A stretch of DNA of 64,000 nt from Anthoceros angustus. Its lineage: Eukaryota > Plantae > Anthocerotophyta. Location of the stretch: NCBI GenBank assembly GCA_010909165.1, contig MU008166.1:1054001-1118000 (forward strand), in the 5' to 3' direction. The number at the start of each line of letters is the position of its first letter. Positions within the stretch are counted from its first letter, which is position 1. The notes below the pieces were generated by a model. The model was not told the origin of the DNA and did no database searches. It worked only from the letters and a program-made list of their open reading frames with translations. Made by a program: the position numbers and the translations under genes. Below are positions 1 to 64,000 of the stretch, piece after piece.

Positions 1-1327
1 CAAGAAGAGCACCAATGCGCAGAGGGCGGGGAAGGAGCGGGACAACTCGTCCTGCGTGGAGGAGGTGCTGGCGTCCCTGCCGGAGATTGATGACCCCAAG
101 CTGGTGCTGCCGCGGCTGGGCTCCTTCGATGCCTTCATGGAGGCGTCGCCGGAGGACCACGTCATGGGGAGCTTCTTCTCCGGGGAGAATTCGTCGGAGG
201 ATCACCTCGGGGAGGAGTCGGAGCGCACTCTGAATTGCTCCATCAAGTCGGAGATCGCGAGCCAGAGCGTGGTGGGGGGGAAGCGGATGGGGGTCAACTC
301 GCCCGCCAGCTCCATCAACCAGAAGAACAACAGCGGCAACACCAATAGCCTCATGGCCAGCAGCAGCACCGTCACCACTTCCAACATCTTCGACGCCGTC
401 TTCCCCGACAACAACAGCGACCACGACGCCAAGCGCGCGCGATTCATGAACGAAGCTGGCCATGTGGATCAAGCCCACAACAACAACAACAGCGCTAGCG
501 GCAGCAGCTGGAAGTGGCGCGGGCAAGCCCAGGCCGGGCCGCAGGGATTCCACCAATCCGAGGTGAAGGGGATGATGGTCAATCCGTTGAGAGGGAATGG
601 AAACGGGGCTGCGGCTCTCAATGCGCACGAGCTCAACGAGCTGCTGTCCAGGGCCAGCACCAACGCCATGGGCAACCGCTTTCTGGGCGGAGGAGGAGGA
701 GGAGGAGGAGGAGCGGCTCAGATTCTCAATCCCAACCTCTTGAGCCTTCCTCAGGGTCTGAATCTTCCTTCTCACCAGATGATGTCTGACAACCTGAGGA
801 CCCATCAGGCTGCGGCGGCCCATCAGGCGGCTGCTGCTGCTGCTGCCGCAGCAGCAGCAGCCCCTCAGGCTCCTCTGAGCCAGACGGGGTCTCAGGCGGA
901 GCATCAGTCTGTCATGGGACATGCCACTGTTGCTGCTGCCGCTCAGGGCTTGAACTTCCCCAGGCCGGAGTTTGAGGATGAGGCGCAGAGCAGCTTCAGG
1001 TCGTCTCCGGCCAACCGCAGCAACTTGACTACGGTCTTTCCTGCTCCTGCTGCTAACGCGGATGACCAGAGCTTGGACTCCATCGCCTACGGGATGCCCA
1101 CTGCTGATGGGCAGAGGGGGGAGGGGGACCTGTCCGGGCAGAGCAGGAGCATGCTGGGGCCGCTCCATCCTTTGCAGCATCAAGACAGCCTCGTGTCTCT
1201 GCTGGGAGGTGGATACCTGCCCAGCCTGGCTACCCACGGGCCTTACCAGCTTCACAGCCATCGCAGTGGTTCCTTCTACGACTTGATCATGGGCCAGGAT
1301 GTCGCCACTGGCCAGAGAGTGAACTGA
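1..1327 (+). CDS. C-terminal exon of a NAC transcription factor, stress-responsive ANAC019/055/072 (RD26)-like; NAC domain lies upstream of the window
   Basis: Frame open from base 2: KKSTNAQRAGKERDNSSCVEEVLASLPEIDDPKLVLPRLGS. It starts like the end of NAC subdomain E (CRIYKK) and carries the 'DVLESLPEIDD..LPRxxS' motif of RD26-type NACs, then a low-complexity Q/A/G/N activation region, stop at 1327. Confidence 0.7.
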   Translation, partial: KKSTNAQRAGKERDNSSCVEEVLASLPEIDDPKLVLPRLGSFDAFMEASPEDHVMGSFFSGENSSEDHLGEESERTLNCSIKSEIASQSVVGGKRMGVNSPASSINQKNNSGNTNSLMASSSTVTTSNIFDAVFPDNNSDHDAKRARFMNEAGHVDQAHNNNNSASGSSWKWRGQAQAGPQGFHQSEVKGMMVNPLRGNGNGAAALNAHELNELLSRASTNAMGNRFLGGGGGGGGGAAQILNPNLLSLPQGLNLPSHQMMSDNLRTHQAAAAHQAAAAAAAAAAAAPQAPLSQTGSQAEHQSVMGHATVAAAAQGLNFPRPEFEDEAQSSFRSSPANRSNLTTVFPAPAANADDQSLDSIAYGMPTADGQRGEGDLSGQSRSMLGPLHPLQHQDSLVSLLGGGYLPSLATHGPYQLHSHRSGSFYDLIMGQDVATGQRVN

Positions 1328-2369
1328 CATGACACGCCTCCTGCTGGCTGCAGCCTGCAGCTAGTCTGTTGGTTTGACAACGTTCCCACGGCGCACACCG
1401 ATTCCAGACACAGGTTGCACATATGGTAGGAGATGGAGCAGGCTTCGTCGTCACTAGTCTGCTTCCGACGTACACGGCGAGGAGGAGGTCTTCTCAAGGT
1501 TTGTTCATTTGTTGCTGTGACATGACATTCAAGTCTAGAGGCCTCGACATGATTCCACCCACAAGTGAGCATGAGGGTACGGTATGGAAGAAGGAGACAA
1601 TGCCATGGGATCTTTCGGCAACCTTCCTTCTCTTTCGCATATATAAGTGCAGGGAAGTGAGCAAGGGGTTTTGGCATTGCAGCAGACGTGAAGGATTAGT
1701 CTGCAGGCAGCAAAGTATAAGAGCTGGGAGGGCTTCCTGCAGACCTTCCAGATCAGCGGCGATGTGCATCCTATCCTCCACAGCATCTGGCAGGCTTACG
1801 ATTCGCCCCCAACAACGCACGACAGTCACAACACACTTACAACAGTCAGCTTCAAGCTGCGAGGGGTCTTAACATCCATCAGCTCATCACCGACCATCTC
1901 CACGTCAATCTTCAGCAGCGATGAGTTTGGCGGCAGCAAGGCAACATCAGGATCCAAGCTTCAAGTGCCCGAGCAAATGAGGTTTGATTGTTCAACTTTT
2001 GACACAAGATGATGATCAGCACAGCGATGTGATTAGTGTACATTCTTGCTGCGACAAGCTCGAGTTTCCCACACTCTTGACTGGCCGCTGAGTTTGTAGA
2101 ATTTGTAGCATGTTGTACCAGCTTACAAAACGTTCGATGTAGGCCTAGGTCACTTTACCATTGTAGCGTAGCACGCACCAGGCTAGGTAGTAGATTCCAT
2201 TCTTTGATTTGATTGGGACCCATTACATATTGATGAGCTCCATGAATCCACACCCAGGACAATAATTGTGTATCTTCTAACCATGCTCATTAGATCATGC
2301 ATCTCCGCGATGCAGACATTGTATAATTTTCCATCACTCAGCTCGTCTTAGCTATATAGATCAGTTCCT

Positions 2370-2940
2370 GGGAAACTGGTGACAATTCCCAACTTGGCGT
2401 AGCCGCAGCCATGTAGCCTCGTAGAGACCTCTCAAGTCCTTCTGCTTGGTCGGAATATATGTACGGTCTTCATTCTGAGATGAAGCCTGTCCTTCAATCC
2501 CACTGGGGACGGGGACGGGGACGGGGCCGATCATTTGTAGATGGTTTGCAGTTGTACTGGAGGCAGTTTAGATGCAAGGCACATGGAGTCCGCCTCTGTA
2601 TATTGCTTTTCTTTATTCATCCTCTCAATTGCTGCTATTGAGCACATTGTGCATCTTCCAAAAAGGTTTGCCATGGCGTTCTCCTTGCGTCTCATCCCGC
2701 ACGTTCCTGTATGCTGCCGTTGCCGGGAGACGGACAGTTTCCCACTTGGAAAGGCCAGCCATGGCCTTGTGGAGCTGAGCTCATCCTACTTCTCGGAATA
2801 TGTGTACGGTTTCCACTGCTTGGGGCGAGGTCGATCATTGTAGATGGAGTACTGGAGGGAGTTCAGATGCAAGGCACATGGAGTCCGCCAGTGTATAGTT
2901 TTGTCTTCATTATTCGTGTGCTCAATTGCTCCTTCCAAGT
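2370..2940 (+). repeat. Two diverged tandem copies (about 300 bp) resembling exon 1 of the downstream DnaJ-like gene
   Basis: Shared blocks 'cggaatat.tgtacggt', 'gatcatt.gtagatgg' and 'tactggagg.agtt.agatgcaaggcacatggagtccgcc' at about 2450-2600 and 2793-2890. 'atggcgttctccttg' (2673) resembles 'atggggttctccttg' (3142). Confidence 0.6.
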
Positions 2941-3141
2941 GCTGTGTTAGCATGCGAACACGCTCATGGCTGTGGGTTGCATGCGCAAGGGCTGGGACAA
3001 TCATCGTCCCGTCAGCTCATTCATTACTGCTGCGAAAAGGAGCGGCTCACAGAAGAAAAGTTTGTGAAAAATTTTAATCCCCACTTAAGAACATGGAACA
3101 CCTACGTTGCGGACTGGTAAGCTTTCTGTGCAGGTTTGGCT

Positions 3142-4055
3142 ATGGGGTTCTCCTTGTTCCTCAACTCCACACGATTGGGCCCGCCGGTGCCGTCGTGTCC
3201 AGCCAGGGATCCCTTCCCGGGCGCCTCGTCATGGGAGCTGCGTGACTTAGGGTTCCACTTTTGCCCGCAAAGGGTTTGCACCGGTTACGGCTTGCCTACC
3301 AGGAGCTTCAGGCCCGGTGGCGGTGGAAGGGATCGCAAGCAGCCATATAGGTGGCGGGTAAAGGCTTTTGACGTACACGAAGCCCTTTCAGCTCAGGTAC
3401 ATCACCTCCAAGTGCTGCTGTCTGTGGCTTTTAGAAACACCTCACCATCGTGGACCCCTTTCAGCAGGAATCAGATGCTCCGTTTAGGGTAGCAGATGTG
3501 ATGGCATCTCAGCTTTCCACATCGTGAGCTTTCTAAGTCCAGTGTCTCGACATGTTCACCTGAGATTTTTCCAGTGATCACTATCGGGTTGTGCATGACA
3601 TTATCTTGTCTGTGTTATGTTTTGCAAACTCCTCTGACTTGCAGCTGAGACGTCGTCATTTCACAGGCCGCAAAGCAACGACATAGTATAGCCTGTGACA
3701 TGTGTAGTGGCAGAGGATGGCTGCAATGTGATTTCTGCAACGGCAAGAGAACCGATGTTCCTGCCAAGAACGGTCGTATTTATCGACGTTGTCCTTCCTG
3801 CAGAGCAGTAAGTCCCGGTTGCCCAGTGCTGAACTCTACTGGTGGAGCATGGTTTTGCAAAACGCCGGCAGTTGGCTTGAGCTTGTCGTGAAACTTGGTA
3901 CGTTGGAGGTATGTGGGCAAATGCCCATGTGTTCCAGATATTGATCGAAAGGTGGTTGCTTTGCCTCGATGCAGGTAGGAGTCCTGATCTGCTCTGAGTG
4001 TAAAGTATACAAATGCATGACATTTCCCGACGGTAACGATGGGGGCTTCGACTAG
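3142..4055 (+). CDS. DnaJ-like cysteine-rich zinc-finger protein lacking a J domain, with probable plastid transit peptide; exons about 3142-3396, 3667-3807, 3975-4055
   Basis: Spliced product ...AAKQRHSIACDMCSGRGWLQCDFCNGKRTDVPAKNGRIYRRCPSCRA|VGVLICSECKVYKCMTFPDGNDGGFD*. It has CxxCxGxG repeats, canonical GT-AG sites and all three exons in phase 0. The exon 2 acceptor is uncertain (3645 vs 3667). Confidence 0.8.
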
Positions 4056-7000
4056 TTGTAGTCTGAACACTGCTGTAAATGGGTGAGATCGAGGCGGCTC
4101 TTTGAAACAGGACTGTAGAGAGAGTTCCTTATCCAAACCTGAGACAACCATTTGATGCCCAGTTTAGTCTGCTCTGCATCTTTATCTGTGCACGTACGGG
4201 TCGAAGGAACTCCAGCAGTCTGCTAGGTCTTTCAAGCAAGATTACATAAACCCGGACTAGTCAGCAAGAAGTGATGAACGACCTTGACACATTCGTAACC
4301 CAAGACAGGGAGTACCGGATGCTCAGTGAATACTCAGAATTCTAGTGCGACGACATGAAGACCCCATGGCGGCCCTTACTGTTCAACCTGGTCGTTGCTT
4401 TACGCCCGAGGATGTCTACAGTCTGAACAACGATCGGGTTGCCTCCCCATCACTGCTGTCTGATTTCTCTGAGCTCGGGAAACCGAGCGGTGGACGTAGT
4501 CTACCCGTAGTGGGGTCGGGAAGCTTCCCAAGCCAACCTTTTCGACCCATGGGCATCAGGTAAATGGTCGGAGAGGTCCATGGGACGGACATTATCTGCA
4601 GAGTTATGGCAGAGCAGGAACGGTGCCTTCATTACTGTCCTTTGAATCAAAGATATGTGTTTTAATAAAACGGTTAAGGGCCTAATAATATAATTACAGG
4701 GAATTTTGCATAGCACGGGTGGTGCAGTGGTAAGTACAGGTTTATCTCCCTTTTAATTTTAAGTCTATATAAGCTAAGAGATATTATATTCTTTTACCTC
4801 TTTTATGCTGAACTATCTTTATCCCATGGTGGTCCTTCCACCCATTGGAGAGAGAAATAAAGTTGTTATTGTTGTTGGTAGGGCAGCTTCCTATAGCTGA
4901 CTAGACCAGGTTTTGATTCCCAATAGGTGCATGAGAAATAGAAGGCATGAGATTTATGTCCATATTTTGAAAATATTTTCTTTCCCTCCCTCTTTTCATA
5001 TTGTATTGATGTAGATAATTACAATCTCTCTTTATTACAAAAGAACTCTAGGACCCTAGCTCACTTCAGTGTTGACCACATTTACTACATCAAGACTCTA
5101 AGCCACTTTATCTTTAAATATAGTTAATATGTAATATCTCATTATTAATTACATTTAGGAAGCTTGTATGAGAATCTACAACAAAGTCATCCTCTCTACT
5201 AGAGGGAGCATGAAAGCATACTTTCTTAGATTCACGCTAGTCCAACAAATTAAAAAATCACTTACAATCATAATACAATTCGTGCACCACTGCAATCCAA
5301 CTGATGAAGTTTAAATTATGCACAGCCTTTGAACTCCAACCTCAGTTTTCACCTCCTTTGATGTAAGTTAGGATCTTCCAAAAAAGAAAGTTTTAGTTTC
5401 AAAATCATTTGTAGTCATACACCGTCTTATTTTCTAGCTAATCATGTTTAAGATCACCTAACATGAAATACACGCATTCCTACTTCTACTTAGAAGTGCA
5501 TTGATGTAACTCCTTCCACTCTCATAGCTTGACCTTCCACTCTTGCAGTTAAACTTGTTACATTGTGAACTTTATATAATCTTGTGACTAAGTAATTTTC
5601 TTGAACCCAAAGATGTATAGGGCACAAGTTCCGCATTCTTCTTCTTCTTCCTATCTTATTAATAGTCTTGTAATCTCATGACCGCATTAATATGGCTTTC
5701 TTCATTCTACATCGTTGATTTGTACCGTGGTCACCGTACTTAGAACTTAAGAACCTATTTACGTATTAATTAAATAATAATTTTCTGGGTAATAGATTTG
5801 ACTACCTACTCAAGATGTTAGAAAACTCTGGGAACTTTTATTAATGTATTAATTTAAAATCAAAATTAATATTATGATGTTTGGTATTGGGGACCTACAT
5901 AGCGATGCCGTTGGTATTTGGGACCATACGGGTATCATATTCGGGATCCAATGCATGGGTTTGCCTGATGGCTTGCTCTTGCCAGCTTCAGGAATCAGAT
6001 GTCTCCTTGAAAGTTAAATATCCTCCTGGAGGAATATCCTCGACCATGGCCTACCTTGATTTACTTGGCTACCCTCCTCTGGAAAGATTGGGTCTGTGCA
6101 ACCCGACCGGTAGTGTGTGGCGCTCCAGTCCCATCGTCTCGATGAAGACTCTGATCAGTACACTACGACATGGGAAGGAGAGCAGCGGGGAAGACCTCCT
6201 CTGGCATCTCCGACGTGACCACGAAACTCAGTGAGGTACACGCTCCGTGCTTATTTTTGGCTACCTATCCAGAGTGGTTTTGTTGATTAGGTATGGCAAC
6301 AGAGGCCACAGTTCTGCTATTGACGATGGCCCAATGTCTGTTGCTGCTTGGCCAAACCTGGCTACCTAAAGCTAGCTACATGTGAATTGTGCTCTGCTGC
6401 AAGCATTAGGTCACGTCTCACAGTCTGTATGGAGTGTTTGAATTTTTTCTGGTTTGAATCTGTTTCAGGATCTCAAGGCGGTTGATCCTGACTCTGTATG
6501 GTGCCGTGAGTAACCTCACGTGCCTACCAGCAATTGTTTCAAAAGCACGATCCTGCTCGATACCCGCATCCTGGAAATTGCTCACGAGCCAAAGCTGTGG
6601 TAACGTGATACTTACAAATCGCAACCAGGTCTGCTTTCCTCTCCTCGTGCTCGTCATCTGTTTCGCAGAAATCAGTATCATCTGATTGCCGGCACAACGA
6701 TTGCTTCCAAGGATGCCGACTCCACGTTCCCGGCCTCCCAGGTTCCAACTCACCATGCTCTTCCTTTGGTTTCGATGGTGGAATCTGACCTGATCTCAGG
6801 AACCCTAAGGCAGGGTAAGGAGCCAGCATGGTTTTAACATTATTGCCTGTGGACAGGCATCTCAGTTCCTGGACCAGTGCCTCGTTAGCTTGACCACGAG
6901 TCAGTGCTATCAGTTTCTCTAAAAAACAAAAGTCGGTGCAAGCACACTCCCAGCCGGAGCCATGACATTGCTGGAGAGGATACTGGCTACACCTACGTCG

Positions 7001-7699
7001 AGCACCAATTATATCTCCAAAGGTGCTTTCTGGGCAACCAGTCATCTCTTCCAGCTCCTTGTGCTTCCTTTCCAAGCATCAAGTCAATCAAGGCTAGCCA
7101 CGTCCGGCACCCATTTATGTGTCTAAGGTACTTTCTGGGCAACCCTTTCATGTGTTCCAGCTCGTGGTGCATCCTTCCAGAGAACAGGTCAATCATTCAT
7201 GACTCTAACCAGCTTTCCTGGAAATCAGCCTTGATCCTTTCCTTGTATTCATCCTACGATGCACACTAGTGTGAGGCATCATCCCTTCACATTTCTATTA
7301 ATTGCTCCCAGGCTGTTAGACACAATCCCACACAACCTGTATGCAGGAGGCGTGTCAAGCACTCCATCTCCTGCCTTATGGCTCAAGATTTGGCAACTGT
7401 AATAAGCTCGACAGATTGCTCCGTCCGCAGGTTCTGGAAGCCTGAAGCAAGTGTGATATCATATTTCTTTGGCTCTCCTCGCCACTGAACCGGCAGCAGC
7501 CCTCAAAAACCAGCACACAAATCCGTCAACTGTCCATTACAGTATAAGAAGGCAGCCGCCATTCGGATGCAGAAGGTCGGCGACACCAACCCTGATGCCA
7601 ACTTGGCCGCAAAATGCGGCCCACCACCGTCTTCCGCTGTTATCTGCCTGCAAGTAGCGAGCATTCGACACGCACGGTGAGGCGAGCGTTTTATTCCCA

Positions 7700-7840
7700 A
7701 CGCCCACGTGGAGCCCACGTCATACGAGGGTCGACCCCCCCACGTGGTGTGGCGCACGCCTGACGCGGTCTTCTCCACATCAGCGGCCACGTCTGATATG
7801 TGGGTACTGCATTTTCCGCGATACCACGTGATATAAATCA
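7700..7840 (+). promoter_or_regulatory. Cluster of five ACGT-core G-box/ABRE-like elements followed by TATAAAT
   Basis: CCACGTGG (about 7704), CCACGTCA (about 7716), CCACGTGG (about 7740), GCCACGTC (about 7786), CCACGTGA (about 7824), with the last directly before 'tataaat'. Confidence 0.4.
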
Positions 7841-9732
7841 CCCCATACAATATCTTATTACAGCACTTCATTTATTTTATCCCTTTATTCGCAAAAGATT
7901 ATTCTGTCCGAAGCCACCAGCACATATATTTCGCAAATAGCGGCACTTGCATATCCACACTCCGGAGTCTAAGATTCTATGTGGACTAAACAAAATAGCT
8001 CATGCAGCCCATGTGTTGCTTTTGTACACCAAGCGAATATCTTGGAATTAGTTGTACGAAGTATTTCTAATAAACGAAAAAAGCTTCCAATAAAATAGGA
8101 GCTCAGATTTCATATCCATAGTGAGTGGTACAAGACGGATACAGGGTTTGTTTTTGCAGGATGCTTATTCATGGGGCAAAGCAATCTGGAAACACAAATA
8201 ACAAGAGTCCAAACTTTTGGTCATCTAAACAAGAGCATATAGACTCCAATATGACTTCACCAAGTACATACATAGATCCAAAGCGTTAAGAGTGTGTTGC
8301 ACCCCATTGACTTGAAAAATGGAGAATCAAGCAGACATTCTCCTCAAATCAAACATTCTTGTTCAACACCTCTAGTCATTCACTTCACTGCACAGCGCAG
8401 CGGCACAGCGGCACAGCGTATGTAGACAATAGATGAAAAGGAGCCAAAAGACAAAATTGGGTACACATTTATATGTAGATGGGTTCCAATGGGCACGGGG
8501 CAGCAGAGCAGGTAGGGGAGGATGGATTTTGTGAGAGGAGGCAGGGGATCAGGAGGACAAAAAGAAAAACAAGAGAGATGGGCGGACGCGTCCATACAGG
8601 CCGAGCCCAAAGGCTGAGAGCCCGTTGGGGCCTTTAGCATCTGAAAAAGCAGCACGCGGTGCGCGCCAAGCTCGGCAGCTCGGCAGCTCGGCATGGGCCA
8701 CCAACCCCCCATTCATTGCCAGAAACTCCCCCGACGCCCGTCCAGGAGCGTCACGTGATAATAATAATACAGAGGCAAAGGAGGTGAGCCGACCCGGTCC
8801 GGGCCGGGGGCAGGGGCAGGGGCAGGGGCCCGGGCCGGCCCGTTTCAGGCCGTGTGACATCGGTCAGCGCGCCCGCCCGGCCGCCCGCCCAAGGCGTTAC
8901 AGTAGCTAGGCGCACGGCCCGAATGGCTTGGCGCCATGGAAGTCTGACACCAAGGCGAGGTGATAATTCCATTTTCCTGGGCGGGAGCGGATCCAACGGT
9001 TTCAATTTCCCAGCAGCAGCCTGCACCCGACTGGTGGGTCTCAGAGCGTATTCATGAAATGAAAATGAAATGGAAGGAGACGCTGCATTCAATGCGGGGC
9101 TGGGCGGTGGAGTTGTTTACTGTTGTGGGCGATGGCCGAGAGCGAAGCGGATTCGTTTCGTTCAGCCCGTTTTTGTCGCCTTCCCTGGGCGATCTTGAGG
9201 CTTGCAGGACCACACCACATGCAGCCTTCTCCATGTGTCCATGTAGCTTTCTGAAGGGCTAGCTAGCTAGCTAGGGCAATGGCAGGTGTCTGTGATATGT
9301 ACTCCACATGCGTTTCATTGCATTCATTCCCGTGCCAGACTCCACACTCCACACAAGTGATTCTGATGTACATACCTACACAGAGTATGTAAAAGAAAAA
9401 GGAGGGCGCCGCTCTTGCAGCAGGACCAGGCCAGGCCAGGCCAGGCCTTCATTCCCTCTGCTGGCTGGGCCTGTTGCGCCTGCAGCCCAATCCGGGTGCG
9501 TTATAAAAGATGAGATATCACGTTTCTCGCTGCGGGGCTGCAGGCAGCAGGCTGCAGGCTGCGGGCAGGCGTTAGGCGAATGGGGAGAAGGGCGGTTGCC
9601 ATCGCCTTGTGGGGCTTTGTTTACGGGGCGGTGCGAAAGCCATGAGCGCTTGTCCTGGAGCCACAAAGGCGTTTTGTCTTGCAGAGCCTGAACCTGGCTC
9701 CAGATTGAGAGATTCCTTCGCTCCACCCGCTG

Positions 9733-9765
<33 letters not shown>

Positions 9766-10724
9766 AGCTCCACGAGCTCTTGCCCTCGTACAGGGCGGGC
9801 TGCATTGTTTTTGCATACCATCCCCAGCAGGCCAGCGGGCCAGCAGGCAGCAGCAGCATATAGACTATGTGTTTGGAGGTGAGCGATCGCGAGCTGCAGG
9901 TGGGTGCAAGGTATGAAAACATGATGAACATCTCTGTGGTGTAGTGCAGTGTCATGTAATGTAATGTAAATGTACACCGCTGGGCTGGCCTGGGCTGGGC
10001 TGCCATACGGTGCTGCTCCTGCTGGAGCTGGTCTGCCACTTTCTCTTGCCGCTCTGCCGCGTACGGGGACGGCCCGAAACGGGATTGTTAATAGGAGTTT
10101 GGGCACAATCAGGGAGGCTGGAAAGCAGCTTTCAGAGGCGGTCGTGTAAAAAGCAGCCGACCACTTCGGGTGGCCGTTTCACAGCCAAGTAAACAAAGCG
10201 ACTTGCACGAATAGCTACAGCGGTGGACCACAAGCAGCCGGAATCGGGCCGCGTCACATCCCTCGGTTGTCCACCACGTCCCAGACAATCTGCGTGGTGG
10301 CCAATGGCCCCAACCCCGGGCCGGGCCGGGCCGGGCCGGGGGCCCCGTCCACCCCGCCCCGCTCCCGCTTTTCCACTGTGCCTGTGTGAACAGGGCCGTC
10401 CATCATTTCCAGGACCATAAACGGGCCGCGTCCGGGCCCTCTAGTGGACGGACGCGTGGGCGAGTCACGGGTGTTTGCGCCCTTTCACGGCCCCACCGCG
10501 GTACCAACAGAGCCGTCCGTGGACCGTCGGGCGTCGGCCCGTCCATGATGTACGGCTTTACACCCGCGATCTTTATTCATACAGTGTGCATACGGCGCCT
10601 TTGCATTGCCAGCGCCCACACCCGCCTCCCTATACGCCCCTTGCAGGAGCTCCAGAAGCTTCCTTCATGCTTTCCTTTCCTTCCCTTTCCCCGTCGCGGA
10701 TCGTACGGTGGGAGTTGTAAATCG

Positions 10725-10918
10725 TAAGTTGTAAGTAGTAACTTGTAAGTTGGAAGTTGCGAGATTGTGGGGTTTTGTGGGTTGGGCTTGCGCTCATGAA
10801 TATGTGCGAATATCGAGTGACGTTGTAAGTTGTAAGTTGTAAAGTTGTAAGTTGTGAGATGTGGGTTTTTGTGGGTTTCAGCTTCCGGTGATGAATATGT
10901 GCGAATATATCGAGTTGA
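10725..10918 (+). repeat. (GTTGTAA)n micro-repeat within an approximately 95 bp direct duplication
   Basis: 'aagttg.gagat.gtggg.ttttgtgggtt...atgaatatgtgcgaatat..cgagt' occurs twice. Confidence 0.7.
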
Positions 10919-12633
10919 AGGAAGGAGCGGCGAAGCGTCATGTCGGATCGGAGAGCGGGCCGTGGCCCCGGAATGCATGTGCATGAGAGAGCGCTGCTTA
11001 TTGGAGCGCTAAGCACATGCAATGTTCCGGCCGGATAAGCGGGAGATGAAGCTCATGGCCCGGGGACGCAAAGCCATGTTCCGCTTGTCCTCACCCTCAC
11101 GCTGGCCCACACACGATATAACCGGCCGGGAACTACATGGGTGACCATGCCAATCTCCGGCTATAGACAAGGTTACAACAACTAAAGCCCCACCACTTTT
11201 GAATCAAATCTCCCACACCCCCACGCCGGAATCCCCACAGTCCACCCACTCCCCCACCCTACGCGTTTCCTACGTACGAAACGCCAGCCCGAGAATCGGC
11301 TCGGCGCAAAAACTGAAACGGATTCCGTTGCGCGTGCGAACCGGCGGCGAGATCTGTTGCCGCAGTCAGCGCCGCAGATTTAGGGGCCCAAGCGGCCAGG
11401 GCCAGGCAGCGCCTCGATGGCGGCCACCAGCCAATCTGCAATCATTGGTCGACGTGGGAATTTGACGTGGCCCGTGCGGTGCGCGGGCACGTTCCAACTG
11501 GCGGGGCTGGGCCCCACGCCGGTATGTAGGTTCGAACCGGGCCGTATGTATTTTTAGCAGCCGTATGGAAGACGCATGGTATTTCCGGCGAGGACGCCAA
11601 CGCCGTACAAAATACAGCTAAGCCGGGGTAGCCGGCGGCAATTTGACCGGCGACCCAAGCAGCGTGCGGTTTCGCCGTGCGGTGTCGGTGGCCTCACTTT
11701 TGCCGCCTGGGAGGCTCGCTGTCAGGTAGTTGCAAGAAATTGGAAGAAAAGGCTGACGGAAATACAAGAATAAAAAAATGCCATCGCCTAGGCCGGGGCC
11801 GGGGCCGGGGCCCGGGGCCCGGGCTCCTCTAAACTTGGCCCAGCCCGGGCAGGCCATCCCGACTTTCGCACGCTTCCCACCATATTTAGCCCACAGCTGA
11901 AAAGTGGGCCAAAATAGTCAAACCAGAGCGCTGGCCTTTTGCTCTTGGCTTTTTTGTTTACGCAATAAGTGCGGGACAGTCGCTACCACCAGCACCAGTC
12001 CACCACTCCCCCACTCCCCACGACCTCCTCCCCCCCTTTCATTTGGATGCTATTTGGCCCATGAGTTTTTGGTGCGCCTTTTTTCCAGTTCACAGGGCCG
12101 GCTAGGATCTCACAAATATAGACATCTATTTAAATATTCGTTGTTTCAGATAGAATATTCAAATATTTTATTCTTTCAGGTAGAATATTTAATTAATTTG
12201 ATTTAATGAATACTCATGAGATTTAGGCAACTCAACTCTTATAGCAAGGGTTAAGCATTTCCGGGTTGGATGATTGCTGGCATGGGAGATACAACCTCTT
12301 GGTATACTATCCCTTCTTGGAGTCGGGTGCCTATCCCAAGCGTTTTGGGCCGATGCTGGTTGTGAAGATCCTTCAACCCCTTCGTATAAGACCCTTTGAA
12401 ATCCCTCATATGTAAGCTCTCCAATAATGTCCTTCGGGACCGTGATACATCTCCGATTTTGTAAGGCTTTTCACTGTCTCCTAAAAATTTGAATAAAATA
12501 TTCGCCATGTAAGACACATATAAGGTTTTTAATAATAAAAGAATTTAAGGATATCGAAGGATATATAGCTAGAGAGTTTTCTTTGTCACATTAGAGTTTG
12601 GGTATGGTTTACCTTAAGAACCCATGTGCATTA

Positions 12634-12845
12634 GTGCATTCCTATTCTCGAATGGAACACATCTATAAGAACGTCGTTATTGAGCATCCAGCACTTAGAT
12701 GGGTGCCTACAGGGAGTGGATGCGCTTGGTGCAAGTAGCGTAGGCACACCATGGTACAAGCTATCGGGTAAAACGTCTTGTCCCATGGCGAAATGACCGT
12801 CCTTAGTGGACAATTGTAGGTTCTTTTTTGTTTGTTTTTCTATTT
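12634..12845 (+). mobile_element. 5S rRNA-derived SINE-like repeat, copy 1 (longer 5' head, internal deletion)
   Basis: 'atctataagaacgtcgttattgagcat...cacttagatgggtgcc' resembles 5S 'atcccatcagaactccgaagttaagcgt...tactaggatgggtgacc'. The body is shared with 42131-42300 and ends in a T-rich tail. Confidence 0.55.
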
Positions 12846-14004
12846 TCAAGTCTTAGTGGTAGGATGTCTTTACATATTGATATGATTTGGCCAATGATGG
12901 TTTCCTGGATGATTTCTCTAGCTATGGTAGCCAACAAGAAGAAAAAGAAGAGTGGAGACTTTACATAAGTTGAGATGTAAGTTTAGATGTTTGAGTATAT
13001 TTTCAATTATAAAAATGTTAAGTATATGTAACGGAGTCGGACTATGGGCCCATGGACAAACTGGGTGAACGGTTGCAGTCCCGTCCCGTTGAGAGGTATG
13101 TTACGCACGTACATACATAGGAGTGGGGTGTGGTGATTTTCCGGCCGCTCACACAGTGACAGGAGGCTGAGGTGAACCGGGAAGGTGGGCAAGGAGGGGC
13201 GTAAGAAGGTGGGCATAATGCGGCTGTACGGGCGGCGCGTCAAGTTGCGAGGGGCCACGTGAGGGGAGAAGATGCCGGGGTCGCTGCCAATCATGGCGCG
13301 GGAGGGTGTCGTATTAGCCGCCTGCAGCTGCTGCTGCGGGCGCTGTTCCCAACGCCGGCCCGGCCCGGCCCGGCATGGCATGGCATCATGGCATGGCATG
13401 GCGCCCAGCGAGGGTATTTGGGAGCCGGGCTCACACGGCAGTGCGCTACGCGACACCGCACGTGACAGCACTTGTCGCTATCCAGGCGGGAGGGGGGAGT
13501 CGGGCCAGCCACTCTCATCTCGGAAAAGAAAAGGCCGACCCATCGCCTTTCCGGCATTCCCGTCGTCTTCGTGGGCGCTAGGGTTTGGGGTTTGGATTTT
13601 GTTTGTGGGCGGTAGGGCGGGGCGCGCTGTGGTGTGGTGTGTTGTGTTGTGTTTGTGGGGTGGTAAAGAGGGTTGGTGGGCGATAGCGCCGTCCCAGATT
13701 CGTCCAGGTTCAAGCCTTCCCAGGTTCACATTGCATCGCCTACCGAATGCGGTGCTGCCAGGCGGCCCACCTCTGTGTTTCACGCTTCCGGTTATGAGGC
13801 CGGCAGGTGATGATCCTCCCGCCGAGGGTGTCACAGGGGCTCACAGTAGAGCGAGCATCGCGGCAGCTGTAATAGCATGTATGTACGCACTACACAGTGT
13901 GTAGTGTACAAGAGGAGGGCCTACCAGCTACCAGCCCTACAATGCGGCAACACGAGCATTGCATGACAGTAGTACTAGGACCAGCGCGCCTGCCAGGCTC
14001 CAGC

Positions 14005-14036
<32 letters not shown>

Positions 14037-15705
14037 CCTGCGTTTTTGTGGGCGCCCACAATCGCATTTGCTGGAGCCTGTGATGCTGCCCGCCCACCGC
14101 CAGGCTTCGGAGCTAATAAGCCATGCCCATTTGACATTCCGCTTACACCCAAAATCCCGTCATCCGCATGGTATCGCCCACAGTCAAAGTGTGTGAAGGA
14201 CTGCCCACGTATTTTTGTATGATTTTCGTGAAGCCAAGCGCCGAAATTCCCCTCTTACAATTTGATGCTGTTACAGCTCATGCCCTCTGGCGACTTGTAC
14301 CAAACTCCTCCTTTTTCGAATTCACCAGTCGGAGGAGCTTAGCGACGAAGCTGGCAATTCAGACAAGAGCCGCCCAAGACAAAATCCAGATTGGGTCATG
14401 CTGGAAACTGCCAAAGAGCACCCACTTGCACACTCGGTTGTTGCCTAGTGCCGTTCTATCCATTCATCAACACCTCTTATTTTTCCCCGTCTCCCAGAAT
14501 TCAGCCTCCTCTCAATCCCGTGACCCCACCATATTCGTCCTAATTTGCAACGTCACAACACTCACAATCACATGATCCACATACACCCAATCCCTTCCAT
14601 CCCTTCCATCCCTTGCTACATATCCCGTGCTGTCTTCCTTCCCATGCATGGGAGGGCGTTTTAAGATTATTTTGGTACAATCCATCACTGAACGCTAATC
14701 CAGAACAGCAGCCCACAAAGGCCACACGGTCTACAGAAGTCTCGCCTAGCAAGGTGAAGTTGCATTAATCTCCGTTTTCATAAAAGGAATCATATGCATA
14801 TGCGTGCGAATTTCGTACAGTGCTAGTTCCAAGGCAACATAAAAATAGAGCGAACAGCGGAGCAAGGTACCTACGCGAATCCAAAGGGCAAGTGGGACCC
14901 CAAATGGGCCGCTTCGAGATATTTGAGGCAGGAGCAGGCCACCCAAGCCCAGGCCCAGCGGCCCAGCGGCCCAGCCCGAATCGGGCTTTCGCCGCACAGG
15001 AGTATCGCCCCGCGGCACTCCGATTGCCAATCTGGGTACTGGCCCGGCTATAATTAACTCAGGGCAATATGAAACTAACAAATATAGCATCATTTGACCC
15101 GGAGGCAGTCCAAACAGAGAATCAGCAAAATAAAAATTTCACGCACATCGAAAGGCCATGCGCGCGACCGCGGCAGTGGCAGGGCGGGAAATATCTGTTA
15201 ACTCTCTCACGTGCGCTGGGCCCCACCGGCATGCAGGCCGATGGTGGGGCCCGCCTGCGTATGTCATCCCCCATGCATGTGGGCATCATGTGCTGCCAAG
15301 GACGCGTGGCGGGCGCTGTAGCCCGGGCTATCGTTAACTAGTCGTGAAGACAACCGAGTTCCGGTGACCCGGTTGCCCCGTTGCCCCCGGTCAGGCTTAG
15401 GTCTGGCCTTGTCGCGCTAAAAATAACGTCGGCCCAAATGGGGCCGCGGGTGGGACCGCGGGTTATTTTAGCTGGTGGTGGCACTCATGACAGCCATCTT
15501 TTGGCATGCGAGGGGGCAGCCCGCCCGGCCCACGGCTCTCGGCTGGACACTGGACTAGAGTCGTGTTTTTAAGTTTTTGTCGGTACCGCTACGCTTGTAT
15601 GTATGTGCGCTTTTATTTCCGTCACGCTGCGGTAAGTATACGGTCCCGCGCCACCCATCAGCGCGCGAGTTAGTCGTGATCGACAGGATGGCTCAAGAGC
15701 GTACT

Positions 15706-15777
15706 ACGCGTTTGGCGGAGCGGGTGAGGCGTTGGCGTGAGAAGCAACCGCCGCGGGTTCGAATCCGTGTTTCGTCA
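15706..15777 (+). other. tRNA-like sequence (pseudo-tRNA or tRNA-SINE head)
   Basis: A box TGGCGGAGCGG (15713-15723) and B box GGTTCGAATCC (15756-15766) at tRNA spacing. The acceptor stem does not pair well. Confidence 0.4.
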
Positions 15778-16262
15778 GGGGCTTATGATGATCACCACTC
15801 AGTGATTTCCTCGATGACAGGGAATCGGGTTACTTGGTAAAGGGGGCATGATAGAGTGGGATCGGAAACGCCCTTAAACGGGCCGGACCGGGTAGGAAAT
15901 GATCGGCCCATATCGGGCTGCTAATGCACCAGCGTACGGCGCGGTTGCTGGCCGTGGGATGCTGCGCAGGCCGCGATCTGGCCGTGACAGGCGTCACATG
16001 GCCGCCGAGGCTGGGGGATGCTGTGTGTGGGTCTCTCTGTCCACATGGACAGAGGAGAGAGAAAGGGTGTGCAGCGCGAGGGCGGGGACGTTGCCTCTCT
16101 CACTGCCGTCGTACGATGGCTGGCTAGCTAGCGCCTTCGTTGCTGCTTCTGCTGCCTTCGTCTCGCACGATTCACGCATCACGTCGGGCTGTGGAGTGGG
16201 ATAGACGACGCTGCCGCATAAACAAACGTGTCTGAAATTAGGGTTCGTGTGAAGAAGTAGTT

Positions 16263-17159
16263 TTAGTCCTTGTGATTGTGCCCAGGACATGGAACAACCT
16301 TTGAGTAGTCCGGTGGACATTGAACTCCCTTGGTTTGTGGTGGTTCCCAGCCACATTTGGAACATGGTGGAATGCCTCCCGGGAAGTCTAACATCCAGCC
16401 ATTTTGGGGCCCTAATCCTGATCGGTGAGCTAGTACTACACATCGCATTTCAGCATTGTTGAAAGGAGTGTGTAATATTGTTTGTATGGTTGGTGAGCAG
16501 TCCTGTGCGAAAAGGCTGAGAAGGTGTCTTAAAAATCCGGTATGACTCACTATAGCCATTTTTGCTTCATCTCTCGCAAGCAGCCATTGTAAAAAGGTCT
16601 TTGCACGAGCTTTGCATTCTTCGTCTGTTTCCTTCTCTGTGGTCTTTAGCAATGGGTCTACATCTGTGGTTATGTTTGCAAAGTTGATTGCAGGGAAGGA
16701 AAGTTTTGATTCGGAGATAGGTCGTCTAGTATCACAAGGATGGAGTTGGTAAAACTCTCTACATAGGTCTGTAGCTACAAATGGGGGACATGCGTTACTA
16801 GAGATAGGGGCACGTCTAACACCTCCGATGTCAGGTAGCATCAAGGGAAGATTATTATCTCCCTCCATGATATCACCCCCTCCAAAGGATCCCACTGCTG
16901 TTTGCATGGTTCTTGTCAATGGAGAGGTAATGACTACTTCTACAGAATGGAGAAGACATTTATCTAAGATATGTTGACGTAAGCCAGCAACTTGTTGCCA
17001 CCCTAATGGTGTAAGACTCGCATCCAAGTATTCACATGATGCATACGCATTGGGATCGGTTTCTAGTGCAGCATTGTGAAAACCTTGAGCATGTCTTACA
17101 AGGTATAAAATCTTACTCCTACAAAGAGGATACAAAGCTAGGTCTATGTGAGAGGTCAT
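16263..17159 (-). CDS. Phosphoglycerate mutase-like protein (histidine phosphatase superfamily), intronless
   Basis: 298 aa ORF with LYPL..SKILYLVRHAQGFHN, DASLTPLGWQQV, SPLTRTMQTAVGSFG, HPCDTRR and IVSHTGFL. This is the RH(A/G) catalytic motif plus the second His of the plant PGM-like family. Confidence 0.9.
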   Translation of the reverse strand: MTSHIDLALYPLCRSKILYLVRHAQGFHNAALETDPNAYASCEYLDASLTPLGWQQVAGLRQHILDKCLLHSVEVVITSPLTRTMQTAVGSFGGGDIMEGDNNLPLMLPDIGGVRRAPISSNACPPFVATDLCREFYQLHPCDTRRPISESKLSFPAINFANITTDVDPLLKTTEKETDEECKARAKTFLQWLLARDEAKMAIVSHTGFLRHLLSLFAQDCSPTIQTILHTPFNNAEMRCVVLAHRSGLGPQNGWMLDFPGGIPPCSKCGWEPPQTKGVQCPPDYSKVVPCPGHNHKD

Positions 17160-17768
17160 TTCTCACGATTAGCAACTCACTATTCGTTCCGCAAACACAA
17201 AAGCTAGTTCATAAAAAAAGAATCCACAATTGATTACAACATAGCAAAAGAAAAAAATGTATTTGACAATGGTTTACTTACGTATTATGTTACCAAATTT
17301 ATTTTTATCAAAAAGAATAATTTATCACTCAATTATATACTAGAGTGATCACCAGAGTACAAATCAAACAAGAAGGAGTGAAATGAGACCATAGCATAAA
17401 TATGGAAGAGTACAAAAACTAAAGCAAAAACATCTTGGAGTCCTCCATAAAGAGAGTAGTCATTGAGGAGCTTTTCCCAAAAATACTTATAATATTATAC
17501 TACGTCTTTTGCAATTTATGATGAAGTTCTTTTGTCCTTTGCATCTCTAGAGATGCACAAAATTGGGTCTTTTATTCTTTTGAATAAGATAGTTTGTACA
17601 ACACTATGTAGTGTGAGATCAGATTCTCTCATTTTAATCCCTTATTCAAATATTTAAAAATTATAGTTTATTTTTAAATGTATAATATATATATACATTA
17701 TACAGAATTGGAATCTTGTGAAAATGACAAAACTTTATTGAAGTTAGCTTTAAACCACTAAAAGTGAA

Positions 17769-18400
17769 AATTCAATGATTTCTTTGGCAGCCTTTTGGTA
17801 GATGGCCTCATGCCATCTATATTTATACAATACAATATTTTCCATTCCTTTGAAACTTGTTAAGTTAGACACACTTAGTGATATTAAGGATATCTATATG
17901 ATAAAATAAGCATATGAATTAAAGATTGAAAGGAAAAGAACTTCAAAAAAATATATCCTTTGAGCCTAGTGGAAATTCAATGATTGCCTTGGCTGCCCTT
18001 TGGTAGATGGTTTCATGCCATTTATACTTATACAATAAAGTATTTTTTTTCTTTAACTTGTTATTGTTAGAACACATTTGATGATATTTTGTGTGCCAAA
18101 ATATTTCAGATAAACAATAGTAAAATTACATACAATGTTTGTACCAACACTCTTGGCTGTAGAAAAGTAACAAACTTGGGACAGTGAGAAACTTGTGGTG
18201 AGAGCACCACATAAGAGTGCATAGGGAGGACACCACAGGGAGAGTGCATAATGAGGACACCAAATTGCATAGAAACCTATTTTAGAGTAGCATCCATCCT
18301 ACTGACTTGGAAGTCATCATTGAAGAAACTCATAACATTTGGTAATATCAAGGATACTTATATAATAAAATAAATAGGTGAATTATAGACTGAAAGAAAA
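17769..18400 (+). repeat. AT-rich diverged direct repeats (about 205 bp period)
   Basis: 'aattcaatgatt..cttggc.gcc.tttggtagatgg..tcatgccat.tata.ttatacaat' at 17769 and 17974; 'atat.aaggata...tata.taaaataa...tgaatta.aga.tgaaag' at about 17880 and 18345. Confidence 0.65.
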
Positions 18401-19404
18401 AAAAACTTAAGAAGAGTAGATCCTTTAAACCAGATAACCAAGTAGGTGCTAAGAAAAATAGCTACAAGTGGAGAGACTAATACAGTATTCTAGAAGGTTA
18501 GAAGGCGTTTGATTGGTATGTTTGAGTAGAAGTAGTGTGTGTGGGTGTCTGACATAAGAAGAACCGCATCTTCTTTGAACCTTAGAACCAAACGGTTGGG
18601 GTAGAAAGGGAATAGGCCAATATGACAGTAAACACATCATATTGTGGTTTGAAATGATGAAGGAGTTAAGAGAAGGGGCATTTGGGTCTGATTTGAGGAT
18701 GGAGTTGAAAACTGGAGAGCATGGTATGGAAGTGGCATCTGTTCGTCCTGGGCAGTGAGTAAATAAGGGAATGTGGGGAAGCGAGGAGTCGAGGCAGAGA
18801 AGGCGCTTAGTTTAATGTGATTTAAATCCTGGGAGTACAAAGGAGATGATTGTGCAGATGCAGTGATGCTGATGCAGAGATGGCAGGGCAGGGGCAGAGC
18901 AGCGCATAGGAGGGCAGAGATGGTGGTTGAATCCTGTTATGTAAACAAGAAGGTGCGGGCGCGGCGAACAAGCAAGCGATGACGCAGTGAATGAAGACTG
19001 GAGCCGCAAGAAGGGTCTCCTGAGACTCTGAGAGATGGAACTTTCAACACTGGCAAACGGCAGGAGCAGGGCACTCGATGGCACAGAGCATGGCAGGCAG
19101 GCACGGCGGGCACGCATGGCGGCCGCGGCAAGCAAAGGCCTGCCATTTGCGACGCAGGCCTGGCTGGCCTCCCGGCGCTGACCGCTTTGAAGGCCCTACG
19201 ACTGCAGGACCAGGAGACAGCGGGACGGAAGGAGGGTGGGCGGAATATGCTGCCGGATGCGGAATCTCATCCCGGCTCGTGTTATGGCGATGGCATGTGA
19301 TGCTGCGCAAGTTGGAGGCGTGATTTGGAGTCCTGGCCACGGGCCACCACGTTGGCAGCTGCCAGGTATTGGTGGTGGCAGCACAAGGAGCAGGAGCAGG
19401 AGCA

Positions 19405-22137
19405 GGAGCAGCAGCGGAAGCAGGCCCAGGCCCAGGCCCAGGCTCAGGCTCAGGCTCAGGCCCAGGAGAGGGCGCTTCAATGTTATCCTCCTTCAACCTT
19501 TCCCCCCTCCTCAGGCTCCCCGCGAGGCGCCTCTATGTTGGGGTGGTCGAATTGCGAACTTGGGTGGCACGCGCCAAGGCGGCACCTCTGAGGCTGTGAG
19601 GCGGGCGTGACGCCATGGATGTACCTGCTCCGCAGGCCGCCTGGGGATTCGGCGAGCAGCTTGCGCTCGGCTCGTGCCAGCCGCTGACACCCGGACACAA
19701 ATCGGGCCAGGGCCAGGCTGCCCTCGAGCACGCCAGGCCCGGGTCTGAGAGCAGCCCAGCAGGGGGCTCACCTTCCACCCACCTCCTCCATCTCCACAAT
19801 ACGATTTACATGGCCCATCACCATATCTCCCATGGAGGCCATGGAGCCATGACCTCCATGGCCTGGCAGTGCCTGCAGCAGCCCGCCCCCGCCATGGCCC
19901 GGGCCCCGCTCCATCATCATTGCGCCTCCAACCTTAACGGCTTTCGAGACTACTCCCTCCCTCTATCACCCCCAGCACTGCACTGCACTGCACTGCACTG
20001 CCTGCACTGGACTCTCCTTTTCCTGCTCCCGCGCCTGCTGCCCCTCCTCCTTCTGCTGCAGCTGCAGCTGCAGCAGAGCTGCTCGTCTTGCTCGCAGAAG
20101 GGTGGGAAGGAGAAGGATACTTGGATGGCATAGCATGGAGTTTGGTGATGATGGAGTGGGGCTGCACTGTGTGTCTTGTGTGGGTGTCTGCCATTGGGAA
20201 ATATTATCTACCCGAGCTCGGGGATCAAAGGCATGGCCCATGGGCTGAATCTCACACACTGTGACTTGACCAAACCAGCTGTGCTGTGAAGAAGGGTTCG
20301 TGTAAATGCCGAGACTGCACGTACAGTACGTAGTGATGCAAAAGGTGGGTGCATCGGGAGTGGTGGTGATTAAATGAATCTCCGGGCCCGCACCGTCCAG
20401 GGATAGCGCCAACAGGTCTCGACTCTCTCACACATCCCTGCTGTCAGAAGGGGATCTGGCCAGGCCCAGGCCCAGGCCCAGGCCCAGGCCCAGGCGCAGC
20501 TCTCTCTCACACGCTGGATCATCACTTTCACACAAGCCTGCCTGCCTGCCTCCTGCCTGCCTGCCTCCTGCCTCCTGCCTCCTGCCTCCTGCCTCCTCCC
20601 TCTTGTGTCAGATGCCTCCCTTCGTATGTACATACAAAGTTTGTAATCTGCTGCATCCACCACTGGAACTGCAACAGCAGCAACTGCAACTGCTGCTACA
20701 GCAGCCATCGCAGCTATGGGGAAAGGATAAAGTATGTATCACACTGCATATTCCTCACTCGCACACCGGTGGCCAGCAGCAGCGGAAGCAGGCCCAGGCC
20801 CAGGCTCAGGCTCAGGCTCAGGCCCAGGAGAGGGCGCTTCAATGTTATCCTCCTTCAACCTTTCCCCCCTCCTCAGGCTCCCCGCGAGGCGCCTCTATGT
20901 TGGGGTGGTCGAATTGCGAACTTGGGTGGCACGCGCCAAGGCGGCACCTCTGAGGCTGTGAGGCGGGCGTGACGCCATGGATGTACCTGCTCCGCAGGCC
21001 GCCTGGGGATTCGGCGAGCAGCTTGCGCTCGGCTCGTGCCAGCCGCTGACACCCGGACACAAATCGGGCCAGGGCCAGGCTGCCCTCGAGCACGCCAGGC
21101 CCGGGTCTGAGAGCAGCCCAGCAGGGGGCTCACCTTCCACCCACCTCCTCCATCTCCACAATACGATTTACATGGCCCATCACCATATCTCCCATGGAGG
21201 CCATGGAGCCATGACCTCCATGGCCTGGCAGTGCCTGCAGCAGCCCGCCATGGCCCGGGCCCCGCTCCATCATCATTGCGCCTCCAACCTTAACGGCTTT
21301 CGAGACTACTCCCTCCCTCTATCACCCCCAGCACTGCACTGCACTGCACTGCCTGCACTGGACTCTCCTTTTCCTGCTCCCGCGCCTGCTGCCTCCTCCT
21401 TCTGCTGCAGCTGCAGCTGCAGCAGAGCTGTCGTCTTGCTCGCAGAAGGGTGGGAAGGAGAAGGATACTTGGATGGCATAGCATGGAGTTTGGTGATGAT
21501 GGAGTGGGGCTGCACTGTGTGTCTTGTGTGGGTGTCTGCCATTGGGAAATATTATCTACCCGAGCTCGGGGATCAAAGGCATGGCCCATGGGCTGAATCT
21601 CACACACTGTGACTTGACCAAACCAGCTGTGCTGTGAAGAAGGGTTCGTGTAAATGCCGAGACTGCACGTACAGTACGTAGTGATGCAAAAGGTGGGTGC
21701 ATCAGGAGTGGTGGTGATTAAATGAATCTCCGGGCCCGCACCGTCCAGGGATAGCGCCAACAGGTCTCGACTCTCTCACACATCCCTGCTGTCAGAAGGG
21801 GATCTGGCCAGGCCAGGCCCAGGCCCAGGCCCAGGCCCAGGCGCAGCTCTCTCTCACACGCTGGATCATCACTTTCACACAAGCCTGCCTGCCTGCCTCC
21901 TGCCTGCCTGCCTCCTGCCTCCTGCCTCCTGCCTCCTGCCTCCTCCCTCTTGTGTCAGATGCCTCCCTTCGTATGTACATACAAAGTTTGTAATCTGCTG
22001 CATCCACCACTGGAACTGCAACGGCAACGGCAACTGCAACTGCTGCTACGGGTGCAGCCATCGCAGCTATGGGGGAAAGGATAAAGTATGTATCACACTG
22101 CATATTCCTCACTCGCACACCGGTGGCCAGCAGCAAC
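19405..22137. repeat. Head-to-tail near-identical duplication, unit about 1.36 kb
   Basis: Identical ORF translations offset by 1362 bp (19615 vs 20977). The junction at about 20775 has AGCAGCA microhomology, and differences are mostly microsatellite or homopolymer indels. Confidence 0.95.
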
Positions 22138-22400
22138 GGCTCCGGCTCCGGCTCCGGCTCCACTTCAGTTCAGTTCAGTTCAGTTGAATTCAGTTCACTC
22201 TCCAGGGCCGGCGTCCATGTTGCAGGGTGCAGTGTGCAGTGTGCAGTTTGCTGCTGCCTCCACGTCCCCCACGCGCCGAGGGTCCCGACCTCCCAGGACC
22301 CACTTGGATATATGTACGCGTTCCGGAGGCTGGAGCCCTGTACAGATATATGTAGGTGAGGGATGTGCATAAATATTGTGGGGCGTGGGGCAGACTGCGG

Positions 22401-22866
22401 ACTTGGGAGGCGAGCCACCAGCCATGGCTAGTTCCACGAAGTAGTGTGGCAGCTATAAAGGGACAAGGAGGAGGGAAATACCGAGGCTGGGTGCAGTTAT
22501 GGGGGCGGGCCCAGTCTCCAGTCCCACACTCTCCCAGTGCGGGAAAACCTAAAACCTACATCGCCCCTGGATGTCAGTCCCCGTAAAGGCGTCCCATGAC
22601 TCAATCTCTGCCCTCTGATGGATTTGTGATTGCATTGCAGTGCAGTGCAGTGCACTCTGGAGTGTGGAGTCTGGAACCTGGATCGAGTCCAGGTTTTTGG
22701 TGAAGAGTGCGGTGGGAAAGGGGAGCTGGTACGTTGTATGCATCCATGTATGAATGCATGTGAGAGGATCCATGACCTTGGAATGCGTTCCCGATACAGT
22801 CCAAATTTGGCATCACTCAATGAGCCTGGCTACCACATGCCAGGCCCGCCCCCCCATGCTCATGGA

Positions 22867-22897
<31 letters not shown>

Positions 22898-24188
22898 CCA
22901 CACAATTGCGACCTCCTAAAACAAATCATCTTGAGGTGAGCAGCCTGGACACTCGGAGCCCTGGCCCTGCTTTTGCTTCCTTGCTTCTTGCTTCAAGGCT
23001 TCAAGGACGGAGGAGGAGGATAGAACCCCTTTCTCCCCTCCTCTCTTCCTGCTTTTCTTCCTTCTTTGCTAAGAAGGAACAAAAAGAAAATCATCAACAA
23101 GAACATGCGGGTGGGAGGCGAGGTTTCTGTGTTGGGTTTCGCTCAAGTCAACATTTTATCTGGTGGGTTTTTTTGGGATTTCTAACCTTCCCTTCAAGAC
23201 AACGCTTATGGGCGGTACGTGGTGGAGCATAAATGTGGAAAGCCGTGCGGATCTCAGGACACGGAGAAAGGGAAGGCAGCAGGCAGGAAGGGGCTTGGGA
23301 GGCGAGCCACCAGCCATGGCTAGTTCCACGAAGTAGTGTGGCAGCTATAAAGGGACAAGGAGGAGGGAAATACCGAGGCTGGGTGCAGTTATGGGGGCGG
23401 GCCCAGTCTCCAGTCCCACACTCTCCCAGTGCGGGAAAACCTAAAACCTACATCGCCCCTGGATGTCAGTCCCGTAAAGGCGTCCCATGACTCAATCTCT
23501 GCCCCTCTGATGGATTTGTGATTGCATTGCAGTGCAGTGCAGTGCACTCTGGAGTGTGGAGTCTGGAACCTGGATCGAGTCCAGGTTTTTGGTGAAGAGT
23601 GCGGTGGGAAAGGGGAGCTGGTACGTTGTATGCATCCATGTATGAATGCATGTGAGAGGATCCATGACCTTGGAATGCGTTCCCGATACAGTCCAAATTT
23701 GGCATCACTCAATGAGCCTGGCTACCACATGCCAGGCCTGCTTCATGCTCATGGACATGCCCATGCCCATGCCCATGCCCCCACACAATTGCGACCTCCT
23801 AAAACAAATCATCTTGAGGTGAGCAGCCTGGACACTCGGAGCCCTGGCCCTGCTTTTGCTTCCTTGCTTCTTGCTTCAAGGCTTCAAGGACGGAGGAGGA
23901 GGATAGAACCCCTTTCTCCCCTCCTCTCTTCCTGCTTTTCTTCCTTCTTTGCTAAGAAGGAACAAAAAGAAAATCATCAACAAGAACATGCGGGTGGGAG
24001 GCGAGGTTTCTGTGTTGGGTTTCGCTCAAGTCAACATTTTATCTGGTGGGTTTTTTTGGGATTTCTAACCTTCCCTTCAAGACAACGCTTATGGGCGGTA
24101 CGTGGTGGAGCATAAATGTGGAAAGCCGTGCGGATCTCGGGACACGGAGAAAGGGGAAGGCAGCAGGCAGGGAAGGGAAGCTTGGGAA
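22401..24188. repeat. Head-to-tail near-identical duplication, unit about 0.89 kb
   Basis: 22630 and 23522 ORFs are nearly identical (offset 892). Junction microhomology CTTGGGA at about 23294. Confidence 0.95.
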
Positions 24189-27100
24189 GGCAATATTGTA
24201 TGCAAGGCACTACTTGAAGGGAGTCCCACAGTACATTCCACGGCTATGCAGCTTCACAACCCCTTCCTTTCCTTTCCTTTTCCTTTCGCTTCGCTTCCCT
24301 TCCCTTCCTTTCCATTCCACGCCCCGCCCATCATCATGGCATCTCGTCCCATGGCCGACGTCCAGGACCACTCCAGTAGAAGCTGGTGTACATACCACTA
24401 CCACGCACACCGAGGATGGATCGGGGAAGAGGGGGAGCATGTACACACACACACACATCCATACACACAACCCAACAAGCGCAGATCTGGTGTCATGAAA
24501 CCCGTGCTCCAGCAGCGAGCTTACCCAACACCGACAAAAACAACCCACCAAATTAGCCCTTAAGCATCGAACACCGCACCCACCAAATTCGAGGATGCCT
24601 ACTAATAGCCCATCCCTCTTCCCTCGACAAGAATCCACCATTTTAAGCACGTCGACAAAACCCACAACGATCGGGAACGCAACCCACCAAACATAGGCAA
24701 CCATCGATGCCCTAGGCCCAAACAGCTTCAAACGACTCCATCTAATCTAATCCCTCCATCGACAGAACGGTCTCCCACCCCACCAAATCCGAGCACCCGC
24801 TATGATGTAAGCAACCCAGCAGCAGCATGATCCGTGTCCATAACAAGACCCACAAACGTAACAACGCCAGCACATGCCCAAGTGCCCAAATGGGGCCCGG
24901 CCTGGCCCGGCCCGGCCCGGGTAGCAGAGTGCAGTGCTGAAGATTAGGTCGTTGAGCCCTTGATCTGGGACAGCCTGCCTTGAAGACGGTGCAGTGCATC
25001 GGGTCCTGGCCTGAAGTAGTGGGAGTCTTATTACACGGCCGCGACGGACGGACACACTAGCGTCCAAGTTTGGCAGCAGCATTTGGAGGGCCTCCTAACC
25101 TGCGCCCTGTCCACAGACACAGGCCGTAGGTAAGTACTTACTCCAACATCACATAAGTAGCAGGCAGGCAAACTCTGGCCGGAACAGGACCGGACCTGGG
25201 ACCTCCAGCTTCCCCTCGTCTCTGCTCCACGAGCGGTTATCGGCGATGGAAGGTGGAAGAGCAGCGTGTCTGGAGCAGAATCGAAGCAGGTGTCCGCGCG
25301 ACGGGGAACAAGCCTCGCCCTAACCCCCGCTAAAACCCCCGCTAAACTTGGCGGCCGCACGCCTGTAGGCTTCAGAGGGAACACCGGCCCGGTTAACGGC
25401 ATGCCGGGCAAATGATAAGTAACCCTGGACCGCCCTGAACCCTGGCCGGGGTCCGGTTAGGGTTTCCCCCCGATGATTCGTCTCCTCGATGCGCTTCCTG
25501 CCGGCCTAGCAACAGCAGCGCTGAATGATTGGAGGCCTTGATGGAAACAAGCGATGGCCCGGTCTTCCTGCCCCTCCATGGCGTCCATGTGGATCGCGCC
25601 TAGAACCAAGCGCCCAGGATCGGGCCTCAACTCGCAGTTAAATTTTTTAACTCCTGATTCGAGTTTGTGGCAGCGGCATTCATTATCGTTGGGCGGTGCT
25701 GTACGCCGGGTGCATTATGGAGCAGGAATTTTGAGGGCGCGAGGTTGGGTGGTGCATTCAAGGCCGCCCATCAACACCTTTGACTCAATGCTGCCGTTCA
25801 AGACTAGACAATGCATTCTTTTCTCCTTCCTTCGCCCACGCAATGCGCCAATGGAGTAGAGCCCGCCCGGGAGCCCAGGCCAGGCCGTATCCCTTCCACC
25901 TCCACCTTTCTGCATCCTTCCGGTGGATATCCTCCTGGGAATCAAAGAGATTTGCAATGGATTGCACCTTTCCCACTCTCTTACACACACTACACTTACA
26001 CGCTGTACATTGTTAAGCGTTTTATATACCTACATAAAATAATAACCCAGATGCTCTCGGTGCTGCACCCAGTACTGGGCGAGTCTGTCCTCCGCCCCGT
26101 CCCGTCCCGTCTCGCCCCGTTCCGTCCCGTCCCGTCCCGTCCCGTCCGGGCCTGCTAACCTGCGGGCACGCTTAACTGCGCTGTCTGGGCGGGAGGCAAC
26201 CAAACCGAACCCCACCTCTGCCTGCCGTCGACGCGTGTGCTGCAATCCACTTGATCACAGTGACAGTTGCAGGAGTTCCGTGTGTGGCTCTGCGGATTAG
26301 GACGGCGACGTGACCGGAAACGGCCTGCATCGGTCACATCGTGCGATTCGAATCCGCCTCTCCTTTCGCTCTCGCCGCTGTCGTGCGGCTAAGTGTGGGT
26401 GGAAGTGGAAATGGAAATGCTCCAACCCAGAGCCCCAAGCCCAAAGCCCAATGCCCAATGCCCAAAGCCCAAAGAATACGTGGTCGTTACAAAACGTCCT
26501 CGATACCATACCGTGTAGGAGAGATATACGTATGGCTGTATGTTACATTCGTACAGTATGTCGGCAGGTGTAGAAGGAGGGGGAGGGGAGAGGAAGGTGC
26601 GGCGAAGATTCCCGAGGAGCAGGGTGGTGGGGGGCAGGATTAGGCCGCCTCAGGTAATGATTAGCTGGTCAAAGCATGGGCGAGGGAAGTCAAGACGGTT
26701 ACGAGCTTTGATTTGGAGCTAAATCCAACGATCTTGTACGCATGATATGTGCATCATCACATGCAGACGCACGGGGCTTTCACACCACCGCGTACCCACC
26801 TCAAAAATGTCCTCAACGCGGCGCGCCGACGGCGGAATCTGTGGCGAAACCACTGTACAGTACACGCGCTGTCCCGCCACCCGCGCCCTCCGCTTTTATT
26901 AAACCCCGATTACCCCTGGCCCGGACCCGATTAAACCGAGGCGGTGTCGGGCAGCGGGCAGCGGCCCGCCTGCCCGTGCGGGGCCCGCCACTTCGCCGTA
27001 CTCCCGTTGACTTTTTGCCTCCAGGGCCGGGGGCCCGTTTGCCCGTTTGCCCGTTTGCTCATATAGAAATGAGCCCGAGACGAATTTCGGGAATGGGCGC

Positions 27101-29692
27101 AAGGAAAATTTTGGTGGGCTCCTTTCCTTTTGAACAAAGCTTTACGCGCATTCCCCGTAGCCTGTACTTGTACTCCAGACATACATTCATATGCCTCTTC
27201 TTGTTGTTGCAAACGAAAAGGAAGAGAAGAGAAGAAAAGAAAAGGCTACTAGGTTAGCCCACAAGGAGCACCCATAATTTTCAAGTGCTCACTTGCTTGT
27301 TTGTATGTGCTAGCGATAGGTTTATGGTTGAACAAGGGTATTTCGTATACCGAGTGTCGGAAATCGGGAAGCAACGCGGTATTGTGGTTAGGAGTGAAAA
27401 TACTTTGTGCAGCAATGCTTGTGCAGCATTTGTTTATGCTGGCAAGGCAAGGCAACGGGACGGTGGGGCGTGAGGATCATGATTGGGGCGTGAGAGAGCC
27501 TGAGGCCCCGGGGCATCTTGAGGGGAATCAGCAGAGAGCGGCGTGGGGAAACGTGACGGGTAACGGGGCGTGCTTATTATTATTAGCTTACGCAACATAG
27601 TGGGCGTTAAGATACTTTTAGGGCAGGGAGTAATCGTAATCGGGGTTACGCGTGTCGCGGGGCTTCTCTCCCCTCTCTCATGGCTGGCCTGACGTTTTCC
27701 CCCTCTCTCTACCGTCTCTCTCTAGACGCAGCAGAGGCCAGGGCCTGCCTCCTCCCTTTTTCCCCCCTTCCGCCTCACTCAAGTCCTCTTTCGCTCCCCT
27801 CGGGCACGCACTCTCGCCTCGCTCGCCTCTTCGTTTCTCGCTGTCTCGCTCCCTCGCTCCCTCGCTCGCCGCTGCTTCTGCTTCTGCTGCTGCCGACGAC
27901 GGGCCGGCTCTTTGCCTTTGCCTCGGTCTTCGCCTTTTTCCTGCCTTCCGCCATCGCCACGCCGCTGCCTTGCTTCCCCTTTTGTTGCCTCGCTGTCCTG
28001 GCTTCATCTTCCTGGCACCCGCCATCCCAGTGTGGCCCCTAATTCTCTCGCTCACGCCTCCCTCTCGCTCCTATTTATCCCATGCTCCCGCTCCCCCTTC
28101 CTCTTTCAGTGTCGCCCTCCGCTCCTCGCCCTCCCCTCCTGCGCCTCCCGCTTTGAGTGTCCCCCTTGCTGCACTCTGTGTGGCTTGTTTGTGTGTTTGT
28201 GTTTGTTTGCGTTGTTAGAGGCCCTCGCCTCTGCTTGTGCCTTCCTGCAATTCCGTGCCCCGTTGCGTTCCCCTCCCGCCCGCCGTCTTCCGCTCTAGAG
28301 CCCCCCTGAATTCGGGGCGGAAGGGAATTTGGGTCCCGGTGCTGGTGCTGTTGCTGCTCCCGCATCGTGAGAGCTTGCCGCCTCCTTCTGCTCACTCTCT
28401 ACCTGTCATTACCGGAATTGCCTTGTCCTTCCGCTTTGCTGAGGGGAAGAAGCCGCCTTTTCTGCCTGTTTCCGGAGGAGGTTTCAGCTCTGTCAAGTTG
28501 CTGCACTCTCTGCTTCGCCGGGCTGGGCCGGGCTACCTTTCCTTGGTTCCACCGCGGTCCTCTCCTGCACGCTCTGTGAGAGTCGAATTGGAGGGAGGGG
28601 CTTTGCTCTTGAGCTTCCCGTGATTATGGATGGCAACATAAGCTTCGGTTTCACGCCCTCCAAGAGACAGCCATGACCGGAAGCAAGCTCTGAGCGCGTT
28701 CATTTCATCTCGCCCTGGTAGTGGTAGTTAGGAGTGTGGAGCGGTAGCTCGCATTCTTGGGATTGAGTCCAGGCTGCCCTTTGCGCCCTCGTCTTATCCG
28801 GCGGCATCCGACTCTTGACGGAGCCGGAGGAGGATATACGCGGATTCTCAGCTTCAGGGGGTGAGCTTGAGAGCGCCGGGGTTGCGAGGGGACGTTGCTG
28901 GAATTTGGTGTGTGTGAAGGCCAGGGGTTTGGCATTGTCTTGGGCTCGGAGCTTCGCTCTCAAGGAAAGGGGGGTGGAGAACCAGTTACCTCATCTGTTC
29001 GCTCTATTGTGATGGTCAATCTGCGATTGCCCAAGCCTTCGCTGTCATCGCCGCCTCGCAGAGGTCGTGGGGGAATCGGCAGCGATTGCTCAATGAACTT
29101 CTTGCTGCTCATTGACAATAACCACAAGCTGGGCTTCTCTCTCACCAGGATTTCTTACTGGGAAAACCGCTCATTCCCGAAGAAATTATGCCTCAGTAGA
29201 TTCACTGGATAGCTACCCTTACAATGTACATAACTTCCCTTGCATAGCGTAGCTTCTCCTCTTTGCCGTAGCTAGGTCTTTGCTTTCCCTTGCTCTCCCA
29301 CCACTCTCCCCTCTCTTGTCTGTATAATATGGCTGTTTTGGTTTTGCGTGTTGTTGTGTACATACTGCACTAGTAGTAGGAGCGTCTGTCTGTCTGTCTG
29401 TCCGTGTTTGTGTCATTCATGCTTCTTCGAGGGTCGGGAGTACAGTGTATGTGGAGTCCGAGTGACCTGAGCGCTCCTCCATCTACCCTTCCTCCTCTGA
29501 TATCCTAGTCGAAGCCATTTGATCTGTCTTGCCAAGTGACACAGGATCAAGAATAAGGGACAAGCCAGGCATGTGATTGAACCTTGTCGAGCCCTTCGAT
29601 CAACCTTTTTCTCTCCAATTCTTGATAGCTGGTCTGGTAGCAGCCCCTAGTGCTAAATTCTTCTTGGCAGCTTCACCTGAGGCTCTTGTTCC

Positions 29693-31438
29693 ATGGCTGC
29701 TACTGTTGCTGTTGCTGTTGGGAGTGTGGTGGTTAAGGACAGCCAGATGGACCTCCCCCCTGGATTCCGGTTCCATCCCACCGACGAAGAGCTGGTGACA
29801 TACTATCTGGTGAACAAGGTGGCCACCAGCGCATTCAAGCCGCATGCCATCGCTGAGGTGGACCTCAACCGATGCGAACCCTGGGACCTACCTGGTAAGT
29901 TGCCAATCCGACACCATACCATCCTCGTGAGCTTGATTCTCGGGAGTTTGAATGCGAGAAAAGATTGTGTCGGATGTTGACGTTGGTGAGCATTTGTGGT
30001 GTGTCTACGCTGCAGGCAAGGCGCAAATGGGGGAGAAGGAGTGGTATTTTTTCAGCCTTCGGGACCGAAAGTACCCAACAGGGATGCGCACCAACCGGGC
30101 CACGGACAAAGGCTACTGGAAAGCTACTGGCAAGGACCGCGACGTGATGAAGGCCGGAAGCTTGGTGGGCATGAAGAAAACGTTAGTGTTCTACAGGGGC
30201 CGCGCCCCCCGCGGCGAGAAGACCAATTGGATAATGCACGAATACCGTCTGGAACGCGATGGCCTTGGCCTTGTTGCAGCCATGCGCCCCCACAAGGTCT
30301 CTTCCAAGGTCCGCATCCTTCGTACTTGTTCATGCTCGCAGCATGTCATGTGTTGTCATGTTGGGCTTCTCAAGCTCATGTGTTGTGATGTGTGTTTGTT
30401 TGTGATGGCAGGATGAGTGGGTGGTGTGTCGGATCTTCCAGAAGCATTCCGGGGGGAAGAAGAGCACAAACGATGCCATGCTGGACCACTACGGGGAGCC
30501 AACCTCTCCCCTCAATGACCAGCCCGACCTGGATGACGATGGCATGACCAACAACAGCATGAGCCCTTATCCCAACCGAGTCACCAGCTTCGGGCAGCTG
30601 GTGCCCTCTCCCAAGACCCAGAAGGATGTCACTTTGCATGAGATCAACTCCTTCAATGTAAGTTCAGGACTCCCGTCACTTTCCTTTCTATACATGCTTC
30701 TTTCTGTCATGGCAACACGATGTGGGCTGTGGCTCATGTATGTGTATCCATGTGGGTGGTGAGCAGAGCACGATGGGGATGAACGTGAGGGGATACAACC
30801 CGGGGTACCCATCATCCAACTTTCCGGCCACCAACAACACGGCGACCCTGTCGCCCACGACGGGCCCGCTGTCATCGGACATGAGTTCCACCATGGCGTC
30901 AAACTATGACATGTCTGCCGGCCTGGTGAACGTGTCTGTGCCTCAGGGCTTCAGCGGCCAGTTCGGGTACCTGAACCAGCTGCTGGTGCAGGGGCAGGGA
31001 CAGGGACAGGGCACCCATCTCGGCGTGCTGAGGCCTTGCAAGCAGGAGCCGGCGTACATCCCCCTGAACACGCTGGGCGAGGATGAGGCCCTCAGCGGGC
31101 GGACCTCCAGCCCGGGCATCCTGCTGGACCACAGCATCAGTCCCACCAGCCAGGGCTGGATTCCCACCGCCAACGACGGCCTGCAGCACCACCACCACCA
31201 CCACCAGCACCTCTACGGGGCAGAGCTTCCTCCCGCTCGCCTGGGCCTTCACAACAACCGGCAGCACATCACGCCTGAGCACCTGGCGGTGGTCTTCCCG
31301 GAGTCCAGCTGTGTGACGGAGGTGGTGAACGACCATCACTTCAGGCACATTACGGGGTCCCGTTATCTGGCAGATGCATCCGGCGCAGTCGGGGTGGGCG
31401 ACATGCCCGACTGGAACTTCGTGGCGGCAGCTTCCTAA
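29693..31438 (+). CDS. NAC transcription factor, CUC/NAM/ORE1 clade; exons about 29693-29894, 30016-30296 (or 30308), 30412-30657, 30767-31438
   Basis: [36 protein letters not shown]|[71 protein letters not shown]|[11 protein letters not shown] give all NAC subdomains A-E. GT-AG introns keep frame. Confidence 0.95.
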
Positions 31439-33549
31439 GATGTGGATGTGGCGGCAGCCTCCTGCTGCATCCATGGAGATGGTTGCCTGTGATACTGTTT
31501 ATCTAACTACTACTACTACTAGCTATGTAAAGTTGGTTGCTTGACGGGAGAAGGTGGGCGTCCTGCATTCACCTGTGGATGCAGGGGAGGGCTGTGTGAC
31601 GTGCGTGCAGATTTTTTTTTTTTTCTCATGATGGAGGAGCTGGGCACTGGTGCTATGAAGAGATGGGTTCCCTGGTCATTCGATCGAGTTCGGGTCTTGA
31701 ACTGTGAGATCGAGCTAACCATTGGTGATATTGATGGTCTAGACTTTCGGGCTCTTATGGCTGCCTTATTTTGCGCGATTGTGTCACATTGGGAAGCTCC
31801 ATTTTGGGCTACAGGAGCTCCGTCTTGGAGCATATGTATGGTACTGTGAACAGCTGCCGGGTATATCACGACAGGTGGATGGGGCCAGCTATGCGGCATC
31901 GGGCTGGCAGGGCTGAAGCGAAGCTGACGAACAACAACACGAACACCGAGTATTATATCAAGTTACATACAGACAGGGATGGGTCCTTTGGGTTGGATTG
32001 CGATCTCTCTCTCTTCTCTCTGCAAGGTGGTATGCTTGTAGGTAGAGAGGCCGTAGAATGAAAGATGAATGAATGCTTAGACACTATGTGCGTCCCGTTG
32101 TACAAAGACCTCTTCTGCACATCATGTGAGAGTCTCGCTGCTCTCACGGACCTTGAAGAGCCCGGACTCGAACTTGATCATCAGTAGCCGAAGTTAGAGG
32201 ATTAGCAAGGCCCAGCGATGGGCCAGACTTCAGTACCCTGGTTCACCTTCACTGCTCCCTCCCCCGGGATTGCTGACTGGTGACTGATGACTCGTGATAT
32301 CTGCAGGACATGTACATTTTTGCTTGCTCGCAGGACTTTGTACATTTCTTCCTGGACACGGCCAGCTTGTTAGTGTGAGACTGGTCCAAAACGATTTATG
32401 TCCATAATCATTGTTGAATTTCCACAAACTTGTTATTTCACTTGATACATACATCCTATCTCTGGCACACGGTCCAACTCTTGTGGGGCGCCTGTCTTTG
32501 TCACAAGTTAGAAGTGAACCTGTCATTATCCAGCTCTATGACGTGAAACTGTCATTCAATCTAGGCCAAATTCACAAAATCCTCTAGGGAGCAATATGTC
32601 ATACTATCAACGACTTACAAATACATTGAAGAGACTCCTCAATTTTCAAAGAGAAGCTTTGTTGAATCTAATACATTTAGAAGCAAGACTCTTTAAAGCA
32701 TGACACATGTCCTTTAAAAATCAGAATAAAAAAGAACAATATTGCTGATTCCTTTGTATCAAAAGAACATGGATATTCAAACAAGAGATCACAAAATCAT
32801 AAGTGTGTGTTGCAAGGGACGGACAAAGCCATACAAAATCATACTCATTGCAAAGGACGGAGAAGCCTATTTCATAGTGGTGTAAACACCAAGGAGGAAG
32901 CTCTACTAAGGATGCAGCCATTTCCGCCGGACTACATCCTCGACCGACCCAAATAAGAAATAAGAAGATTCTTACCTGCTGAAAAAATACAGCCATGGGA
33001 AAGAGCCTCAACAAGCATTTACACCTTCATGCGAACAACTTGTGTCCTTCCAAAATTAAAATAAAAGATCGCGGGGGCTAGTCCCCTTTGGCTTTGTGCT
33101 CCCTTAAGGGTTGTTCCCCTCCATTTTGGTGTAGCTGGGATTTCCCATCTCTTTTTACTACATGAAGTCTCCGTTGTTCCAAATAAAAGATAAGCTTGAG
33201 AACTCATGGCACACGTGAAAAGCTTAGCCATTTGATGTGCTGAACTTCAAAACATTGGAAGAATTGAGATGCATAACAGCATAGCATTCGGAATGTAGCA
33301 TAGAGAAATGCACAAAATACTTGCTTCAAGACACGGCTAACAAATCAATATTGTTGGTGGAGCAACCCTAATTCTTGGCGTAAAGGAGTCTTTATAATGT
33401 AGAATAAAGAGATGGAAAATCCCATCTACCTTGAAACGACGAGGAACAACCCTCAAGAGGGCATCAAGCCAAGGGGAACTAGCCCCCACGATCGCCCATT
33501 TTGAAATAACATACTACTCCGAGAATGTCGTGGTCTAGGATATGAAAGG

Positions 33550-34170
33550 GCCTACCTACCACTGGTGCCGAAGATGTGGCATCCCCTTCGCTTGCTGCCG
33601 TCCTGTACACTGCGTTGGCGCCCTTTGTAGGGCGATGGACAGCCGTTGCCTGAAGAATGCACCACACAAGAAAGGGGGAGACCAACCCCATTCTTATGGC
33701 TATGGTAAGCCTTGGCACAGGCCTTGATAAACCAGGAGAAATCTTTATCCATGGCCCCGTGGGTCAAGACTTGATAGCAAGGGGGATGAATTTTTCTTTC
33801 CTACATGGGTGAGTACTTGAAAACCTTAGCTGTCGCGTATCCCTCTGGCGCCCAACCCGGAGGGTTGATGATAACATGCTCACAAACAGTGTCCCGAGTA
33901 GGATATTTTACAACCACATCCGCAATAGAAACCTAGTCTTCATGGGCCAAAAACAGATCAGACATGAGAGAAACACCATTGGGCAGACCATATGGGCACT
34001 CCCTATAGGGCAAGAACCTGCTCTCTTTCATCATCGAGAACATGACATCGCGGACCACGTGATGCGTAGCGATGGGCTGCCCGCCAGCGGGGCATCGAGC
34101 TAGGTAGGTCCTAGAGTCGACGAGGGGGACTCCACAACTACAAGACAAGAGTGTTGAGATAGCATCCCTA
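33550..34170 (-). mobile_element. Degenerate 3' fragment of a non-LTR retrotransposon with restriction-like endonuclease (CRE/NeSL-like)
   Basis: CSCG...ARC...HHVVRD (zinc-knuckle region), RE.P, SDL, IADVVV, AK.FKY, KFIPLA match the PD-(D/E)xK RLE C-terminus of early-branching non-LTR elements. Stops and frameshifts are present. Confidence 0.7.
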
Positions 34171-34728
34171 GCCCACTAGCTCACTAGTTTATTTAAGGTT
34201 ACTTAAGTGTGGTTTCAGATAATAGTGTTTAAAACAGGATTTTGATGTATTCATAATTATCATTAATCAAGTGTGTAACAAGAGCAGTTCATGCCTGACT
34301 TCCCAAGTCTTATGCACATGGTATCACAACTTCCTAATGGGCATTGATCCACATTCCACAACGCGCGAATGAATGCAATGCTATAGAAGTGTGGATGCCT
34401 ATCATGCTGATGATGCGCTGCACCGGGTTGTCCGAATTCTCACGTCATTTTTAAAACATGACAAGAAGGAGAGGGAACGGTCCCCGACGTTGGCTTCCTC
34501 CTGCCGAGCGAATTCATGGACAATCCCCTCCTAATTCAAGGTTCAGGCGCCCCGCAGTCACGATCATCCTCCGTATCTCCTTGCCGACAATTGGGCACGG
34601 AGAGACAGCTTTCTTGGCAGAGGCATCTAGGCTCCTATCCGTCAGCAAAATCCTGAGCGTATAGCTCATGCAAATGCGCCACATTTAGGAGCTATACACC
34701 GCATCAACACAAGGTTGGATGCGATCAC

Positions 34729-37410
34729 AGTTGGAATATAAGGCAGACCACGTGGTTCTGTATCACGTTGTTTCTGAGAGGGAGAGTTGGAATATAAGGC
34801 AGACCACGTGGTTCTGTATCACGTTGTTTACGAGAGGAGTTGGAATATAAGGCGGACCACGTGGTTACGTATCACGTTGTTTACGAGAGGAGAGTTGGAT
34901 ATAAAGGCGGACCACGTGGTTACGTATCACGTTGTTTACGAGAGGAGAGTTGGAATATAAGGCAGACCACGTGGTTCTGTATCACGTTGGTTAGTCTGAC
35001 TAGACCTAGTTATGATTGGTAGTTAATTAACTAACAGGCTAGTTAATAGGATGCACCCCTTCGGTAACCGCTATTTAAGGCCTACCAATGTACCCACCTA
35101 TTCAATTGTTAATAGATCATCTTTGATGCGTCTGCTTCCGCATTAGCAATTCCAACTATCACTCTAGTTCTGCAGAGATTACACGATTGTTTGTTTGAAT
35201 GTAGACAGGAAGCTCTTGCCTCGCGGCAAGCTTCCAGCCCACTGCCCGAGATATAAAGAGGCACGTCGGTAAGGCGTGGAACGCCACCAATAGGCATCCC
35301 TACCCGAGAGACGGTAGAAGGGTCATAAATTAATATTATATGTAGGGTTTTATCTAATTATTAAACCTCATTAAGTGACTCCCTTATTTTAAGAGATATT
35401 TGAGGCTATTATTCCTCCTCCTTATTGTTGTAGCCTGTATCCAAGGTATCATAATACCTTGGATCTGCCTATAATACCAAGATGGCAGGAACAACCCCCT
35501 CCATCAATTCCACGACAACTAATGTGTATCACACCACATAGAGCAGCGCTAAGTTTAGAGAAAGTGACCGTTTTAAAGGCACCAAGTATAACATTTGGGC
35601 TATAAGAATGAGAGCAGCTCTGGATCTTAAAGACTTATAGGAATTCGTCTCTTGGAAGAAGCAAGCCCCCATACCAGGACCTCTGCATCTCGACCGGTCC
35701 CCCCCATCTCAACAAGACATACCAGATGAGTGGAACAAAGGCATCAAGACCGCGAAGCACTTGATCATTTGTAGTCTTGATGAGTCCATGATGGACCACG
35801 CTATAGGCGTAGACATAGCTAAAGAGATTTAGGATGATTTGGCCATCCAGTACAAAGTACAAAACGTTGTGACTTTGGTAGAGGCCAAAGCTATGCTGCA
35901 TGAGGAAACAATGAGGAGATCGAACTCAGGTGGGAGTTCGACCTCAAAGCAACATCAAGATAAGATCCTTCTTTCTGAAAGGAAGGGAAAATGGAACAAG
36001 AAACATGGCAAGTCTAATGCCAATGATAATGGCTAAGGACAAAACAGCAAGAAGACAAAGAAAACTACTTGCAACTGGTGCCTCATCGAAGGCCATTGGG
36101 AGAAAGGCTGCCAAAAGAAAAAGGCAGGGGAGCCTTGGAAGTCCCGACCTTCCGAACCACACCTTGCAGAGAACCCTACACGCACCATCCCTTCAGTGAT
36201 GACTGTGTGTTTTTTCACATCTCGTGGATCAACATCACTTTGGTATCTTGATTCAGGCGCATCCGCCGCTATCTGCAATAATAAAGGTCTATTCACCACT
36301 TTTGTGCCGAACTATTCTGGATAGGTGGTGATTGTCGCTGACGACAAACCTATTGCTATAAAAGGGAAAGGAACCATACAACTACTTACTTCGCTTTGAA
36401 TTGAGTTACTTCTGGAAGATGTGCTCCATGTTCCTTCAATGTCGAAGAACCTTCTTTCTGTTCATGCTCTCACCACAATGTGCAATATACAATTTCTCTT
36501 TACCAATGATGGATGTAAATTGTTTGAGGGTAAGGCCCTAGATCAATGCATATCCATTGGGAGAGCTCACGATGAGCTGTATGTCCTTCAGCTCACTCTT
36601 GTAGTTTCCTCTAGTTGAAGATCTGCTACATGTGATGTAGCACATATGCCAGCAGACACTCTTGTGGCACATGAGACTTGGATACCCTCATTTGCCTAAG
36701 CTCCTGCGACTCTCACAAGGGGATTATTTCAGGGTCAGAGAAGGATTACCCAAGTTAGGAAAACACATGCCGATGTGTGAATCCTGTGTGGTGGGCAAGC
36801 ACAAACAATTGCCCGTTACCAACATAAATGCAACTCAAGCAACTACTTTGCTTGAGTTGATACATGCGGACATCTATGGTCCACTCAGCCAGCCTTCATT
36901 AGGGGGAGCAAAATATTACCTTGTAGTTATTGATAATTTCAGGAGAATGATTCATACTTTCCCTCTGAAGCGGAAGAGTGATGCTATCCACACCTTTTAA
37001 CATTATCTGCGAATGGGTGAATTTGAAATAGCAATGAGGATCTGTTGTTTGAGAACAGATAATAGTGGTGAGTTTGGCTCCAACTATTTTCGAAATCGGT
37101 GTGAGACCCTTGGCATCCAATGGCAACTAACAGTACCTCATACATCTTAGTAAAACGTGTTGCTGAGAAGAAAATAGGTGATATCGGCAATGCAACCCGG
37201 ACCGAGCTTCATGCCTCTGGTCTTCCTAAATCATAATGGGAAGAGGCAATCGTGGCCGCTACATATGTAATTATTCGACTTCATACTACCGATATCCCAC
37301 CTAGTACTACACCATATGAGCTGTGGTATTAAACGAAGCCTGGGGTTGCTCATCTCCAAATATTTGGTAGCCTAGCATGTGCTCTTGCTGCAGTCCAGGT
37401 TAGGCGCAAA
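34729..37410 (+). mobile_element. Ty1/Copia LTR retrotransposon, 5' LTR plus gag-PR-IN, truncated before RT
   Basis: LTR-like 34729-35444 (gttgga...tccaa ends, TATA-like 35071) and degenerate Met PBS 'ggtatca' at 35445. Coding motifs: gag FKGTKYNIWAIRM, knuckle CNWCLIEGHWEKGC, protease WYLDSGAS, LWHMRLGY, CESCVVGK, LELIHADIYGP, LRTDNSGEF, TPYELWY. Multiple stops. Confidence 0.9.
34730..34990 (+). repeat. Five tandem 53-56 bp units in the Copia LTR, each with a G-box
   Basis: 'gttggaatataaggcagaCCACGTGGttctgtatcacgttgttt.cgagagga' repeated five times. Confidence 0.95.
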
Positions 37411-37599
37411 TTAGCAGATTTTTTTTAATATGGTCTATTGTGGCCGGGTGACCCATGTGGCATGTGGTCACTCAAACTTACCTTCAATTACTTATGATTG
37501 ACATGACTTTGCTATGATGTGCGACACTTGAGTTTTTTTTTTGGTTGTTATTGATGTCAATGGTGTTTGTGCCGTGCTCAGATGCATCAATTCACATGC

Positions 37600-40500
37600 C
37601 TATAGAAAGCAACACACATAGTAGAAGGTGCACTCCAAGTAATCCGTCTACGGGACGTCCAACAAGGCACCAAAAGACACCTTCTCCTCATTGGTTGGAA
37701 GCTGAGATGTTGGTTTTGTAGGCTGTCCGCCGTGATGATTTGGTGTAGATTAATAATGTTTCCTTCTCGAACTGAAGGAAGAAGCAAGTCTAGTATCCCT
37801 TAGATCTTCACTGCACTTCAAGGTGTCCATGAATCGTGAATTATTGTCTTTGAGCAAGGGTAGGAGTCCTTGAACTAGCGGGGACTTCGTTACACTTGAC
37901 CTACGTTTCTTACAAACACTTGCACGCTATTATGGTGATCGGCAGTGTGAGAGCCTGTTGGGGATGCACGAGTACTTGATAAAGGATGAGCAGCATCACC
38001 ATATAACTTGTACTCAAAGGTGTCGTGTACATGCTCGGAGTGTCCATTTGTTGAAAACTCTTCCGCCTGTGTGCCAATACCCACAGATTCTACCATAGTA
38101 CCACCTGGATTACACGCTCTACTCTCCCCTAACCATTCTGCCATGTGCTCATAAACAGCCTTGTTGAATGACTTCGGTAACCTGTTCTAAACTTTCTCTT
38201 GTGGCAACCACCATATTCCAATAAGAAGGCTTGCCATTTGGGATGTTTCTCTCGTAGTCCCAAATCTTCTTGAAGTCTGTGTGCAAGCTCTCAAACTTAT
38301 TCTTGCATTGGCTCGCAGTCTTGAAAACTTGCTGAGCTTTGCAAGCCTCACTGATGGCTTCCCAACGTTACGCAGCAAACTTGGTCTTCTCCCGAATCCC
38401 TCCGTTCAACAAAGTTGGGTAAGGGCTACATCAGTGCTTTATGTGGCATTGGTGATGCCATTCAATCTTTAGGCCAGGATATTGCAAAGGCTTTGAAGAA
38501 GGCAGGATCCACAAACTTTCAATGATGCTTGTTCATGTATCTCAATGCCCTTGGCTTTATTGAATTTCTCAATACATGCATACAAGAAAGGCAGTTCATT
38601 ACTTGCACTTCATTGCGTTCTACCTGCATCATAATGTAGTGTAGGCAAGAACTTTATTTCAAGAACAACATATCATCATGAAGCCTAGATGTGATGTTAT
38701 CATTCTGCAAGAATCAAGATGGATACTCTAGCCTTCTATGTCATCAATGTGATCTTGAGCTCCACAAAAAAACCATAAGGACTTGCTTTTGTGCCTCCCC
38801 TGTATATGCACCGGGATTAATAAAATTTACAGGTTTGCGTACATCTTGCTCACCTTCAGGCTCTAATAATTGAGCCATATGTTTGCGTACATCTTGCTCA
38901 TCTTCAGGCTCTAATAATTGAGCCATCTGTTTGCATACATCTTGCTCATCTTTAGGCTCTAATAATTGAGCCATCTGTTTGCGTACAGCTTGCTCATCTT
39001 CAGGCTCTAATAATTGAGCCATCCGTTTGCGTACATCTTGCTCGTCTTTAAGCGCTAATAATTGAGCCACCTGTTTGCGTACATCTTGCTCATCTTCAGG
39101 CTCTAATAATTGAGCCATCGGTTCCACACCAACATCAATGAGCATGTTGTGCAGAATACAAAAGGCAATGGTCACTTCAAAAGTATTTAAGATTGTCACC
39201 CACATCTTTCGTCCAAGTATGTGGAAAACTCCTTCTAGTTGGCCAAAAGCTTGCTCAATAACCATCTTGGTGGATGATTTCTGGTAGTTGAATCCATCAA
39301 ATTTCTCTTGTAAGCCATAGCTTGGAATTGCTGATATCATCCATAGTAATGTAATATAGCCGGAGTAGCCTATGATGTACTCTCCCTCATTTGTTTCTAA
39401 CAACCAGACACTTGGTCCATTCAAACGATGCCCTGAATTCGCTTGACCATAGAACACATTGTTGGCTAGTATACTTTGATTTGTTAAGCTTCTTTGGCCA
39501 GCCTGTACGGATGTCTAGAAACATTATTGTTGGCCTTTCTATGGTCTGCATGGCCATAGTATATGCCTTATACCTTCCAAACCATGCTAGAGGATCTTCT
39601 CCTACTCTAAGCTCTACATAAAAGTGTGTGACGTCCATAACTCGACAACAATTAGGAAGTCTTCTCTTAGCTTCAAAGCCTTGCTTCACTTTTAACAGCT
39701 CAGCTCTTGTTGGGCAACATAGATGTACATCACATCTGTGAATGATTGCGGTTATGAACCTTCTTACAACCCTGTGCAGTGTCGAAGTGCCTACTCCAAA
39801 GCTCTCACCCAATGAGAGCAATGTACATCCCCTATTGCCAAGCGTACTACTGCAATTCCCACTTGTAATTCAATACACATGACTTCACCTAGGATAGAAT
39901 CAAAGCCATGAGCAGCATCACCATATAACTTGTACTCAAAGGTGTCGTGTACATGCTCGGAGTGTCCATTTGTTGAAAACTCTTCCGCCTTTGTGCCAAT
40001 ACCCACAGATTCTACCATAGTACCACCTGGATTACACGCTCTACTCTCCCCTAACCATTCTGCCATGTGCTCATAAACAGCCTTGTTGAATGACTTGGTA
40101 ACCTGTTCTAAACTTTCTCTTGTGGCAACCACCATATTCCAATAAGAAGGCTTGCCATTTGGGATGTTTCTCTCGTAGTCCCAAATCTTCTTGAAGTGCA
40201 TGTGCAAGCTCTCAAACTTATTCTTGCATTGGCTCATGAGTCTTGAAAACTTGCTGAGCTTTGCAAGCCTCACTGATGGCTTCCCAACGTTACGCAGCAA
40301 ACTTGGTCTTCTCCCGAATCCCTCCGTTCAACAAAGTTGGGTAAGGGCTACATCAGTGCTTTATGTGGCATTGGTGATGCCATTCAATCTTTAGGCCAGG
40401 ATATTGCAAAGGCTTTGAAGAAGGCAGGATCCACAAACTTTCAATGATGCTTGTTCATGTATCTCAATGCCCTTGGCTTTATTGAATTTCTCAATACATG

Positions 40501-41960
40501 CATACAAGAAAGGCAGTTCATTACTTGCACTTCATTGCGTTCTACCTGCATCATAATGTAGTGTAGGCAAGAACTTTATTTCAAGAACAACATATCATCA
40601 TGAAGCCTAGATGTGATGTTATCATTCAAGAATCAAGATGGATACTCTAGCCTTCTATGTCATCAATGTGATCTTGAGCTCCACAAAAAAACCATAAGGA
40701 CTTGCTTTTGTGCCTCCCATATATGCAGGATTAATAAAATTCTGAGGTTTGCGTACATCTTGCTCACCTTGAGCTCTAATAATTGAGCCATATGTTTGCG
40801 TACATCTTGCTCATCTTGAGGCTCTAATAATTGAGCCATATGTTTGCGTACATCTTGCTCATCTTTAGGCTCTAATAATTGAGCCATCTGTTGCGTCTGA
40901 CTTGCTCATCTTGAGCTCTAATAATTGAGCCATCCGTTTGCGTACATCTTGCTCGTCTTTAAGCGCTAATAATTGAGCCACCTGTTTGCGTACATCTTGC
41001 TCATCTTCAGGCTCTAATAATTGAGCCATCGGTTCCACACCAACATCAATGAGCATGTTGTGCAGAATACAAAAGGCAATGGTCACTTCAAAGAAGTATT
41101 TAAGATTGTCACCCCTGTCTTTCGTCCAAGTATGTGGAAAACTCCTTCTAGTTGGCCAAAAGCTTGCTCAATAACCATGCGGGTGGATGATTTCTGGTAG
41201 TTGAATCCATCAAATTTCTCTTGTAAGCCATAGCTTGGAATTGCTGATATCATCCATAGTAATGTAATATAGCCGGAGTAGCCTATGATGTACTCTCCCT
41301 CATTTGTTTCTAACAACCAGACACTTGGTCCATTCAAACGATGCCCTGAATTCGCTTGACCATAGAACACATTGTTGGCTAGTATACTTTGATTTGTTAA
41401 GCTTCTTTGGCCAGCCTGTACGGATGTCTAGAAACATTATTGTTGGCCTTTCTATGGTCTGCATGGCCATAGTATATGCCTTATACCTTCAAACCATGCT
41501 AGAGGATCTTCTCCTACTCTAAGCTCTACATAAAAGTGTGTGGCGTCCATAACTCGACAACAATTAGGAAGTCTTCTCTTAGCTTCAAAGCCTTGCTTCA
41601 CTTTTAACAGCTCAGCTCTTGTTGGGCAACATAGATGTACATCACATCTGTGAATGATTGCGGTTATGAACCTTCTTACAACCCTGTGCAGTGTCGAAGT
41701 GCCTACTCCAAAGCTCTCACCCAATGAGAGCAATGTACATCCCCTATTGCCAAGCGTACTACTGCAATTCCCACTTGTAATTCAATACACATGACTTCAC
41801 CTAGGATAGAATCAAAGCCATGAACAGCAATTCGAGATAAATCTTCACGCACAAGGCTACAAAAGTACTAAAAACTGGGCCAAGAGAAGCACCTTGGTTT
41901 CATGTACTATAGGCCACACTTTCTCCCATGAAGGAATCTCCTTCACAGTTTTGTGAAATG
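37600..41960 (-). mobile_element. PIF/Harbinger DNA transposon (transposase plus Myb/SANT-trihelix ORF) with an internal 1.92 kb tandem duplication
   Basis: Transposase: GESFGVGTSTL, LPNCCRVMD.TH, FLDIRTGWP, YIIGYSGY, FNYQKSST.MVIEQAFGQL..FHIL, CILHNM (39900-38744 and 41960-40663). Second ORF: RWEAISEAC..QCKNKFESL..FKKIWDYE..SYWNM. Duplication junction ATGA(A/G)CAGCA at about 39908. Confidence 0.9.
38832..39120 (-). repeat. Six 48 bp coding tandem repeats (MAQLLEPEDEQDVRKQ) at the transposase C-terminus; second copy at about 40745-41030
   Basis: In-frame 16 aa repeat visible in ORF 38744-39457. Confidence 0.95.
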
Positions 41961-42081
41961 GCCATATTCTATATCATTGCCTAGTTGGGATAACAAAACT
42001 AGAGTCATACACTGATGAAATTTGCTATAGTTTTATTATCGCAGCTAGGCAATGATATAAAATATGGCCATTTCACAAAAA
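41948..42081. repeat. Inverted repeat (about 55 bp arms) in the Harbinger subterminal region
   Basis: 'ttttgtgaaatggccatatt.tatatcattgcctag.tg.gataa.aaaacta' versus its reverse complement 'tagttttattatcgcagctaggcaatgatataaaatatggccatttcacaaaa'. Confidence 0.85.
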
Positions 42082-42130
42082 TATAGTTTTGGATAACCGA
42101 CTATATTTTGCTAACTATACTTTGCTATTC

Positions 42131-42300
42131 GTCGTGATTAAGCATTCTGAGCTTAGATCAGTACTTAGATGGGGTGCCTAAAGGGAGTGGATGCCCTTGG
42201 TGCAAGTAGCTTAGGCACACTATGGTACAAGTTGTTAAGTACCAAGTCCCATGACGGAAATCCGTCCTTAGTGGACTCAAATAAAATTCTTCTTCTTCTT
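42131..42300 (+). mobile_element. 5S rRNA-derived SINE-like repeat, copy 2, 5'-truncated, with (TTC)n tail and CTATTC target-site duplication
   Basis: 'attaagc...cagtacttagatggggtgcc...gggag' resembles the 5S A/C boxes. CTATTC lies at 42125-42130 and 42301-42306, and an empty-site paralog 'tttgctattcatacact' is at about 42437. Confidence 0.7.
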
Positions 42301-42849
42301 CTATTCATACACTGATGAAATTCCAAACTAGCTTGCAATAGTTTTTAAATAAAACTAGTCTTATTAGTCACTAATAAATTAGTTTCTAAATAAAACTATA
42401 ATTTAACATATTAAAACTATAGTTTATCCAAATTAGTTTGCTATTCATACACTATGAAATTCCAAAGATCATGAATGACAGCCATGATTGCTACCATGAC
42501 CGTATGAATGGCTTCGGCAAGATGGGGCTCCATGGCAAAGCTCTTTCATGGAAGCCGGTGTGGGTGGAAAGTCCTTGATGTTGCCCGTGAGCTGGACGCC
42601 AATGCGACAGGCCTCCAACGGACGGGCTCCAAGTAATGTAGATAAAAGGAAAAGATAAAATTCTAAGATAAATGAAAATATGTTATATAATAAGATAAAT
42701 TAAAATATGGTTGTGGCCACGTCAAGCCGGGTTATCCTTTTTCTATGCACGGCCCTTCATTGAAAATGGAAGGGCAGATGCCGGGATACCGCAACATGGT
42801 TGTGGCCACGTCAAGCGCCTCGTATGTCAGGTATTGGTCAATACCTGGC

Positions 42850-44730
42850 AGGCCGTACAGGTGCATGATCGGATGCGCAGGTCTGGTGTGAAGCCTGATG
42901 ATCATGTGTTTGTGGCAGCCCTTCAGGCGTGTGCAGGGGGATCGGACTTGAGAACTGGGCAGCAGGTGCATGACGATGTGTTGGCTAGTAGCGTTGAGCC
43001 TGGGTTGTTCGTTTGTAGTTTCTTGGTGGACAAGTATTCGAAATGTGGCAGCTTGGACCCGAGGTGTCTTTGATGGAAAGGATGTGGTCACGTGGAATGC
43101 CATGGTACGAGGGTATTCCCAGCATGGCATTGGGCAGGAAGTCCTTCGTCTGTACATGGCTATGGAAGATGAAGGCATTGTTGCACCGAATGCGGTGACT
43201 TTTATGTGCCTCCTGCAGGCATGTGCAAGTTTGCGTGCCCAGGCGTTGGAGATGGGGAAGAGGCTCCATGCGCAGATTAGAGAACGAGGGCACCAAGCTG
43301 ATGTCTCCGTGGGCACCAATTTGGCGAACATGTATGCAAAGAGTACCTGATTCTGTGACATTTGTGTGTCTCTTGCAGGCATGTGCAAGTTTGGGCGTCC
43401 TGGCCTTGGAGACAAGAGAAGCAGCTTCATAGATAGATTAGAGGACATCAGACTCATGTTTTTGTAGCCAATAGTTTAGTTACCATGTATGCAAAGAGTG
43501 GCAGTTTGGAAGATGCTCAACAAGTGTTTGACGGCCTTGGTAAGAAAGATGCAGTGACGTGGATTGCCATGATAGCAGGATATTCTCAGAGGGGCATGGG
43601 GCAAGAAGCGCTTCGTCTTCACACTGTTATGCAAGAAGAGGGGATCGCTGTACCCGATTCTGTGACATTTGTATGCCTCCTGCAGGCATGTGCGAGTGTG
43701 GGAACCCCAGCACTGCAGAAAGGCAAGCAGCTTCATACACAAATCAGAGAACGAGGACTCCAAGAAGAAGTGTTGGTCACGAACAGTTTGGTAAACATGT
43801 ATGCAAAGTGTGGCAGCCTGGAAGACACGGAAAGAGTGTTTGAAGAACTTGGGTACAAAGATGTGGTCACGTGGACTGCCTTCATTGCAGGATATTCCCA
43901 GGGGGGGATGGGCTAGTAGGCCCTTTGTCTTTACAGTGCTATCCACGAAGAAGGCATCACTGTACCTGATTCTGTGACATTTGTGTGCCTCCTGCAGGCA
44001 TGTGCAAATGTGGCAGCTCTGAATCTGGGAAGGCAGCTCCATGCACAGATTGAAGAGCAGGGGCTTCTAGCAGATATGTTTGTAGCAGGCAGTTCGATAA
44101 ACATGCAGGGTAAATCTGGGAGCATAATTGACGCACAGCAGGCGTTTGATGCATTGCCCGAACGAGACGATGTTGTCTGGACTGCACTGATTGCCGGCTA
44201 CACTTGTCAAGGAGACAGTGAAGCGGTCTTCAACTCGCTGCAGAAAATGGAAGACGGTGGCATACAGCCAGTCGGCATTACATTGCTAAGTGTACTATCA
44301 GTATGCAGTCATGCTGGCCTAGTGAACAAGGGGAGAGAGCTGTTCGACAGCATGAGCAGGGACTATGGCATCACTCCGACCATCGAGCTTTACACTTGCA
44401 TGGTGGACCGCCTGAGCCGTGCAGGCAGATTGGATGAGGCACTGACTTTGGTGACTACAATGCCTGTTCTGCCGAATGCAATTGTCTGGCACACCATGTT
44501 GAGTGCTTGCCAGAAGTGGAGCAATGTGGAGGTGGCACGCTTTTCATTCGACCAAGCAGTGGAGTTAGACGAAAACTTGGCCGCAGCATATGTGTTGATG
44601 GCCAACATCTACACTGGTGCTGAGATGTGGGAGCAGGCAGAGGACATGCAGGTCAGGAGAGAAGGAACCAGAGCATGGAATCACGGACATGAACGGACTC
44701 GTGCATAGCTTTTGAGTTGGCGACTCGACA
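42850..44730 (+). pseudogene. PLS-class PPR protein with E1/E2/E+ end, frameshifted and with stops
   Basis: Repeated P/L/S motifs DVVTWNAM..GYSQHG, PDSVTFVCLLQACA, NSLVNMYAKCGSLED; also YTCMVDRLSRAGRLDEA, AAYVLMANIY and E+ 'MNGLVHSF*VGD'. TAG TAG at about 43914-43919 and several frameshifts. Confidence 0.9.
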
Positions 44731-45357
44731 AGTGAGAATGAACCTGTCTTTCACAAAACGAAGAAAGGAAAAAGGTATCAGAGACATCTCAAATCAGTCA
44801 CCAGGGCGCCGTGCGGGCCACAGCAAGACGCCGGCTGTATAACAGGCTCTAAACTTTATTTACTCCACAACTCTGATATTCTGTGACAAACCTACTATAT
44901 GCACGCTCTGCGGTGAGCATTTCGAACGTAGCAGATCTGTCTGCTCAAGATCTGGGCGTACTAACATGTTCCCAAAGAGGTGTGTATGTTCTTACATAGT
45001 AGAATATATATATCCTGCCAGCGGAAGATACAGTCCTTACCACAACTCTTTGGGAACATGCTTGTCCGTACACCCAGATATTGAGCAAACAGATCTATAT
45101 GCCTGCTTTGGAAATGCTCACCGTAGAGCGTGTTGCTCAAATCTGCATGCCTTTTGAAATGCTCACCGCAGAGCGCGGATATCGTAGGTTTGTCGTAGAA
45201 GATCAAAGTCGTAGAGTAACTCAATGTCGTTTAGAGCATGTACAACTGGCTTCTCGTTGTGACCCGCACGGCGCCCTGGGGAATGCTTCGAGATGCCTCT
45301 GATATCTTTTTCGGTTCTTCATTTTGTGAAAGAAAGGGTTCATTCTTACTTGTCAAG
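44724..45357. repeat. Long imperfect inverted repeat (foldback), arms about 250-310 bp
   Basis: The reverse complement of 44724-44980 aligns by eye to 45045-45357, e.g. 'ccagggcgccgtgcggg'/'cccgcacggcgccctgg', 'gacaaacctac'/'gtaggtttgtc', 'catgttcccaaagag'/'ctctttgggaacatg'. Confidence 0.85.
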
Positions 45358-46070
45358 GAGACAGTGAAGCGGTCTTCAACTCGCTGCAGAAAATGGAAGA
45401 CGGTGGCATACAGCCAGTCGGCATTACATTGCTAAGTGTACTATCAGTATGCAGTCATGCTGGCCTAGTGAACAAGGGGAGAGAGCTGTTCGACAGCATG
45501 AGCAGGGACTATGGCATCACTCCGACCATCGAGCTTTACACTTGCATGGTGGACCGCCTGAGCCGTGCAGGCAGATTGGATGAGGCACTGACTTTGGTGA
45601 CTACAATGCCTGTTCTGCCGAATGCAATTGTCTGGCACACCATGTTGAGTGCTTGCCAGAAGTGGAGCAATGTGGAGGTGGCACGCTTTTCATTCGACCA
45701 AGCAGTGGAGTTAGACGAAAACTTGGCCGCAGCATATGTGTTGATGGCCAACATCTACACTGGTGCTGAGATGTGGGAGCAGGCAGAGGACATGCAGGTC
45801 AGAGAGAAGGAACCAGAGCATGGAATCACGGACATGAACGGACTCGTGCATAGCTTTTGAGTTGGCGACTCGACAAGTGAGAATGAACCTGTCTTTCACA
45901 AAACGAAGAAAGGAAAAAGGTATCAGAGACATCTCAAATCAGTCACCAGGGCGCCGTGCGGGCCACAGCAAGACGCCGGCTGTATAACAGGCTCTAAACT
46001 TTATTTACTCCACAACTCTGATATTCTGTGACAAACCTACTATATGCACGCTCTGTGGTGAGCCTTTCGA
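45348..46070 (+). pseudogene. Duplicated 3' part of the PPR gene (copy of about 44201-44925)
   Basis: Near-identical sequence starting at the microhomology ACTTGTCAAG. ORF 45393-45860 repeats the end of ORF 43974-44708. Confidence 0.9.
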
Positions 46071-46335
46071 CGTTAGGTATCCGGACCTTCTCAAATATGA
46101 CCGGTATCTCCAGGAATCTTTAAACAGATTCTGTATCTGGGTGTAGTAACAAGCATCTTTCAACAGATTCTGTAAGTTCCCGAGATCAGAGAGAGGGTTA
46201 GGGTCTAAATATGTTGTATGTACACACAGTAGATTCTCTGGATCATAAAGCCTTTGGTTTATGAATTATCTGCCCTAGACGATAGAGTCATTTGTGGGCA
46301 ACTTATAAGGTGCGCTAGCGATCTCGTCCGTAGCC

Positions 46336-46779
46336 ATGGCAGCACCACCTGCGACAGTGGAGTCAGTGCAGTGTTTCGGGCGGAAGAAAACAGCTGTGGC
46401 CGTTACCTACTGCAAGCGGGGGCGCGGGTTGATTAAGATCAATGGGTGCCCGATCGAGCTGGTGGAGCCCGAAATTTTGCGGTACAAGGCCTTTGAGCCT
46501 ATCCTATTGCTCGGGCGCCAGCGTTTTGCTGAGGTTGATATGAGGATCCGGGTGAGAGGCGGAGGGCACACCTCGCAGATTTACGCCATCCGGCAGAGCA
46601 TCGCGAAGGCCCTGGTGGCCTACTTCCAAAAGTATGTGGACGAGCAGTCCAAGCAGGAGATCAAGGACATCCTCGTCCGGTACGACAGGACTTTGCTGGT
46701 GGCTGATCCCCGGCGCTGCGAGCCTAAGAAGTTTGGAGGTCGTGGTGCCCGAGCCCGTTTCCAGAAGTCCTACCGTTAG
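46336..46779 (+). CDS. RPS16: Cytosolic 40S ribosomal protein S16 (uS9)
   Basis: 147 aa: [28 protein letters not shown]...[24 protein letters not shown]...[24 protein letters not shown]. Telo-box-like GGGTTAGGGT at about 46195. Confidence 0.98.
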
Positions 46780-48211
46780 GCAAGTTCTCGGGGAGTTTGG
46801 AGCGCACACGGCGTCTGGACAGCAATTTTGTGAGGAGCTCCGGCCGGGTCCAGTCGTGCGGGCGCCCATCCTAGATGTCTCAATTTGTGTTGAACGAGGA
46901 GTCTCAAAGACCGTTGAACTTTGACTAATGCGAAAGTTCTGGCATCAATTTCTGTCTGAACTATTTCCGTTTTTCAGATGGTACAGAGTAGTCCGCCATA
47001 TTGTATTGGTTTTGACCCGTGGTTGCAGATGTTACGGAATAATCGCTGCTTCTTTCCTCCTAGAGGTTGTTGTTTTCTGGCTGGGCAACTTATGGCGTGC
47101 CGTCCAGCTGATTGCGACTGTTTTTAGGTGACTTATGGCTCGCCTTCCGGCTGAATGTGACTGTTTTGTGGGCTGTGCTCGTTGTGGCAATTTTTAGGTT
47201 GGGTACTGCTTTACTACATGTTTTTTGTATATCTGGTGTCGAAGACCGAAATGCGACTGACAGCTTAGGCCTATGCCTGTTGTTGAGTGCACTGAGTTAC
47301 GCAAACTACCATGTGTGTACATTCTTCGTTGTCTTACTAGTTCGGCAACCTGTGTCGGGGACTCAGGTTTTGAGTGTGCAAACCAGGATTCAAAACTGAT
47401 AGCCACCCGTCTCCTCGTGTCGGACGGCTTACTAGTATCTTGAACAGGAATGTGGTCCTTTTAGCCCTCAGTTTAATACCCACAGCACAGGGTTACGAAG
47501 ACTATTGCTGGGCTACATCTGTCAACTTGTAAATGCGTCAGTCATCCCCAACGTAAGTGCATCCTTTTCCTTGCCTAGTAGTAGGATTGGGCAATGATAA
47601 AAGGCATTCAGAGATTACTGCGATAGCTAAATTTTGCGTAATGAAAGCATGCTTTGCTCTTTCGCTGGAGTCAATTGTATGAACGGTGCTCAGTATGGTT
47701 TCGTCTGTAAGTCAAGTCCATCAGGTTTGCACAGAAAACATTGGCCTTGATGATACTTTTCGATTCATTTGGATTTGTCAGACTATGCCTTTCTTTACAG
47801 TCATGGGTTGGTTGCTGATCTCCCATGGCTCTGGCATCAGCTAGGATCTCTGACAAGTGGGATTTGAGCTTAACTACGGAGCAACTTTGGTATTTTGCTG
47901 TTCTGGGAAGAACGATTTAGTTTTGATGGTTTGAGCTGTTACTCCTGTCAACTGGGCCTAGCTTACTGCTGGTATGAAGCTACTGATAATGTGAGCTAAC
48001 TTAATGTCTTTGTCTGTGGGGTCTATACTGACCTGCAGTCCCGTGTGTGCAACTTTTGTAATAGCCAAATCGCAATATGTTGAATGGAGGACGTGCCAAA
48101 GTAACCAGCAATGGATGGGTTAATTTTTCTTTGATACCCAGTGCTTTAGTTGCCTTGACACATTAAGACACTTAGTTAAGGCGGCATGGGTGTTCAGGTG
48201 GAATACCAGGC

Positions 48212-48378
48212 TTCCAAGGAGCAGTGAAGTTAGACAAGGAAGATGCGGCAGCATATGTGTTGATGTCCAATATCTACACTAATTCCCAGATGCGCGAACA
48301 GGCACACGAGATGCAGGATCGAAGAGCAAAACAATTAAGGCGTGGAAACAGCCAGGTCAGAGCTGGTGGACAGACATT
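48212..48378 (+). pseudogene. Isolated PPR E2/PG-box fragment
   Basis: AVKLDKEDAAAYVLMSNIY, then frameshifted KAWKQPGQSWWTD. Confidence 0.75.
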
Positions 48379-48959
48379 ATCCCAGGATGCAGGGGCCTAT
48401 TTTCCTTAAATAACCGCTCTTTTTCAATAATCAATTACAGAAAATCGCCTTGGCCTGCTTTCTGCTTGACATTTAGCAGCATCGATTCATCGACTAGGCT
48501 ACAGACCCATGTCGACTGGCAAGGGCATCTTTGCCCGCTTTGGAAGTTTCACGCATCAGGACGCTGAGCAAACTTGAGGGCTGAAGTATAGCATCATAAT
48601 CTGGGGCAAGGCATTTTTGCTCGGTTCGGAAGTTTCACACATCGGGGCGTTGAGCAAACTTGAGGGATGAAGCATAACTCCACATCGGCTTGCTCGCAAA
48701 AATTTGGGCAGTTTCCATGATCAGAGGGTCAAAGAATTTTCCAAAGAGGAAAATCAGCTCCAAAACACAAAGTTCACAGCTTATATATGTGATAAAATCT
48801 ACCTGCCCTACCGGCCTTCCGCCTGCACCCGGTCCTATCGCCGCCTGTGCCCAGGTGCCGGCCCTGATGACTTGCGAACCGTCTGGCCATCGGCTGCACA
48901 CGGTCTGCATTGTCTGCATTATTGGCTGCATTGCTCTAGTTACTTGCAAGATATAAACT

Positions 48960-49150
48960 TTGTATAACTAGGATAACAAGTTCCATAATATTTTTTTAGT
49001 AACTAGGATAACATAATATTCCACAAACTTTCTAGTAACTAGGATGGCATGTTTCACTACCCTAGCAATTGAAATAGACATGTTCCATTCACCTATAATT
49101 AAGATAAATTATTTTATATCCCTGACAATTAGGATGTCATGTTTTACAAA
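48960..49150 (+). repeat. Degenerate tandem repeats of about 33 bp
   Basis: 'ctagtaactaggataacatgttcca'-like unit about six times. Confidence 0.7.
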
Positions 49151-49929
49151 CTCTTCCAGCGTAAAGTCGCGGCCTCGTCTGGGGCCTCGACACGCTACCT
49201 CGGTTTTTTTGGGGGCCTAGAGGATAGATTTCTAGAGAGAGAATTGACCATTTGGTCATTTTATTTACTCAATATAGTAAAATCCATTACAACAGAGTAA
49301 AAAACATGGCATGTCAGGTGAAATGCATCCACCATAGCTGTTGAAACCATGGCAGCAGGTGGAAAAAAATTAACTCCAAGCGAATACCAGGTACATCTAG
49401 ATGAAAGCTCATCCTAGAATCCCACCAAATCGCTAAATCTGGCAGTAAAACATATTCAGTTAAACACCATTCATGCGGATCCAGGATATACAAAAAATCA
49501 ACAAAGAAACCTTTTCTTTGTTGAGTTTCCTGTATATCCAGAATAGCATGAAAGACAAATTAAAACAATATAGAGTAAATACCCGGATAGATTGATCCCC
49601 GTTACTGCCACAATGAGACCTACATAAAAATGTAAATTAAGTGAGTAATAGCAAAACAAAAATATAAAGCAATAACCAAAGTTACTTCAGAAATCATACT
49701 GGCCTTATTTCGGAAAATTCACTGTACAATTGTACAAGTTAAAAATGTAATTTTCACGTCCAGATGGTTTTATAGGCACAACTTGCCCAACATTATCATA
49801 GCTCGCTAGAACTTGCTGAAGTTCAGGACTTCGAAAAAATTCATCATTTTCCTGTAAAACAACCTGCCCAATCACAAACATTAATTTTCACTCGTACAAT
49901 TAATTAAGGGAGTGTAACAACACTTACAG

Positions 49930-52593
49930 TTCCTGAGGGATTTTCATGATTGGATCTGGGCATTTCTCGAGGCCCAGGATCATTCTAGATCTGATGTCTC
50001 TCCCACTGCATTCTCCGCCTCTCTTGCTCCTCCTTCTCCTGCTGTTTCAGTTTTTCTTGCTGTTGTTGTCTTCCTTCCGTATTTCTTCGCCTTTGAATTT
50101 CAAGAGCTTTCTCCCTCTGCTTTGATACTCGGAATTCGACGGCTTTCCGCCTCTGCCTCTCAATTAATGCCGACTCTCGCTCCACTTTCTGTCTATCAAA
50201 TTCCAAGTCCCGTTCTCGGGAGATATCAGCCAAACGCTGCTCAAAACTGCTGGAATTCCCAGTCCCATTCTGCAGAAACACGTCCACAGGTAATATGGCC
50301 AAATTCCGATCTTGTTGCACTTCACGCGCTTTATCATTTGCAGACAATGAGCGCAACTTTCGAGACCACTCCATCAATGTTGAAGTGCGGAGCAGTGTTG
50401 CTCAAACTAAAGTGAGATTGCATCTTTGGTAGACAAATTTGACATCTGCCAAAAGCACTCCAAATGAATAAACAGTAACAAATGAATGAACAGTCACAAA
50501 CTCTACAGTCAGGAACTTTACCCTGCCATCATTTTCAATTTGAATAGTCCCAGTCATTGGTCTGCTGTTATCGATTTGCCTTTCTGAGCAATGCTTTCAA
50601 CCACTGCATTGTTTACCTGTCAAAGCATAAGGAGTTAAACCACATTATAAAAGAAACGCTGCGACAAGCAAGGAGTACCAACTTTGTGCCAGGGGCCAAA
50701 TACAACTTTCAACAATATCTGAGATGCTGCTGACATTGATTTGCAATCCATTTTCATGATGAACTACGGTGTGGAAGACCATAACGAGAATGAAGCGGTC
50801 GAACACACTAAAGCATAAAGAGATTACGCAAACCACAATTCGCAAATTCACAAATTACTTACAGTTTGATCGCCTTGAGCAAGGAAATTCACATGAGCCT
50901 ACGATTACAATATGTCAAAACATTTTCAGGACAGAGCTTATCCTCAAACCCAAACACACTTACATCTTCAGGCTGGCTCGCAAATACAACTTCCGGAGTC
51001 ACAGTAACAACAGTTGATGGGAGCACACCATGCAAATCATCTTGCATACGGTTGAGTTCCTCAGTCAGCAACTCTTTGTAAGATCTTCGTTCTCCAGGCA
51101 CCAGAACCCTTGCTGCTGCTGCCTGCTTCGCTTGCCCTGAACTATCATACCTGCGGAATCCACAAGATATCAGAAAAGGAACACTACCATCAGAAACAAG
51201 GACACAACCAAGAGAATAAGCTACCACACCATGCCTTGAAAACCCGGCATTTGTTTTGTGCCCGGTAACATACGCGATCGGGCACCGAGCCATTGTTAGC
51301 GTGTAATCATGTCACACGACAACTCTTGTTGGTGTAGTAGCCTTCAAGACCAGCGACACGCCATTGTCTTCATGTCGAGAAAGCATCCCTTTCGGAACAC
51401 GCAATTTTGCATACCATGCCTGGTGAAACAGTTTCGAATTAGTGCATAATAGAAAAGAATGACTTACAGATGAATGGACAGAACAATGAATGGAAAAGGA
51501 TGGAAAGAACAAAAGATTAAACTTACATTTGATCTCGGATTGTCAATTGGCGAGTTGAACAAAAACCCTTGGATACCCTTATTTCCGTCATTCGTCCACT
51601 TTGAAAGTGATCAATATACCACGAAGGTTTGGATCACATCCAACTCATAATTCTTGAGCTTTGGCCAAAATGCTATGGTAGTTTCGCATATCAACCTTAT
51701 AGTTTTTTGACATTCGTTCCTCATATCTGCAAACAGTTTAGAAATCACCCAATACCCAAAAAGTTCATTGACTGTACAAGACACAAAAAGGAACTTACTG
51801 GACAAAATTCCCGCGAGAATCTGATCCAAAGGTGAAATCCATAATCGGAGGTTGTGTGCTCTCTCCACCACGAACCCAAACCGATTCATACAAAAGTATG
51901 CACTGCACGGAAGGAACTCAAGGTCAAACAACAATTTCCTTCAACTGAATTCAAAAGAAAGAGCGAGTATACCTCTTTTGGCGCCACGACCAAACGAACG
52001 ATGGTCCCTGGGCAAGGATCCTCTGCTCATCATCATCAGAAATGACCTTTACCTCCTTACGGCAAGAAACAATGCCAAGGTCCTTGCCGATCTTCATCGA
52101 GGCCACCAGGCGACTGTGCCCCATGAAATATACCATGGAACATATTTATGATAGGGACATCAGAACCCAAACGGCTTTGGTCAAGAACACACTTTCTTAT
52201 CAGGATCCGATTAAACCCTCGGAAGAAGGACATCAACCTGAAAAATAGAGAAGGGTAAGATACCAAAGATTCAAAAAAACCGACATACTCAATGAAAAAA
52301 ACACACTTACGTTTCTGGGGAGAACCTGAGGTTGTTCTTCAGATTTCGCACTTGATGGAAGAAAGGTATCAGATTCAAGTTCAGATCTTTATGGGGGATA
52401 TCCTCTACTACTCTATCCCAACCTCTAACACCACTTACTTTCATAAAAGCTCTCAATCTACTTCGACACCAATTGTTTTGACGCTTTGACTTATCCTCAC
52501 CCCCACTCAGAGCATCAAAAACAGCACCATCAGGAACAGAAGGATCAAACCCTTGCTCTCTGAAATTAACTTCATCCTCAATCTCTTCAGCGC
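49930..52593 (-). mobile_element. Intron-containing Crypton-like (DUF3504-type) tyrosine recombinase gene, frameshifted, 5' part interrupted by the Gypsy LTR
   Basis: Reconstructed across introns and indels, in order: VISDDDEQRIL; YFCMNRFG.RGGE.H.L (Arg at about 51871); DFTFGSDSRGNFV|YEERMSKN; AWYAKL; AGLEGYYTNKSCRVT (about 51310-51350); VTGHKTNAGFSR|YD (His+9 Tyr at 51147-51149, via a GC-AG intron at 51151-51234). Downstream short exons and a coiled-coil exon (49985-50377). Confidence 0.8.
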
Positions 52594-53218
52594 TGTCATG
52601 CCGTGTGATACTAATCTCTGCACTTGGGTTTAGTGTTTGATTAGCATTAATTAATCTAATTACTTATCTTTAAGTAAGTAATTAGTGTTAATTAATCTAA
52701 AGTGCTTATGTTAATTAAGCGTTGATTAGTGTTAATTAATCTAATGTGCTTATGTTAATTAAGCATTGATTAGTGTTAATTAAACATGGTTAGCAATAGC
52801 TAAGTGGATAAGCTCAAGTAATATGCTTTGGCATATTCCTTGCATATTATAGTGTATTCTTAGGATACAATAGCTAAGTGGATAAGCTCAAGTAATATGC
52901 TTTGGCATATTCCTTGCATATAGTGTATTCTTAGGATATTTACGGCATCTTTGATGCCGATAGGATATCTTAGGAATATGCCGATGCGTCTAGTATATAG
53001 ACCCTTCCATTGAGACAAGCTCGGATCATAGCTTGTCCTCTAGATATCTAATCTGGGCGTTGTGAGGAGGCCAAAGCTATGACTCAGGAGCGATGTGTGA
53101 GGAATTTGCGTGTTGTTCTCGTGGGAGGTGTGTTTGTGCACGATTCCTCCTCCTGTTGTTACAAGCTATGATCTCGACATGCCGCTAGGTGATGCTAAGC
53201 GATGCTAGGCGGGTGACA
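52594..53218 (+). repeat. 5' LTR of the Gypsy element (TGTCA...TGACA), containing 44 bp and 72 bp internal tandem repeats
   Basis: Starts TGTCATG and has a candidate end GGTGACA. Near-identical to about 60211-60779. The exact 3' end is tentative. Confidence 0.7.
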
Positions 53219-56179
53219 AGGCGTGCTAAGCGATGCTAGGCGATGCTGGTGGCCAGGCTGAGGCGGCTGAGGCCAAGTCAAGGAGAGGGCGAAGCCCAAG
53301 TCAAGGCGAGGAGAGGAGAAGGCGAAGCCCAAGGCCAAGGAGGAAGAGGCCTCCAAGGCCAAGGAGGCGGCCTAAGGCCAACCAAGGCCAAGGAGAAACA
53401 AGAGTATTTTACTCTTGGGCCCAGTCAAGGGATAAGGGAAGCGGATGAACATGGGTATGTCATGAGTCCATTTGATTTCACTTTCTGTCCAAAAGTCCTG
53501 GTTGCGGCACCCCATCCAGGTCTTGATCCACGGTGCTTAACTCTGGAGTTCTATGCCTTTGCTATCCAACTCACCCAGCTCACATTTTACATAGTGACTG
53601 CGAGTATTATATGCATTTTAACATGCATAGATACTTAGAGGTTTCACTAATCACGATCTAAGATAGCGGGGTGTGTTAACCTTGATTAAGGGTTTGATCT
53701 AGCCACTAACCGCCTGGAGTGCATGCTGGACACACTCGATCCGGACGGAGCTACCAACCAACAAGTCCATCGAGGCGAATTGAAGTCCCGACCAAGAGGA
53801 GAAGTGCGAACACCTCGATTTTGGTACACCAGAAGGGCGGAGGAACCCAGGCACAATCAACAATCTTTGAAGGATCGTGGTGGCACACACAAGACACGTT
53901 AGTCTTGCCGGGACAACTCGGTAGGCGGCGAGGAGGACTTGTCTCTTGGAGTCGTCAAGATGGGAGGAGACAAGGATCGAATGGAGTTGTTCACAGACGG
54001 CACCTTGCCAGGAGGACTTCATCGAGAAATGCAGTGCGGTGTGTGCGGAGATGGAATTGAAGACCGGATACAGCGATACGGCTTCATCCAAATGCCAAGT
54101 ACTTGGGGATGAAGCATTGGCGTGCTCGCGAGCACAAGGCGAGGCTTGGCCGGAGGACCGGTGAGTAGCAGTTCAAGCTCGAAGGAACCGGTCGACAGCG
54201 GAGTGGGCACGATCCCATCGAAGAGATGTTTGACATCTTCTGGAGTTTCCTGCAAGCACGGATGAGAAGATCTCGGTGACACACTTCAAGATGAAGTCAG
54301 TGAGGCTGAAGATGGCTTATCAAGAATCGACCGGTTAGTACGTGACACAAGATCATGAGTGAATCGGGCTGCAGAAGTACTTGCAGGCATTGCCATATGC
54401 ACTGCGCATGAAGGTGCAACAAGCGGTGCACAGCACGAAGGGGCAACACTACACCCTCAAGGAAGTGTACGAGATGGCTGACAAGATAGGGCCCGCTGAC
54501 ACTTTCTCTCGTGCTGTTGCAAGTGATTACTCCAGCACAAGTAGGAGTGGTGGACGACATGGCCAAGCGGAGGTCAGTGGAGGAGCTCGGCGAGACAAGC
54601 CGCCCCACAGCCCAAGTGGCGAGCCTGCGTGAGGTCGAGGGGCGGACCATTCCCTCATGAGTGCGAGCATGCATTCGGAGGAGTCAAGGGTGAGGAGCCA
54701 TGCCCTAGGTGTGGGAGTGCAGGCACAATGAAGCGGCATGTTGGGAGAAGCATCCAATTGCGGCCTACGGGTTATCGAGCAGCAACCCGGCCAATGCATC
54801 TGCGTCAACCTCATCCACAAAATCGAAGAGCAAAGGCGCCGTGGAGGAGGCCGTGAGTCCCGTGGACAAAAGAAAGCGGGAAGCATCAAAGAAGGCGATG
54901 GACAGCTCGTGGCACGCCTTGCAAAGCTGGAGAAGTTGGTGCGAAGGCGAAGATCAAGGAGAGCGGCTTCATCATCGGAGGGCGAAGAAGATGAGCACAA
55001 GCTTGGATACATGGCGGCGTGACCGGATCCAAGGGCAGGGAAGAAACCTCCAGCGACTACGAGAAGATAGCTCGGAGGAAGAAGAGGATGTCTTGACACC
55101 GGTCGGAAGACACGGAAGGAAGCTTGGGGATCCTCTTCCGAACCTATGCCAAGATGCCAAAGTCGTTTGAGCCATTGCCAGCAGAGCTGTGGGAGCAACA
55201 TCAAAGTCCAGTGGGCGATGTGGAGAAACCCATGCAGTTGGCGGAGGATGGCACAAAAGCTTGGAGATGCCATGTTTGACCTACAAGACATGGGGTTGAG
55301 CGTGAAGGAAGTCGGGGTTTGACTCGGCGGATGTTGACAACCCTTGAAGACGAAGCAAGTGTCGACAATGTGCCACAACGGTGGCAATGATGTCATTGAC
55401 CTCGAGCCAAGCATCTCGTGGAAGCGGAATCTTTGCAGTGGGAGTGGCTTTGGTCAACAATCGGAGAGGCACATTGAAATCAATGGATTCGCACCAAGGA
55501 GGTGTTGATTGACGAACACGGTAGGTGATCGTTGGAAGAAGAGTGAAGGAAGGCGTTGGGTCTCCACCAAGAAAGGTTGAAGGAAACCAAGTGGAAGATC
55601 CCCGCGGGGACCACGGAGCATGTGTTGGGGTGACAAGGTACAAGGTGAAGGTTTCATTCAAACCAAGAATGAGACTTCACCTTTGTCGAGGTACAGCTTG
55701 GTCAGATGCGACACTTTTGATGTCTTCTTTGGGACGCTTTGTACAAACACAGGTCATGGTGGATTGTGGAGAGGCAGTCTACTATCGACCAGTGGAGAAG
55801 GAAAACCGATGAACGGATTGCCGCATCCCTCTGCTGCATGGCAAGGATCATGAGAACCTCATTGCCAGCGTCTACCAGTGTTTGGCGTGGTGAAGGACCA
55901 TACGTGCTTGAACCTCTTGGCGTGTGTCTAACAACCGCCGGACCGATGGAGGATTTCGAGCGAGGAAGACAAGCTAGGGTTGCAACCACCCTCGGAGGAG
56001 GTTCTTCAAGTCACCCGACGGAGTGGTGATGCGGCAATGAGCCGTGCAAAAGGCTGTGGAGGATGGTGCAAGAGGACCGTGCCCTATGAGCCGGAGAACT
56101 GTAAGTTCTTGCCTAGGGTTGAGCCTGTTTGTGACCTAAACACCAGGTCATCACATGGCGACCTCGGGAAGGCGGCATA

Positions 56180-57065
56180 GTGCTCGTGGAACTCTTTGGA
56201 GGCATCAGTACCGGCTTGGAAGCAGTGCTAAAGTGTGGCATCAAAGTGCGAAGATACGTGCATTGTGACCCGGATCCAAAAGCAAGGATTGTGTCACAGA
56301 AGCGCGTAAGAGACTTGATGGGGGAGTACCCTAACCTCCTGACGTGGGAGTCAGTGAAGGGTTACCGTGCCGATGGATGTTCGCATGATAGGGTTGTCCC
56401 ATTTGAGTTGTCTTGGGCAACCGTGGACCTTGTCATCGCAGTTGGGAGTGTCAAGGACTATCCTCTGCGAGCAAGGGTCAAGGTCAAGGATCCACGACAG
56501 CATTGTTCTATGACGATGAGGATCTTGCGCTTGATCCGAAGGGCAAGAAAGGCCTTGTGGATACATGTTGGAGAATGTGCCATGCATGAGCGTGAAGAAG
56601 CAAGTTCGGAGGACTTTGCCACGATCCGAGGAGTGTTGGGTCGGGAGCTTCTATTGGATGCAGCTCAATTTGGTTCGAGGGCTCATAGGTTGAGGTCCAT
56701 GTGGACTAACCTTGCTCCTTGGAACATTTGAAGTGTCGAGGTCGTTCACCAAGCGACCTAATCATGTTGTCAAGGATGTGCTAGCATCGGAAGGCATGCC
56801 CAACAAGTCATCAAGGCGACAAGCCGCGCTTGTGAACACGCTGGACACCCCATGGCGGCTTGGCCAACCTTTGTGTCTAAGTCCAAGTCTTACGCCTTCA
56901 GAACCATGGCCCGGCGTTGTGGTGGGACATGGCGAGGCCTTGGGAGAGCCACACGAGAGGAGTTGGCCATGGGATTTGATCGAGCCACGAGACAGGAGTG
57001 GAGAAGGAACGGTGTCGATTGCTTGGGCAAGCATTTGACGTGAACATGATGACCTGGTTGTTTAG
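56180..57065 (+). CDS. DNMT3-like C5 cytosine methyltransferase domain within the Gypsy pol region (frameshifted in this sequence)
   Basis: Motif I VELFGGISTGLEAV; II YVHCD; III MDVR; IV VDLVIA(G)WECQGLSS (catalytic Cys 56449-56451); ALFYD; VI GYMLENV (56571); VIII LDAAQFGSRAHRLRSMWTNL; IX ELAMGF; X RCRLLGQAFDVNMMTWLF. Order and sequence parallel DNMT3 (IDA..SAAHRARYFWGNL; RQRLLGRSWSVPVIRHLF). Confidence 0.88.
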
Positions 57066-59904
57066 CTATGGGTACCAACTTCGAAACCAGAAGAAGGCGG
57101 GGTTGAAGCAGCGGGTTCGGTGGGTGAAGGACATTCCTCGCATCTCAACAGGAGAAGGCGAGTTTGGAGGGCAAGGAGAGTGAGCACGTAGAGGAAGCGT
57201 GCAAGCCATCTGAGCCACAGCCACATGAGTGGTTAACAGCGTCGAGTTGAAGAGCAATCAACGGCGTCAGCTAAAGGAGTTGTTGGAGGCATCGCGACAT
57301 GTGTTTGCTTTCACGCTTGCGGAGATGGGGAAGTACACCAAAGGGAAGTTCCACATAGAATCGACCACGGATGAACCTGTTCAGAGGCACAGCTCAAAAT
57401 GAGTGGGATTTGGTTGAGAATCGATGCCAAGAGCTTCTCAAGCTAGGGGTGATTCGACGATCTAACTCGCAGACGCAGCGATGCTGCTCCAAAAGAAGGA
57501 TGAGAATGGATTGTGGACGGAGAGGAGAATGTGTGGTGACTATCGGCCGTTGAAGCAGCGAATCCCACATGACCACTATCCCATGACGGTGAGAGATCTT
57601 CGACACCATTGGGTGCCAAGTTCTTCTCAACATTGGACTTGAGGCTAGGGTTTCACCAAGTAGAGATCGCAAGAAGACAAGAAGAAAACGCGTTAGAGGT
57701 GTATGCAGTGGAATTACATGCCATTTGGTTGAAGATCGCCAACGCAGTTCAAAGGTACATGGACAATGAGCTCAAGGACTTGCATTTCGCCAAGTGCTAC
57801 ATTGATGACGTCATCATCTTCAGCAATACCTTTGAGGAGCATCTACAACATCTTGAGTCTTTGCTAGGCGCTTGGGTTGAAGGCCCATCCAGGAAGTGTC
57901 GATTTGGAGAGGATAAGGTGTTGTACTTGGGTCATTGGATCACGCTGGCGGATCTCGCCGCATGCCACCAAGGTGGAGGCAATCGCGCATTCCGGCCAAA
58001 CGACATCTCAAGTTGAGGGCATTCTTGGGTTTGGCGGTTACTACGAAGTTCATTCCGCGGATGAGCGGATTGCGGCCATTGAATGACTTGTTGAAGAAGT
58101 TGGTGACTTGGCGTTGGACTCAAGAGGGAGCTTTCATGGAGTTGAAGGGTAGACTCATGAGCTCGCCAATTCTTGGTCATCCAAACTTCAGTAAGCCGTT
58201 CGTACTTTACACTGATTGGAGCAAGTACGGCATAGGGGCAGTCTTGGCGCAGATCAATGACAAGGAAGAGGAACATGTCATTGCCTATGCCAGTCGGAGC
58301 AACTAATGGAGTCCAACTACTCTGCCTATGAAGGAGAATGTCTTGCAGCAGTGTGGGCAGTCGGACACTTTCGTCCGTACTTGTTTGGACATCAGTTTCG
58401 ACTGATCACTGACCATCAACCCTTGCACTGGTTGATGACAAACGCCAAGCTTACAAGAAAGCTGGCGAGGTGGGCTCTCATTCTCCAGGAGTATGACTTT
58501 GTCATCGAACACCGGCGGTAGAGTTCACTCTAATCGATGGGTTGTCAAGGAATCCTCTACCTCGTAACGAAGACACTAGGGGCCGGGCAAGATTCGGATG
58601 GAGCAACAGCCGGGGGGAGAGTAGTCCGAGATACCATGTTGGCCATGCGCATGAGGATCAAGACCCTCCACTCATCGCTTTGTGCACAGTCCGTCAGGAC
58701 ATCAGGCGGATGCAATAGCGGTGACCTTCCTAAGGTCGGGAATTGCCACAAGGGCTTTCATCTCGAGCGGGCCAAGCTACGCGAGAAGGTGGCTCGGTAC
58801 TATTGGAAGGAGGACATAATGTATGTCCGTGATTCTGGGAGATAGAATTGTACCCAAGGAGGATGGGTGAGACTCATCACCCGGTGCATGAAGGCTTAGG
58901 GCATTTTGGTGCTAAGCTCTACATGCTCGAGCCCACACACTTTTGGGCAAGGATGTATGGAGATGTGGAAAGGCTGGTCGCAGAATGTAGAGTGTGCGAT
59001 CAGTGAAGGCAAGGTTCACGCCAATGATGTTGTGCTTCACTCTGCCGATCCGAGGACTCTTCTACTGGAGTGTGGATCTCATGCCGGACATGCGAGGCAG
59101 CGTCGAAACAAGCATGTCATGCTAATGGTGGAGCATTTCAGCAAGTGGTGCGAGGTTGCCATCTTACCCAAGCGTGACTCTCGGCTTACGAAGGCGTTCT
59201 TGGCTTCCGTTCTTAGTCGATATGGAGCATGTGCAGGTTCTCACGGGCAAAGAATTCGTGGGGAATTTCAAGACTTGACAGAGCTTGATTGATCATCGAC
59301 GTCGTCGAGATCATCCTCAAGCCGATGGACTTCTGAGCTTGGTCACGGACCTTCAAGCGGCCTTGCGCAAATATTGTCTCACAAATGACCAAGACATGGG
59401 ATGAAGGGATGCCATACCTAGTGCTAGGGTGGTGAGCAATCAAGCGACCTTGAGCAATTTTTCACCATACTACTTGTTGTATGGGCGACAACCATTTTGC
59501 CAAACGTGAGGCAAGCAAGGCTACAAGCACCGGTGGATTGGCGCAATGCGGATGATTGCCTACGAGACCGGAAAGGCGGGCGAGCTTTTCAACGGATCAT
59601 GCCCATGGCAATGGAGAACCTTGCCATAGCGCAACAGGATCAAGCTGCGCTATGCTTACACACGAGGAGGGACATGGAAACCCAAGGTGCGCAAGTTCGA
59701 AGTTGGAGATTATGTCTACACGCCGGAAGCAGGCAACCTTAGGTATCCACCAGCAGAGTCATCTTGCGGGTCGTGAGTAGGCAAAGATGGAGTGCTTGAG
59801 CTCAAGGATCCGATGGTCAAGATGGAAGGATCACCTCAAGAACTGCACCATGCCACTTACCCAATTTGGACCCTCAACTACGGCCTACAATGTGGCGTCC
59901 ACCC

Positions 59905-60055
59905 AAAGACTTGGAGTGTCGTTTGTGGACGTCGATGATGATGATGTAATGCTTCTTTGTGATCGGTGCAATAGGGGATACCACATGTTTTGTGTTCAAC
60001 CACCTCTTGACGACATTCCGAGGAAGATTGGTTTTGTGCACAATGCACTACATGA
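59905..60055 (+). CDS. PHD finger at the integrase C-terminus
   Basis: C..C..DDDDVMLLCDRCNRGYHMFCVQPPLDDIP.EDWFCAQC, the canonical C4HC3 pattern, read across a frameshift. Confidence 0.85.
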
Positions 60056-60210
60056 GGTGCGTCGTATGTAGTCCTACTAATGATAATGTTTTGACTTGGA
60101 GTCTCACATTATCGGGGATTGGTTTGCACCTATATACCAGATTAGATTTGTTTGCTTGGTTGTTGGTCGAGGAAGTGCTTATATGAATTCAAGTGCTTAC
60201 CTCGTCGGCG

Positions 60211-60779
60211 CATGCCGTGTGATACTAATCTACGCACTTGGGTTTAGTGTTTGATTAGCATTAATTAATCTAATTACTTATCTTTAAGTAAGTAATTAGT
60301 GTTAATTAATCTAAAGTGCTTATGTTAATTAAGCATTGATTAGTGTTAATTAATCTAATGTGCTTATGTTAATTAAGCATTGATTAGTGTTAATTAAACA
60401 TGGTTAGCAATAGCTAAGTGGATAAGCTCAAGTAATATGCTTTGGCATATTCCTTGCATATTATAGTGTATTCTTAGGATACAATAGCTAAGTGGATAAG
60501 CTCAAGTGTATGCTTTGGCATATTCCTTGCATATTATAGTGTATTCTTAGGATATTTCGGCATATGCGCCAATAGGATATCTTAGGAATATGCCGATGCG
60601 GTCTAGTATATATAGACCCTTCCATTGAGGACAAGCTCGGATCATAGCTTGTCCTCTAGATATGCAATGCAGGCGTTGTGAGGAGGCCAAAGCTATGACT
60701 CAGGAGGCGATGTGTGAGGAATTTGCGTGTTGTTCTCGTGGGAGAGTGTGTTTGTGCACGATGCAGCTACTCCTCCCTT
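60211..60779 (+). repeat. Second LTR copy (3' LTR or shared LTR), apparently truncated
   Basis: Near-identical to 52597-53153, including the internal tandem repeats. Confidence 0.85.
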
Positions 60780-61372
60780 TGGTTTGCACCTATATATTAG
60801 ATTTGTTTGCTTGGTTGTTGGTCGAGGAAGTGCTTATATGAATTCAGAAGTTACCTCACCATAACAAAATCATCTTAGGACACATCTCAAAACTCTCAAT
60901 CTTTCAAACATATCAAGACACTCTTGATCGTGGGACCACTTGGATAAGGGGCAATAACGAATGGAAAACTCACCAACCCCGTGATATGGCGGGACAATCG
61001 TTGCTGCGCAAGAAACTCGCCACACAGTCTGGAGATATGTCTTCGCGATCCAAAGACTATAGTGTCATTAGTGATCAAAGGCTCATTTTCACCAACAAAA
61101 TCGACTCCTCTCTCAAGAATAGGGCGTGGTTAGTGATTTCGCAACATAGGCCCTCCACCAAAGGCGGACGAGTGTCCAATCTTCTTCTTTTGAGCAAACT
61201 CAAGCAGCCGAAAAGAAAATCGCCTTGGCAATTTGGACCTTCATCCTGGAACCAAATCGTTCCCTCACTATGGACAAGACCATCGATTTTACCGTCGTCA
61301 TTGAGAGGATGAGTTGCGGTATGTCTAATGGCGAGACTTGTTCGTTGTCTTGTAAAGGGCTTTGACATCATG

Positions 61373-64000
61373 AGACATGGGTATGTCATCAGTCCATTTG
61401 ATTTCACTTTCTGTCCAAAAGTCCTAGTTGTGGCACCCCATCCAGTACTGATCCACCCAGGTGCTTAACTGGAGTTCTATGCCTTTGCTATCCAACTCAC
61501 CCAGCTCACATTTTTGAGTAGCCTGCGAGTATTGTATGCAATTTTAACATGCATAGATACTTAGAGGTTTCACTAATCACGATCTAAGATAGCGGGGTGT
61601 GTTAACCTTGATTAAGGGTTTGATCTAGCCACTAACCGCCTGGAGTGCATGCTGGACACACTCGATCCGGACGGAGCTACCAACCAAGTCCATCGAGCGA
61701 ATTCAAGTCCCACCAAGAGGAGAAGTGCGAACACTCGATTTTGGTACCACCGAAGGGCGGAGGAACCCAGCGACACAATCAACAATCTTTGAAGGATCAT
61801 GGTGGCAACACACAAGACACGTTAGTCTTGCCGGGACAACTCGGTGAGCGACGGGAGGACTTGTCTCTTGGAGTCGTCAAGATGGGAGGAGACAAGGATC
61901 GAATGGAGTTGTTCAGGCGGCACCTTGCCTGGAGGACTTCATCGAGAAATGCAGTGCGGTGTGTGCGGAGATGGAATTGAAGACCGGATACCGGCGATAC
62001 GCTTCATCCAAATGCCAAGTACTTGGGGATGAAGCATTGGCGTGCTATCGCGAGCAGGCGGCGGTTGTTGGCGGCGGAGGACCGGTGAGTAGCAGTTCAA
62101 GCTCGAAGGAACGGTCGACGGAGCGGTGGCACCGAGTGGGCACGATCCCATCGAAGAGATGTTTGACATCTTCCGGGGAGTTTCCTGCACGGATGAGAAG
62201 ATCTCCGGTGACACACTTCAAGATGAAGTCAGGCGAGGCTGAAGATGGCTTATCGAAGAATCGACCGGTTGATGCGTGACACCAAGATCATGAGTGACCG
62301 GTGCGTACTTGCAGGCATTGCCATATGCGCTGCGCAGGAAGGTGCAACAAGCGGTGCACAGCACGAAGGAGCAACATTACACTCTCAAGGAAGTGTACGA
62401 GATGGCTGACAAGATAGGGCCCGCTGATAATTTCTCTCGTGCTGTTGCAAGTGATTACTCCGGCACAAGTAGGAGTGGTGGACGACATGACCGACGCGGA
62501 GGTTAGAGTGGAGGAGCTCGGCGAGACAAGTCAGCCCACACAGCCCAAGTGACGAGCCCCTGCGTGAGGTGCCGAGGGACGGACCATTCCCCTCATGAGT
62601 GCGAGCATGCATTCGGAGGAGTCAAGGGTGAGGAGCCATGCCCTAGGTGTGGGAGGTACGGGCACAATGAAGCGGCATGTTGGGAGAAGCATCCGAATTG
62701 CGGCCTACGGGTTATCGGCAACCCGGCCAATGCATCTCAACCTCATCCACAAAATCGAAGAGCAAAGGCGCCGTGGAGGAGGCCGAGTCCGTGGACAAAG
62801 CGGGAAGCATCAAAGAAGGCGATGGACAGCTACGTGGCACGCAAAGCTGGAGAAGTTGGAAGGCGAAGATCAAGGAGAGCGGTTCATCATCGAGGACGAA
62901 GAAGATGAGCACAAGCTTGGATACATGGCGTGACCGGATCCAAGGGCAGGGAAGAAACCTCGCTACGAGAGAAGATAGCTCGGAGGAAGAGGATGTCTTG
63001 ACACCGGTCACGGAAGACACGGAAGGAAGCTTGGGGATCCTCTTCCGAACCTATGCCAAGATGCCAAAGTCGTTTGAGCCATTGCCAGGGGAACAGCGAG
63101 CAACATCAAAGTCCAGTGGGCGATGTGGAGAAACCCATGCAGATTCTTGGGAGCGATGGCACAAAAGCTTGGAGATGCCATGTTTGACCTACAAGACATG
63201 GGGTTGAGCGTGAAGGAAGTCGGGGTTTGACTCGGCGGATGTTGACAACCCTTGAAGACGAAGCAAGTGTCGACAATGTGCCTGGTGGCAATGATGTCAT
63301 TGACCTCGCCAAGCATCTCGTGGAGAAGCGGAATCTTTGCAGTGGGAGTGGCTTTGGTCAACAATCGGAGAGGCACATTGAAATCAATGGATTCGCACCA
63401 AGGAGGTGTTGATTGACAGAACGGTGATCGTTGGAAGAAGAGTGAAGGAAGCGTTGGGTCTCCACCAAGAAAGGTTGAAGGAAACCAAGTGGAAGATCCG
63501 GGCGGGGGACCACGGAGCATGTGTTGGGGTGACAAGGTACAAGCTGAAGGTTTCATTCAAACCAAACGGCTCAGACACCGGTACCTTTGCGTCAGATCGA
63601 CACTTTTGATGTCTTCTTTGGGAGCGGACGCTTTGTACAAACACAGAGTCATGGTGGATTTGTGGACGGAGCAGTCTACTATCGACCGGTGGAGAAAAAG
63701 AACCATGAGCATTGCCCGCATCCTCTCTGCATGGCAAGGATCATGAGAACCTCATTGCCAGCGTCTACCCGGTGTTTGGCGCCGTAGTGAAGGACACGCC
63801 ATACGTGCTTGAACCTCTTGGCGTGTGTCTAACAACGCCGACGATGGAGGATTTCGAGGAGGAGGACAAGCTAGGGTTGCAACCACCCTCGGAGGAGGTT
63901 CTTCAAGTCGGACGGAGTGGTGATGCAGCAATGAGCCGTGCAAAAGGTGGAGGATGGTGCAAGAGGACCCGGTGTCCTATGAGCCGGAGAACTGCTGTAA
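61373..64000 (+). mobile_element. Second tandem copy of the same Gypsy element (leader, gag, protease), running off the window just before the MTase
   Basis: Colinear with 53449-56104, with a different set of small indels. Intact knuckles CVRCRGTDHSPHEC and CPRCGRYGHNEAAC. Confidence 0.92.

Follow-up and report, generated by a model that had tools for sequence, protein, structure and literature searches.

Why should a transposon carry its own silencing enzyme? This has been a question since 2018, and the known hosts of such elements are hard to manipulate. KnitGypsy-Dnmt3 of Klebsormidium nitens has an unrearranged, intronless Dnmt3 within a Gypsy polyprotein, is under purifying selection and shows a DIRS-like repeat layout, and de Mendoza et al. 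(2018, PMC5890265) regarded its acquisition as confined to the K. nitens lineage. The locus analyzed here, a stretch of 64,000 nucleotides of the hornwort Anthoceros angustus (hereafter the window), brings the question to a land plant. The reading that we favor, with a probability of roughly 0.55, is that of a broken Gypsy copy with a DNMT3-type methyltransferase (MTase) that methylates the element's own new DNA in the particle, prior to integration. A Gypsy-borne Dnmt3 is as such already known from KnitGypsy-Dnmt3; what the present locus adds is the range across green plants, the possibility of testing it in Marchantia and the unusual ends. Marchantia polymorpha, with intact open reading frames (ORFs), offers established genetics and methylation mutants with which the question can be tested.

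The original prediction for this locus had named two precedents. The Klebsormidium retrotransposon-borne Dnmt3 is KnitGypsy-Dnmt3, whereas for the dinoflagellate elements, said to carry a Dnmt5, the text of PMC5890265 gives Dnmt3 and an orphan group instead. Two among PMC12344493, PMC11244446, PMC11982613, PMC10952607, PMC12885004 and other cited works mention, with reference to de Mendoza et al. 2018, retrotransposon DNMT3 in "streptophytes", and the supplementary trees of those two could hold land-plant sequences. The main text of the REXdb paper (PMC6317226) contains the word methyltransferase 0 times. In the literature covered, which leaves most subscription journals and Repbase aside, neither a land-plant or chlorophyte member nor the junction described below was found.

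The methyltransferase domain and its carrier element

Five C5-MTase motifs had been predicted in order and in the orientation of pol, and all five were located on the + strand: motif I (FGG) at 56195-56203, motif IV (WECQG) with its catalytic Cys codon at 56449-56451, motif VI (ENV) at 56571-56579, motif VIII (AHRLR..WTNL) beginning at 56681 and motif X (LLGQAF) at 57019-57036. They are scattered over three reading frames, which the prediction had omitted to say. The domain extends over 56150-57105 (+), as delimited by a family profile and by alignment with Marchantia Mp4g09160, and contains 9 to 10 frameshifts; its motifs I, IV, VI, VIII, IX and X are linear and unrearranged.

A profile built from 62 family members, with the window excluded, was compared with the 2439 six-frame segments of the window. 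Five colinear segments matched, with E-values of 2e-39, 1e-8, 1e-4, 2e-4 and 0.05, and the next best segment stood at 4.6. A read-through of the domain, with X placed at the breaks, scored 290 bits with the family profile, versus at most 0.7 for 200 shuffles. With these profile matches and this read-through score, chance is excluded as the source of the domain. In a frameshift-aware alignment with Mp4g09160, 133 of 319 residues are identical (42%), with 9 frameshifts and 2 stops in the window domain and a score of 433 (32-42 for four shuffles). The search with the Pfam model PF00145, proposed as a check on the prediction, gave a divided answer: none of the 4 broken pieces of the window domain that were submitted matched directly, but 9 of 11 intact relatives passed the curated cut-off.

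A profile of 52 relatives matched the solved structures in the order DNMT3A (2.8e-24), DNMT3C/B (1.8e-20) and DRM (3.3e-15), and other C5 families were absent among the 60 matches listed. The predicted fold of the MTase domain of an intact relative, P0037 (pLDDT 96), gave DNMT3A/B/C for all Foldseek matches listed, to rank 50, at a TM-score of ∼0.7 on the query. In 233 near-full MTase domains, the catalytic Cys motif is kept in 221, EN in 221 and HRxR in 209, and the SAM-binding glycines are kept in most; motif IV reads EC, not PC, in the window and in 120 of these 233 relatives. Judged by profile and by predicted fold, the window MTase is of DNMT3 type, as had been proposed, with DNMT3A/B as its closest solved relatives, above DRM, DNMT1, DNMT2 and bacterial enzymes.

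Two other assignments were rejected. In DRM2 the motifs are rearranged (VI-X before I-V), whereas in the window they run linearly from I to X inside a polyprotein. Host plant DNMT3 enzymes such as PpDNMT3b, whose de novo CG and CHH activity has been demonstrated, share the DNMT3-type catalytic domain but carry a C-terminal DUF3444 (Yaari et al. 2019, PMC6453930); the window MTase precedes a reverse transcriptase (RT) within a polyprotein, and DUF3444 is absent in 11 relatives.

The element is laid out as gag, protease, MTase, RT, RNase H, integrase and PHD finger. The gag core with its zinc knuckles (54211-54756, +) is frameshifted and scored 122 with Calypogeia P0021, versus 33 shuffled. The MTase had been placed between protease and RT, and while the RT downstream is clear, the protease upstream (55450-55800, +, approximate limits from reference alignments) is only weakly readable and its catalytic motif is broken. 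Its stretch at 55550-55630 scored 53 versus 30 shuffled with one reference and 32 versus 47 with another; the protease of a second copy (63348-63688) scored 79 versus 31 and 48 versus 33. The RT (57244-57947, +) keeps YIDD intact despite 8 frameshifts (Pfam RVT_1, 1.4e-7; 115 of 238 residues identical to P0037) and is followed by the RT connection and RNase H (57924-58595, +; 7 frameshifts; Pfam RT_RNaseH, 8.6e-23). The DDE integrase with its HHCC finger (58765-59890, +) has about 17 frameshifts and a weak Pfam rve match (0.013), and at its C terminus lies a PHD finger (59900-60046, +; Pfam PHD, 1.7e-8, and PDB matches) that lacks the aromatic-cage Trp; integrase and PHD finger are together identical to P0037 in 219 of 436 residues. 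P0037 is a single open ORF of 2358 aa with the full domain order of the window.

The best PDB match is Ty3-G Gag-Pol (9e-62), and by its order of protease, RT, RNase H and DDE integrase the element is, on sequence grounds, Ty3/Gypsy, in agreement with the prediction. A DIRS/Ngaro element was rejected, since a DDE integrase is present, not a tyrosine recombinase, and Gypsy domains fill the element length. Chromoviruses, REM1 of Chlamydomonas and Phygy and Selgy of REXdb share the RT-RNase H-integrase order and a reader on the integrase, but they have ordinary LTRs, and the window element has a PHD finger in place of the chromodomain. PHD fingers in retrotransposons have been cited elsewhere (PMC8557442, PMC6673714). 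EpiLTRs/DAM-LTRs (bioRxiv 10.64898/2026.05.21.726589) are likewise Gypsy-like, with a methyltransferase and a chromatin reader, but in these the DNMT is placed as sister to DNMT4, DAM and a chromodomain are present, and their authors separate them from streptophyte Gypsy-DNMT3.

The predicted second tandem copy is present at 61370-64000 (+), some 500 bp beyond copy 1 and 90% identical to 53445-56101, but it is 5'-truncated (gag and protease), and the window ends before its MTase. Copy 1 carries about one break per 100 bp, at equal density across its domains (8 in 238 residues of RT, 7 in 228 of RNase H and 19 in 436 of integrase-PHD). The two copies differ by 63 substitutions and 100 indels over 2.6 kb. 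Over 5 kb, eleven natural relatives depart from the moss-like copy L146 by ∼300-680 substitutions and 1-10 gaps, and high-depth contigs of run X1 differ from the element by 0 substitutions and 14 gaps and by 6 and 20. Given indel-rich copies next to gap-poor relatives, and X1 contigs with few substitutions and many gaps, the breaks in copy 1 are probably for the most part uncorrected long-read or assembly errors. Against this, most of the X1 depth at the listed breaks lacks extra bases, which short contigs may explain.

Split repeats and an internal junction

The prediction of a plain pair of near-identical LTRs did not hold. The ends are split direct repeats in the layout A-coding-B-A-B, with the first A at 52594-53154 and B-A-B at 60119-60866. 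Repeat A1 (52594-53154, +) forms the left end, starts TGTCATG as in the relatives and is 94.6% identical to A2 (60211-60774, +), with 12 substitutions and 11 indels. A purine run directly before B1 (60114-60118, +), where relatives have longer G runs, is likely the polypurine tract. Comparison of the repeats with one another and with relatives places B1 at 60119-60207 (+), the right limit being approximate and followed by a damaged B/A junction, and B2, the right end, which ends ACA, at 60779-60866 (+). Contigs of run X2 join 60205 to 52592, which completes a CA-GC-TG junction.

The TG/CA termini are present in the window copy, and a target-site duplication is absent (GCGC on the left, AAAT on the right), which leaves the supposed youth of the insertion unsupported. 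No primer-binding site starting with TGG follows A1 in the window or in 6 relatives. The flanks (52307-52663, -, and 60867-61369) are AT-rich and unrelated, with no Pfam match and no single joined target site. Considering the damaged junction and the lack of a duplication, the two ends of the window copy may belong to different insertions or be a product of mis-assembly.

The relatives are more informative about the ends. From the 120 metagenome loci of a pattern scan, we examined 35 that are long and contain MTase, RT and integrase. The complete A-coding-B-A-B layout is found in 6 of the 35, so that these, like the window, lack the two complete terminal LTRs of an ordinary Gypsy element. Relatives begin TGTCATG, finish CAYGACA and have a G run ahead of B1, and their internal B/A junction consists of two element ends joined by 2 bp (CA-NN-TG). 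At the loci with both ends, L115 with its degenerate end being left out of the scoring, 4-bp target duplications are perfect in 7 of 10 and differ by a single transition in the other 3. The same kind of CA-NN-TG junction is carried by the chlorophyte-type loci L103 and L100. Of 21 streptophyte-type loci, 3 passed a strict 7-bp palindrome scan for the junction, and of 8 chlorophyte-type loci, 2 did (0-22% in shuffles); L126 gave 2 further doubtful matches. Decayed copies fail this rule.

During reverse transcription, plus-strand synthesis begins at the purine tract, so B+A is the repeat expected at the cDNA ends. The integrated ends lie at the B/A junction and not at B+A, which leads us to infer that the attachment site is internal and is probably cleaved on a circular molecule. 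Eight loci stop after B1 (A-coding-B) and 14 continue into A2; the A-coding-B form is what a circle with one repeat would predict, but it was set aside as proof of a circle, since recombination between B1 and B2 after insertion explains it equally well. Of the 26 loci that have a left A, several being the same insertion in different samples, none shows the mirror form A-B-A-coding-B. The split ends and the internal CA-NN-TG junction point to an unusual mode of action of a DDE integrase. LTR finders would miss such elements, above all in the repeat-less A-coding-B form.

KnitGypsy-Dnmt3 resembles the window element in its Dnmt3 within a Gypsy polyprotein, its A-coding-B-A-B repeats and its purifying selection, but its host is an alga, whereas that of the window is a land plant and the relatives collected here span Mesostigma, Closterium, liverworts, a moss and chlorophytes. 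Termini, target duplication, internal junction, PHD finger and leaky stop are absent from the description of KnitGypsy-Dnmt3 in the text of PMC5890265. SymbioDIRS-Dnmt3 of Symbiodinium, described in the same text, also has a Dnmt3 in Pol, at two positions within it, and the A-coding-B-A-B layout. It is, however, a DIRS element with a tyrosine recombinase, in contrast to the DDE integrase and TG/CA ends of the window element and the 4-bp duplications of its relatives.

Range, inheritance and selection of the family

The element belongs to a multi-copy family, as predicted: contigs covering it, MTase included, numbered 3232, 5604 and 4835 in DNA runs of three organisms, and in these runs the MTase bins are as deeply covered as the pol bins. 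Protein searches gave 13, 118 and 438 relatives. Those named are Marchantia polymorpha, Calypogeia fissa, Sphagnum fallax (degenerate), Closterium, Klebsormidium nitens, Mesostigma, Haematococcus, Chromochloris and Monoraphidium; vascular-plant names are missing among the 118 relatives. The possibility that the domain is confined to a single copy fails, as relatives from liverworts to Mesostigma carry it at the same position.

Among 305 proteins, the MTase precedes RT in 58 and separates RNase H from integrase in 166; a further 65 are fragments with the MTase alone, and 16 have none. All named streptophytes have the MTase before RT, and the named chlorophytes that could be typed have it between RNase H and integrase. 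In P0055 and P0139, RT and RNase H come first and the MTase lies far toward the C terminus, with no integrase detected. The chlorophyte-type proteins P0010, P0060, P0069, P0070, P0103 and P0105, and P0080 and P0111, contain a G-patch or a PTM/DIR17-like Tudor domain. In M. polymorpha an 18-member cluster was found, with several members of ∼1280 aa. Many annotated Marchantia "genes" of the Mp4g09160 cluster (P0040, P0147-P0160) are gag-protease-MTase ORFs, several of them on the V sex chromosome, and KFL_013780020 of K. nitens is likewise gag-protease-MTase. Element ORFs of this kind can pass for host DNA methyltransferases in gene counts of bryophytes and algae.

Co-inheritance was assessed with quick trees of 39 rows: 15 MTase-before-RT proteins, 23 sampled from 97 of chlorophyte type, and the window. 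The RT-RNase H and MTase trees both split the two types, with SH-aLRT supports of 100 and 98, and place the window in the MTase-before-RT type; path distances in the two trees are correlated (Mantel r of 0.84, against a maximum of 0.38 in 499 permutations). To judge from these trees, RT and MTase are co-inherited across green plants. In a larger quick tree of the MTase, 63 retroelement MTases form one clade (SH-aLRT of 100) apart from 8 phage enzymes, the sole outgroup, which were taken from 80 distant phage MTases (25-47% identity) of a viral-contig scan. KFL_013780020 falls within the retroelement clade so defined, and the chlorophyte type is nested among streptophyte elements, on a backbone that is weakly supported and rooted with phage enzymes only. 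These phage-rooted trees suggest that the window element belongs to an old green-plant lineage together with Klebsormidium and is not a separate land-plant acquisition.

Selection was estimated from 36 moss-like copies, leaving out 7 duplicate loci and loci of at most 1 kb, and counting changes common to at least 3 copies and not of the deamination type. For these shared changes, dN/dS was 0.08 in the MTase (9 nonsynonymous, 33 synonymous), 0.15 in RT, 0.09 in RNase H, 0.04 in the integrase and 0.22 in the protease, and for private changes it was 0.55-1.05; in the L083 subfamily, shared changes were too few for dN/dS outside the MTase. Nine MTase differences between the window and other organisms are listed among the best 40 of 372 matches, and of the eight that could be framed, seven are synonymous. 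Sequence comparison thus shows a family MTase that is under purifying selection, and the neutral evolution envisaged as a counter-case in the original prediction was not borne out.

The host is a land plant, as had been stated. PPR proteins of the PLS-E type are land-plant editing factors, and a frameshifted PLS-type PPR gene with an E motif lies at 42700-45900 (+), its 3' end duplicated; a NAC transcription factor gene with introns lies at 29952-31438 (+). Another host gene of the window is ∼50% identical to proteins of Selaginella, conifers, Riccia and angiosperms alike; one of its 120 listed matches is labeled as frog, and its named best matches are land plants. A seed-free host is likely. 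Intronless RPS16 (46336-46779, +) and phosphoglycerate-mutase-like (16263-17162, -) genes are possibly retrocopies. A Harbinger-like DDE_Tnp_4 transposase (38744-41829, -) contains an internal array of 48-bp repeats. Within 19427-24191, 37986-41829 and 44202-46073 there are four near-identical tandem duplications of 0.7-1.9 kb (97.7-99.5%), in which indels are as many as substitutions; they may be assembly artefacts. Inside the PPR duplication, inverted repeats of 97 and 72 bp surround a short insert (44743-45337), possibly a MITE.

Candidate roles of the methyltransferase

Self-methylation of the cDNA is the likely role, and it can be pictured in four steps. Synthesized together with Gag and protease, the MTase would be released by cleavage inside the particle; in two subfamilies, an in-frame TAG-CAR between MTase and RT would make it as abundant as Gag. 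It would then methylate the fresh cDNA, probably at CG, like other retrotransposon Dnmt3s. The integrase would cut the internal CA-NN-TG junction and not the cDNA ends, probably on a circular form, which would give rise to the split repeats. Guided by the PHD finger, insertion would take place in chromatin that lacks H3K4 methylation and in which the host MET1 and CMT would maintain the mark, and the new copy would arrive pre-marked as heterochromatin-like self DNA.

TAG-CAR-YYA is a leaky-stop context. Eighty codons past the MTase, an in-frame TAG-CAR (once TAA-CAA) is found in 7 loci close to Sphagnum fallax and Marchantia, and L104 and L139 have TAG CAG TTA 112 codons past the MTase. The Marchantia and Klebsormidium ORFs end soon after the MTase, the Marchantia end matching the stop position. 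In the stop-bearing subfamilies the MTase would accordingly be read out along with Gag, if the stop acts as its context predicts. The L146 subfamily, which has no stop between MTase and RT, speaks against Gag-like amounts there, and in the window this linker is unreadable. As for the PHD finger, H3K4me3-reading fingers have a Trp where that of the element has a Gly, a Gly present in at least 101 of 113 relatives. Its PDB matches include the fingers of KDM5, UHRF1, PHF21A, AIRE and ATXR5, which read unmethylated H3.

Several observations count against self-methylation in the particle. In yeast, two SymbioDIRS-Dnmt3 domains act as de novo CG methylases, but the Klebsormidium domain gave no methylation, a result that the authors call inconclusive (PMC5890265). 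The EC of motif IV is a further point against activity, and CpG content lends no support: the window element is not depleted in CpG (0.71-0.81, versus 0.67 in the rest of the window), and no consistent extra depletion of elements relative to their flanks was seen. A circle with two equal junctions should also yield A-B-A-coding-B, the form missing from all 26 loci. In chlorophytes the MTase lies between RNase H and integrase, a position compatible with action at integration and not only in the particle.

An MTase that serves integration, by methylating or binding the cDNA or the CG-bearing junction and so guiding the integrase to the right site or away from the element's own DNA, is an unlikely reading. 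MTase and split repeats travel together in Klebsormidium, the moss-like loci and the window, the junction recurs in chlorophyte-type L103 and L100, its arm CACGACA contains a CG, and in chlorophytes the MTase abuts the integrase; the missing mirror form requires an asymmetry that a methyl mark could supply. To our knowledge, however, DIRS-type elements have the same one-sided layout without a cytosine MTase. We consider it distinctly improbable that the domain is a catalytically weak or dead structural module binding DNA or RNA, or an RNA methylase. The inactivity of KnitGypsy-Dnmt3 in yeast, the EC for PC in about half of the family and the lack of CpG loss in the window element family would fit such a module; yet most of the 233 domains retain the Cys, EN, HRxR and SAM-binding glycines, a complete DNMT3 fold is predicted, and human DNMT3B failed in the same yeast assay (PMC5890265).

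Improbable to a still greater degree is an enzyme acting mainly in trans, on host DNA or older copies, and shaping the host methylome upon derepression. The many annotated gag-protease-MTase ORFs of Marchantia are compatible with it, as are the Mpmet mutants, in which non-CG methylation goes up and methyltransferase activity is an enriched category among the up-regulated genes (10.1101/363937). Selection on transposing lineages points instead to a benefit in cis, the cleaved MTase would have no targeting domain of its own, and the K. nitens methylome is ordinary (PMC5890265). A host MTase fragment captured once, or by chance, and evolving neutrally in this copy only might be suggested by the missing direct Pfam match and the many frameshifts, but it has next to no likelihood. 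It was rejected on the basis of the MTase coverage in three organisms, the position shared from liverworts to Mesostigma, the congruent trees and the dN/dS; the equal density of breaks in RT, RNase H and integrase and the absence of DUF3444 also go against it.

Beyond self-methylation of new copies, a broader picture is put forward only tentatively, with the odds against it: an ancient Gypsy lineage with an active DNMT3 that would predate the chlorophyte-streptophyte split, packed in Gag-like amounts, with pre-methylated DNA and integration by cleavage at an internal palindromic junction of a circle, like that of bacterial IS circles, and not at linear cDNA ends. If true, the many intact Marchantia ORFs could contribute de novo methylation that has so far been overlooked. 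Among the moss-like copies, the least decayed one (L146:8735-13717, oriented) has a CpG observed/expected ratio of 0.34 and a CWG ratio of 0.99; older moss-like copies lose CWG too, which may hint at CG-specific methylation in active lineages.
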